Part shown: piece by piece, positions 1 through 64,000 of the stretch | Layout: every line of letters begins with the position of its first letter | Position numbering within the stretch: position 1 is the stretch's first letter | From: Rebecca billardiae RCC1528 | Lineage: Eukaryota; Protista; Haptophyta | Assembly (NCBI GenBank): GCA_965240325.2 | Contig: OZ251232.1 | Coordinates: forward strand, 1,736,001 to 1,800,000 | Direction of reading: 5' to 3' | Length of the DNA stretch: 64,000 nt | The notes under the pieces: model-generated | Databases searched by the model: none | What the model saw: the letters and a program-made list of their open reading frames with translations, nothing else | Told to the model about the DNA's origin: nothing | Program-made: the position numbers and the translations under genes

Positions 1-28
1 ACTGCTGCTCGCGCAGCGCGCGCCGCGT

Positions 29-66
<38 letters not shown>

Positions 67-2407
67 GCGCGCGCGCGCCCTCGAGCGGAGCGCTCACGCG
101 CCCGTCCGCCATCACCGCGACCGAGCTGCTGGGCCACTGCTGCTCGTGCGCGGCGAGGTCCTCGCGCGTGAGCGCGCCGAGGGTAAGGGCGAGCGGCGGC
201 CGCTCGACCGCGAGCGCCTCGCCCTGCCTGCGCGCCCGGTGCGCGCGCGCCCCGCTCGGCGCGCGCTCGGCCGCGAGCGCCTCGCCGTGCCGGCCGCCGT
301 GATGCGCGCGGTGCATCTGCCGATCCTGCACGTGCGCGTGCGTGCGGCGCTCGCGCTTGCCGCCGACGGCGAGCCCGCCGATCTCCTCGTCCTCCTCGCC
401 GTCCTCGTCGCCGTCCTCCTCGCCGTCCTCCTCCGCCCCCTCCTCGTCCCGGATGCACGTGTACACCCCGTCGTCCCTTGTGAAATTGTCAACGTACTTG
501 TTGGACTCGGGCGGCCAGCGCAGGTCGTATTTGCACGCGTACCAGTCTCGGAAGCCGGCCAGCCAGTCGACGTGGATGCGGAGGACGGAGGGGACGGCGG
601 TGAGCGCGCGCTCGGCGCGGACGACCGAGCGCATCGCCGCCGCCGACGTGATGTCCGTGTGCTGGAACACCAGCCACGCCTCCTGCACCTGCGAGCCGGA
701 CCAGTAGCGCTCAAGGTCCTCGACGTAGTTGAGAATGGGCGAGTCGGCGGCGAGTGTCGAGCGGAGGGGCAGGCCGACGCTCATGGTGGGGATGAGGAAG
801 GCGGCGATGAAGACGGGGAGGAGGAAGCCGACGATCACGCCGATCCGCACGCGCGGCTGCAGCAGCAGCCCCGGGTACGTCGCGCGCATCCACCGCTTGA
901 GCGGGCGCTCGCGCACGCCGGTGCCGCGCCGCATGCTCGACATGCACGCGGCCGCCTCGTCGTTGGGCGGCTTGTAGCACGGCACGCAGTCGGCGCGGCC
1001 CTCCTGCTGGCGCACCGTGTCGAGCACGAGGCACGCGCCGAAGAAGAAGATCTGCAGCAGGTACACCGCGAGCACGCAGAACCCCGCCGGGATGCAGAAG
1101 TTCGAGAGCGCGGGGAAGTCGACGAAGTAGGCGGTGAAGAACACGAACGCCGACGTGAACGACGTCACGGTGATCGTTGAGCCCGAGACGGCCATCGAGG
1201 AGGAGAGGCGGCGCTCGACGGAGCGCGACGGGTTGGTGTGCTCGAAGGCGGCGACGATGATGATCATGTCGTCCACGCTCACGCCGAGCAGCGTGAACAC
1301 CACGATCGGGTTGATCGGCTGGAACGGCACGCCGACGAGCGCGCCGAGACCAAAGCCGGACGCCATCGCGAGCAGGACGCACGCGGCGCACGTCGTGCCG
1401 AGCAGCATGCGGCTGGTGCGCACGTCGTACGTGACGCCGCCGAGCGCGAGGCAGACGTAGAGCATGATGAACACCATCGCCAGCGCCATCAGGTACGAGT
1501 CCTTCTTCACGAACGACGACGCCTCGTCCTCCATGAAGAGCGCAGACCAATACGAGACGGTCAGGTAGGGGTCGTTGGCGTTCACGTCGTCGAGCACGTC
1601 GCGCAGCGCCTTGTCCCACGCGGCGGTGCCGCCGTCGTGGTAGTGCGAGACCGAGACGTTGAAGAAGTACTTGAGCTGCAGCGCCTCCGCCGTGATCGAC
1701 GCCTCCTCGTCCTCGTCGTCGTCCGCGCCGCCGTTCGGCCTGGGCCGCCGCACCGCCGAGTAGCCGCCGAGGTCGATCTCGTGCGCGGCGTGCGCGTCCT
1801 CGAGCGTGCCGTCGACGTCGTCGTCGTTCTGCAGCTTGTCCGCCGAGTAGCCCCACTGCTCGAGCGGCGAGAGCACCGCGCAGATGTACTCGCCCGCGAT
1901 CGAGACGTACCGCTGCGAGCACACGTCGTGCATCGTGAGCACCGACCCGTCCGGCCCGACCGCCGTGATGTTCTGGATGCGCTCGTGCAGATGCATCGCG
2001 GCGAGGAGGAAGTCCTTGTTGACGATGGTCGAGCCGGCCTGCTTGTGCTTCGCGATGAGGATGCCCGGCTCGTCCCACATCCCGAACGTCGACGAGATGT
2101 ACTGGCGCTGCTTGGCGAGCGGCGAGTGTTGAGGAATGTAGAGGTTGACCGGGTCAGCCTCAAAACGGATGAGGAGGAGGCCGCTCGAGCAGATGAGCGC
2201 GACGAGGAGGGACAGACCGATCGACGTCTTCGGCCGCGTGCCGACGAACATACCCACCTTTTTGAACAGCGCCGCCACCGCCCTCTCGATCATGCCATGC
2301 TGGTGCGGCGTCACCTCCGCGCTACGCGACGCGAGCTCTACGCTCGACGTCGACTTGAGCAGCGCGTTGCTCGGCTGCTGCCGGACCTCGGGGGGCAAAT
2401 CGGCCAT
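1..2407 (-). CDS. Patched/NPC1-family (RND) sterol-sensing-domain membrane protein; 3' part runs off the window start
   Basis: Absent from the ORF track (no stop in window). Manual translation from ATG 2407: MADLPPEVRQQ..., first TM (IGLSLLVALICSSGLLLIRFE), then an SSD with GxxxDD: VFTLLGVSVDDMIIVAAFEHT...SGSTITVTSFTSAFVFF...FPALSNFCIPAGFCVLAVYLLQIFFFGACLVLD. Probable intron donor (GTGAGC) near position 98. Confidence 0.85.
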
Positions 2408-3615
2408 GTCGCTCACAGGCCGCCCGCCACTCACACCCGCTGATCCGCCGCGAGCCAGCCGCGGCGCGCGCGCCGATTGGTGGCACGAGCCGTCCGACCT
2501 GCTGCCGCGTTTTGCGCCACTCAGACCGCGAGGATTCTCCCCTCTTGATGCCTGCTGCCCAACGTGGGGCGCGGGCGGCCGCCCTTCGTGGAGGCGCTGC
2601 ATTCCTCCCGCCCATTTCAATTCAAGGCGGCCTGGTTCTTTGATGACTCGCAGCGTGCATCCAGAACGGAGATAGAATGATGATGAATACTACTCGACCA
2701 CTCGAAACCATCAGTAGCAGCAACTACTACAGTCAAAAGGCCGGCCAAAGGGGGGTGGACCGGCAGGTGGAGAAGATTCATATGATTTGATGATGCTGAT
2801 CCTTCAAATCGGTCTGTGACGAAATGCAGCGCCAGGCTTCGGTGTAGATCCGTTCCGTAAACGAGCGCCAGGAGTGACAACGACCGCGCGAGATCCATTC
2901 TCTTCTCTTGGCGGCAATCTGCGCCTTCTGAGATCGCGGTCGATCGAATCAAGGTCAGCTGGCCCGGGCGTGAACACGAGGTCGAGCGCGAATGAGGTCG
3001 AGCCCCGCCGATCTGCGCCAAGAGCGCATCTGAGCTGGGGTGTGTGTGTGTACACAACACTACGCCCATCGAATGCACCACATGGACGGTGCTTCAAAGC
3101 CACGGACGAAACAGCGCTGTAGTCTTTTGCCCGCCATGCGACGCATTCGCCGCTGGCATCAGAAAGCTCCGATCGATAGCATCGGCGTGTGAGCACGGTG
3201 GCTCTCTCTCTTCCTCACGAACGGGTGATGCTATTTCCAGATGGACCTCCCACGCGTGCCCGCCATCGCGTGCACAACGACGTGGTAGTGAGCCGGGGGG
3301 ATGCTTCGTGGTGATCAAGCCTCACTTGGGCCGATGCTCAACGGTTTGAGCGCGCGACGCGCAATCTTACCATCTACGAGTATGCTCAGTCCGCGCGGTA
3401 GTCACGCCCGTACGACTTTTTGACCGGTGTGCCGCCCGGCGCTGCCGTATTCCCAGGGCGTGCGAATCCGCCTCACTACCGCGTCGCGACGAGGCGCGCC
3501 GCGGTGCGTCCCGCTGGTTGCCACAGGGACGCTCGGTGGCCCGGATTGCGCACGAGCTTTGCCGCCGCAGCATCCATCTGGTTGAAGGTGTGGCCCGGAC
3601 TCCCAGTGGATCTAG

Positions 3616-3709
3616 TACAGTTTACTAAGAATAAGAGACGCACACAGCTCAGGCAGGCGAGATACAGTTTACTAAGAATAAGAGACGCACACAGCTCAGG
3701 CAGGCGAGA
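3616..3709 (+). repeat. Two tandem copies of a 47-bp unit, with an identical third copy at 47211-47257
   Basis: TACAGTTTACTAAGAATAAGAGACGCACACAGCTCAGGCAGGCGAGA at 3616, 3663 and 47211. Confidence 0.9.
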
Positions 3710-3771
3710 TTACAGTATTGGCTGGTAAGCGAGCGGCCGGCGGTCAACCTCGGACCGACGACTCTGCGCTG

Positions 3772-4896
3772 ATGAAGTTCCTTGGCGGGTCGTCGTCGGC
3801 GCCCTCGTTGGTGGGAGGCGCGATTGTTAGCGTCGGGCCGCTCGGCATGCCCTTTAGGACCATCGATCCGTTCCTCTTCGCCGTCTACCACGACGACAGC
3901 TACCCACACGGGGAGGAGTCGATGGGCCCACCGAAGGAGCTCCTGCGCGGCCGGATGCTCGGCCAGGACTTTGGCTCGCGCACCGGCTGGAACATGTACC
4001 ACGGGAAGAAGGTGCCGGGCTTCCCGAAGCATCCGCATCGAGGGTTTGAGACGGTCACTCTCGTCCGCCACGGCGTGGTCGACCACTGCGACTCGCTGGG
4101 CTCGTCAGGCCGGTTTGGCGAGGGTGGCGACGCGCAGTGGATGACTGCTGGTCGGGGAATCTCGCACTCGGAGATGTTCCCGCTGCTCAACCGGGACGGG
4201 CCGAACCGCCTCGAGCTCTTCCAGATCTGGCTCAACCTCGAGCGCGCCAACAAGATGCAGGAGCCGCACTTCAAGATGCTCTGGCAGGAGGACATCCCCA
4301 CGGCGGTCGTGAAGACGGACGGCGCGGATGGCGCGACGACCACCGTCGCCGTCGTGACGGGGCAGGGCTTCCTCGACGCGGAGGGCGACGCCAAGGTGCC
4401 CAGCCCCCCGCCCGCCTCGTACGCTTCCAAGGGCGAGGGCTCGGACGTGGGCATCGTGACCATCACCATGGACGCAGGCGCGAAGTACGTTCTCCCCGCC
4501 GCGCGCGGCGGCGACGCCACCAAGCGCAAGCTGTTTTTCTTCAAGGGGCCCAAGCTGAGCGTGGATGGGAAGCTGTTCGAGTCGCACTCGGGCATCGAGC
4601 TCCGAGGTGGCGCGACCGTGGGTCTCGAGGCCGCGGGCGACGAGCCCGTCGAGCTGCTGCTGCTGCAGGGCAAGCCGATCGGCGAGCCGGTGGTACAGCA
4701 CGGCCCGTTTGTGATGACCTCGCGCGAGGAGATCATCCAGGCGTTTGAGGACTACCAGAAGGACGAGTTTGGCGACTGGAAGTTTGAGAGCGAGGCGCCG
4801 GTGCACCCGCGGCAGGCCGAGCGCTTCGCAGTCCACGCGGATGGCAAGCGAGAGGAGAAGCCATGGGCGGTGGCTGCCAAGCAGTCCGAGCCATAA
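3772..4896 (+). CDS. Pirin-family bicupin protein
   Basis: Motifs DPFLF, GFPKHPHRGFETVT, HCDSLG, QWMTAGRGISHSE, GKPIGEPVVQHGPFVM. First ATG at 3772 (the track starts at an upstream TTG). Confidence 0.95.
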   Translation: MKFLGGSSSAPSLVGGAIVSVGPLGMPFRTIDPFLFAVYHDDSYPHGEESMGPPKELLRGRMLGQDFGSRTGWNMYHGKKVPGFPKHPHRGFETVTLVRHGVVDHCDSLGSSGRFGEGGDAQWMTAGRGISHSEMFPLLNRDGPNRLELFQIWLNLERANKMQEPHFKMLWQEDIPTAVVKTDGADGATTTVAVVTGQGFLDAEGDAKVPSPPPASYASKGEGSDVGIVTITMDAGAKYVLPAARGGDATKRKLFFFKGPKLSVDGKLFESHSGIELRGGATVGLEAAGDEPVELLLLQGKPIGEPVVQHGPFVMTSREEIIQAFEDYQKDEFGDWKFESEAPVHPRQAERFAVHADGKREEKPWAVAAKQSEP

Positions 4897-5262
4897 TATG
4901 ATGGGTCGTCATCACGTCATGCTGACGAGTCGGACGATGATCGGCGCCGTTGCAGTGCGCAACAGGCTGTCCCGTGTCCGCGGTGGCGAGTGCAACGTCA
5001 GTCACGCGTAGTGTCAATGTTGCAGTCATTATATCATCATCGATCTGCTCGTTATTTGATGATCATGCATGTGCGCATGACTACGACGACGACGCGATGA
5101 TATTATCACTCGTATGTATCGTCATACGTTGACGTCGCGTCGCGAGTCACTCGTAAACTGAAACGTGATGATGCCGATGACGATGATGATGATGACACTG
5201 ATGCCGATCGAAGCGCCATCACCAGCTGCGACGGTCTGTGCGCCGTGCATAGCACCGCTCAC

Positions 5263-6159
5263 TCATGGCTCGTGGTTCGGCTCCAGGGCCGTCGGGCCGC
5301 TGACGCTCCCGGCCGTGGCACTGCCTGCCCGGCCGGGCCAGCGCGCGCAGATGACGTAGTCCTCTCCAAACGTGAGCTTGCCTCCTGGCTGCTTGCCCAG
5401 GCGCTGGCGCATCATGCGCTCGGTGTCGTCGATGTGCTTCGAGAGCGCCGCCGCGAGCTCCTTGCCGGAGCGCGCCTCCACCACCTCGAGCCGCGAGCGC
5501 GCCGTGCGCAGCTCCTTCATCAGGTCAGCGGGGGTGTAGATGATCGGGAAGCGTCGCACCAGCCCCGGCTTGGCAAAGCCGGCGCGCTCGAGGGCGCGCA
5601 GCACCCAGGTGCGCGGGTATTCGCGGTACGCCCGCTGGCCGGCGTGCAGGAACATCGCGTCGCGTAGCCTCGCGCACTTGCACACCACGTCCCCCGGCTC
5701 GGGCGCCGAGTTCGGAATCGGCTCGAGGCCGACCACTACGAGCAGCCCGCCAGGCACGACGTGCGCGGAGAGCCGCTCGAAGAGGAGGTCCTGCTGGTAC
5801 GGCGTGAAGCCGTCGAGGGAGCCGAGCAGGTAGTCGGCGAGCACCACGTCGAACCGCTCGCCGCGCAGCGCCAGCGGGTCGTCCCACGAGGTGCGAACGA
5901 CCCGGCCCGGCGGCGCGTCCGAAGGCGCTTCTGCGACCACCGCGCGCACGTCCTGCTCCATCGACGCGCTCGCGGTGACGGCAGTCCACGAGCCGACCCA
6001 GCGCGAGCGCAGGAGCCAGCTCATCGATGCCCGCCCGGTTCCAGCGTCCAGCACGCTCAGCGCCGGAGGGTCGTCCTCACCCTCCCAGATGTGCCTCGCG
6101 ATCGCTCGGAAGATGGTGTCGCCCGGCTCGCTCGCGCCGCCCATGGGAGCGGCCGACAT
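5263..6159 (-). CDS. Class I SAM-dependent methyltransferase
   Basis: Motif I VLDAGTGRAS; motif II-like ERFDVVLADYLLG; VVPGGLLVVVGLEP. First ATG at 6159. Confidence 0.8.
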   Translation of the reverse strand: MSAAPMGGASEPGDTIFRAIARHIWEGEDDPPALSVLDAGTGRASMSWLLRSRWVGSWTAVTASASMEQDVRAVVAEAPSDAPPGRVVRTSWDDPLALRGERFDVVLADYLLGSLDGFTPYQQDLLFERLSAHVVPGGLLVVVGLEPIPNSAPEPGDVVCKCARLRDAMFLHAGQRAYREYPRTWVLRALERAGFAKPGLVRRFPIIYTPADLMKELRTARSRLEVVEARSGKELAAALSKHIDDTERMMRQRLGKQPGGKLTFGEDYVICARWPGRAGSATAGSVSGPTALEPNHEP

Positions 6160-6342
6160 GCGCGCACTCGGAGAGTGGGACGGATTCGAGAGATGGCGAT
6201 GAGAGGGCCACGACTCGTGCGATGCGCTCGCTGCGAGCGCGAGCGCGCGCGTGAGCGATGCGCGGACGAATGACCGCGTGATGCACAGCACGTTCGGGAT
6301 GCGCGGTCGCGCCCGCGCGGACGCGTGACCGAAGACTCACTA

Positions 6343-8266
6343 CAGGTCGCTGCTTCAACTTTCGGACCCGATTGGTGTTCACTTTTTGTGCACGATGGCG
6401 GCGGCGCCCCCGGGGGTCTGCGGCGCTCGAGATCGCGTCTGGCGGCACCCCCAGGGTGTGCCTGAGGTACAACCCAGCGGGTATGTACCATTTAGACGAC
6501 TTTGTTCCACTACCATGTGCCCCACGGACGCCACGAGGTCCACGACGGGGCCGCCGACGGCATGCTTCAACTTTCAGACCCGCGGGCTCTCAGCGCGCGC
6601 GCCGAGTCAGAGCCGCTGTCTGGTGAGCCGTGTGAGTCGGGCTAACGGCATCATGCACTCTAGATACCACATACATGCAGCAGACCACCTCAGGGATTCA
6701 CTAGGCTTCCGCGCCACCGCCAGCCGGCGCTGCGGCTGCGCGGCCAGCACGGTCGACGACGACAGCTCATACTGACGCGGCGGTGCCCGGCGCGGCCGGC
6801 GCCGGCGCCGATTGCTTGCGAGCTTCCGAGCACTCGGCCTTCTTGCACAGCCACCCTCGGAGATCGATCTTCTGGCACGTCGGGCAGCGTCTCGCCTTCG
6901 CCATCGGGCAGGGCGACACGCCGCACGAGCAGGTCTGGTGACAGCGGTCGAAGCTCGCCGCGAGCTCAGCAGCAGCTGCCTCCGCCTCCGCCTTCTTCCG
7001 CGCACGCTCGGATGCGGCCGCCGCCTTGCGCGCCGCCTCGGCCTCCTTCTGCGCGGTCTGCGCGGCCTTCTGCGTGTTGATCTCACGCAACGACCACGAG
7101 CCGTTTTGGCTGTCGAGCCGCGTGTTGTCCGGCTTCGGCGCGGCGAGCTCCACGGCGGGCACTGGAAGGACACCGAGCTGGTCTGCGAGCTCACCCGGGT
7201 CGAACCTCACCGCCTTGCGCACCGCGGCGAGCTCGGCGTCGTGCTCATCACGCTCGCGCACGAGCTTGGCGGCCTGGCGGCCGGAGTACTCCTTGGCGAG
7301 CTCGAGCTTGGCGCGGAGGGCTGGAGCAGTGTTCGAGCGCATCCCCGCAGGCGTGGCTGTGAACGCACTAAACGTAGGTGATGCGTGCGCGCCAGAGGGC
7401 TCGCCGTCGTCGGCCGAGCGCGCAGCCCCGCGCTCCGGAGTGCTTGGCGCCGCTGCCGGCGCCGCCGCCGCGAGCGACGCGGCATCGGCCTCCTCCTCTT
7501 GCCGCCTGCGCTCCGCCTTCGCCTGTGCGGCATCGAGACGATCCACGAAGTCCTTCCTGTTGATCTGGTCCGGGTCCAACACGTTGCCCGTGATGCCCAC
7601 CTTGCGCCACGCGTTGATGATGTCAAAGGTGTCACACCACGAGAACCACGCACCCGGCGTGGACAGCTCCTCACAGCCGCCGAGGATCTGGAGGAACTCG
7701 CGGAGGCCGATCGTGGGCTCCTTGCCGTAGCTCGCCGTGTACGCGTGCTTGAAAGACGCCAGGCCCTTCTGGTATTGCGAGTGGAACTTGTGGTTGTACT
7801 GATCGAGAGCCTTCACGGTGCGTGCGGCCGCGCGAGGGCGGAGAGGTGATTGTGCGCGCGTCGCGCGCGCGCGCCGGGCCGATTGCACGCCAGGTACACC
7901 CGGGGCACGCGCGCGCGCCGGAGAGGCGCTGCAGCCGTCCGCGCGCACGGGCGCCTACCTGTAGGAAGTGCGACGTGTTCGGCTCCTCGGTGAAGATGCG
8001 GATGCCGAACTCGGACTCAGCAGTGCCGAGGGCTGCGAGCACGTCCTCCGTGTACCGCGACGAGTGGTTGTCGAGCAACAGCACGATCGGGAAGGCGATG
8101 GGCTCCAGCCCCGCAGCCACCAGAGCTGCGTTGAGGTCACCAGACGCGCCGACAGGCCGCCTAGCCCTGCCGCGCGGCGCCCGCCACACAGCAGCCGCTG
8201 CGCGAGGTGCGTCGCCATCGCCGGGTCTGAAAGACGAAGCAGTCCGAAAAACGAAGCAGCGACCTG
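6343..8266 (-). mobile_element. pogo/Tc1-mariner (DDE_1) DNA transposon, internally deleted, 1924 bp
   Basis: ~25-bp TIRs (CAGGTCGCTGCTTCaactttCGGAC; right end reverse-complemented CAGGTCGCTGCTTCgtttttCGGAC). TA at 6341-6342 and 8267-8268. Subterminal TIR-like repeats at ~6564-6583 and ~8222-8241. Confidence 0.9.
6767..8150 (-). pseudogene. 5'-truncated DDE_1 transposase with one intron (7811-7958) and a C-terminal Cys-rich finger
   Basis: IVLLLDNHSSR...GIRIFTEEPNTSHFLQ|ALDQYN matches the DDE_1 LDxHxSH...PxTSHxLQPLD signature across a GTAGGC...AAG intron. No N-terminal HTH or first catalytic D is present. C-terminus CHQTCSCGVSPC...CPTC...CKKAEC. Confidence 0.8.
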
Positions 8267-8414
8267 TACCAGTTTTTCGCGGCAGCGGACGATGACACGA
8301 TGTCGTGCTTTTTTGCCCCGCCATCATTTCCTTTTCTTTTTTTGCATGCACAGTAAGTAACTACTGACTGTGCCTCGTCGACGGTGCCCGAGCAGCGCCG
8401 CGCGCTCCAAGAGC

Positions 8415-9950
8415 TCACGTCGCTTTGCCGCCCCTCGGGCGTCTGCGCCAGGCGCCCGACCTCGCGTCAGCGTCCGCACTCGCCGCATCACGCCACGCGC
8501 CGGCCGGCGAGGTTCGCCCCTTGGACGCCTCGCCGCCAGCCTGCGCGACGGCGGCGCGAGTGTTGCGCTGCGCCGTCTCGCACGACGGCCGGGATGCTGC
8601 CGAGTGGTCGCCGTCGCCAGAGCTCGCGACGCTCGCGCCGTCGTCCTGCGGCGTGCCCCGACGGTGCGAGTACAGCCCTCGCAGTCCAGCCGGCAGCGGC
8701 GGGCGGCCGCCTCCGCGCGTGTCTGGCCTGAGCATGCACAGCGACTCGATCGAGCAGAGCGGCTCAGCCGCGCCGGCAGCGGACGGCGCGCGCGAGAGGC
8801 GCGCGAATGAGTCGCGCGAGAACGAGCGCCGGAAGCTCTTGCCCCGGTACAGCGCCTGGATGCGCAGCGCCGCCGCCGTGCGCCCCAGTCTGTTCTCGCG
8901 TCGGAAGTCGTTCCAGTGCCGCTCAAACGTCTCCGCGTACTTGTGCACAAAGTAGGCGTCGTCCGTAACCAGTAGGTTCTCGCAGTTGCGCTCATGCGCT
9001 GCGTGCGTCCAGTTGAAGGAGCCGGTGAGCAGCGCGCGCGCGTCGACCACCGCGAACTTGTGGTGCATGTGCCGCTCGCGTGGCGGCTCGGTGCCCGGCC
9101 TGTCCCGACCGTCCTCCTCCTCGCCCACGACCGTCGGGATGCCGGCCTCGACCAGCCGGAACACGACCGAGCCGGTGTCGAACGCCTTCTTGTCGTCGGT
9201 GATCAGCCGCACGCTCACGCCGCGGCGGTGCGCCGCGGCGAGCTGCGCGCCGATCTCGCGGTCCGTCACCGTGTACACGCACACGTCGATCGACGTGCGC
9301 GCGCCGCGCAGCACGTTGAGCACGTACGCGTACGCGTCGCGCGACGGGAAGAAGAGCGCCGCGCGCGTCTCTGGGTGCGGCCGTGTGTGCACTCGCAGGA
9401 GAGACGTGAGCACGCAGCCGCCGATCGCGAGCACGGTGCGGCTCGCGTCCACGTCGGCGCGCAGCCGCTCGGCCGTGGCGCACATGACGGCGCGGAGCAG
9501 GAAGTGCAGCTCGCGCGGCTCGGGGCGGGTGCCGAGGCCGACCACGCGCGTCTCGATCGTGCGCGCGAGCTCAATGTTCAGCTGCGCCTCGTCGAGCACG
9601 CCGCCGACGAAGCGGATGAAGCCGTCGAGCTCGCGTGGGGTCGGCTCGCACGCCAGCGAGCCCCGCACAAACAGCGGTGCGGAGGAGGGTGGCGGCGCCG
9701 GCGGCAGCGCCGCCGCCTCTGCGGGCGGTGCCTGCGCGGGCGGCGCCTCTGCGGACGGTGCCTGCGCGGGTGCTTCGTCCTGGGGCTCACGCAGCAGGGA
9801 GCCGGGAGGCGGCGGCGGCGGCAGCGGCTGCGCGGGCGCCTGGTCGCGACGTTTGCGAGGCTTGGTCACCGCGAGCGCGGCAAGCCACCCGGAGAGGAAT
9901 GCCAGCCCGAGGGCCACCAGCTGCACGCTCGCCGCGTCGGCCATCATCAC
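8415..9950 (-). CDS. Single-HKD phospholipase D/nuclease, PLD6 (MitoPLD/Zucchini)-like, with N-terminal TM and C-terminal IQ motif
   Basis: ARTSIDVCVYTVTD, GVSVRLITD, HMHHKFAVVDARALLTGSFNWT...NCENL; N-terminal VQLVALGLAFLSGWLAALAV; IQ motif AALRIQALYRGKSFRR. Confidence 0.85.
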   Translation of the reverse strand: MMMADAASVQLVALGLAFLSGWLAALAVTKPRKRRDQAPAQPLPPPPPPGSLLREPQDEAPAQAPSAEAPPAQAPPAEAAALPPAPPPSSAPLFVRGSLACEPTPRELDGFIRFVGGVLDEAQLNIELARTIETRVVGLGTRPEPRELHFLLRAVMCATAERLRADVDASRTVLAIGGCVLTSLLRVHTRPHPETRAALFFPSRDAYAYVLNVLRGARTSIDVCVYTVTDREIGAQLAAAHRRGVSVRLITDDKKAFDTGSVVFRLVEAGIPTVVGEEEDGRDRPGTEPPRERHMHHKFAVVDARALLTGSFNWTHAAHERNCENLLVTDDAYFVHKYAETFERHWNDFRRENRLGRTAAALRIQALYRGKSFRRSFSRDSFARLSRAPSAAGAAEPLCSIESLCMLRPDTRGGGRPPLPAGLRGLYSHRRGTPQDDGASVASSGDGDHSAASRPSCETAQRNTRAAVAQAGGEASKGRTSPAGAWRDAASADADARSGAWRRRPRGGKAT

Positions 9951-10193
9951 GCGCTTGATGAAGCCGGCGGCGACGACGGCGGCGGCCGGCCGAACCGGAT
10001 GTTCTGCCCGTTTACCCGCGGTCCGATCGGCGAGATCTTGTTGATTCGAGATCGTACCGGTTCAAGATCTGACCCGCGACTGCGAGGCCGCCCGCCAGCG
10101 CCCGCCCTCCCGGCCGGCCGGGGGCCTGCGCGCTCAGAGGCGCCACTGCGCGACTTAAAATCAACCCTTCATCGCCAGAGCAGCGGCCTGAAC

Positions 10194-10904
10194 ATGGGAG
10201 TATGCCACTCCACGGGTGCCAACGCGGACGAGGCGTGGTCCAGCATGCCTCAGAAGAAGGTGGACAAGTCCATGAACGACGCGGTCGCCACCAAGATGGA
10301 GCGTGTCCCCGAGCTCGATCGCGAGCGCGAGTGGTCTGCGGCCGAAATCGCGGCGCTCTCGAGCACCGAGCAGCCATGGGAAACGGTCACCGATGACCCC
10401 CGCGGTTTGCGCTTTGACTACCCGACGGCATGGCAGTTGGTCGGTCCGCGCACCATTGGCGTGTCGCGCTACGAGCGGCTGGTGCGAACCGCGCACGTGC
10501 TCAACAAGACGCACATCCGCTGCAGCGCCGAGATGTCCATAGGCTTCGCACACTTCAACCCCAAGAAGCCGCGCCAGAAGATCTCGCTCGAGACGTACGA
10601 CAAGATGACGGCCCAAATCGAAGCGAGCTCACGCAAGGTCGAGGGCTGCATCCTGCTCACGAGCGAGAAGCTGGATGCGGGCGTGTTCAAGGGGAGCAAG
10701 TACCCTGTGGTGCACACCATCTCCAAGTTTGCGCAGCCTGACGGCACGACGAGCCGCGTGGAGCAGTGGATGCTGCTGAGTGTGGACCGCACAACCCAGT
10801 GCGTGCTCACCACCTTCAACTCGGACCTGCCAGCGGCCGAGACGTACGGTGCGATGCAGCACCGGTTCATCAAGTCCGTCGAGCTGCCGAAGGGTCAGTA
10901 CTGA
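10194..10904 (+). CDS. 236-aa protein, probably N-myristoylated/palmitoylated, possible PsbP/Mog1-like fold
   Basis: The 3' part of the 636-aa ORF, from ATG 10194 (MGVCHS), has normal composition. GLRFDYPTAWQ and terminal RFIKSVEL resemble PsbP-like patterns. The upstream part of the ORF is antisense shadow of the PLD gene. Confidence 0.6.
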   Translation: MGVCHSTGANADEAWSSMPQKKVDKSMNDAVATKMERVPELDREREWSAAEIAALSSTEQPWETVTDDPRGLRFDYPTAWQLVGPRTIGVSRYERLVRTAHVLNKTHIRCSAEMSIGFAHFNPKKPRQKISLETYDKMTAQIEASSRKVEGCILLTSEKLDAGVFKGSKYPVVHTISKFAQPDGTTSRVEQWMLLSVDRTTQCVLTTFNSDLPAAETYGAMQHRFIKSVELPKGQY

Positions 10905-11855
10905 GCGTGTGCTGCCACATCGAAAGAGGGCCCCTGCGCTAGGTTGTGGCCCCACGCGGCAGCCGCCCGGACATGCCGGACCAGGTCCTGCCGCGGGCCG
11001 CGCGGCCCCGAGCCGCGCGGGCCGGGACCGCTGGGTGGCGCCGCTCGCTGAGCGGCGCGCTCAGCGTCCTGCTCGGTGACAGCACTTGAGTCGGTGAGCG
11101 CGCGGCGAACACGAGCTGCTGCCTGAAACTTTTACGCGTGCAGCGCGCGGCAGCGAAGCGCGGTATAAACGGGTGTGAGGGTGTCGGGCGGACATAGATC
11201 TGATAGTGGCAAGTAGCGACCGTCGGACTCTATGGCGCGGCGGCAGCCACATTATTATGCCCGCGCCATATCTGATCAGTGATCAGATCCGACCGATCAG
11301 TCCATCCGCCCGTGTCCGGCATGGGCCGGCCAGCGGTCAGCGCCCCGCCGCGCCGCAGCAGCGGCCGCGTCTGGGCCGAGGCGCCGCTCCGCGAGTCCGC
11401 GAGGCTCGGTCACCCGCACTCGGCCGCAGCAGTCCCGACTCATCACGCGATATATATATATATCGTCGCGATATATATATGCTGATGATCATCGGAGGAA
11501 TAACGGATATATGGATGACGACGTAACAGTGGTAACTCAGTGGCCCGCGTCGTTCCCGATCAGCAATTATAGTAGATCTACTAATATTACACGGTATAGG
11601 GTAGTCCGTAGAGTCTCAGACCGCCGCCGTCATCAATCATATCGGATCGACATCATCGATGATATCAATTCCGCGTCGTCGAGTTCGTCGGTGCCGCCGC
11701 CAATATTATTTAGTCTTATAATACATCGACAGAGTCGTCATCGGCGGATATCTTCGCCCTCGGCGCGCATGCCGCAGCATATATTGAGCATAATCATCAG
11801 CCGCCGTCAGTGACGAATCGTCCCATCGTCAGGCAAGTCGGCGAGCGCGCGTCGC

Positions 11856-14459
11856 TCATTGCTGCGAATGCTGCCGGCTGACCGTGGTCGGCTCGTCTGC
11901 TGCCACCGTGGCATCACCACCGCTCTTCGTCCGCCTGGCCGCGGTCGCAGTCGCAGCCTGCGCAAAGCCCATCGCGCCGCGCATGCCTCTGATCTCGGCC
12001 TTCATCTCCTGCTCGCGCTCCACGCCCGCGCGGTGCCCGCCGTCGGCCGGACTGGCGGCGAGCAGCGTGCTGCCGCGCCGCGCGCCGCTCGCGCCGCCGT
12101 TCGTCGGCGACGGGAGCAGCGCGTTGCTCTCCGACAGGCTCAGCGTGTCCTGGAGCGCCGCAAAGCCGCCGTTCGCAGAGGCTGTCGGGGAGGGTGCCGC
12201 CACCGAGCCGCTTGGTGAGCGCCGCAGCGCGGGCACGCCGCCGTCGAATCGAGGCCGGTCGGCGTCCTCGAGCAGCGCACCCGCGCGCCTGTACAGCGGC
12301 GACATGGACTCGAGCTCGAGCTGGCCCTCGATCGACGTGTCCAGCTTGATCGTCACCGCCGAGCGGTTGCGCGGGCCGCCGGGCGCAGCCGCTGTCGTCT
12401 CATCACGCTCCACCGTCTCGGCTCGAGTCGTGCGGTCGTTGGCGCGCGTGAGCTTGTGCCCCTGCGAGGCGCAGCGAGCACGGGCGCAATGGGGAGGAGG
12501 ACGGGGCGCGGGGGCGAGGCGGGTCAGGCCGTGCGGGCGGAGTGCCACCGCGCTGCGGAGGCGACGGCGCGCAGACCTGCGGCGGCCGGGTAGCGTGCCG
12601 CAGGCGTTGCGCGCCGCTCTCGCGCGCGTGCGCCGCCGCGCGCCGCGCGCCGCGCGCTCGCGCAGCACCCGCTTGATGGTCGACACAAGGTCAGGCAGGA
12701 GGTCAGTGAGTGTGCCAAAGTGCAGCACGTCGAGGCGGAGCATCACGCACTCGGTGCGCGTGCGCACGGTCGACGTGCGCTTGCCGTACCCGCTCGAGAG
12801 CAGCGCGAACTCGCCGATGCAAGACACGCGCTCGTGCGCCGACAACGTCGCGACACGCACCGGCGGCGCGCCCTCGACCGCGGCGTCGACGAAGACCTCG
12901 ACAACGCCGGTGGCGTGGACGAAGAGGCAGTCGGCGCGATCGCCCTGGTACACGACCACCGAGCCGCGCTCGTAGTGCTCCACCGAGAAGAGCGGCAGCA
13001 GCCGCGGCTCGTTGGCCGCCCGCTCGAACAGCGGGCACTGCGCGAGGTGGCTGCTCACGACAGCAGACTGGCACGCGTCTCGCACAGAGGAGGGGGCGTG
13101 CGCGCGGCCGATGGCGAGGACGAGGCACTCGGAGGTGGCGACGGCCGTGCCGAGCCGCGGGAGCTGGCGCGTGGCGCACCCCTCCTTGCCGAACACCCGC
13201 GGCCGCGACGTCGCCACGCGCCGCTCGTACACGTCTCTCCTGCTGCGCTGGTCAGTGACCACGACTGAGCCCGTCAGCAGTACAGCCATCCAGCTCGCGG
13301 GCGCGCCGTCTCGGTAGATCTTGTGGTCCCGCGGGTAGGTGTGCAGCTCGGCCTCGCTCGCGAGGGCGGCGAGCTCCTCGAGCGAGAGCGCCGAGAAGAG
13401 CGGCACCGCGCGCAGCGCCTCGACCGCCTTCTCCAGCGGCATCTGCGGCTGCGCGTCTGATTGGACGGCCTCGCCCTCCCCCGCCTCGGGCGCGTCCGGC
13501 GGGACTGCGCTCCCTCTCTGCGCGCCGTCGACCGAGCTGAAGCTGCCGTCGCCGTCCGCCTCCGACAGCTCGGCGCCCGAGCGCACGCGCTGCACGCCGC
13601 GCGGCTGCGCCCCACGCTGGCTGGCCGAGCGCTCGCTGCCGAAGCTGCCCGCACCGCCTGCCAACTCGCTGTCCACCGCGTCCGCGTCCGAGGCCGCGGC
13701 CTCGCCGGCGGCCGCCGGCGCGGCTGCGGCGTTGGGCTCCGTGTCGCGGCTGAGCGCGCGCGAGCCGGCGAGGCGCATGCGCGTGACACGCAGTCGACGC
13801 CCGCCCGTCGACTTGGGCGAAGGCGTCAGCGCCACGGCCGCGGCCGCCTCGTCCGTCGCGCCTCGAACTGGGAGGCCGAGGCCGCCGGCGCTCTCGTCCG
13901 CACCCGCGCCCAGGCTGGCGAGGCTGGGCGCGCTCGCGTCGAGCTGGATGCCCATCCCGGTGAAGCTGAGTCGTTTCAGCTGGTCCGCGGTCGTGACCGC
14001 CGCCAAGTGCGAGCGCAGCTCGCTCGTCGCCGCGCCTTGTGTCTGCTGCAGCTGGCGTCGACGGAGCTGCGTAAACATGCTGACGTCAGCGTCGGCGCCG
14101 CCGTCGGCGCCGGCGACGGCGGGGAGCGCGCCATCCCTGGGCTCCGGAGCGGTCACGACGATGCCATGCCTCTCTTGCGCGCCCCCGGTGTCCGCGCGGG
14201 CGCGGAAGACACGCCCTTTCCGCCCCGTCGCGCGAGGGTCCGCGAAGAGGGGAGGCATCGGCTGCCGCCGGATGGCCTGACGCTCGAGCTCGCGCCGCGT
14301 GAGCGCGAGCTGGCGTGAGTAGTCGGGGACGTCCTCTGACGTGAGGGATAGGCTCCGTTTGCGGGGCTGGCGAAGCCGCACGAGCGGGCGCCCCCGTGCG
14401 CCATTGAGCGGCGGCAGTGTGCCGGGTTGGGCTTGTGGGGTGGTGGCGGGAGTCGTCAT
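11856..14459 (-). CDS. Protein with two cyclic-nucleotide-binding domains; probable in-frame intron 12462-12668
   Basis: LRAVPLFSALS...IYRDG...FGKEG...RLGTAVA and CPLFE...VVYQGDRADCLFV...IGEFALL...KRTSTVRTRTEC. An Arg-rich 207-nt segment bounded by GT...CAG is the likely intron. Confidence 0.8.
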   Translation of the reverse strand: MTTPATTPQAQPGTLPPLNGARGRPLVRLRQPRKRSLSLTSEDVPDYSRQLALTRRELERQAIRRQPMPPLFADPRATGRKGRVFRARADTGGAQERHGIVVTAPEPRDGALPAVAGADGGADADVSMFTQLRRRQLQQTQGAATSELRSHLAAVTTADQLKRLSFTGMGIQLDASAPSLASLGAGADESAGGLGLPVRGATDEAAAAVALTPSPKSTGGRRLRVTRMRLAGSRALSRDTEPNAAAAPAAAGEAAASDADAVDSELAGGAGSFGSERSASQRGAQPRGVQRVRSGAELSEADGDGSFSSVDGAQRGSAVPPDAPEAGEGEAVQSDAQPQMPLEKAVEALRAVPLFSALSLEELAALASEAELHTYPRDHKIYRDGAPASWMAVLLTGSVVVTDQRSRRDVYERRVATSRPRVFGKEGCATRQLPRLGTAVATSECLVLAIGRAHAPSSVRDACQSAVVSSHLAQCPLFERAANEPRLLPLFSVEHYERGSVVVYQGDRADCLFVHATGVVEVFVDAAVEGAPPVRVATLSAHERVSCIGEFALLSSGYGKRTSTVRTRTECVMLRLDVLHFGTLTDLLPDLVSTIKRVLRERAARGARRRTRARAARNACGTLPGRRRSARRRLRSAVALRPHGLTRLAPAPRPPPHCARARCASQGHKLTRANDRTTRAETVERDETTAAAPGGPRNRSAVTIKLDTSIEGQLELESMSPLYRRAGALLEDADRPRFDGGVPALRRSPSGSVAAPSPTASANGGFAALQDTLSLSESNALLPSPTNGGASGARRGSTLLAASPADGGHRAGVEREQEMKAEIRGMRGAMGFAQAATATAARRTKSGGDATVAADEPTTVSRQHSQQ

Positions 14460-14579
14460 CGCAGTTCGGAGTGTACAGTAGTACAGTTTAGGCCCTACAG
14501 TTTACTATATATATACGTACCCATACGACTGTACTAAGAAGAGACGTGCGACAGTCATGGCGGCTGCCGCCTGGAGCTG

Positions 14580-16721
14580 ATGGCGGCGCCGCGGCACGTG
14601 CGTGGCCTGCTCGGGGTGGCGGTGGCGCTGAGCGCCGGGCTGCTGCTCATCGCCCCCCTCTCGCGTGACGGCTCGAGCAGTACGGCCGTGCCGTCGACGG
14701 CGTTCGCCGCCCGGGCCGTGACCGTGCCTGCGCACCGGCCTGCACGGCTGACCGCGACGGTGCGGCGCGCGCTCGAGCCCGTACGCTTCCCACCCGACGA
14801 GGCCGGTCCGTCCGAGTCGGCGGACGATCAACTCTTTGCCAACGTCTCCGGGCTGGCGCGCCTCACCACCCGAATGCTCGGCGCCAGCGAGCTCTCGCGC
14901 GCGCTCAAGTGGGCGCCGCGCGGTGCGGACTGCGGCTTTGCGCGGCTCTTTGCAGCGCTGGAGGGCGGCGAGCGCGTCAACGTGGTCGCGCTTGGCGGCT
15001 CCGTCACCACCGGTCTCACGTACGTCCGCTCGGGTGGCACGTGGACCTACCACTCCAAGGTGTGCGCCTGGCTGCAGGCCACCTGGCCGCGCGCGCACGT
15101 TGTGAAGAACAACCTGGGCATTTCGGCCGCGGGGCCGTCGCTGCTCGAGCCGTGCGTCGCGTCGAGGCTGCCGCCGGGCGTGCACCTCGTGCTGCTCGAA
15201 TCCGCCGCGGACTTTTGGTCCGGCTTCGGCGCGCGCGACGACGAGAGCGCCGCGCGTGCGTACGAGCGCCTCCTCCGCCAGCTGCTGCGGCGGCCGAGCG
15301 GCGGCGCCGCGGCCGGGCGCGGCGCTGAGCCGCTGCCACCGCCTGTGGTGCTGGAGGTGGCGACACCGACGTTCTGGGCCGCGTCTGGCGCGGCGTCGAA
15401 GGACTGGCCGCGCAAGGCCATGCGCGCGAGCGGGCGCGACACGCTCACCGCCGCCGAGGCGAGCTTCTCCGAGCACGTCGCCGACCCGCTCGTGCGCCGC
15501 GTCGCCTCGCACTACGACGTGCCGCACGCGCTGCAGCGGGCCGCGTACAACGAGGGGCTGGGCGCGGGCATCGCGCAGGCGGCGGGGGGCGGCAACGAGG
15601 GGCTGGGCGCGGGCATCGCGCAGGCGGCGGGGGGCGGCAACGAGGAGCGGGGTGCGGGCATCGCGCAGGCGGCGGGGGGCGGCAACGAGGAGCGGGGTGC
15701 GGGCATCGCGCAGGCGGCGGCGGGCGGCAACGAGGGGCTGGGCGCGGGCATCGCGCAGGCGGCGGGGGCGGCGCAGCCTGCGCTGGGCGGCGCGGGGGCG
15801 GCTGAGCCGTGGCCTCCGCCCGCGAGCACGGCTGCTGGCACAGCCGCGCTGCTCCGGCTGATGCGAGATCGCGTGCACCCGGCCGGGCTCGGCCACTCGC
15901 ACGCTGCGCAGCTGGCCATCGGGCTGCTCCAGCGCGCGCTGCGCGCATGGGTGGAGGCGGGCGGCGACGGGGGCGCAGCGCACCCGCCATGCGTGCCCGC
16001 CGGCCCGCTGCCTGCGCCCCTGTACACTGCCAACTTCGAGACGCGCGCCACGTGCGCGCGCGCCGAGGCGCTGAGACCGTTGGTGGATGGCACGCGTACG
16101 CGCGGCTTTGCGTACGAGGTCGAGGGCACGCCGACGAACCCGAAGCCGGGGCTCGTGGCGCATGACGCGGGCGCGCGGCTCGCGCTGCGGCTCGACTTCC
16201 CGGCGAGCGAGCCGTCGCGCGCGGGGCCGGACGCAAAGGGCGGCTCGCGCGGGGCGCCGCGGGCGCGCGGCGCGCCCCACGCCGCCGCGCCGACAGCCTT
16301 CTATGCCCAGCTAGGGCTGCTCACGAGCTATGCGGGCGGGCAGGGCCGTGCGAACATCAGCTGCGAGGGCGCGTGCGAGTGCCCCTACTGCCTGCAGCGC
16401 GCGGGCAGCTGCCTCTTCGAGGGGCACATCCGCCGCGGCCCGCGCGTGAGCCTGCCGCAGCAGCTGATGGTGTTTGCACGCCGCCCCAAGGGCTGGGCGC
16501 CTGCCGGTGGCAGCGCGGGCGCAGCACGCGCGGACGGGTCGGCGCCGTGCACAGTCCTGATCGACGTGCTCAACGAGACGAGCAGCGGCGGGCACAAGGT
16601 GAAGCTGACGAGCGTGCTCACGCAGCTGAGCATGGTGGGCATGTGGAAGGAGTTCGACCCGTTCGACGCGCTCGGACCCGGAGCAGCAGGCACCGCCCAT
16701 GATGATGCTGACACTGGATGA
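14580..16721 (+). CDS. SGNH/GDSL hydrolase-like type II membrane or secreted protein
   Basis: N-terminal TM; block I VVALGGSVTTG; NNLGISAAG; C-terminal DRVHP(AGLGH) DxxH motif. Confidence 0.75.
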   Translation: MAAPRHVRGLLGVAVALSAGLLLIAPLSRDGSSSTAVPSTAFAARAVTVPAHRPARLTATVRRALEPVRFPPDEAGPSESADDQLFANVSGLARLTTRMLGASELSRALKWAPRGADCGFARLFAALEGGERVNVVALGGSVTTGLTYVRSGGTWTYHSKVCAWLQATWPRAHVVKNNLGISAAGPSLLEPCVASRLPPGVHLVLLESAADFWSGFGARDDESAARAYERLLRQLLRRPSGGAAAGRGAEPLPPPVVLEVATPTFWAASGAASKDWPRKAMRASGRDTLTAAEASFSEHVADPLVRRVASHYDVPHALQRAAYNEGLGAGIAQAAGGGNEGLGAGIAQAAGGGNEERGAGIAQAAGGGNEERGAGIAQAAAGGNEGLGAGIAQAAGAAQPALGGAGAAEPWPPPASTAAGTAALLRLMRDRVHPAGLGHSHAAQLAIGLLQRALRAWVEAGGDGGAAHPPCVPAGPLPAPLYTANFETRATCARAEALRPLVDGTRTRGFAYEVEGTPTNPKPGLVAHDAGARLALRLDFPASEPSRAGPDAKGGSRGAPRARGAPHAAAPTAFYAQLGLLTSYAGGQGRANISCEGACECPYCLQRAGSCLFEGHIRRGPRVSLPQQLMVFARRPKGWAPAGGSAGAARADGSAPCTVLIDVLNETSSGGHKVKLTSVLTQLSMVGMWKEFDPFDALGPGAAGTAHDDADTG
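15549..15768 (+). repeat. Coding minisatellite, ~5 x 45 bp (NEGLGAGIAQAAGGG)
   Basis: Units at 15549, 15594, 15639, 15684 and 15729; frame preserved. Confidence 0.95.
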
Positions 16722-17194
16722 TCGTACGTGCGCTGATGCGCTGCCTGCTGCCACCGTCACGCGCCCCAGGCCAGTCGTAACGGCGGCCGCACGTGTCACC
16801 CGTGGCGCCAGATGGTCTGTCGACTCGTCGTGCCTGATGTGCACGCAGTCCGACAGACTATGATATATGCATCATGGTCAACGCGACCGATGTCCGATTA
16901 GCCTATATCGCCGGGCAAGCGCCTTAGGCGTAGAATATATAGTACTCTAGAGAGAGAGAGAGACTCTGAGAGGGAGAGAGATTCGGTCTCAGATTGTCGC
17001 GCGGCCGGGGCCCGGGCACTGCCGTGGCGCGCGGCGCAGACAGGCCCGCCGGCCGCCCGCCGCGGGCCGCCGGTCGTCGGCCTCTGTTAGTGAGTGTTAT
17101 ACGACTCAAGGTACTAGGTAGGCAGGTAGCTGTACTAAGCTAGCTTATTCAATCAGAACCGGAGTCGGACAGGTCCGACAGGACCGCACAGCGC

Positions 17195-17740
17195 TCATGA
17201 GCACCGACCGCCCTCGATGGGCACGGCGTTGGGCAGCTCGCCAAAGTCAGCGACGGTGAGGCCTGCGACCACGAGGCCCGCGAGCGCTGCAAGGTACGCC
17301 AGCCCCTCCGCCAGCCCCAACAGACCGAACGGTCCGTTGGGCAGGCCGCGCCCAGTCTTCACCTTGGTGAACACAGACGCGCCGATGATCCCGACAATGG
17401 CGAGGTAGCTCACGCCCTCCACGGCCCCGTACAGCCCAAAGGGGCCCGCCGGCAGGCCGCAGCCGGTTGTTTTGAGCGTGAATTCGGAGACGAAGCACAC
17501 AAGCGACGCGAAAGTGCCCAGCACGCCGTACACGCCCAGCTCAGCACCGCCCTCCTCACCAGAGTCGGAAGCAACGATGATCGAGCCAGCGCGCGCGGGA
17601 GCGGCGCGGAAGGTGGGCAGCGCCGGATGTGCCGCGCGTGGCGAGCCGACAAGCGCCACTCTCGGCCGCGTGAACGCCGCAGCTGGCCGCACGAGACCAA
17701 GTACAACCGCCGCGATGACGAGTGCGCGCATCGTCGTCAT
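17195..17740 (-). CDS. Small plastid-targeted membrane protein, internally duplicated GLPxGPFGLxGxxEGxxYL family of unknown function
   Basis: Signal peptide ending AAA-FTRP (ASAFAP-type bipartite signal); two repeats TGCGLPAGPFGLYGAVEGVSYL and TGRGLPNGPFGLLGLAEGLAYL. Confidence 0.8.
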   Translation of the reverse strand: MTTMRALVIAAVVLGLVRPAAAFTRPRVALVGSPRAAHPALPTFRAAPARAGSIIVASDSGEEGGAELGVYGVLGTFASLVCFVSEFTLKTTGCGLPAGPFGLYGAVEGVSYLAIVGIIGASVFTKVKTGRGLPNGPFGLLGLAEGLAYLAALAGLVVAGLTVADFGELPNAVPIEGGRCS

Positions 17741-18102
17741 CGTCCGATCGCCGGGCACCGCCGTCGCGCCGAGAGTTCCAGATTCTCACGTCCGGCCGCG
17801 ACACGACGACGGCGCCGGACCAAGCCGGCGGTTCCATCGGAGGTCCGATGCAGCTTTCCTGCACGGAAGGCCGCCGATCTTTCAAAATTCGCCGCCGCTT
17901 GGCGTCCACGAGGTCGACGAATGGCACCCAATATGAGAGCGGCAGCCAATGACAGGCGAGATCGCCCGAGAAGCCGGGGCTCTCCAGACTTCAGACTTAC
18001 CCGAACGGCGGCGAACAGTTGGGGAATCGTGAGCCGCCGCGACCGAAACCTTCCTCGTTCGAGCGTCGGGTCCAGGGTTCATCCTCGTGCACGTCGTCGG
18101 AG

Positions 18103-18675
18103 ATGCGCCGCGCAATGTTTACCGCAGTGCCTCGCACAAGCCGTGCACTCTCGAGCGCGAGCGCGTCGTTGTCATCACAGGCGGCGCAGCGCATGGCGCG
18201 CAGCAGCGCGCGGGGACAGTCCACGCTCTCGGCGCAGGCCGCGCACGATTCGAGCCTCGACTTCATTGGTGCGACGCTCCCGGGCGTGTTGGCGGGCTCG
18301 CGGGCGCACGGCGACGTGCCTCCGGCGGCGACGCCGCTCTCCTTGGCCGAGGAGACTGAGCGCTGGCTCGCCCACCGCCGCGCTGCCGAGCATGCCTCGG
18401 ACGGCCTCACCCTGCGCGAAGTGACCGGCCTGAAGCCGACCGGCACCCTCTCGGCGTGGCAGCAGGACTTCTCGACCTCGGCGACGCCGGCGGCGAGCGA
18501 GTCGGCGGAGAGCATCTCGTACGCGTGCGCTGGGCGCCTTGCCCGTCCCCAGCCGGCGAACGCCTCCACCGTCGCGTGGGCCGCCGAGGTCGAGACGTGG
18601 CTCGCGAACAAGCGCGCTGCCGAGGCAGCCACTGACCACATGCTTGCGCAGGAGATGGTCTGGTGGAAGCCATGA
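18103..18675 (+). CDS. Hypothetical 190-aa protein with a mitochondrial-presequence-like N-terminus
   Basis: MRRAMFTAVPRTSRALSSASAS...; internal repeat LAEETERWLAHRRAAE / WAAEVETWLANKRAAE; divergent from the neighbouring gene. Confidence 0.5.
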   Translation: MRRAMFTAVPRTSRALSSASASLSSQAAQRMARSSARGQSTLSAQAAHDSSLDFIGATLPGVLAGSRAHGDVPPAATPLSLAEETERWLAHRRAAEHASDGLTLREVTGLKPTGTLSAWQQDFSTSATPAASESAESISYACAGRLARPQPANASTVAWAAEVETWLANKRAAEAATDHMLAQEMVWWKP

Positions 18676-19553
18676 CGGGGGCGCGCACGCGGCTCGTGCG
18701 CGGGCGCGAGTGCGGGGTGGGTGGGTGGCGGCAGCCGATCTCTCGTCCGCTGCAATCTAGATCGCCAGAGCCCATCATCCGCGTGCCAGTCCGGCCTCCG
18801 GGCCGCAACTAAGGCCATCCGACTGCGGTTGCCAGGCCCGCCGAGTCACTGAGGCCCGCAGGTGGCACAGGGTCGGGTGTCGGGCTCGGCGGTGCGGCCC
18901 GGATGAGCTGCTTACATGGCTCACTCCTAGGCTCAGTCCGAGCCATCAGCTTCATCGGACCAATACCATTCTGCTGTAGATACTCTGCTCACTGCTGCTT
19001 CACTTGAGTTCACTTCGTCAAGAATCAAGTCACAGTTGTACGTCAAGTGACAGTGTCAGTCACAGTGTTCAGCCGAACCCGGCGGCCGCGCGAGTTCTGA
19101 GAGTGAGAATTCACTGATCACTCTCATCACATCATACTGCATCAGCATACTATCATCGCCGGGGTCCCGCCTCCCAGACCCAGTCCCGGCCGTGGCGGCC
19201 GTCCCACAAGTGCCACAAGACGCACAAGTGACCCAACCCACCGGCACCGGGACGGCCGGGACCGGCCCGCGGCCGCGGCCGGGCGGCAGCAGTCCTAGCT
19301 GCAGCAGCGGCAGCCAGCTGACCGTGGCTGAGCCTGAGGCTCCTGGGGCTGAGGCTGCGGCTCGATAAGTCAAGGACGTCGAAGACGGCGGGGCCCTCTC
19401 GCGGGCGTCACCGCTCCCGACCGCGGCCGCGTCCATGGGCCGAGCCCGCCTCCCGGGCCGCGCCGCCGCGAGCGCCCTGGACTCGGTCCAGACCCCCAGC
19501 CGGCCCGGCGCCTGCGGGACCCACACTCTCTTCATCTGGGCGGTCGCCGTCAA

Positions 19554-22500
19554 TCAGCCGACGAAAGTGCCACTCCGCCCCTTGGTCGAGGGGCCCTTGC
19601 GCGGGCGCACGTTGGCCGGGCTGTTGCGAGGCTCGCCCGGCGGCGCCGGCGACGAGCCTGGCCCTGGGCGCCGCTGCTTCTGCTTCTTGCGCGCAGACTC
19701 GCCGCCGTCACGGCCCCCACGGCCGCCGCGGCCCCTGCCGCGCCCGCGGCCGCCGCCGTGCCGCGCCGCCAGCTGCTCAGCGCCAAAGGCGAAATCCTCC
19801 TCCTCGCCCTCCTCGCCCTCCGCGCTGTCGCTCGCCTCCGGCGCCGCGGCGCGCGCCGCGGCTCCGGACGCGGCAGCGCGTCCGCCGGCCCCTGCTGCGC
19901 CGCCATGCTGCGCGCGCTCGTGCGCCGAGGCCGCACCGGCGTCGTGTGCCGGCTCCTCCCGGTCTGGCCTCAGCCAGCCGATGCGCCGCATGAAGTCGGC
20001 GGCGGCCGCGTCCGCCGGGACCTGCATGCCCGCCGCCGCGGGCGAGGCCTTGGGCGCGGCCGCGGTGGTTGTGGCGGCGGCGAGTGCGCGCGAGCCCTGC
20101 GCGCCACCGCCGTACCTCTCAGCGAGCGTCCCGCCGCCTGGCGCGGCCTTGGCCGCGCCGGCGCCGTGCCGACCGCCCCGCCCCGCGTCAGGCGCCGATG
20201 GCTCGGAGGAGGGCACTCCGCCGTCCGCAGCGGCGCGCTTGCGCTTCCCGCCGCCGGCCGCTGCGGGCGCGCCACCGGCGGGCGGCTTCGGGCCGTCAGC
20301 AGACGCGGTCGGCGCAGCCGGCGCCTTGCCCTCTGCGCCCGCGCCTGTGTGAGCTGCGCCCACGCCCGCGGTGCCGGCCGCGTGGCCGCCGGGCCGCGCG
20401 AGGGTTGCGTGTGGCTCGGCGGGCGGCGGGGCGGGCGGCTGCGCCGCGCCGTGCTCGGGCGGAGCCGTCGCCACCTGCCGCGCGCGCAGGGCCCGCCATG
20501 GCGGCTGCAGCTCGAACGAAGCGCGCACCGTGGCCGCCTCCTCCGTGCGCGCGCGAGGCGCGGGTGTGCGCGCCAGCCTCGTGGGCGAGCCGTCTACGCC
20601 TACCCCAGCCGCGCCGGCGGCTGCGAGGACGTGCGTCGTGAGCGTTGATGGCTTGGCGCGCTGGGTGCGCGCGGCGGGCGCGCGCTCGGTGTCAGCGGCC
20701 TGCGCGCCGCCGCCGCGCCGCTGCGGAACGCCGCCGGGAAGGCCCTGCGATGGCGTCAGCATTGACGGCGGCGCGACCGGAAGCAGCAGGCCGCCGCCGC
20801 GCCGCACGCTGTTGCCGGCGTGCGCGCCGCCACCGCTGCGCGCGGCGCTCGGAAGCGCAGCCTCGCCCGCGCCCGCGGCGGCGACCGCGGCCCCGCCGCG
20901 TGCACCGCGCGCGGCCGCGCCCACGGGCTGTGGCGCCGAGGGCTGGGAAGCGGCGTGCACGCCATCCGTGCTCGCGCCATCGGCGGCACCGCCGTCGTCG
21001 CCGTCGCCGCCCACACCCGCCACCGCCTGTGAGATGACTCTCGCGATCTCGTCGGCGTGGGATCGGATGAGCGCGGGCATGGGCGCGCGCGCCGCCCGGC
21101 CCCACGCGCTGTGCAGCTCGTCCGCGCTGGTGGGCGCGTGCACCGCCAGCGAGTGCAGGTGGTGGTTCGCTAACACCGCGTGCGCCGACTCATCCAGTCG
21201 CCGCGCGGCCGCGTCGCGCCACACAAAGAGCGCGCGGTGCGCGCGCATGCTCGGCGCGCTCAGCACGCCCGCGTGCTTGCGCAGCAGCTGCACGTGCTCG
21301 GACGGCTGGAAGGGGACGACCCGGTAACACTGACGGCTCACCTGCGCGGACGCCTGCCACACCGAGCGGAGCAGCCCGCCGCTCGGGTCGGCGGCGTGCA
21401 GCTCGGCGCGCAGCCGGTCGTAACAGTACAGCAGGTAGTGCGTGTCGCTGCGCGCGTACCGCTGCATCTCGGCGGTGAGCGGCCGGAGCCGCCAGTCGGC
21501 AAGCTGGAACTTCTTGTCCGCGTGCACGCCGCAGTAGTGCTGCGCGGGGGCGCGCCGGCCGCGGCGGCGGGACGGCAACGGCGCGGCGCGGCGGTGGCAG
21601 CCGGGTGAGCGCCGCGCGGGCCGCGCTCGCACGCCGACGCCGCGCTGCCTGCCGTCACCGCTCGCCCTCCCTCCGCCCTCGCGCGCGCGCGCGCGCACGC
21701 GAGGGCGCGCGGGCGCGGCGCGGCGCGTTCGGCCGGCGCGCCGTGCTCGCGTGCTCCACACCTTGAGCACGTACGACAGCGAGCGGCTCTGCAGCCCCAG
21801 CGCTTTGGCCGCCTGCCCCGTGTCGAAAAGGCCGACCAAGTACAGGCCGAAATCTCGCTGCAGCCAGATTACGTCCGAGTCGGCGCCATGCAGCACCTGC
21901 TCGGCAGCAGCGGCGGCGGCGGCGGCGGCGGCGGCAGCAGTAGCAGCGGTAGCAGCGGTAGCGGCAGCAGCGGCACCATCGCGCCATCAGGGCGCGTCGG
22001 CGCGTGCCAGCCCAAGCCGGGAGGCCGGCGCGGCGCCGGCGCGCCGTGCGGGCCACGCGCGGTGCGCGCCGCGCGCGCACCTTGGTGATCCGCGGGTTGG
22101 TGAACGGCTCGTTGAGCACGTGCAGCGAGCCGCGCAGCTCGAGCACGTCCACGAGGAAGTCCTCGGACCGCGTCGAGATCTGCAGCAGGCAAGTAAAACC
22201 TCGGTACGAGTGCAGCGAGTGGTGCTCGAGGTCGACGGCGATCTCGGGGGCGGCGTTGAGCGCGGCGAGCAGCGCGTCGAGGCCGGCCTCGTCGCGCACC
22301 CACGTGCACGGCGTCTCGTGCAGCGGGCGGTACAGCTGCGGCTCGGGCGCGGCCAGCTGCGCTCCCAGTGGCTCAAAGCTACCCACCTCAGTATCGTACG
22401 GGTGGCCAAACGCATAAGCGGACGCGGTGTTCGGCCCGCCCGCCGCGCCGCCGGTGAGGCCGAGCTCGCTGGCGTGCGCGCGGAGCATCGCCGCGCGCTG

Positions 22501-23329
22501 CGCCTCGGGCGTGTCCGCGCGCGCGCTGCCGTCCGCGCCGACGAGCTCGGCGGACGGTCGTCGCGTCGCCGCGTCGGCGGCCGAGGCCGCGCCGCCGCCC
22601 GCCGCCGCGCGCGCCATCGAGAGATCGAGCGGCACGAGCGCGTTCGGCTTGTACAGCAGGCGGGGCACGAAGGGCGCGTCCTGCCGAGCGAGCACACGCC
22701 GCGGGCCGCGCGCGCGCACGGGGGGCGGTCGCGCGTGGTCACGGCGCGCGCGCGCGCGGTCGCCCGGCGCTCCGGAGGCGGCGGGGCGGCCAAGCCAAGC
22801 GCCCATCGATGGCCTCACCCGGCCGCGCGGTGGGGGCGGTGGCGCGTACGGAGTTGTCAATCTCGTGCTTCCACCGGAGCTGGGGACGGAGGAGCTGTGC
22901 CCGCTGCGCGCCAGGGCCATCCGCTGCGGAGCTCGCGCCGCCATCCGCCGCGCCCGCGCCGTCCGCCGTCTCGGCGCGCGCATGCAGTGTGTGCTGCGTC
23001 GCGTTCGTGATGCCGCGCGCGGCGTCGTGCGCCGCGTCCACCTGCTCGAGCAGCCGGTCGGTCATGTCCACCGTGCGCTCGTACCGCTCCTCCGTGTCCG
23101 CCGCCGCCGCCATCGGCGACAGCCCGTGCTGCTCCAGCAGCTTGTCCAGCAGCCGCTGCACGCGCGCCCCCGCGCCGCTCATCGCCTGGCGGAAGCCCGG
23201 GAAGGTGGCGCAGTAGTCGAGGTCCTCGCCCGGCGCGGGGAGGGCGTTGCTCGTGCGCGTCGCGCGTACGAGCCGCTGGAAGAGCTCGCGCTCGCACTGG
23301 TCGATGTCGAACGACTCGGCGCGATCCAT
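19554..23329 (-). CDS. RRP6: Nuclear exosome 3'-5' exoribonuclease Rrp6/EXOSC10; exons 23329-22850, 22680-22081, 21896-21762, 21539-19554
   Basis: PMC2NT-like N-terminus (LVRATRTSNALP...DLDY), RPQLRWKHEIDNS|DAPFVP, IAVDLEHHSLHSYRGFTCLLQISTR, K|VLHGADSDVIWLQRDFGLY, K|HYC...QLADWRLRPL...YARSDTHYLLY, HRDC (LFVWRDAAARRLDES). Three phase-0 GT-AG introns join these in frame. Confidence 0.95.
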
Positions 23330-23556
23330 GGGAGGAGGACGTGGCCACGGAGGGCGCAGCAGCGGCCCCTCGTGCCCGCACGCGCGTGGATCCTGCGGCT
23401 GCCCTCGCCCCGTCGACCGGCCGGGGAGCCAGCGCTGCCGCGTCGTCGGGTCCAAGCAGCCTTGAAGCCGGAGCGGTCGCTCGCCTTGCCAACTCAGCAT
23501 GGCGCCGCACCGGCCTGCCGCTTGACGAGGCCCATCAAGGCTGCGCGAGGACACAC

Positions 23557-25407
23557 ATGGCGGCCGCCCCGACGCGCGCCGCGGGCACGCGACGGACGTG
23601 GTACCTGCTGCTCCTGCTCGTCCCCCTGGCCATCTATACCTTCGCCGTGCTCGGCAACAGCTGGCGCGCGATGGCGCGCGCTCATCTGCAGCGCGGCGCG
23701 CGCCCCGCGGCGCTGCAACGGCCCCGCCGCCCTGCCCAGACAGGCGCACCCGTGAGCAGCGCAGGGCTCGCGCACGCCGCAGCAGCCGTGCTGCTGCCCG
23801 CCGACATGCTGCGCACCGACGCCCGCCCTGCGCCAGCAGCGTTGCCCCTGCCGACCGACGCGCCGGGCAGCGTGCGCGGCATTCAGCTGGTGTGCGGCGA
23901 CCATGGCGTCATCCGGCTCTACCTGCGCGCGGAGTGGTCGAACATGTCGGCGGTGTTCGCGGAGCAGCTCGCGCAGCCCACCTCGCGCAACAGCTCGACC
24001 ATCTACCGCCTCGAGCCCGGCTTCCTCATCCAAGGCCGCTTCGCCTCGCCGGGGGTGTCGCCGCGGATCCGGCTGTCCAAGGCGCCCAAGGTGATGGAGC
24101 GCGGCGAGGTGGGGTGGGCGGGCGGCTCGACGGGGCCGGACTTCTTCATCTACATGGGCGACGGGCCGGCGGGCTGGCTGGGCAACCCGCACGACGGGAT
24201 GATCTGGGCGGAGGTCGCGGACGAGCCGTCGATGGAGGTCGCGCGCGTCGTGTCCCTCCTCCCGGTGCCCCCGACCCGCCCGGGACAAATGCACACGCTG
24301 GCCACGCCGCTGCCCATCGGCGTGGCGCCGTGGCGGCCCGAGGCGCGGCCGGCGTCGGCGCCGTCCGCGCTGAGCGGCGTGTCGATCCTCAAGGTGCGCG
24401 GCGCCGCGCTCGACACCTCCGCCGCCGACTGCCCGGAGGAGTGCCACGCGCTCGCGCACACGGAGTTGCACGGGACCGTGGTGGGCGCGGGCGACAGGCT
24501 GCTCGTCGACTCGGCGCGCGAGTGCTGCGCGCAGTGCGCGCAGCACGCGGCGAGGGAGGGCGGCAAGCCGGGCGCAAGGCCGTGCAACGTGTGGGTGTGG
24601 TGCGGCTCCGCCGCGCGCTGCGCCAAGCAGCACCGCCAGTGCTGGCTCAAACACCACCCGGACATCTGGGGCGCCGCCGTGACGGTCGGCACCTCAGACC
24701 GATGGACGACCGGCACGGCGCAGCGCGCGCCGGCGAATCACTCGTCGGGCGCGGGCGTGGCGCGGCCGACCGCGGCGGACGCGCACATCGCGCTGGTCAG
24801 CCCAGCAGGCCCCGCGGGGGAGGTGCCTGGCCAGGCGGGAGGCCTGCGGCTCCGCCTCCGCCTCCGAGCCGCCGGCGCCGAGCGCGCGCGCACTCGCGTC
24901 GAGACAGTCCTCGCACGGCACGCGGTGGGCGGTGCTGGCTGCGGGACCGGCGCGGCAGCCGACGGGTGCGTCCCGGCGGCTCTGGCGTGGGCGCGCCCGC
25001 CGCCACCTTTGTGGGGCTCCGAGCAGGCCGCCGACGGGCAGGGTCCGAGTGATCGCTGGCCGATTGGCCACGCTCTCGTGCTCGGGACCCTCGGCTCAGC
25101 CGCTGAGCCGCCGCCCGCGGCGACACCCGCCGCGTCAGAGTGGCCGCAGGTGCCCGTGCGACGCGGCTCTGTGGGCTGGTGGGCGCCCAGCGGCGCGCGC
25201 ACGGCCGACGGCCCGTGGTTCTTCATCGCGCTCGCGGACATGCCGCACCTCGGCATGTCGGCTGTTGTCTGGGCGGACGTGGCGGAGGAGGACCTCCCTG
25301 CACTCGACCGGCTCGCCCTGGACGCGGCTGCGGGGCGTACGGCGCTCCCCCTGCCCATCCGGGCTGTGCGCGCCGAGTCGTCGGCTGCTTCTGATGAGTT
25401 ATTCTGA
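23557..25407 (+). CDS. Type II membrane protein: cyclophilin-like domain + PAN/Apple domain + second degenerate cyclophilin-like domain
   Basis: TM WYLLLLLVPLAIYTFAVL; YRLEPGFLIQG...MERGEVGWAGGSTGPDFFI; ECCAQC...CNVWVWC...CWLK...WTTG; VRRGSVGW...GPWFFIALADMPHLG...VWA. Confidence 0.7.
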   Translation: MAAAPTRAAGTRRTWYLLLLLVPLAIYTFAVLGNSWRAMARAHLQRGARPAALQRPRRPAQTGAPVSSAGLAHAAAAVLLPADMLRTDARPAPAALPLPTDAPGSVRGIQLVCGDHGVIRLYLRAEWSNMSAVFAEQLAQPTSRNSSTIYRLEPGFLIQGRFASPGVSPRIRLSKAPKVMERGEVGWAGGSTGPDFFIYMGDGPAGWLGNPHDGMIWAEVADEPSMEVARVVSLLPVPPTRPGQMHTLATPLPIGVAPWRPEARPASAPSALSGVSILKVRGAALDTSAADCPEECHALAHTELHGTVVGAGDRLLVDSARECCAQCAQHAAREGGKPGARPCNVWVWCGSAARCAKQHRQCWLKHHPDIWGAAVTVGTSDRWTTGTAQRAPANHSSGAGVARPTAADAHIALVSPAGPAGEVPGQAGGLRLRLRLRAAGAERARTRVETVLARHAVGGAGCGTGAAADGCVPAALAWARPPPPLWGSEQAADGQGPSDRWPIGHALVLGTLGSAAEPPPAATPAASEWPQVPVRRGSVGWWAPSGARTADGPWFFIALADMPHLGMSAVVWADVAEEDLPALDRLALDAAAGRTALPLPIRAVRAESSAASDELF

Positions 25408-25586
25408 ATCTGGCGGTGCTGCGTCGTCGTCGTCCCCTGGACCTGATGACACCTGATGTGGCCTACTGATGAGCCGCAATGGCGAGTATAGTATCACATA
25501 CTCGGGTCGGGCGGGCCCGCGGCGCCGCGGGCACTGTCTGTGACTCATGTCTGTGACCGTATCGTCGATCTGAGCAGACTGCTTTA

Positions 25587-27276
<1,690 letters not shown>

Positions 27277-27773
27277 TAATTCGTCTAGAGTCTATAACAA
27301 CTCACTCTACTGTAGTCTGTACTGACGGCGCCGGCCTGCGTATATAGTGTCGTGACACTACGACGACCGAGTCGTCCGCGACGTGAATCTTATTCGGACG
27401 GCACTCGTCAGCACTGCCGCACTCGGCACCGTGCGCTCCCGCCGCCCGCGCTGCCCGTCGATCGTCCCGCCGCGCCCGGCAGCGGCCGCGCCGATAAGTG
27501 ATGATATGAGCAGATGAATAATCTAATCTGTCACGGCAGCAGCTAGCAGCCCGAGCAGCGCACGGTAGTAGCGCTACTGACTAGTAAGAGTAGTAGTACG
27601 GTAGTGAAGCTAGGGCGCTGATGATCGAGCCGTGCCGTGCGTGCGCTGCGCGTCAGGGCCGCAGGACCGCGGCAGGTGCTGCCGTGACACTGCGGCCCGG
27701 TGCTGCCTGACAGCTGAGTGACACACTGACAGCAGCGGCGGTCGCACGCGGGCACTATACGGCGGTTGATATA

Positions 27774-28735
<962 letters not shown>

Positions 28736-28945
28736 CCTTCACCGTTCACGGACAGACACGGTTCTGAAAATAATATGGCCGCCTGCTGAGCAAGCCGAGA
28801 GTCAGCTTCGGACTCGGACGAGCCGGCGCTACGCCGCCCGACTGCGCGGCCCCGGTGCGGCAGAGTGCGGCCGACTCGCCCGCTGCTGATGCTGCGAATA
28901 CGACGACTGATTACTGCTGCGATGACGCTGATGGCGACGCTATCT

Positions 28946-31633
28946 TCAAGTGGCAGACGATGATGCGCTGCTGCTGATGAGCAGCAGCATCGTCGCGGCG
29001 TTGCCTGCTGTCTGTGACGAGCGGGCCGTCGTCAGCTGTTCGGCAGCCGCGCAGCAGGCGGCGGCAGAGGCATCGACGCGGCTGCTGGCTAAGGTGTCCA
29101 CTCCTTTGGGCTTGTCGTCCGGCGACTGCGGCTGTGGGCAATATCGCCGCCAATGCGCTGGGCTCGCCGCCGCGTCCGACGAACCCTCGGAGAGCGGCTC
29201 GAGCACGCGCAGCTCGTGCGTGGCGTGCCCGTACCCGCCCGCGTGCGCCTCGACGGCCAACGCAAAGACGCCCGCCGTCACCGCGCTCGACCGCTGCTCC
29301 GCAGGCGCGCGCTGTTGCCACCCCGCGCCGGCAGCGCCCGCGGCAAGCAGTGAGCCGATGCCCTCGCTCGAGCGCGCCTGCTGCAGGTCGCCCAGCAGGC
29401 CCGCGATCACGCGCACGCCGCACTGCGCCGCGTACTGCACCGCTCGAGCGTCGGCGGGCGCGTGCGTCAGCCTGTGCACCACGAGCACGTGCGGCTGGTG
29501 CGCGCTCAGCGCGGCGGTCAGCACGCTCGGCTGCGCGTCGAGCGAGGCTGGCCGCGCCACCCGCGCGCGGCCGATGCCGCCGTGCGCGTTGAGGCTGCTG
29601 CTGCCCGCGAGCTCGCCCACCGAGTCGATGACGAGCACGCGCTGCTCCGCCGACAGCTCGCGCGCCGCGTCTCGCAGCAGGTCGGCCGCCGCCGCGAGCG
29701 GCGCGCCGCGCGGTGAGAGCACGAGGATCGATGGCGCGTCCGCGCGGTGCAGCAGGTCATGGATCAAGCCGGCGCTGCCGCGCACGCAGTGGCCGGGGCG
29801 GATGGTGAGACCCAGGCACACGCTCGGGTCGTGCGGCGCGCGCAGCTGGCCCACGCAGTGCGGATAGCCGCCGCCGCCGCCGAGCGTGCCCGCGCCGGGC
29901 GCCGCGTGCGCAGGCGCGGCGCGCGCCACGCCGCCGCCGCTCGCTTCCAGCGCCGCGACGATGGCGGCGAGCTCGTCCGCCATCAGCGGCGGCTTCTCGT
30001 CGTGCGCGACGGGCGTGCTCGAGCCGAGCGCGCCCGCGTCGCCTGCGTCGGTCGAGACGCGCTCGTCGTCCGCCCAGAAGCAGGGCGCCGTGCCCACGTC
30101 CAGCTCGACCAGGGTGACGACGCGCGGCGCGGCGCGCGGGCTGCCGCGCTGCCACCACGGGCCGTCTCGCGCCGCGCGGACGCACGCCTGCTTGAGCTGC
30201 GCGCGCAGGAGAGGCGGCATGAGCTGCGCAAGCGCCGCCATGTCGGCGGGCCGATGCTCGAGCGCCGGATGCACCATCTCCGCAGGCCGAGTGCGCCGCA
30301 GCAGCTCGGGGCTGGCGAGCGCGCACGCGCGGCCCTTGTCAAAGCACGCGGGGCGCGCGCCCTGGTGCCGGATGCCCTCGGCCATGCGCTCGCCCGTGGC
30401 GGCGATCAGCGTGGCCAGGCGCTCGGCCGAGCCGTCGCGTTGCTCGCTCGCCATGCGCACGAGGCGCGTGCCACAGCGCAAGAGCTGCCGCGCGCGCTCC
30501 GTGCATCGCGCGACGACGCTGCTCGGGAGCGGGCGCGCGCCGGGCTGCCCGAGCCCGCCGGACGCCGCGCCGCCGGCCGCGGCGTGCGCCGTGGCCGGGC
30601 CGAAGGGCGAGAACGCCATCAGATGGTCGGCGTGGCGCGCTTGGTGCGGCGACGAGGGCGGCAGCTCGTCGCCCAGCAGCCGCGAGACCCCGTCGAGCGT
30701 CGGCGGCGCCTCGCCCAGCAGCAGCTCCGCCGCCAGCTGCACGTCGAGGGCGCGGCCGATGCACACGCCGCCGTGCGCCGAGAGCGCGTGCGCCTGCGAG
30801 TGCGCGCCGTGCATCAGCTTCACGTCGTGCGCGCCCACGAGCGCGGGCCACAGCTTCCTGAAGGCGTTCTCGGCGCCGAGCGTGAGCACGTCGACGATGT
30901 ACGCGCCGTGCTGCGTCGCGAGCAGCACGAGCTCGACGGCGCTGCTCGTCGCGCTCAGCTCGAGCGCGAGCCAGCCGCCAGGCCCGGCGCCGCCCGAGCC
31001 GCCGGCCAGCAGCGGGTCGGCGGCAATGGCTGCCTCGAGCGCCTCGGCCGTGTCGAGGAGCCATGCGGGGTGTGCCGACTCGGCGTACGTCGCCGAACCC
31101 GCCGCGTGCCCGTCCGCCTCCACACCAAACGGTAGTGGCAGGGACGGCGGTGGCGGTGGGCGCGCCGCCGCTCCTGGCGGTCGCTCGGGTGCCACGGCCA
31201 CGGGCGGTGCGGCCGGCTGCGGAGCGAGTGGCGGCGGCGGAGGCCGTGTCGCTCCGGCTTGCTGCGAAGGCTGCGGGGGCGACGGTGGTGCGGCCGGCAC
31301 TTGCGGAGCCGGTCGTGGCCGCGTCGATGGCAGCCGTGGCGCCTCTGATGAGGGAGGCAAAGGTACTTCGGGTGGTGGTAATTCGGCGGTGGGTGCTGGT
31401 GGCAAGCTGTCGCTGTCCAGAACTGACCTTGGCTGCGCGGCGCCGCCCAGCTTGGCTGCAATCTCCGTCAAATGCCATGTCATCCTGGTGTTCCCATCCT
31501 CATCGGATCCATGGTACCGCGTGAAGCCGCGCGTGAGAAAGCCGTAGAGCAGCTCGCTAGGGCCCTTGTGCAGCGGTGGCGAGCAGATGGATCGGAGGCT
31601 GCGCAGCTGAGCTTTGGCGCTCTCCTTCGTCAT
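28946..31633 (-). CDS. Pro-rich linker + degenerate DEDDy 3'-5' exonuclease (EXD1/Egalitarian-like) + degenerate Ycf45/SpoIIIAA-like P-loop ATPase, copy 1; possibly 5'-truncated
   Basis: Exonuclease fold: WLALELS...LVLLAT...AYIVDV...VKLMHG...[11 protein letters not shown]. Ycf45-like: [20 protein letters not shown]...LIHDLL...SILVL...[10 protein letters not shown]...[13 protein letters not shown]...IGRARV...HQPHVLVV...GVRVIA. Confidence 0.7.
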
Positions 31634-31752
31634 CGGCCAGCGCCCTGGATCTTCTCGGCGAGCAGGCAGCGTCGACGACGACGATATGCTCCGAACAGTC
31701 CTCGCTGCCGCCGCCGCCGGCGCAGCCGCCCACGTCCAAGAACCGCACGCGC

Positions 31753-34414
31753 TACACGAAGGCGATCATCGTGCGCGTGCCCAGCGACGGCCAGATCGTC
31801 CCGGACATGTTCATCATCTCGCACCACGTGCGCTTCGACGAGGACACGCTCTACATCGACCACCCCGACGCCGCTCACATCGCGCGCGACCCGCTCGCCG
31901 CCGTGCCGCAGCTGCCGCCGACGCCGCCGCCGCTCGATCTCCATGCTGACGATGTGGGTAATGGGGGAAGTTTCCATGGCGCCGTCCGGCGCCGCGATGG
32001 CGCTGACGCATCGGACACGCTGAGCGGTGGGGGACGCACCGCACGCCTACGTCGGAGACGCTGACGACGACGCCGCCGGCGCCGAGGACTCCCTCGATGT
32101 CGGCAACGCGCTCAACGACGACGACCCGCCCTCATCTCGCACGCGCGCGCGCGCGCACGTCAACTCGGTCGCGTCGCCGACTTACTCCAAGCTGCCGCGC
32201 ATCTACGCGCTCCTGCTCGCCATCGGACTCTCGGACACGCCGACGGCGGTGCAAGCACTCAACGGCCCGCATGCGACGCAGTTCGCCGCCGCTCTCGACG
32301 CCGAGTACGCCTCCATCCTGGCCAACAACACGTGGGTGGAGGTGCCGCGCAAGCCGGGGATGCGCACGCTGAAGGCGGCGCCCGTGTTCAACATCAAGCG
32401 CGACAAGAAGGGCAACATCAAGCGGTTCAAGACCCGCGTCGTGGGCAAGGGCTTCACGCAGATCGAGGGCATCGACTACGACGAGACCTTCTCCTCGGTC
32501 GTCCGCTACGAGACCCTCAAGATGATCATCGCCATCGCCGCGGCCAAGCAGCGCCGCCTCTTCCACGGCGACTTCACGACGGCGTACCTCAACGCGCCGA
32601 TCGACTACGAGATCTACCTCGAGCTGCCGCTCGGGTACAAGCCGAAAATGAAGGGCGACGTCGTGCTGCGCCTCCTCAAGAGCCTCTACGGTCTCAAGCA
32701 GTCCGGCCGCAACTGGCGTCTCATGATCGACGACTGGATGAAGGAGTACGGGTTCGCGCAGAGCCAGGCCGACCCGTGCCTCTATGTCCTCAACACGCAG
32801 TCGGGCATCATCGCCGTGTGCATCTACGTGGACGACATGCTCATCCTCGACGACAGCGACGACCCGACCGCCTGCGACAACTTCATCTCGAAGATCACAT
32901 CCTCGTACAAGATGACCATCACGGCCGACATCGACGGCTACCTGTCGGCCACGCTCACGCGCTCCAAGGACGGCATCATGGTGACCGTCACCAAGAATAT
33001 CCTCGAGCTCCTCGAGAAGACGGGCTTCATGAACTGCAACACGTCCGACACGCCGATGACCGAGGGCCTCAAGCTCGGCCCGTGCTCCGAGTCAGACGCG
33101 CTCGACGCGGAGACGACGACGTTCTTCCGCTCCGTGGTCGGCTCGCTCATCCACATCACGCAGTTTCGCCCGGACATCGCCTACGCCGTCGGGACGCTCA
33201 CCCACTTCATGTCCAAGCCGGGCAAGAAGCACCTCGAGGCTGCCTAGCGCGTCATCCGCTACCTCGCCGGCACGCCGAACCACGGCCTCTTCTTCCGCTC
33301 GGGCTCAGACGTCACGCTCATCGCGTACGTGGACGCCGACTACGCCAACGACCTCCACGACGAGCGCAAGTCTGTCACCGGCTACGTGATGCACCTCTGC
33401 GGCTCGACGGTGAGCGGCCGCCGCGAGAAGCAGCGCACGACGGCTCTGAGCTCGACCGAAGCTGAGTACATGGCCGTCACCTCCGCCGGCAAGGAGATCA
33501 TCTTCATGCGCAAGCTGCTCACCGACCTCGGCTACCCGCAGCTCGCGCCGACCAAGCTCTTTGAGGACAACAAGGCGGTGGTGGACCTTACGGACAACGA
33601 GAAGTACCACAACCGCACCAAGCACATCGGCGTCCAGTACCACTGGAACCGTCAGCACGCCCGCGCCGGCACCTTCAAGCTCTTCTTGATCCCCGGCACC
33701 GAGAACCCGGCCGACATCATGACCAAGCCGCTCGGCCCGGCCGCCTTCCTCAAACTTCGTGCTCAGCTCCTGGGCATGTAAGGCCTCGCCGCACACACGA
33801 AGTCCCAGTGCTACATCGGTCGCCGCTCGTCGGACGCACATTGACCTCACGCTGTCTCTTCTGAACGGAGACGCTGCCGGCACCGACTCGCCCGACTTCT
33901 ACATCGTCTTCTCGGACACCCGCTCCGACGCATGCATCCCATACGGCAACATCGCATCATATCTACACTCACACGATGGTCACACGTCTACACCCAGTCC
34001 CTTCGGGTCGACCAGGTTTCGTACGACCACCGCTGCGATTGGGTGGGGGTGTCAAGATCCGACGTTACCCGGACTCGCTCTCCAGTCCATACGCACCCGG
34101 ATCACCAACCGTCACAGGACACTATGCATATGCCGACTTTCATTATCAGCCTCGGCATGGCCTACGCGCTCCATCTTGGTTATTACTTTCCCGACTTACG
34201 TACCCGTTGATGGATATCAGAGCCTTTCACACGGTCCTATAGACTTGTCGGATTCCTTCCTAGCCAGAGTCCCCGGTTCAGTTCCATACCGGCCGTTATT
34301 TCATATTATTACTCCATCTGTCGACCTCCGTCCCTCGCCGACGAGCCTCGTCAGCCGTCACGCCTCCGGGGCCTCACGGGGACACGGCCCCGTCGCTCTC
34401 TTCACCCTTTGACA
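31753..34414 (+). mobile_element. 5'-truncated Ty1/Copia retrotransposon (end of IN, RT, RNase H, PPT, 3' LTR), copy 1
   Basis: ISHHVRFDE (IN tail), FKTRVVGKGFTQIEGIDYDETFS, LKSLYGLKQSGRNW, IYVDD, DADYA...RKSVTGY...LSSTEAEY...ADIMTK. PPT GGGTGGGGG at 34041-34049; LTR 34050-34414 TGTCAA...TTGACA. Confidence 0.95.
32027..33781 (+). pseudogene. Copia pol RT-RNase H with upstream frameshift and in-frame TAG at 33245-33247
   Basis: HLEAA*RVIRYLAGT where AAKRV is expected; the frame stays open to TAA at 33781. Confidence 0.9.
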
Positions 34415-36557
34415 CCCCGCCATGCCAGGCTACTCGTACCGAAGGCGTCGTCGTACGCCGAATGGACTCTGGCCAGCTGGATGGTCGCGGCGCGCGGCGT
34501 CGTGGAGTGGACGACCACGATGCTGATCATGGAACGACCAGGTTAGCTATGTCGTTGCCTGTTGTCGGATTGGATATAATTCGACCAGCAAACTCAGTTA
34601 TTTTTGACGAGTGTATATTCAGTGGCGTTATCTTCATGATACTCACACGTGTGCCGTAGTGACCACTTATACTCAATACACTTACACACTGTCGCGTGTG
34701 TACGATGAAATACACACCGTCGATGTCATGTGTATGGGATACACAGCAGTGTGTATGAGAATACACACACTGGCGGTGTGTATGATGGATACACACCAGT
34801 GAGGGAGAATACACACTGATGGGGTGCCTATGAAATGCACACGCGTGGTGATTGGCATGACACACTTGCTGATGCACACCTAGCACTACTACACACCAGT
34901 CGATGAGCTACCGCTCCGTGGTGCTCCGGCCCGGGCGCGGACGCGAGTCCGCGCCCCGAAGCGCCTGCGTCGGCCGCATGACGGACGATGCGCATGCATC
35001 TGGCTTTGCCCGAAGTGGAGGCGGCGCACGCCACCAAGGCGCCAAGGCGCCAACACGTGCCGTGCGAAAGCTGGACCGAGGTTACTCCGAGTCCGAGCTC
35101 CTGTCGCAGGACGGATCGGGTCAATGGTGAGGGCCGTTGCACGCACTTCCGCGATATTGTGAGCTCGGTTCGCGCACATCCTCCTCGGCATGCACAGCGG
35201 CTTTGGCATGCGCTGCGCGCACATGAACGCGACCTCCGCTGGCGGGGTGTCTGCACCGAGCACAAGGACGGCAAGGTCAGCGTGCTCATCACATGCCAAG
35301 ACGACGAGTCGTCGTATCAAGCGGCGCGTCGCAGTCGTCTGCAGTCGTCCCGACAGCGCCAACGTGTCCTCGGCTTGCTCACCACCGTTGTCCCTGAGGG
35401 CCTTGCGCATCACACGTGGCGCATCCCTCAGCGACGCTCTGGTGTCGTCGAGCTTCGCGAAGGGCTCTTGTCCGCACAAGCGGCCTGGAGTCGTGCCTCT
35501 GCGGCTGCAATCGCCTCTTCAGGCCGCAACACGCGGTTGTCCAGCTGAAATTGCGACGGGGCGTTGCTCAGGAGGTCCGCCCAGTCGCTGGCGGCGCTGC
35601 CTGTCGCCATCGCCGCGCGCCCGGGCTCACGCCCACCGGCCGCGCCCGCTGGCTGGGTGTGTAATGGTGCTGTGCCGATTCGAGTGTGTAGCCGAAGAAC
35701 TTCGTACACACTGATGTTCATTTTCGTTCACACCTGGGTACACACCAAATGTGCCCATACACACCATTTACACTCCAGTTTTCACGCAGTGTATGCAAAT
35801 AACTGAATACACTCGCGTCAAAAAATAATAACTGAATTTGGTCGTGGGGTGGCTCCGTTGGGATTTGAGCAACGAACGATGCCAACGGGCGCTGGCAGCA
35901 GGGCGTGGCGGTTGAGCTGCTGCCCGAGGTCGAGAGGGCGCCCGCGAGTCATCAGTCACTGAGCAAGGTCGATTAAGTCTGACGATGGCTCGCTGACACT
36001 GAAGTGCTCCATAGATAGACCATATCCGCCAGAGGCCGAGGGTGGGCCGGGCCCGGGGCGGGCAATAAATAAACGATGAAGCGTGATGCGGGTTGACGCG
36101 ACAGCGGCGAGAGCAAGAGACCATTGCATGAGGGGCGACGCGGGCGAAGACAGATGATGTCGTCGCGCCGCCGAACGATCAGGCGGGGAGCCGGGCCACA
36201 CAGACAGCCAGCGACCTTACCGAGCAGAGCGGGGCTGTGGCGACTGCGGTGCACCTCCTGCAGCGGAGAGTGCACCCGGCAGTGCCCGATGCAGGCGATC
36301 CCCCTGCCCAGCTCGGCGCCTTCGTCGTGAGCAGCCCCATGGCGCCCCCGAGAGCGAAGCCTGATCGATCCGATAAGTCGTAGCGGTAATCAACCGAGTC
36401 CTGCAGGTGCGTCGCTGTGGGCCAGATTGGCCAGCGCACCAGGACTCCTGCGCGCGGCGGTGCGCGCGGGACAACGCAGCAGGAATGCCATGCAAGCGCC
36501 GGATTCTTGGCGTCGTCGCTCATAGACACTCAGGTATGGGTTCCCTATAACGCCACA
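34415..36557 (-). mobile_element. Family-Y LTR-like repeat, cut by the Copia LTR and interrupted by a 1.3-kb insertion
   Basis: 34415-34552 and 35857-36557 are reverse-complement homologues of contiguous parts of 27774-28562. Confidence 0.8.
34558..35855. mobile_element. Non-autonomous TIR-like element nested in the family-Y repeat
   Basis: Imperfect ~45-bp inverted repeats near the ends (CGACCAgcAAACTCAGTTATTTTTGACGAGTGTATATTCAGT versus the reverse complement of ~35803-35845); TACAC-rich subterminal motifs; CGTTG at 34553-34557 and 35856-35860 as candidate TSD. Confidence 0.6.
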
Positions 36558-36898
36558 TATTATACGACTTAATGACGTGACAGTAATGTCAGTATGCTGA
36601 ACGGGCAGGCGTCAGAGTCAGCAAGCTACGGTAGCCAGCAGATCGAGCAGCAGAGACAAACACCATTACACCAGGATCAGCGCTCCTCGCCGTCGTCGTC
36701 CCCCCCCCCCCCCCCTTGTACTTGTAGTCGCCCATCATCACTCCATCATCGCCGAGCGGAAGCTCGACGCACCGTCTGGCGTCGACACACGCGCGCCACC
36801 GTGGTGGTCGCGGTGGCCACTCGCGTCGTCAGCCGTCGTCTCGAAGTAGTCGACAGTAGCCTGCTTATTAATCATTATTATACTGTACGTATATACGA

Positions 36899-36903
36899 CT
36901 CTC

Positions 36904-36937
<34 letters not shown>

Positions 36938-36948
36938 ACTCTCTCTTA

Positions 36949-36978
<30 letters not shown>
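36899..36978. repeat. (CT)n microsatellite (duplicated at ~63718-63797)
   Basis: Imperfect CT run. Confidence 0.95.
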
Positions 36979-36979
<1 letters not shown>

Positions 36980-37289
36980 GTCAGACTCTGACTCTCAATA
37001 TCTGCCGTACTGCGTCGGCCGCTCCGAGCGGCGATGACTGATGCGTCTGACTGAGTTAGCTCGGTCCTACCGCCTGTAGTATTACTGTCCGCCAGCCGCG
37101 GCATCATTATCAATTACATGCGGTCGTCTACTACAATACACTAGCGGCTAGTAGTAGCTACCCTCCGTCAGCAATCATCAGCCTAGTTCTTCCGGCCACA
37201 CGGCGCCTCCATCCACGATGCCCGATGACGCGACGACGTGCCGGCGGCGCCAAGCCTCTCTGGTGCTGACTGCTGATGGCATGATGCGC

Positions 37290-37863
37290 GACATGCGGCG
37301 GCGTCAAGCTGCCGTGGTGGATTATGCAGTTGGCAAGGCCAATGGCGGTCATAACATGCGGTTGGCAAGCCACCCGCGCGCCCTGCACCGCTGCACGTGC
37401 TCGAGCTCGGCGTCGTCATGTTATGCAGCTGCCGCACCGTCACTGTCTTGCCGACAGCCGAAGGGCGAGCACGACGGCGGCGCGCGACCGCATCCGAGGC
37501 GAGCATCACCGGATGTGCAGCAAGACGGTTCGATGCCAGCTGGACGATCATGGAGCCGTGCATGTCCCTGCAGAGCTGGCCGTGCCTCCGACGGCGGGCC
37601 GGCCGCTGCTGCCAGCGACTACGACACACCCAACATGGCTGGTAAGCTAGTGGTATGAGTGTTGGCTTGACCATCTGACGCCCGTGGCCGCGTCGCGCGA
37701 GTGAACGCTCGTCGACTTTGACGGCTTCCTTGCGCCCGCCGGCTCGAGCGCCCCGACAACGCCGACGTCGCTCGCACACACCACCCAAGGCCAAGTGCGC
37801 GAGGAGCAAGTCACGCCAGTCACGCCCGCCTTTCGCTTGTTGCTTTTCGTCGCGCCCAATGAC
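37290..37863 (+). repeat. Family-Z repeat fragment; diverged inverted copy at ~38335-39020
   Basis: For example 37680-37770 matches the reverse complement of 38410-38510, and 37325-37420 that of 38915-39002. Confidence 0.75.
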
Positions 37864-38063
37864 CAATACGGTTTGGCGCTTTTCGGCCAACTCAACAGAA
37901 GGATGTTCTGTTGAGTTGGCCGATCGGCGAGGGGGGGGGGGGTGGGCTCGACAACAGGGCCCAGGCTCTGTTGAGTTGAGCTTGGAGGCCAGCTGGACTC
38001 GACAGAAGAATGCTCTGTTGAGTCGGTCGGACGTTGGCGGCCTCTCGACAGAGCCCCGGTCTG

Positions 38064-39245
38064 CACTCTACTGAAGCGCGACTCGCTCGCTCGGGCCGAA
38101 AATCTGGCGAAATCTGCATCTTTCAGACTCTTTCAGACTTTTTCGGGACTAAGCACCAGATCGCACCAGATCGATAACAATCTGCACTCTACTAAAGCGC
38201 GACTCGCTCGCTCGGCAAAAAATCTGGCGAAATCTGCATCTTTCAGACTCTTTCAGACTTTTTCGGGACTAAGCACCAGATCGACATCTGCCAGATCGAC
38301 ATCTGCCGCCGCGCTCCGGACTGTCTGTGTCCGGACTGTGGTTGGGCGCGGCGAGCGAAAAGCGATGGCGGGCGTGCCTTGCGCCCCGCGCGCTCAACCT
38401 TTGGGTGACGGCGTGCTCGCGACGTCGGCGTTGTCGGGGCGGTCGAGCCGGCGGGCACAGGGAGGCCGTCAAAGTCGACGAGCGTTCGCTCGCGCGACGC
38501 GGCCGCGGGCGTTCGGATGGTCCGGCCAGCACTCGTCCCAGCGCTGCGGCGTGTCGTCGTCCCGGTCGGCGTCGGCAGCGGCCGGCCCGCCGCAGAGCAC
38601 GGCCAGCTCTGCAGGGACATGCACTGCTCCATGAGCGTCCAGCTGGCATCGAACCGTCTCGCTGCACATCGGCTGATGTTCGCCTCGGATGCGGGCCGCG
38701 CGCCGCCGTCGTGCTCGCCCTTCGGCTGTCGGCAAGACAGGGACGATGCCAGCTGCATGAGATGACGACGCCGCAGCTCGAGCACGTGCTGGCATCGAAC
38801 CGTCTCGCTGCACATCCGCTGACGTTCGCCTCGGATGCGGCCGCGCGCCGCCGCTCGAGCTCGCCCTTCGGCTGCCGGCAAGACAGGGACGATGGCAGCT
38901 CAGCATGAGATGACGATGACGCCGCAGCTCGAGCACGTGCAGGGCGCGCGGGTGGCTTGCCAACCGCGTGCTATGACCGGCGTTGGCCTTGCCAGCTGCA
39001 TTATCTATGACGACAACGCGCCGACCTCGAGCGCACGGTCGCGCGGGCCGAACAACACTTTGCAGCACTCTTCCAAGCCGCCTCACAGCCGGTCAACGCA
39101 GCCGGCGCGGCCCGGCACGACGTCGACTGCCGCCAGGCGAGCGGGGCTCCGAGGTGTCCTTGTCAAGTGCGGTGGTGACGCCCGCATGGTCCTTGCCCGA
39201 TGGGCCGGCCGCGCCCGCCCGGGACGAGCGGGGCAGAACAGCCTA
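38064..39245. mobile_element. 1.18-kb insertion in the left arm only (120-bp tandem duplication plus inverted family-Z sequence)
   Basis: Absent from the right arm; GTCTG at both junctions (38059-38063, 39246-39250); duplicated unit 38060-38180 / 38181-38283. Confidence 0.7.
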
Positions 39246-40959
39246 GTCTGTTGAGTTGATCGTTGGTGGACACCGGTGATGGGGGTGCCTTGGGGCGCAC
39301 CGACGGCGTAAAGGCGCTGCGGGCGCTGCGGTGCGCGCGACGGCGGCGCGCCCGGTGGCGCTGCTGTTGGAAGCTACTGCGCCCCTCTCCACCTCGCGCG
39401 CTTCGCTCGTCGTCGCCGTCTCCGCACCTGCTACCGGCATGCACGCGTGCGCAGCGCCTCGGACGCCCGTTGACGGCGCGCGCCCCGGCAACCGCCCATC
39501 ACCGGCGGCGGCGAGTGCTGTTGCGGTTGGATGGAATCGGATGGTCTGCTGATAGTTGGACCAACCAACCAACGCCCTCGGTGGGCTTGGGCTTTGGTGT
39601 ACGGAGCGTTCGGTGGAACTTGAGCCTCGGCACATTTCCCAGCGAAGTGGCCCACCTCGACGTGGCTGGCACGCTCGTCACGCGCTCCCGAGCGCTCGTT
39701 TCGCGGTGCCGCAGGCCTTGGGCAGACCAGTCAGACATGGCGCGACCGCATTACCGGGCCATGTGCGCACCACATCCGCGCTACGTGGCCTGCGCTCTGG
39801 ACGACTGGGAGTCAATGCCCGGACCCACTGCATTCCACTGCCCCGCATGCACCCCGAGTCACCGTCAGAAGGCGTCGACGAGCGCAGAGCGGGTGCGCGG
39901 GAGTTCAACCAACTCGTGTACCTTCTTGCAAGCACCAGTGGCGAGGTCGCACGCCCAATCGTGACCAGCCGTGGAACTTGAGCCGGTCGGCAGCAAAACC
40001 ACCGTGTGGCGGCCGAGATGAAGTAGCAGCGTGCGACTGCAAGGAGGAGGCGCGGTGCGTGTCCGCGGCTGGCGAGAGGCGTCCGGACCGTGATGTTCTC
40101 GGCCGCGTCCGCGCGCTTCCCGCCACCGCAGGCCCCGTGTACGCCCGTCGTCGCCCTCGCCGCGTGGGGCGTGGGCGCCCACCGAGCTCAAGTCCCATGG
40201 CAAGGAAGTACTGTACTGATCTACAGTTTACTATGATACAGTACGTAGTAAGATTTAACGTGCACACTTGGTTCAACAGTACGTAGTGATCTTGACAATG
40301 TGGCCGTGCACGCGGCAACAGGGCTCAGGCGGCCCAGTTGTCGAGTGCAGGCGTGTGTGGCTTGCGATGGCAGCCAGCCGTCAGCCGGGGCGCCACGCCC
40401 ACGGTTCGCTGGTGGGCTGGCCCGATGGCGTCGCAGAGCTCACGCGTACGGGGGAGGAGGGCATCGACGAGGAGACGACCAAGGGCGAGAAGCAGCCGGG
40501 GGCACGCAGCACGGGGCTCGGAGCATGCCGCCAGCACGCGTGCCTCCACACCGTCGCACGTCACCCTTGCTCGTAGCTGTGCGCTGTGCTGCACTCATCT
40601 CACCATCGCCCATGCTACGGGCGCGGCCGGGTGGTGGACATCTACCTGTCGGCGCAGCACTGGCATCGGTGGTCGCCAGACACTTCTCGACTTGCTCTGC
40701 GCGTGACAGCAAGGAGACGGCAGCGCCACAGCTGTGTGAGCAGATGTCAGGTGCTGCTCTGCTCAGTGAGGCTGATAGACTGAGCACGCATGGCGGGCGC
40801 TGGCATTCCCCCGCATCCATGAGCCCAACAGGTGCATAGCCGTGCCCAGGAGCGCAGGACCAACCGCCCGGTGCTGCTTCAAACACCTGCGCCCCACGCT
40901 GCAGGCAGGATGAGGGGCGCTCGACTCTACGCCGCACGCGGCGGCAGCAGCTGGGCCGC

Positions 40960-43600
40960 TGGGATGGTCCTGCGCGGATGACGGCGGTCGCCGCGGCTGA
41001 CAGCTTGGTGTCACTGGTTCGACGGGCCTGGACGACGGACGCGCCGAGCACGGTGACGCTGTTCGATGCGCCCACGGCACTGCCCAGCGCGCTGGAGGCG
41101 TCGCCATCTGGTGCTGCTGTGCCTGCGCCCAGCTTGGGCAGCAGCAGCTGCGCTCAACTCCCCGCCGCGGGCAGCGGCAGGGATGGTGCCACGGCGGGCG
41201 GCGGCGGTCGACGTAGCTGTCAGCTCGGCGGTGCACGCCCGAGGGGCGTGGGCGCTGGACGCACCGAGCGCGGTGACGCTGCTCGCCTCGACCATCGCGC
41301 TGGAGCCGCTGCCATCCGGTGCTGCTGCGCCCGCGCCCAGCCGGGGCATCAGCAGCTGCGCTCAACTCCGCGCCGTGTGCGGCAGCAGCAGCAGGGATGG
41401 TGCCACGGCGGGCGGCGGCGGTCCACGGAGCTGTCAGCTCGGCGGTGCACGCCCGAGGGGCGTGGGCGGTGGGCGCATCGAGCGCCGTGACGCTGCTCGC
41501 CTCGCCCATCGCGCTGGAGCCGCTGCCATCCGGTGCTGCTGCGCCCGCGCGGGCAGCAGCAGCAGCGCTCGACTCCGCGCCGCGTGCGGCGGCAGCAGCA
41601 GGGATGGTGCCACGGCGGGCGGCGGCGGTCGACGGAGCTGTCAGCTCGGCGGTGCACGCCCGAGGGGCGTGGGCGGTGGGCGTACCGAGCGCCGTGGCGC
41701 TGCTCGCCTCGCCCATGGCGCTGGAGCCGCTGCCATCCGACGCTGCTGCGCCCGCGCCCAGCCGTGGCAGCAGCAGCAGCGCTCGACTCCGCGCCGCGTG
41801 CGGCGGCAGCAGCAGGGATGGTGCCACGGCGGGCGGCGGCGGTCGACGTAGCTGGAAGCTCGGCGGTGCACGCCCAAGGGGCGTGGGCGCTGGACGCACC
41901 GAGCGCCGTGACGCTGCTCGCCTCGCCCATCGCGCTGGAGCCGCTGCCATCCGGTGCTGCTGCGCCCGCGCCCAGCCGTGGCAGCAGCAGCAGCGCTCGA
42001 CTCCGCGCCGCGTGCGGCGGCAGCAGCAGGGATGGTGCCACGGCGGGCGGCGGCGGTCGACGCAGCTGTCAGCTCGGCGGTTCACGCCCGAGGGGCGTAG
42101 GCGCTGGACGCACCGAGCGCCGTGACGCTGCTCGCCTCGCCCATCGCGCTGGAGCCGCTGCCATCCGGTGCTGCTGCGCCCGCGCCCAGCTTGGGCAGCA
42201 GCAGCAGCGCTCGACTCCGCGCCGCGTGCGGCGGCAGCAGCAGGGATGGTGCCACGGCGGGCGGCGGCGGTCGTCGTAGCTGGAAGCTCGGCGGTGCACG
42301 CCCGAGGGGCGTGGGCGCTGGACGCACCGAGCGCCGTGACGCTGCTCGCCTCGCCCATCGCGCTGGAGCCGCTACCATCCGGTGCTGCTGCGCCCGCGCC
42401 CAGCCGTGGCAGCAGCAGCAGCGCTCGACTCCGCGCCGCGTGCGGCGGCAGCAGCAGGGATGGTGCCACGGCGGGCGGCGGCGGTCGACGCAGCTGTCAG
42501 CTCGGCGGTGCACGCCCGAGGGGCGTGGGCGCTGGACGCACCGAGCGCCGTGACGCTGCTCGCCTCGCCCATCGCGCTGGAGCCGCTGCCATCCGGTGCT
42601 GCTGCGCCCGCGCCCAGCTTGGGCAGCAGCAGCAGCGCTCGACTCCGCGCCGCGTGCGGCGGCAGCAGCAGGGATGGTGCCACGGCGGGCGGCGGCGGTC
42701 GTCGTAGCTGGAAGCTCGGCGGTGCACGCCCGAGGGGCGTGGGCGCTGGACGCACCGAGCGCCGTGACGCTGCTCGCCTCGCCCATCGCGCTGGAGCCGC
42801 TACCATCCGGTGCTGCTGCGCCCGCGCCCAGCCGTGGCAGCAGCAGCAGCGCTCGACTCCACGCCGCGTGCGGCGGCAGCAGCAGGGATGGTGCCACGGC
42901 GGGCGGCGGCGGTCGACGCAGCTGTCAGCTCGGCGGTGCACGCCCGAGGGGCGTGGGCGCTGGACGCACCGAGCGCCGTGACGCTGCTCGCCTCGCCCAT
43001 CGCGCTGGAGCCGCTGCCATCCGGTGCTGCTGCGCCCGCGCCCAGCTTGGGCAGCAGCAGCAGCGCTCGACTCCGCGCCGCGTGCGGCAGCAGCAGCAGG
43101 GATGGTGCCACGGCGGGCGGCGGCGATCGACGGAGCTGGAAGCTCGGCGGTGCACGCCCGAGGGGCGTGGGCGGTGGGCGCACCGAGCGCGGTGCCGCTG
43201 CTCGCCTCGCCCATGGCGCTCGAGCCGCTGCCATCCGACGCTGCTGCGCCCGCGCCCAGCTTGGGCAGCAGCGGCTGCGCTCGACTCCGCGCCGCGTGCG
43301 GCGGCAGCAGCAGGGATCGTGCTACGGTGGGCGACGGTGGTCTCTAGAGCTGAAAGCTCGGCGGTGTGCGCCTGAGGGCCCTGGGCGGCGGGCGCATTGA
43401 GCGCGCTGACGCCTCTCGCCTCGCCTGGCGCGCTGGAGACGCTCCCATCCGATGCTGCTGCGCCTGCGCCCTGGCGCGCTGAGTGCGGCTGCAGCATCAG
43501 GGATGGCGCCACGGCGGGCGGGCGCCGGTGGATGCAGCTATCAGCTCGGTGCTGCACGCGCGAGGGGCCTGGGCGGAAGGCGCGCGCAATGCAGTGACGC
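40960..43600 (-). repeat. 214-bp tandem satellite, ~12 units, with a 428-bp dimeric higher-order core
   Basis: Period 214 (CCCGAGGGGC at 42301 and 42515); alternating variants give ORF pairs 428 bp apart (42069/42497, 42168/42596, 42382/42810); degenerate edges. Confidence 0.95.
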
Positions 43601-43867
43601 TGATACACGCAAGCCCGGCGGCGCAGACCCGAGTCGTAGCCCGGCAGGTAGGCGGCACAGTAGTAGCGTAGTTTTCGTCACGGCATCGATCAGCATCGAT
43701 CACGCGCATCATCACTGGCTACGACATCAGCGCATCCCGGCCTACACGGGACGGAGGCGGAGTGGCGTATATATATATATATCGCGTCGATCAGACTGAC
43801 GCAGTCCGCGCGCAACTGAGCATCAGCAGGCAGTCCGACCGGGCCGTCTCCCGATCCGCGGCCACCG

Positions 43868-44793
43868 TTCGTCCGAGGCCTGTTTTATTTCTACGAGAGC
43901 CCAAAGGCGACATTCGCCAAAACGCGGTACAATGGCGGCTTGCCCGCTGGTGCGGGCCCCGGAGCTAGTTCGGAGAAGTGATGGCACGTCATTCGCGCAT
44001 TCTCGTGTTGAGGCGCTGCGCTGTGGCGAAGGATGTTGTCAGACATGCTGATTCGCCTTGCCGTGGTGCTTCGCCTTGACACAGGGGTCACTCGCGGTGC
44101 ACGGCAGTGTGCACGATGCAGCGGCGGCGAGCGGCGGCAAACCGCTGCAGCTGGAGGCCCTCTGCAAGCTGCAAGCACTCTGCCTTGGCTGCTGCGTCGC
44201 ACCCGTGTCAGTTAGCGACCAGTTCACAGCCAGATGGACTGCAATCGCCACCAGCTCTAAACGCTCCGCCGCCACTACCTTGTCGAGCTTGAGATGCTTC
44301 CGTTCGGCGTGCGCTTGCTTGCAGCTTGCCGCCTGCATTTGAACGTGATCGCGGAAGGTTAGTAGGCCGGATGCTCAGGCCTCCTCGGCGTATAATATTA
44401 CAAGGTGCGTGCCACGCGCACCCATGACGCGCGGAAAGGCGTGCACAAGCGTCCTGGCGCATCTTTCAGGCTGCAGTCTTGGCCAAGATGATGAGAACAA
44501 GCCTGCCAGTGCCGCGCAGGCGCGAGCGCGCGGAGAGTTCTGGGATCCGACCCATGGTGTTGGGTGTACCTCGTGTGCGACAACGACGAGGCGGACGAGC
44601 GCCGCAACTGGATTCGTGCACTCACCGGTCACCGAGGAGTGCACGAATCGCATTCCTTGCGCACGTGGGGGCCGCCATCGGCCGTGAGAGGTACACCCAA
44701 CGGGGCGTGACACCGATTCCCACTGGCGGGCACGGGTTTGTCGCCGTGACATAGTAAATGGAATCTGGTAGAAATAAAACAGGCCCCGACGAA
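43868..44793 (+). ncRNA. Candidate ~925-nt highly structured non-coding RNA
   Basis: Nested perfect helices: 43877-43894/44768-44785 (18 bp), 44164-44177/44316-44329 (14), 44559-44572/44688-44701 (14), 44611-44623/44637-44649 (13). Additional G-U-containing helices. No credible ORF. Expression is not shown. Confidence 0.55.
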
Positions 44794-45201
44794 GTCACAT
44801 CACCACACCGTCACAGCGCAGATATATATATATCCGGAGCATACATATACGCAGTCGTGATGCCTGATGGCGCCACGGTTGTGCTGGCGGCTCACAGTCA
44901 CACTCGATCAGTCGTCGCGTCCGGGTATAATAATAAGTGCGATGAAGCAGTACTTAGTATGAGTATAGTCTGCTGCGCTGATGGCTTAGCAGTCGTCGAT
45001 CTGCTTATTACGACTACTGCTGTTCTTAGTCTTACGGGCGGACTATACGGCTCAATAAACTCAATGATGTAGCAGCGCGCAGTAGTCGACATCACTCATC
45101 AGAGTAATAAGCTCAGTGACTAAGCTGACGACGATGAGGCGACTACGTGACGCGCGCAGTACTAGATCCGCGCCGACCGTCAGCTTATAGGCGTCATATT
45201 A

Positions 45202-47510
45202 TGGCCCGCGGTGCAGGGCGGAGCGCGCAGCGTGGAGCCCGCACCAGCGGGCCGGAACCACGTTTCAAAAAGATCTTTGATCAAGAAAAAGGGACGCGGG
45301 GGCCGATTTTTAGGGCTGGCGGAGACCGAGTTTCGAATTTTGAGACCCTCTCTACAGATGCATCACGGAGAAAAAAACCGCGTCCACGACATTCCCCTAA
45401 TCAATCGTGGACGGCCGGGCGTGAGAGTTCACTTCTGTGTGAAGTAGGACGGTTACAAGTCCAATACAAGCGTCAGCTTCTTTGAGGCTATTTTTGCACG
45501 TCCTTACGGGATCAGCGAAGTAACCAACCGATATATATTGGCTTCGTCGGGGTCGTATTCACTACTGGAGAACATTTGCACCGCGCTTCGTATTCATATG
45601 TATGGTTCACGCAGGCATAAAATCGCTTCATCGGGGTCGTATCCACTATACTGGAGAACATCATTTGCACCGCTTCGTTTTCATCGAGCAGAATATCATC
45701 GATATTCATCAGGCGCACGTGTGCGTATTCATCATCAGCCTTCGGGAATTGGGAGTAGCTATTGGCCTTTGCCCTCTGGCGAGCCAGTTGTGCGCACTTT
45801 AAGAGCAGGCCTGAGCAGGCTCGAGGCCACTTTTTTGCCGCTCACGTGGACATGATGCCGAGCACGTCTCACGAGGTGCGCGCGGCGAGTGGCGTCTGGA
45901 GCGCGCGGCTGTGGTGGGCCCCGACGGCCGTCGACATCGCGTTCGTGCCCCGCTCACTCTGAACTCCGCGCGCCCCCGCCGCCCTATCGATCGATCATCG
46001 ATGCCTGCGCGCGGAATCGTGCACCGCGCGTGCCGCCCGCGACCGGCCGCGGCAGGCCCGAGCCGCCCTTTCGGGCTCTCGCAAGCACGGGGGCAGCGGC
46101 GCCTGATGGCGGACTGATCGACATCTGAGTCTCCGACTTCACCACGCGCCCCCCTCGTCATGCCTTCCCGGGGTCTCCCACGGAAGACGGACTAACCGAG
46201 CAGGCGACGGTACTGTCTGTACGCTGCCGTGACACACGCCACACACGGCGCCTGGGCAGCGGGCAGTGGTGGCGGGGTCCCGCGGACGTCAGTCTTCCCC
46301 TCGCGCCCTGCTCACCTCGAGTGCGCCGCCACGCGCCTCCGCACGCGTGTCCCATCGATGCGCAGAGCGGCATGCTTGCATGAAAGTTGAAATGGCTGGG
46401 TCATCAGCCCGCGCCGGCAAGTCTGTCTAGCGCTGGACGGACGGACATAGGAGGACGAGCAGCGCGGGCGACGGTGGTGCGCGACGCTCCCAGAGCTGGC
46501 CGTGCCTCTGCGACGCGTGCCGAGCCTGACCGAGGTGTGTCACCCGGTCCACGCGCGGCGCGCGCGAAGGCACCGGTGCTGTGGCTGCTCGGCTCGAATC
46601 CGCGGCCTCGCCTGGCACCGCGGCACCGTGCTCCCTGGCTGTCAGCTCCGCGTGGCCTGGCGTGCACGTAGAGTTGCGCTCATGCGTCGATCACGCCTCG
46701 CGCCCGCCTGTCGGCCGTCGCGCAGGCGCTGGTCGAACCCTACTCGGACCAGTGCAAATCATCTATCCCGTGGCCGCTGCCGGCGCGCGGTGACGGGACA
46801 GCGCGGTCAGCAGCAGGCGCAGCGGCCCGAACGAATCCGCGGCCCCGCACCGTGCTCCCTGGCTGTCTGCTCCGCGTGGCCTGGCGTGCACGTGGAGTCG
46901 CGCTCATGCGTCGATCACGCCTCGTCGCATCCGCCTGTACACAATATCGGCGCCGCGGCGGCGGCTCGCGGTCAGCAGCAGGCGCAGCGGCCCGAACGAA
47001 TCCGCGGCCCCGCACCGTGCTCCCTGGCTGTCTGCTCCGCGTGGCCTGGCGTGCACGTGGAGTCGCGCTCATGCGTCGATCACGCCTCGTCGCATCCGCC
47101 TGTACACAATATCGGCGCCGCGGCGGCGGCTGTGACTGGGCCCGCCCGGCCCCGGGCGCCCCGGCGGCCCGGCGCGGCCGAGGCGGCGGCGCGCCGCTGG
47201 AGTCTACTGCTACAGTTTACTAAGAATAAGAGACGCACACAGCTCAGGCAGGCGAGATTGACGCCCGCCAGCTGTCACCGCCCATGAAGCCGTCGCCGAT
47301 GGTAGCGCCGCCGGAAAAAAATCGTTACATCAGTAGTTGTACGGGCATGCCAACCGTGCCATTACTGGTCTCACTCTCAGCCTCAGGTCTGTCCGAATCG
47401 GACAATCGTGAAATTGAATAGAGTTAGACGACTGCGCGACGGAGGGTGCACCGCCACCGCGGGCCCCGAACTACGTTCGTTCTACGGAAAAGGACCGCGG
47501 AACGCGGTCA
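45202..47510 (+). mobile_element. Non-autonomous element, copy B (same ends as 25587-27179, different interior)
   Basis: Shared 5' ~145 bp and 3' ~55 bp ending in hairpin GACCGCG-GAA-CGCGGTC; TCATAT at 45194-45199 and 47511-47516 is a possible TSD. Confidence 0.75.
46802..47130 (+). repeat. 2 x 165-bp tandem duplication (diverged partial copy at ~46595-46700)
   Basis: CGCGGTCAGCAGCAGG at 46802 and 46967. Confidence 0.9.
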
Positions 47511-47639
47511 TCATATCCGGGCACCGTGCTACACTCCGGCGCGACACGGTCAGCTGGTCAGCAGCTAGTAGAGTCGTAGTTTATAACGACCGGTCGTCGG
47601 CGTGCCAAGCAGTACTCAGCACCGCCCGACCACCGCCGC

Positions 47640-49990
47640 CGGCCTGGCTGTGGCACCTCCCTGCTGCTACCACCGCATGCGGCGCGAAGCTTCCTGAGCG
47701 CAGCTACTGCCAGCTCGGCATCGAATGGCAGAGGCTCGAGCGCGCTACGGAACGAGGCGAGCGGCGACACCACGCTCGGTGCGTCCAGCGCCCACGCCTC
47801 TCGGGTGGGCACTGCCAAGCTTTCAGCTGCTGCGGCCGCCCGCCGTGGCACCATCCCTGCTGCTGCCGCCGCACGCGGCGCGGAGTCGAGCGCTGCCGCT
47901 GCTGCCCAAGCTGGGCGCCGGCGCAGCAGCGTCGGATGGCAGCGGCTCCAGTGCCATGGGCAAGGCGAGCAGCGGCACCGCGTTCGGTGCGCCCACCGCC
48001 CACGCCCCTCGGGCGTGCACCGCCGAGCTGACAGCTGCGTCGACAGCCGCCGCCCGCCATGGCACCATCCCTGCTGCTGCTGCCGCACGCGGCGCGGAGT
48101 CGAGCGCTGCTACTGCTGCCACGGCTGGGCGCGGGCGCAGCAGCACCGGATGGCAGCGGCTCCAGCGCCATGGGCGAGGCGAGCAGCGTCACCGCGTTCG
48201 GTGCCTCCAGCGCCCACACCCCTCGGGCGTGCACCGCCGAGCTGACAGCTGCGTCGACAGCCGCCGCCCGCCATGGCACCATCCCTGCTGCTGCCGCCGC
48301 ACGCGGCGCGGAGTCGAGCGCTGCCGCTGCTGCCCAAGCTGGGCGCCGGCGCAGCAGCGTCGGATGGCAGCGGCTCCAGTGCCATGGGCGAGGCGAGCAG
48401 CGTCACCGCGTTCGGTGCCTCCAGCGCCCACGCCCCTCGGGCGTGCACCGCCGAGCTCACAGCTGCGTCGACAGCCGCCGCCCGCCATGGCACCATCCCT
48501 GCTGCTGCTGCCGCACGCGGCGCGGAGTCGAGCGCTGCTGCTGCTGCCACGGCTGGGCGCGGGCGCAGCAGCACCGGATGGCAGCGGCTCCAGCGCGATG
48601 GGCGAGGCGAGCAGCGTCACGGCGTTCGGTGCCTCCAGCGCCTACGCCCCTCGGGCGTGCACCGCCGAGCTTCCAGCTGCGTCGACCGCCGCCGCCCGCC
48701 GTGGCACCATCCCTGCTGCTGCCGCCGCACGCGGCGCGGAGTCGAGCGCTGCTGCTGCTGCCACGGCTGGGCGCGGGCGCAGTAGCACCGGATGGCAGCG
48801 GCTCCAGCGCCATGGGCGAGGAGAGCAGCGTCACCGCGTTCGGTGCCTCCAGCGCCCACGCCCCTCGGGCGTGCACCGCCGAGCTGACAGCTCCGTCGAC
48901 CGCCGCCGCCCGCCATGGCACCATCCCTGCTGCTGCTGCCGCACGCGGCGCGGAGTTGAGCGCTGCCGCTGCTGCCACGGCTGGGCGCGGGCGCAGCAGC
49001 GTCGGATGGCAGCGGCTCCAGCGCCATGGGCGAGGCGAGCAGCGTCACGGCGCTCGGTGCGCCCAGCGCCCACGCCCCTCGGGCGTGCACCGCCGAGCTT
49101 CCAGCTGCGTCGACCGCCGCCGCCCGCCGTGGCACCATCCCTGCTGCTGCCGCCGCACGCGGCGCGGAGTTGAGCGCTGCCGCTGCTGCCCTGGCCGGGC
49201 GCGGGCGCAGCAGCGTCGGATGGCAGCGGCTCCAGCGCGATGGGCGAGGCGAGCAGCGTCACGGCGCTCGGTGCGCCCAGCGCCCACGCCCCTCGGGCGT
49301 GCACCGCCGAGCTTCCAGCTCCGTCGACCGCCGCCGCCCGCCGTGGCACCATCCCTGCTGCTGCTGCCGCACGCGGCGCGGAGTCGAGCGCTGCTGCTGC
49401 TGCCACGGCTGGGCGCGGGCGCAGCAGCACCGGATGGCAGCGGCTCCAGCGCGATGGGCGAGGCGAGCAGCGTCACGGCGCTCGGTGCGCCCAGCGCCCA
49501 CGCCTCTCGGGCGTGCACCGCCGAGCTTCCAGCTGCGTTGACCGCCGCCGCCCGCCGTGGCACCATCCCTGCTTGTGCCGCCAATGCGGCGCGGAGTCGA
49601 GCGCTGCTGCAGCTGGGCCCCAGCTGGGCGCAGGCACAGCAGCACCAGATGGGAGCGGCTCCAGCGCGCTGGGCAGTGCCGTGGTCGCGTGGAGTGACGT
49701 CAACGCGCTCGACGCGTACGTCGCCGTGGCCCCTCGAGCGAGCGACACCGAGCTGTCATCTGCGGCGAACGCCGTCATCCGCAGCGGGACCATCCCAGCA
49801 GCTGCTGCCGCATGCGGAGCAGATTCGCCGAGCGTGGCTGCTGCTGGTGTTGGCCCGGATGGGCGCGGGCGCAGCATCATCAGTTGCCAGCGACCCCATC
49901 GCGGTGGACGCGATGGGCTAGGTCGCTACTTTCGGCGCGCCATTGCCCAGGCCGTTCAAGCGAGCACCACCGAGCTGATAGCTGGAGCGA
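47640..49990 (+). repeat. 214-bp tandem satellite, ~11 units, inverted relative to 40960-43600
   Basis: Same unit (GGCACCATCCCTGCTGCTGCCGCCGCACGCGGCGCGGAGTCGAGCG...), period 214 (48061, 48275, 48489). Confidence 0.95.
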
Positions 49991-52557
49991 CTGCCGCCGC
50001 CCGTCGTGGTACTGTACTGCTGCTTGCTGCTGCAGCATCAACAGCGCCGCTACTACTATTACCAGCAGCGCTGGGCGCGTGTATCCGAAGCAGCACCGTA
50101 CTGTATTGATGGCCCTGCCGTCTGAGTAGGGGAACATGCCAGTAGCTCGCATGCACCAGGATTGCAGTCCATGCCAGTACTGCCTCGCCGAGTAGAGTAG
50201 TAGGACCTCATCTGCTCACACAGCTGTGGCGCTGCCGTCTCCTTGCTGTCACGCGCAGAGCAAGTCGAGAAGTGTCTGGCGACCACCGATGCCAGTGCTG
50301 CGCCGACAGGTAGATGTCCACCACCCGGCCGCGCCCGTAGCATGGGCGATGGTGAGATGAGTGCAGCACAGCGCACAGCTACGAGCAAGGGTGACGTGCG
50401 ACGGTGTGGAGGCACGCGTGCTGGCGGCATGCTCCGAGCCCCGTGCTGCGTGCCCCCGGCTGCTTCTCGCCCTTGGTCGTCTCCTCGTCGATGCCCTCCT
50501 CCCCCGTACGCGTGAGCTCTGCGACGCCATCGGGCCAGCCCACCAGCGAACCGTGGGCGTGGCGCCCCGGCTGACGGCTGGCTGCCATCGCAAGCCACAC
50601 ACGCCTGCACTCGACAACTGGGCCGCCTGAGCCCTGTTGCCGCGTGCACGGCCACATTGTCAAGATCACTACGTACTGTTGAACCAAGTGTGCACGTTAA
50701 ATCTTACTACGTACTGTATCATAGTAAACTGTAGATCAGTACAGTACTTCCTTGCCATGGAACTTGAGCTCGGTGGGCGCCCACGCCCCACGCGGCGAGG
50801 GCGACGACGGGCGTACACGGGGCCTGCGGCGGCGGGAAGCGCGCGGACGCGGCCGAGAACATCACGGTCCGGACGCCTCTCGCCAGCCGCGGACACGCAC
50901 CGCGCCTCCTCCTTGCAGTTGCACGCTGCTACTTCATCTCGGCCGCCACACGGTGGTTTTGCTGCCGACCGGCTCAAGTTCCACGGCTGGTCACGATTGG
51001 GCGTGCGACCTCGCCACTGGTGCTTGCAAGAAGGTACACGAGTTGGTTGAACTCCCGCGCACCCGCTCTGCGCTCGTCGACGCCTTCTGACGGTGACTCG
51101 GGGTGCATGCGGGGCAGTGGAATGCAGTGGGTCCGGGCATTGACTCCCAGTCGTCCAGAGCGCAGGCCACGTAGCGCGGATGTGGTGCGCACATGGCCCG
51201 GTAATGCGGTCGCGCCATGTCTGACTGGTCTGCCCAAGGCCTGCGGCACCGCGAAACGAGCGCTCGGGAGCGCGTGACGAGCGTGCCAGCCACGTCGAGG
51301 TGGGCCACTTCGCTGGGAAATGTGCCGAGGCTCAAGTTCCACCGAACGCTCCGTACACCAAAGCCCAAGCCCACCGAGGGCGTTGGTTGGTTGGTCCAAC
51401 TATCAGCAGACCATCCGATTCCATCCAAGCGCAACAGCACTCGCCGCCGCCGGTGATGGGCGGTTGCCGGGGCGCGCGCCGTCAACGGGCGTCCGAGGCG
51501 CTGCGCACGCGTGCATGCCGGTAGCAGGTGCGGAGACGGCGACGACGAGCGAAGCGCGCGAGGTGGAGAGGGGCGCAGTAGCTTCCAACAGCAGCGCCAC
51601 CGGGCGCGCCGCCGTCGCGCGCACCGCAGCGCCCGCAGCGCCTTTACGCCGTCGGTGCGCCCCAAGGCACCCCCATCAGCCATCACCGGTGTCCACCAAC
51701 GATCACTCAACAGACCAGGGCTCTGTCGAGAGGCCGCCAAGGTCCGACCGACTCAACAGAGCATTCTTCTGTCGAGTCCAGCTGGCCTCCAAGCTCAACT
51801 CAACAGAGCCTGGGCCCTGTTGTCGAGCCCACCCCCCCCCCTCGCCGATCGGCCAACTCAACAGAACATCCTTCTGTTGAGTTGGCCGAAAAGCGCCAAA
51901 CCGGGTTGCAATGACAGCGATCGATCGATGAAAGGGATATCCGATCCGATACTGCACGTTAACGGTAAATGGATATCAGTGAACTGCAACTACTCATTCT
52001 ATATTATTTGACGACACAGGTATCATAAGGTCTCTATACCCCCATGGTGGTATTCATACTGCGCTTCTTCGTGAGAGTTGCGTTGAAGATTTGAGGGTGT
52101 CAGATTTCGATCTCCGAAAAAATCTGATGACGATGTTCTTCTCGTCGACCTGAGAATAGTCTGCCTTCGCACCTGTACTCTTGATGAGGTCTGCTTTTCC
52201 ATATGGCGGGCCGTTTATACTATCATAGTATCATACATTCTCAAGACAATTGTCAATCAACGAGATCATCAAACATGTACTCTCTTTTATACTCTCGTCT
52301 CAATATGTACTCAGTCGTCGTTCCTGCGCGAATCATGATATTGACGTAGTACTTTTGAAGGCGCCACGGCGCGGGTTCGAAGCGCCATCTAGCCAACTGA
52401 AGGAATATAAAGGGGGGGCTACCGGCGCGTACTCAAGGTGGGTGCGCAGCCGCCCCGCCGCCGGGCCGGGACTTAAATTAATTTACATGGCCCGGCGTCG
52501 GGGCTGCGAGCGCTTTGCAGTTCGCGATCGCCTGGCAAGCAGGCACGAGGAGGCGTG

Positions 52558-54420
52558 ATGATCAAGCGCACCACCATCGCCGGCGCGGCGTGCACGCTCG
52601 CTCTCGCAGCGATGGCGTGCGCGCTCGTCCTCGCGCTCGTCTCGAGCGGCCGCCCTGCGGCAATCGGTACGCCGCTGCCTGCTCCCCTCCCACCACGGCC
52701 ATGCACTCCGCGGCGCGGCGCGCGGCGTCAGCGCTGTCCGACCACCCGCCGCGCTCGCGCCGCGCCGTACGTCGTGCTGGCTCTGATACCGCGCTCGCGC
52801 GTGGCGCCGCGCCGCTGCGCGCAGGTGCCGACGCATCTGCCCCGGCCGTAACGCTGTACCCTGTTCATCCGGGGAACCACACCTGGGCGGACGAGCACCA
52901 CCCCGTCACCGATCCCGAGGCCGGATGGATCCCACCAAACATCACGGATGATCCTCCCCCTGAGAACGCCCTTCACCTGGAGAAGGCATCGCGCAATCTG
53001 GAGAAAGGCTACCACAATACCGGTGGTACGAGCGCGCACGTGCGCGGCCCGAGCCCCCGCACGCGTCCGGGGCCACGAGGCCGTGCGCTCGCTCAGTCGC
53101 TCGGTGCGCTGCAGTGGCCAATCGCCTGCGCTCTGCGAGTCTGACGCGCGCAAGCGGCCCGCTCGCCCACCGTGCGTGCCGCGCGCAGCATGGGAATACT
53201 GCTGCCACAAGGACCACCACGCCCAGGGCATTCTCGACCCGTCAAAGACTTACGAGATCTGGTTCGGCGTGCGCTTCGAGACCGCCACTACTGAGATTCG
53301 TGAGGACATGCCGAGTACGTTCATCACGGTCGCTGGGTCGACGGACGTCTGGTGCACGCACGATGTCTTCAAGATCAATGACCTCGCGCCCGGCCACAAC
53401 AAGATCTGCAAGTACCGGGTGGTCCCGCCGAGGGGCTTGGCCGAGAGCTGGGTGATCGCACAATCCCCCAACAACGACGCCTACGACTACCGCGGCTACT
53501 GGCGAGCGTATGGTCAAATCTACGAGGTCAAGATCGGGCCGCAGGGTGGGCCGTACACCTACAACGTATGCGCTGCTCCGCGCGCGCGCCCAAGCGAGCT
53601 GTAGCTGTGGCGCACCCGCGCTGCATTCGGCGCGTGCGCACGGCGCCTGCGCCGCCCGGCAGCCGCCGCCGCCGCCCGCAATGCTCCTCACACGTGCGCG
53701 CCACTACACGCGCCCTCGCGGCCGCCGCCGCCATCGCGCGCGCAGTTCGTCGGTGCGCCGACGGGCGCGGTCAACCCGGAGTATGGCTACGATGTGACTG
53801 GGGCCTGGTGGGCGTGTACGAAGAACTTCCTGCAGGACATGGCCCACCACATGAGCGCCTATGAGTTCTGCAGTGGCTACCGCGCGGCACCGTGGAGCAA
53901 GCTGCACTTCCACCCGTGCCGCGGGGATGCCTGCCTCGTGCAGCCTGACGTCAAGAAGTGGGTGATGGCTATCCAGGGCGTGTCCAACTCGAACTATTAC
54001 GCCGGTGAGTACATCGTCTACCGTGTCATGATGGGCCCCTACGCTCCGTGCGAGCCCCACGGACCCAATGGCTACCAGTTCATGCTCGACCACCAGGCCA
54101 ACTTCCCGAGCTGGGTACAGTCGTACCGCTGCGCCTGGGCGCCGATCGTGGAGAAGACCGATTGCCAGCTTTACTGCGACCATACTGGGTGCAACGATGG
54201 CGCCTGGATGCAGTGTCTGGAGAACGAGCTCATTGAGTTCCAGCGAGGCCTGCAGCACCAACTCCAGATTTGGAAGGATATGGCAGACGACCTGCAGCGC
54301 GCCTTCTACTCTGAGAACCCCATCATCCAGGGCGGCTTCCAGCTGTACGACTACGCCAGTGGCTTTATTTCTGACATGGTGGACTGGTTTCCCAATGCCT
54401 TTTCCTTCCTCGGCTTCTAG
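52558..54420 (+). CDS. 453-aa secreted or membrane-anchored Cys/Trp/Tyr-rich protein of unknown family; exons 52558-52666, 52825-53025, 53189-53565, 53746-54420
   Basis: Hydrophobic N-terminus (MIKRTTIAGAACTLALAAMACALVLALVS). Three GC-rich GTA...CAG introns join four track ORFs in frame (109+201+377+675 nt). Confidence 0.8.
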
Positions 54421-55011
54421 AGCGCCGTGGCGACCAACTACTGTCCACGGATGAGCACCAACCGCATGAGTGAATGATGGCATGCGCGCTGTGGCACAGT
54501 GCCAAATCCCATCTCCCACAAGTGCCTGAACGAGTCCTCTGCAACCGCAAGGCCAACTACTGCACCGTCCACCACTTGCTCGGAACCCAGTCCACAACGG
54601 TAAGGCCAAGTACTACTAACTACCACATCATCCGATCCGCACGGGCTGCTGACGACAAGTAGGCGACTCCCTTGACGACACCAACATGCGCACCCGTCTT
54701 TGACAGTTTGGTACGACCTACTTCCTGCCGGCCTGACGACTGTCCGCCTGTCGACAACATCCACTCCAGCTGGCGACCATAAGCGCCAACGTGCTCACAG
54801 ACCACGATTCACTGCCTCAAGCTTCGACCAGTACGACGACAGACCGCGAATCATGAGCTGAGAGCTGCGCCCGCTCGTGCCTGTGTCTATTTTAAACGAA
54901 AGTATATATATATATATTCATATAATTATAAGATAGATATATATAGATCGATATATGCATGCAATAGATGATGAATTAGCATGTATCATCATCAGACGGC
55001 CGGCCAAGTTA

Positions 55012-55626
55012 CAGCAGGTGGATACGGGCTAACTGGACACAGGGGCTATCTGGACACTCAGCGGGCGGCGGGCCTCGTGGCGAGGGCTCGTGGGCGAACG
55101 AGCACGAGCGCCCACTGGCGGGTGGCCACGACGGCGCACGATGTTCGTTGAACTCACCTGGTCGTGAGACGTCGTCTGCGCACGCGCCAGGTCGCGCTTC
55201 TCGCCGCCTTCGCCTTGTTTCGTGAGTCCCGCGCACAACGGCGAACGCCAGCGTAGTTCAAGCCGCAAGGCGCGTGCGCGGACTCAGGAAGGGCGGACTC
55301 CGAGGCAAGGCGCGGTTGCGCTGGCGTGGGTAGGTCTCAGAGCAACCGTCCGAGCCGCTGCACACGCTTTTTCTCCGCGCGCGCGTCTCTGAGCTCGATT
55401 CCCATGCCTCAGCCATCAGTGCCAGGGGCTAATTGGACAGTGCCATTGCGGCCGCCACGCGCGGAGACGGGCCCGCAGCGCAGAAAGCGCGCCTGCGGCG
55501 GAACTCCAGGGACCCCCTGAAGTCCGTCCCTGGCGCCCCTTCGACCCCCATGCTCCCAGGGAGGCCTCCGCGTGAGTTGGGTCGGCCACTGTCCAGATCA
55601 CCCGTACGTAACCCGTACTCCACCTG
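55012..55626. mobile_element. 615-bp Tc1/mariner-type MITE
   Basis: Ends TA|CAG(CAG)GTGGATACGGG ... CCCGTACTCCACCTG|TA; repeated GGGCTAnyTGGACA subterminal motif. Confidence 0.7.
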
Positions 55627-55776
55627 TAATCATAATATATATATATAGACGTACTAATAGAGAGTCAATAATTAAAGACGACGACCCTGCTGCTTCTTAT
55701 TATTATATAATGCGTCTTATTCGGTCTTATTTATTAAATTGTGACACCGGATGCTGATGGCAACGCTAGATATTCG

Positions 55777-58455
55777 TCAAGCGGCAGACGATGATGCGCT
55801 GCTGATGATGAGCAGCAGCATCGTCGTGGCGTTGCCTGCTGTCTGTGACGAGCGGGCCATCGTCAGCTGTTCGGCAGCAGCGCAGCAGGCGGCGGCAGAG
55901 GCATCGACGCGGCTGCTGGCTAAGGTGTCCACTCCTTTGGGCTTGTCGTCCGGCGACTGCGGCTGTGGGCAATATCGCCGCCAATGCGCTGGGCTCGCCG
56001 CCGCGTCCTCGGAGAGCGGCTCGAGCACGCGCAGCTCGTGCGTGGCGTGCCCGTACCCGCCCGCGTGCGCCTCGACGGCCAACGCAAAGACGCCCGCCGT
56101 CACCGCGCTCGACCGCTGCCCCGCGGGCGCGCGCTGTTGCCACCCCGCGCCGGCAGCGCCCGCGCCAAGCAGCGAGCCGATGCCCTCGCTCGAGCGCGCC
56201 TGCTGCAGGTCGCCCAGCAGGCCCGCGATGACGCGCACGCCGCACTGCGCCGCGTACTGCACCGCTCGAGCGTCGGCGGGCGCGTGCGTCAGCCTGTGCA
56301 CCACGAGCACGTGCGGCTGGTGCGCGCTCAGCGCGGCGGTCAGCACGCTCGGCTGCGCGTCGAGCGAGGCTGGCCGCGCCACCCGCGCGCGGCCGATGCC
56401 GCCGTGCGCGTTGAGGCTGCTGCTGCCCGCGAGCTCGCCCACCGAGTCGATGACGAGCACGCGCTGCTCCGCCGACAGCTCGCGCGCCGCGTCTCGCAGC
56501 AGGTCGGCCGCCGCCGCGAGCGGCGCGCCGCGCGGTGAGAGCACGAGGATCGATGGCGCGTCCGCGCGGTGCAGCAGGTCATGGATCAAGCCGGCGCTGC
56601 CGCGCACGCAGTGGCCGGGGCGGATGGTGAGACCCAGGCACACGCTCGGGTCGTGCGGCGCGCGCAGCTGGCCCACGCAGTGCGGATAGCCGCCGCCGCC
56701 GCCGAGCGTGCCCGCGCCGGGCGCCGCGTGCGCAGGCGCGGCGCGCGCCACGCCGCCGCCGCTCGCTTCCAGCGCCGCGACGATGGCGGCGAGCTCGTCC
56801 GCCATCAGCGGCGGCTTCTCGTCGTGCGCGACGGGCGTGCTCGAGCCGAGCGCGCCCGCGTCGCCTGCGTCGGTCGAGACGCGCTCGTCGTCCGCCCAGA
56901 AGCAGGGCGCCGTGCCCACGTCCAGCTCGACCAGGGTGACGACGCGCGGCGCGGCGCGCGGGCTGCCGCGCTGCCACCACGGGCCGTCTCGCGCCGCGCG
57001 GACGCACGCCTGCTTGAGCTGCGCGCGCAGGAGAGGCGGCATGAGCTGCGCAAGCGCCGCCATGTCGGCGGGCCGATGCTCGAGCGCCGGATGCACCATC
57101 TCCGCAGGCCGAGTGCGCCGCAGCAGCTCGGGGCTGGCGAGCGCGCACGCGCGGCCCTTGTCAAAGCACGCGGGGCGCGCGCCCTGGTGCCGGATGCCCT
57201 CGGCCATGCGCTCGCCCGTGGCGGCGATCAGCGTGGCCAGGCGCTCGGCCGAGCCGTCGCGTTGCTCGCTCGCCATGCGCACGAGGCGCGTGCCGCAGCG
57301 CAAGAGCTGCCGCGCGCGCTCCGTGCATCGCGCGACAACGCTGCTCGGGAGCGGGCGCGCGCCGGGCTGCCCAAGCCCTCCGGACGCCGCGCGGCCGGCC
57401 GCGGCGTGCGCCGTGGCCGGGCCGAAGGGCGAGAACGCCATCAGATGGTCGGCGTGGCGCGCTTGGTGCGGCGACGAGGGCGGCAGCTCGTCGCCCAGCA
57501 GCCGCGAGACCCCGTCGAGCGTCGGCGGCGCCTCGCCCAGCAGCAGCTCCGCCGCCAGCTGCACGTCGAGGGCGCGGCCGATGCACACGCCGCCGTGCGC
57601 CGAGAGCGCGTGCGCCTGCGAGTGCGCGCCGTGCATCAGCTTCACGTCGTGCGCGCCCACGAGCGCGGGCCACAGCTTCCTGAAGGCGTTCTCGGCGCCG
57701 AGCGTGAGCACGTCGACGATGTACGCGCCGTGCTGCGTCGCGAGCAGCACGAGCTCGACGGCGCTGCTCGTCGCGCTCAGCTCGAGCGCGAGCCAGCCGC
57801 CAGGCCCGGCGCCGCCCGAGCCGCCGGCCAGCAGCGGGTCGGCGGCAATGGCTGCCTCGAGCGCCTCGGCCGTGTCGAGGAGCCATGCGGGGTGTGCCGA
57901 CTCGGCGTACGTCGCCGAACCCGCCGCGTGCCCGTCCGCCTCCACACCAAACGGTAGTGGCAGGGACGGCGGTGGCGGTGGGCGCGCCGCCGCTTCTGGC
58001 GGTCGCTCGGGTGCCACGGCCACGGGCGGTGCGGCCGGCTGCGGAGCGAGTGGCGGCGGCGGAGGCCGTGTCGCTCCGGCTTGCTGCGAAGGCTGCGGGG
58101 GCGACGGTGGTGCGGCCGGCACTTGCGGAGCCGGTCGTGGCCGCGTCGATGGCAGCCGTGGCGCCTCTGATGAGGGAGGCAAAGGTACTTCGGGTGGTGG
58201 TAATTCGGCGGTGGGTGCTGGTGGCAAGCTGTCGCTGTCCAGAACTGACCTTGGCTGCGCGGCGCCGCCCAGCTTGGCTGCAATCTCCGTCAAATGCCAT
58301 GTCATCCTGGTGTTCCCATCCTCATCGGATCCATGGTACCGCGTGAAGCCGCGCGTGAGAAAGCCGTAGAGCAGCTCGCTAGGGCCCTTGTGCAGCGGTG
58401 GCGAGCAGATGGATCGGAGGCTGCGCAGCTGAGCTTTGGCGCTCTCCTTCGTCAT
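55777..58455 (-). CDS. Degenerate 3'-5' exonuclease/Ycf45-like ATPase fusion, copy 2 (892 aa)
   Basis: Near-identical to 28946-31633; 9-bp deletion (PLSEDAA versus [10 protein letters not shown]) and substitutions clustered at the C-terminus. Confidence 0.7.
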   Translation of the reverse strand: MTKESAKAQLRSLRSICSPPLHKGPSELLYGFLTRGFTRYHGSDEDGNTRMTWHLTEIAAKLGGAAQPRSVLDSDSLPPAPTAELPPPEVPLPPSSEAPRLPSTRPRPAPQVPAAPPSPPQPSQQAGATRPPPPPLAPQPAAPPVAVAPERPPEAAARPPPPPSLPLPFGVEADGHAAGSATYAESAHPAWLLDTAEALEAAIAADPLLAGGSGGAGPGGWLALELSATSSAVELVLLATQHGAYIVDVLTLGAENAFRKLWPALVGAHDVKLMHGAHSQAHALSAHGGVCIGRALDVQLAAELLLGEAPPTLDGVSRLLGDELPPSSPHQARHADHLMAFSPFGPATAHAAAGRAASGGLGQPGARPLPSSVVARCTERARQLLRCGTRLVRMASEQRDGSAERLATLIAATGERMAEGIRHQGARPACFDKGRACALASPELLRRTRPAEMVHPALEHRPADMAALAQLMPPLLRAQLKQACVRAARDGPWWQRGSPRAAPRVVTLVELDVGTAPCFWADDERVSTDAGDAGALGSSTPVAHDEKPPLMADELAAIVAALEASGGGVARAAPAHAAPGAGTLGGGGGYPHCVGQLRAPHDPSVCLGLTIRPGHCVRGSAGLIHDLLHRADAPSILVLSPRGAPLAAAADLLRDAARELSAEQRVLVIDSVGELAGSSSLNAHGGIGRARVARPASLDAQPSVLTAALSAHQPHVLVVHRLTHAPADARAVQYAAQCGVRVIAGLLGDLQQARSSEGIGSLLGAGAAGAGWQQRAPAGQRSSAVTAGVFALAVEAHAGGYGHATHELRVLEPLSEDAAASPAHWRRYCPQPQSPDDKPKGVDTLASSRVDASAAACCAAAEQLTMARSSQTAGNATTMLLLIISSASSSAA

Positions 58456-58574
58456 CGGCCAGCGCCCTGGATCTTCTCGGCGAGCAGGCAGCGTCGACGA
58501 CGACGATATGCTCCGAACAGTCCTCGCTGCCGCCGCCGCCGGCGCAGCCGCCCACGTCCAAGAACCGCACGCGC

Positions 58575-61236
58575 TACACGAAGGCGATCATCGTGCGCGT
58601 GCCCAGCGACGGCCAGATCGTCCCGGACATGTTCATCATCTCGCACCACGTGCGCTTCGACGAGGACACGCTCTACATCGACCACCCCGACGCCGCTCAC
58701 ATCGCGCGCGACCCGCTCGCCGCCGTGCCGCAGCTGCCGCCGACGCCGCCGCCGCTCGATCTCCATGCTGACGATGTGGGTAATGGGGGAAGTTTCCATG
58801 GCGCCGTCCGGCGCCGCGATGGCGCTGACGCATCGGACACGCTGAGCGGTGGGGGACGCACCGCACGCCTACGTCGGAGACGCTGACGACGACGCCGCCG
58901 GCGCCGAGGACTCCCTCGATGTCGGCAACGCGCTCAACGACGACGACCCGCCCTCATCTCGCACGCGCGCGCGCGCGCACGTCAACTCGGTCGCGTCGCC
59001 GACTTACTCCAAGCTGCCGCGCATCTACGCGCTCCTGCTCGCCATCGGACTCTCGGACACGCCGACGGCGGTGCAAGCACTCAACGGCCCGCATGCGACG
59101 CAGTTCGCCGCCGCTCTCGACGCCGAGTACGCCTCCATCCTGGCCAACAACACGTGGGTGGAGGTGCCGCGCAAGCCGGGGATGCGCACGCTGAAGGCGG
59201 CGCCCGTGTTCAACATCAAGCGCGACAAGAAGGGCAACATCAAGCGGTTCAAGACCCGCGTCGTGGGCAAGGGCTTCACGCAGATCGAGGGCATCGACTA
59301 CGACGAGACCTTCTCCTCGGTCGTCCGCTACGAGACCCTCAAGATGATCATCGCCATCGCCGCGGCCAAGCAGCGCCGCCTCTTCCACGGCAACTTCACG
59401 ACGGCGTACCTCAACGCGCCGATCGACTACGAGATCTACCTCGAGCTGCCGCTCGGGTACAAGCCGAAAATGAAGGGCGACGTCGTGCTGCGCCTCCTCA
59501 AGAGCCTCTACGGTCTCAAGCAGTCCGGCCGCAACTGGCGTCTCATGATCGACGACTGGATGAAGGAGTACGGGTTCGCGCAGAGCCAGGCCGACCCGTG
59601 CCTCTATGTCCTCAACACGCAGTCGGGCATCATCGCCGTGTGCATCTACGTGGACGACATGCTCATCCTCGACGACAGCGACGACCCGACCGCCTGCGAC
59701 AACTTCATCTCGAAGATCACATCCTCGTACAAGATGACCATCACGGCCGACATCGACGGCTACCTGTCGGCCACGCTCACGCGCTCCAAGGACGGCATCA
59801 TGGTGACCGTCACCAAGAATATCCTCGAGCTCCTCGAGAAGACGGGCTTCATGAACTGCAACACGTCCGACACGCCGATGACCGAGGGCCTCAAGCTCGG
59901 CCCGTGCTCCGAGTCAGACGCGCTCGACGCGGAGACGACGACGTTCTTCCGCTCCGTGGTCGGCTCGCTCATCCACATCACGCAGTTTCGCCCGGACATC
60001 GCCTACGCCGTCGGGACGCTCACCCACTTCATGTCCAAGCCGGGCAAGAAGCACCTCGAGGCTGCCTAGCGCGTCATCCGCTACCTCGCCGGCACGCCGA
60101 ACCACGGCCTCTTCTTCCGCTCGGGCTCAGACGTCACGCTCATCGCGTACGTGGACGCCGACTACGCCAACGACCTCCACGACGAGCGCAAGTCTGTCAC
60201 CGGCTACGTGATGCACCTCTGCGGCTCGACGGTGAGCGGCCGCCGCGAGAAGCAGCGCACGACGGCTCTGAGCTCGACCGAAGCTGAGTACATGGCCGTC
60301 ACCTCCGCCGGCAAGGAGATCATCTTCATGCGCAAGCTGCTCACCGACCTCGGCTACCCGCAGCTCGCGCCGACCAAGCTCTTTGAGGACAACAAGGCGG
60401 TGGTGGACCTTACGGACAACGAGAAGTACCACAACCGCACCAAGCACATCGGCGTCCAGTACCACTGGAACCGTCAGCACGCCCGCGCCGGCACCTTCAA
60501 GCTCTTCTTGATCCCCGGCACCGAGAACCCGGCCGACATCATGACCAAGCCGCTCGGCCCGGCCGCCTTCCTCAAACTTCGTGCTCAGCTCCTGGGCATG
60601 TAAGGCCTCGCCGCACACACGAAGTCCCAGTGCTACATCGGTCGCCGCTCGTCGGACGCACATTGACCTCACGCTGTCTCTTCTGAACGGAGACGCTGCC
60701 GGCACCGACTCGCCCGACTTCTACATCGTCTTCTCGGACACCCGCTCCGACGCATGCATCCCATACGGCAACATCGCATCATATCTACACTCACACGATG
60801 GTCACACGTCTACACCCAGTCCCTTCGGGTCGACCAGGTTTCGTACGACCACCGCTGCGATTGGGTGGGGGTGTCAAGATCCGACGTTACCCGGACTCGC
60901 TCTCCAGTCCATACGCACCCGGATCACCAACCGTCACAGGACACTATGCATATGCCGACTTTCATTATCAGCCTCGGCATGGCCTACGCGCTCCATCTTG
61001 GTTATTACTTTCCCGACTTACGTACCCGTTGATGGATATCAGAGCCTTTCACACGGTCCTATAGACTTGTCGGATTCCTTCCTAGCCAGAGTCCCCGGTT
61101 CAGTTCCATACCGGCCGTTATTTCATATTATTACTCCATCTGTCGACCTCCGTCCCTCGCCGACGAGCCTCGTCAGCCGTCACGCCTCCGGGGCCTCACG
61201 GGGACACGGCCCCGTCGCTCTCTTCACCCTTTGACA
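58575..61236 (+). mobile_element. 5'-truncated Copia remnant, copy 2 (LTR 60872-61236)
   Basis: Same breakpoint, frameshift and TAG (60067-60069) as copy 1, plus HGDF>HGNF in RT. Confidence 0.95.
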
Positions 61237-63379
61237 CCCCGCCATGCCAGGCTACTCGTACCGAAGGCGTCGTCGTACGCCGAATGGACTCTGGCCAGCT
61301 GGATGGTCGCGGCGCGCGGCGTCGTGGAGTGGACGACCACGATGCTGATCATGGAACGACCAGGTTAGCTATGTCGTTGCCTGTTGTCGGATTGGATATA
61401 ATTCGACCAGCAAACTCAGTTATTTTTGACGAGTGTATATTCAGTGGCGTTATCTTCATGATACTCACACGTGTGCCGTAGTGACCACTTATACTCAATA
61501 CACTTACACACTGTCGCGTGTGTACGATGAAATACACACCGTCGATGTCATGTGTATGGGATACACAGCAGTGTGTATGAGAATACACACACTGGCGGTG
61601 TGTATGATGGATACACACCAGTGAGGGAGAATACACACTGATGGGGTGCCTATGAAATGCACACGCGTGGTGATTGGCATGACACACTTGCTGATGCACA
61701 CCTAGCACTACTACACACCAGTCGATGAGCTACCGCTCCGTGGTGCTCCGGCCCGGGCGCGGACGCGAGTCCGCGCCCCGAAGCGCCTGCGTCGGCCGCA
61801 TGACGGACGATGCGCATGCATCTGGCTTTGCCCGAAGTGGAGGCGGCGCACGCCACCAAGGCGCCAAGGCGCCAACACGTGCCGTGCGAAAGCTGGACCG
61901 AGGTTACTCCGAGTCCGAGCTCCTGTCGCAGGACGGATCGGGTCAATGGTGAGGGCCGTTGCACGCACTTCCGCGATATTGTGAGCTCGGTTCGCGCACA
62001 TCCTCCTCGGCATGCACAGCGGCTTTGGCATGCGCTGCGCGCACATGAACGCGACCTCCGCTGGCGGGGTGTCTGCACCGAGCACAAGGACGGCAAGGTC
62101 AGCGTGCTCATCACATGCCAAGACGACGAGTCGTCGTATCAAGCGGCGCGTCGCAGTCGTCTGCAGTCGTCCCGACAGCGCCAACGTGTCCTCGGCTTGC
62201 TCACCACCGTTGTCCCTGAGGGCCTTGCGCATCACACGTGGCGCATCCCTCAGCGACGCTCTGGTGTCGTCGAGCTTCGCGAAGGGCTCTTGTCCGCACA
62301 AGCGGCCTGGAGTCGTGCCTCTGCGGCTGCAATCGCCTCTTCAGGCCGCAACACGCGGTTGTCCAGCTGAAATTGCGACGGGGCGTTGCTCAGGAGGTCC
62401 GCCCAGTCGCTGGCGGCGCTGCCTGTCGCCATCGCCGCGCGCCCGGGCTCACGCCCACCGGCCGCGCCCGCTGGCTGGGTGTGTAATGGTGCTGTGCCGA
62501 TTCGAGTGTGTAGCCGAAGAACTTCGTACACACTGATGTTCATTTTCGTTCACACCTGGGTACACACCAAATGTGCCCATACACACCATTTACACTCCAG
62601 TTTTCACGCAGTGTATGCAAATAACTGAATACACTCGCGTCAAAAAATAATAACTGAATTTGGTCGTGGGGTGGCTCCGTTGGGATTTGAGCAACGAACG
62701 ATGCCAACGGGCGCTGGCAGCCGGGCGTGGCGGTTGAGCTGCTGCCCGAGGTCGAGAGGGCGCCCGCGAGTCATCAGTCACTGAGCAAGGTCGATTAAGT
62801 CTGACGATGGCTCGCTGACACTGAAGTGCTCCATAGATAGACCATATCCGCCAGAGGCCGAGGGTGGGCCGGGCCCGGGGCGGGCAATAAATAAACGATG
62901 AAGCGTGATGCGGGTTGACGCGACAGCGGCGAGAGCAAGAGACCATTGCATGAGGGGCGACGCGGGCGAAGACAGATGATGTCGTCGCGCCGCCGAACGA
63001 TCAGGCGGGGAGCCGGGCCACACAGACAGCCAGCGACCTTACCGAGCAGAGCGGGGCTGTGGCGACTGCGGTGCACCTCCTGCAGCGGAGAGTGCACCCG
63101 GCAGTGCCCGATGCAGGCGATCCCCCTGCCCAGCTCGGCGCCTTCGTCGTGAGCAGCCCCATGGCGCCCCCGAGAGCGAAGCCTGATCGATCCGATAAGT
63201 CGTAGCGGTAATCAACCGAGTCCTGCAGGTGCGTCGCTGTGGGCCAGATTGGCCAGCGCACCAGGACTCCTGCGCGCGGCGGTGCGCGCGGGACAACGCA
63301 GCAGGAATGCCATGCAAGCGCCGGATTCTTGGCGTCGTCGCTCATAGACACTCAGGTATGGGTTCCCTATAACGCCACA
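61237..63379 (-). mobile_element. Family-Y LTR-like repeat with nested TIR-like insertion (61380-62677), copy 2
   Basis: Duplicate of 34415-36557. Confidence 0.8.
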
Positions 63380-63722
63380 TATTATACGACTTAATGACGT
63401 GACAGTAATGTCAGTATGCTGAACGGGCAGGCGTCAGAGTCAGCAAGCTACGGTAGCCAGCAGATCGAGCAGCAGAGACAAACACCATTACACCAGGATC
63501 AGCGCTCCTCGCCGTCCTCGTCCCCCCCCCCCCCTTGTACTTGTAGTCGCCCATCATCACTCCATCATCGCCGAGCGGAAGCTCGACGCACCGTCTGGCG
63601 TCGACACACGCGCGCCACCGTGGTGGTCGCGGTGGCCACTCGCGTCGTCAGCCGTCGTCTCGAAGTAGTCGACAGTAGCCTGCTTATTAATCATTATTAT
63701 ACTGTACGTATATACGACTCTC

Positions 63723-63756
<34 letters not shown>

Positions 63757-63767
63757 ACTCTCTCTTA

Positions 63768-63798
<31 letters not shown>

Positions 63799-64000
63799 GT
63801 CAGACTCTGACTCTCAATATCTGCCGTACTGCGTCGGCCGCTCCGAGCGGCGATGACTGATGCGTCTGACTGAGTTAGCTCGGTCCTACCGCCTGTAGTA
63901 TTACTGTCCGCCAGCCGCGGCATCATTATCAATTACATGCGGTCGTCTACTACAATACACTAGCGGCTAGTAGTAGCTACCCTCCGTCAGCAATCATCAG

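Follow-up and report, generated by a model that had tools for sequence, protein, structure and literature searches.

A probable young, non-autonomous family of foldback-type DNA transposons carrying inverted 214-bp satellite arrays in Rebecca billardiae

Ends, insertion scars and copy number

Within the 64,000-nt stretch of DNA analysed here (the window), two long inverted arms are enclosed by a short direct duplication, which raises the question of whether this 14-kb structure moved into its site as a unit and, if so, which type of enzyme moved it. The first-pass annotation had described it as a 14-kb non-autonomous foldback transposon with CA...TG ends, 7-bp target site duplications (TSDs) and no transposase. 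The junctions were confirmed, the sequence reading CAATGAC|CAATACGGTTTGG on the left (37857-37876) and CCAAACCGGGTTG|CAATGAC on the right (51896-51915). The TSD copies at 37857-37863 and 51909-51915 are identical, and the element proper occupies 37864-51908 with the ends CAATAC...GGGTTG. The left flank (37320-37863) belongs to repeat family Z, and the element inserted either within this repeat copy or next to it; the alignment of this site with another family-Z copy had been offered as support for the insertion, and it adds little because only two bases beyond the duplication are backed by it.

A search of the 72-Mb genome with the 200-bp terminal sequence identified 8 paired copies on 6 contigs, spanning 9.8-15.4 kb, with the same two end bases throughout and with different, unrelated flanks. 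A script check showed perfect 7-bp flanking duplications at all six independent insertions, each with a different sequence (CAATGAC, GGACCCC, GGCCAGT, CGCTCGT, GGTCTGA and GACTGGG). Such agreement lies well outside what chance would give. Insertion makes a 7-bp staggered cut, and the elements have moved as complete units of about 10 kb. In copy C1, the right end is without its final 6 bases and a clean duplication is absent. The genome search with the 200-bp end gave neither short nor solo-end copies, the matches being the 8 non-coding copies and one 38-bp fragment; this fragment, on C19, was set aside as it is surrounded by ordinary host genes and its partner end is absent. Two loci carry ends with 1 mismatch.

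The same copies bear on whether the structure is mobile at all. Large palindromes are prone to misassembly, and the two 26.8-kb tandem units at this locus (described below) differ by the presence or absence of insertions as two alleles would, as might be expected if the region had been duplicated locally as a palindrome or if hairpin-forming DNA had been misassembled; however, eight copies on six contigs that share identical end bases within unrelated flanks, with perfect 7-bp duplications of their own, leave that explanation with almost no probability. It is very probable that 37864-51908 is a member of a young family of cut-and-paste DNA transposons that are non-autonomous and of the foldback type.

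Layout of the element

The standard length of the family is 9.8-10.3 kb rather than 14 kb, and in its standard form a terminal domain of 200 bp is followed by an arm of 1.5 kb and by 214-bp satellite arrays, which are inverted relative to each other around a centre of about 1 kb; in total, inverted arms of 4-5 kb, with the arrays inside them, surround the centre in a foldback layout. The 14-kb foldback of the first-pass annotation is therefore a real inverted-arm insertion whose size is that of a decorated copy of a family of about 10.3 kb, and the extra length (3.7 kb) is due to three nested insertions. All components that had been claimed for the inverted arms (terminal domain, 1.5-kb tract and inverted 214-bp arrays) are present.

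The left terminal domain (37864-38063, forward strand), with the end CAATACGGTTTGGCGC, is 98-100% identical across the 8 copies, and the right terminal domain (51709-51908, reverse strand) reads inward from its end as CAACCCGGTTTGGCGC. The terminal 195 bp are 98% identical between the two sides (37869-38063 versus 51903-51711), while positions 4-5 of the right end differ from those of the left end in every copy. The terminal domain contains palindromic modules in which the 8-mer CTC(A/G)ACAG is followed at a spacing of 9 nt by CTGTTGAG; this 8-mer, in either form, occurs 7 times per terminal 205 bp in comparison to just twice elsewhere in the 10.3 kb. A transposase supplied in trans would recognise the 200-bp terminal domain, and the palindromic modules are its putative binding sites.

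Further inward lie the unique arms, at 39246-40916 on the left (forward) and 50035-51719 on the right (reverse), which share a 1.5-kb tract that is 99-100% identical (39242-40746, mirrored by 51719-50209), with a sharp drop of identity in the right arm inside 50209. The left satellite array (40917-43476, forward) holds 11 units in this copy, including a recent 2-unit expansion, and the right array (47718-50034, reverse) holds 9 full units. Array limits given by Tandem Repeats Finder were 41082-43471 and 47718-49674, with degenerate units extending to about 40917 and 50034. The two arrays are in opposite orientation and their unit orders are not mirrored; unit number varies among copies from 6 to 11 in the left array and from 9 to 16 in the right array, and the 214-bp unit was also found in other arrays of the genome. 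Inverted 214-bp arrays in all copies bear out the earlier claim that the element mobilises satellite DNA. The family centre is split into three parts in this copy: a non-palindromic part without coding signal (43477-43876), a part with an (AT)n tract (44786-45201) and a third part at 47511-47717. What had been described as a spacer of about 4 kb is instead this centre of about 1 kb together with 3.2 kb of nested elements.

No Pfam family was found above the cut-off in the 24 unspliced ORFs of the arms, centre and inserts of this copy, nor in the total of 26 when two ORFs in nested inserts of copies C35 and C11 were added, in agreement with the description of the element as non-autonomous and without a transposase. 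Two transposase candidates from other copies were rejected: the one in the large insert of C11 turned out to belong to a nested retroelement, and no copy has a Pfam domain besides the reverse transcriptase (RVT_1) of this retroelement; a 648-aa ORF in the insert of C35 matched no family. Rfam and tRNA scans across the element were blank.

Nested insertions and history of the locus

The first nested insertion (38060-39245, about 1.19 kb) consists of a 120-bp tandem (two units), an inverted family-Z copy and a 146-bp tandem (two units), and the family-Z copy is 85% identical to the left flank (37320-37817 versus the reverse complement of 38371-39005). The limits of the insertion can be placed to within 4 bases (TCTG), and the duplication belonging to it is degenerate. 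It is common only to this copy and a sister copy, C15b, and is missing from the 6 other copies.

The second (43877-44785) is a 909-bp miniature transposon with 18-bp terminal inverted repeats (TIRs; ends GGCCTGTTTTATTTCTAC / GTAGAAATAAAACAGGCC) and a 4-bp duplication, CCGA, at 43873-43876 and 44786-44789. The third, element X (45202-47510, forward strand), measures 2309 bp, has TG...CA ends and lies between an A and a T without duplication; its features include an internal 165-bp tandem and a 3' hairpin (GACCGCG-GAA-CGCGGTC), and its exact empty site is present in the sister copy. These two insertions bear on the earlier proposal that 43868-44793 is a structured-RNA cargo, and on the wider reading that the entire 14 kb, including a 4-kb spacer and an RNA gene, function as one unit. 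The segment is indeed partly self-complementary internally, but it has its own inverted ends and CCGA duplication, is precisely missing from 7/7 other copies including the tandem-duplication sister, and matches nothing in Rfam, and the remaining excess of the spacer is element X, which has an independent copy at 25587-27179 of the window. The cargo is thus the miniature transposon itself, and a 14-kb functional unit is very improbable.

It had also been predicted that the duplicated locus about 680 bp past the end of the window would be an empty site. This locus is occupied by the sister copy with the same CAATGAC, because the 26.8-kb tandem duplication came after the insertion. From the shared and private features of the copies, the order of events can be read as follows: the element would have inserted beside the family-Z repeat, a Z-family element would then have entered the left arm, the whole locus would have been copied by the 26.8-kb tandem duplication, and the 909-bp miniature transposon and the 2.3-kb A^T-inserting element would have gone into the centre of this copy alone. 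The two tandem units could also be a pair of haplotypes placed end to end by the assembly.

Youth and composition of the family

The 1.5-kb arms of all copies showed only 0-7 differing sites (≤0.5%). Copy C11 carries three private changes in both arms, with 0 differences between them, and the two arms thus exchange sequence within an element.

The body of the element is not private throughout. From about 40299, the inner arm is shared at 92-93% identity with a second, commoner foldback family of 5-7 kb ('S'), and matches to 40299-40900 plus the satellite, also at 92-93%, were seen in 20 or more further foldback-like loci, with one shared starting boundary; each arm has 1.26 kb of private sequence on its outer side, while the inner 600 bp and the satellite are common to both families. 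We infer that the family arose as a chimera of a private outer arm and a shared inner body. No duplication was seen at the boundary between the two. A resemblance of the outer terminal domain to the inner-body boundary at 40296 (CAATGTGG...) was considered and dropped, since it was no better than that of shuffled sequence.

Type of the transposase

The genome search with the terminal 200 bp delivered the 8 copies, but a coding partner with these ends (CAAYMCGGTTTGGCGC) was not found in the genome, all 200-bp matches being non-coding. P-superfamily duplications are 7 or 8 bp (PMC4168063), and those observed here were 7 bp at 6/6 sites. Because P, 1360 and Galileo are the known makers of 7-8-bp duplications, we regard a P-type transposase as the most likely enzyme, at slightly better than even chances. 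The assignment to the P/Galileo superfamily is plausible; it rests on the 7-bp duplication, with a 9-base motif as weak extra support.

This motif comes from the neighbourhood of a P-like ORF of 1322 aa at C21:1532845-1536810, which matched PF21787 above the cut-off (2e-7) and showed weak matches to PF21788 and to the fly P transposase 6P5A. It was the only locus matched by PF21787 in the genome search, and a genome search with PF12017 gave no match. The ORF sits in a multi-copy unit, parts of which are 100% identical to five other loci. At 17 bases outside the boundary of this unit, CACCTGTTTGGCGCG is read in the right orientation and contains the 9-mer GTTTGGCGC, which the element ends also carry and which has no other exact match in the 20 kb. 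Comparison of the P-like element with the terminal domain showed no further similarity and no terminal-domain motifs, and neither inverted ends nor a duplication were found around the ORF within the 20 kb examined. A neighbouring 2229-aa ORF was excluded as it belongs to an LTR-type element (563-bp direct repeats) and not to the P-like unit. A protein word search with the P-like ORF gave one relative at 28% identity, and no match came from metagenomes scanned for the element's end sequence or for proteins related to the P-like one. Neither a GTANTAC consensus nor any palindrome was present in the small sample of six target sites. Palindromic target motifs are specific to each element rather than superfamily-wide, that of P being a 14-bp palindrome, and excision in the P superfamily is characterised by widely staggered cuts, after which pieces of the ends stay behind as footprints.

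A transposase of another superfamily (Mutator-like, hAT-like or an undescribed enzyme) is a serious contender, though its chances fall short of even. Most foldback elements have been placed in the Mutator-like group, and hAT elements produce target duplications of 8 bp. In favour of such an enzyme, the coding partner was not found, the C21 P-like gene is without terminal-domain motifs, and several further repeat families of the genome have related 16-base ends (204 matches in comparison to 80 in the control). One of these families terminates in GAG, not CAA. The duplications nevertheless argue against it, being exactly 7 bp at 6/6 sites and hence neither the 8 bp of hAT nor the 8-10 bp given by Mutator-type foldbacks (PMC4079207). 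A pair-forming relative with the ends CACCCCCGTTTGGCGC was set aside as it has just two copies of about 3.1 kb. If the P-type reading is followed further, one speculative and rather unlikely model is that a P-type clade in this genome recognises ends made of CA, 3-5 bases and GTTTGGCGC and moves whole 10-kb protein-less foldbacks, and that satellite-arm bodies are exchangeable modules repeatedly gaining new ends; one satellite would thereby be spread by several transposon families, possibly with different enzymes.

Comparison with known foldback elements

Galileo elements produce 7-bp duplications, and the arrays of roughly 210-bp tandem repeats in their long TIRs grow and shrink (PMC3573991, PMC4168063). 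The present family resembles Galileo (P superfamily, Drosophila) in its 7-bp target duplication and CA...TG ends, and also in its very long inverted arms with tandem repeats of about 210 bp varying independently in each arm, in the foreign repeat pieces taken into both arms, and in the many non-coding 'two-TIR' and chimeric copies (PMC3573991, PMC4168063, PMC3688188). It differs in that Galileo has copies coding for a THAP-domain transposase, whereas no coding copy was found here; in that Galileo arms reach about 1.2 kb in comparison to 4-5 kb with 6-16 satellite units; in that Galileo favours GTANTAC in AT-rich DNA, in contrast to the six sites without consensus; and in the host, an insect there and a GC-rich protist here. 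Tetris of Drosophila virilis has a similar outer terminal domain, tandem repeats (about 220 bp versus 214 bp), inner domain and non-coding middle, with a handful of complete copies, an autonomous partner that is not known, and a repeat unit also present in other genomic arrays (PMC4079207). Its duplications are 8-10 bp, and it was therefore assigned to Mutator, whereas those here are strictly 7 bp; its ends are common to the MITE DAIBAM, whereas the search with the present ends gave no short relative.

Unless the enzyme is found, the family is conceptually nothing new beyond Galileo and Tetris. It nevertheless documents, through exact ends and six independent insertion scars, hairpin-shaped, gene-less elements of 10 kb that appear to be still mobile in a GC-rich protist, and these elements take the 214-bp satellite to new chromosomal sites where it is quickly reshaped, a concrete case of transposons seeding and spreading satellite DNA outside animals and plants. 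The sister copy provides a dated before/after pair, with two later insertions and a clean empty site for the duplication-less A^T inserter. The classical Foldback (FB) element of Drosophila melanogaster is similar in that its arms are largely tandem repeats with little or no centre and its copies are non-coding. FB produces 9-bp duplications and its arms are repetitive almost to the tip, whereas here a unique segment of 1.7 kb lies outside the satellite.

Ends and copies of the foldback element

At the left junction of the element (window positions 37864-51908), CAATGAC is followed by CAATACGGTTTGG, and at the right junction CCAAACCGGGTTG is followed by CAATGAC, so both junctions and the duplication read as the first-pass annotation had given them. 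A genome-wide search (72 Mb in 41 contigs, the window being C15:1736001-1800000) with the terminal 200 bp, which that annotation had proposed as a way to find other copies, returned 15 complete end sites and 1 split site. They make up eight pairs of ends that face inward at distances of 9.8-15.4 kb, located on contigs C1, C10, C11, C15 (two), C23 (two) and C35. A scripted check showed perfect 7-bp flank duplications for six independent insertions (CAATGAC, GGACCCC, GGCCAGT, CGCTCGT, GGTCTGA and GACTGGG), and the length is exactly 7 bp because the eighth base is unequal on the two sides; neither a GTANTAC consensus nor a palindrome was found at the six target sites. Comparison of all copies showed that they start with CAATAC and finish with GGGTTG, the C1 right end excepted, and that positions 4-5 are unlike between the ends in every copy (TA on the left vs CC on the right).

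At the C1 right end (C1:~208592; L043 in our local numbering of genome stretches) the last 6 bases are gone, AATTCT stands in their place and no recognisable 7-bp duplication is seen; the likeness of AATTCT to the nearby left flank suggests a repaired break. At C19:1375930-1375969 (L048:9931-9970), surrounded by ordinary genes, is a lone 38-bp piece of the terminal domain (positions 5-42), probably left over from a lost copy. In the C11 copy, the right terminal domain is interrupted by a 6.4-kb retroelement (L044:1-6311; RVT_1 in a 575-aa ORF). The centre of the C35 copy (L033:4991-8540) holds a 3.5-kb TIR element, whose inverted ends include ACACAGCAACGA...TTTAAAGCGGCCGTTA and whose 648-aa ORF had no Pfam match.

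Architecture of the family and of the window copy

Self-comparison of the window together with Tandem Repeats Finder bore out the inverted arms described earlier, namely a terminal inverted repeat of 195 bp (37869-38063 vs 51903-51711, 98% identity), a 1.5-kb tract (39242-40746 vs 51719-50209, 99-100%), and arrays of a 214-bp unit in opposite orientations (41082-43471 and 47718-49674) with degenerate units farther out. Arm-to-arm identity falls sharply inside 40746/50209. The size of 14 kb and the spacer of about 4 kb, which had been taken as the form of the element, apply to this copy with its three additions: alignment of the other copies to it gave a standard element of about 10.3 kb, with the order terminal domain, 1.5-kb arm, satellite, centre of about 1 kb, and then inverted satellite, arm and terminal domain. 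The family centre corresponds to window positions 43477-43876, 44786-45201 and 47511-47717. No Pfam family scored above the cut-off in 26 ORFs from the arms, centre and nested elements, and the element gave no tRNA and no Rfam match.

The terminal 205 bp carry four palindromic modules. In three of them the 8-mer CTC(A/G)ACAG ... CTGTTGAG forms inverted pairs at 9-nt spacing; in the fourth, judging by the sequence, the left half is a variant, CTCGACAACAG. Within each half of the element, seven of the eight 8-mer matches fall inside the terminal domain. By analogy with the subterminal sites described in P and Galileo (PMC3688188), we infer that these modules are the transposase binding sites.

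The arm's inner 600 bp (from 40299) recur together with the satellite, at 92-93% identity, at no fewer than 20 other loci, which are inverted pairs 5-7 kb apart that all begin at one same boundary (for example C25:18,000-23,600); the element thus has its body in common with another, commoner foldback family, family S, whose ends differ. In each arm the outer 1.26 kb occurs only in the eight copies, except for 557 bp with related sequence at three other loci. No duplication was found at the boundary between the private outer arm and the shared inner body, since the two arms mirror one another across it. The chimera could have arisen by nested insertion and later arm homogenisation, or by arm extension; for Galileo, both chimeric copies and the uptake of foreign pieces by the two arms have been described (PMC3573991, PMC4168063).

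Nested insertions and the tandem duplication

Insertion 1 (~38060-39245) is 1.19 kb of the repeat family that forms the left flank (family Z), inverted relative to that flank and 85% identical to it, and is common only to this copy and the second C15 copy. The flanking family Z sequence lies at 37320-37863 and its inverted counterpart (85%) at 38371-39005; insertion 1 also holds two-unit tandems of 120 bp and 146 bp. Insertion 2 (43877-44785), a miniature TIR transposon 909 bp long, is bounded by perfect 18-bp inverted ends, GGCCTGTTTTATTTCTAC, and by a 4-bp CCGA duplication, and it is precisely missing from the seven other copies. This transposon is what had been proposed as a structured-RNA cargo, a reading opposed by its absence from those copies and by its lack of any Rfam match.

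Insertion 3 (45202-47510) starts with TG, ends with CA, and sits between A and T without a duplication; it carries a 3' hairpin with a GAA loop (GACCGCG-GAA-CGCGGTC), and the exact uninterrupted A^T site is seen in the sister copy. A second copy of this element lies at window positions 25587-27179, adjoining (AT)48, and has only 147 bp on the left and 59 bp on the right in common with the first. The element looks like a rolling-circle type that favours TA-rich sites. Perfect microsatellites (AT)48 and (AT)85 lie at 27179-27274 and 28562-28731 in surroundings of 65-75% G+C, one of them abutting the A^T-inserting element. Where insertion 3 lies in the window copy, the C11 copy has a remnant of 13 bases, GGCCGCGGTCAT (L037 near 5375).

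An empty site had been predicted beyond the window end; instead, C15:1800683-1811314 holds another copy of the element, whose flanks and CAATGAC are those of the window copy, and similarity continues for at least 1 kb past that copy. Self-comparison showed that window positions 28924-37181 are repeated at 55750-64000 with 99.5% identity and that the repeat runs on past the window end. The occupied sister site thus points to a tandem duplication, about 26.8 kb long, that copied an already filled site, unit 1 being window 28924-55749 and unit 2 running from 55750 to past the window end (C15:1791750 onward), with 99.5% identity and the foldback included. The two units, which differ by two later insertions and in satellite unit number, could instead be alleles assembled in series. 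On the tandem-duplication reading, insertion 1 is older than the duplication and insertions 2 and 3 are younger.

Age and dynamics of the family

Across all copies, only 0-7 positions vary between the 1.5-kb arms, and the family has therefore spread recently. Three private changes are identical in both arms of the C11 copy, and the C15 pair also has variants common to both arms, which shows that sequence is exchanged between arms of the same element. The number of satellite units per copy is 6-11 on the left and 9-16 on the right, the central units being most alike and the edge units most diverged. In the window copy there is a fresh two-unit satellite expansion, and the left and right arrays are not mirror images.

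Candidate transposase and related elements

Among described elements, Galileo and Tetris come nearest to this family. Galileo matches it in duplication length and CA...TG ends and carries repeats of about 210 bp in tandem within long arms, whereas its GTANTAC consensus is not seen at the six target sites here; Tetris has a nearly identical layout with 220-bp repeats, but duplications of 8-10 bp in comparison to 7 bp here.

Profile searches of the genome gave no match to PF12017 and one locus for PF21787, a P/THAP9-like transposase ORF of 1322 aa on the minus strand of C21 (C21:1532845-1536810; PF21787 2e-7, PF21788 weak), whose sole PDB match was the fly P transposase 6P5A (E = 0.2). At the protein level the ORF has just one copy; the surrounding unit is multi-copy, parts of it recurring as short derivatives at five loci with 94-100% identity (for example C7:1,883,000-1,886,400), and farther left at 85%. 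An LTR-type element with 563-bp direct repeats and a 2229-aa ORF, present in at least 11 copies at 96-99%, has inserted at a (TA)n tract in the 3' part of the unit. The multi-copy similarity stops at L050:6952 (L050:2845-6810 being the ORF), and 17 bases farther out, in end-like orientation, stands CACCTGTTTGGCGCG. It includes GTTTGGCGC, the core of the foldback ends, which has no other exact match in the 20 kb covered. Noticed post hoc, GTTTGGCGC makes a modest link to the foldback family, and apart from it no similarity between the C21 element and the foldback ends was found. Whether the foldback is moved by a P-type enzyme is about evenly balanced.

Metagenome scans for the foldback end sequence and for relatives of the P-like protein were both blank. 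A genome-wide pattern search for 16-base ends resembling CAAYMCGGTTTGGCGC gave 204 matches in comparison to 80 in a reversed-pattern control, with CAAGACGGTGTGGCGC recurring at at least 11 sites and GAGCCCGGTTTGGCGC at at least 8, and CACCCCCGTTTGGCGC occurring as paired ends in two copies of about 3.1 kb. Two loci outside the family, C15:1,905,832 and C16:648,452, have near-identical ends, both reading CAATAAGGTTTGGCGC.
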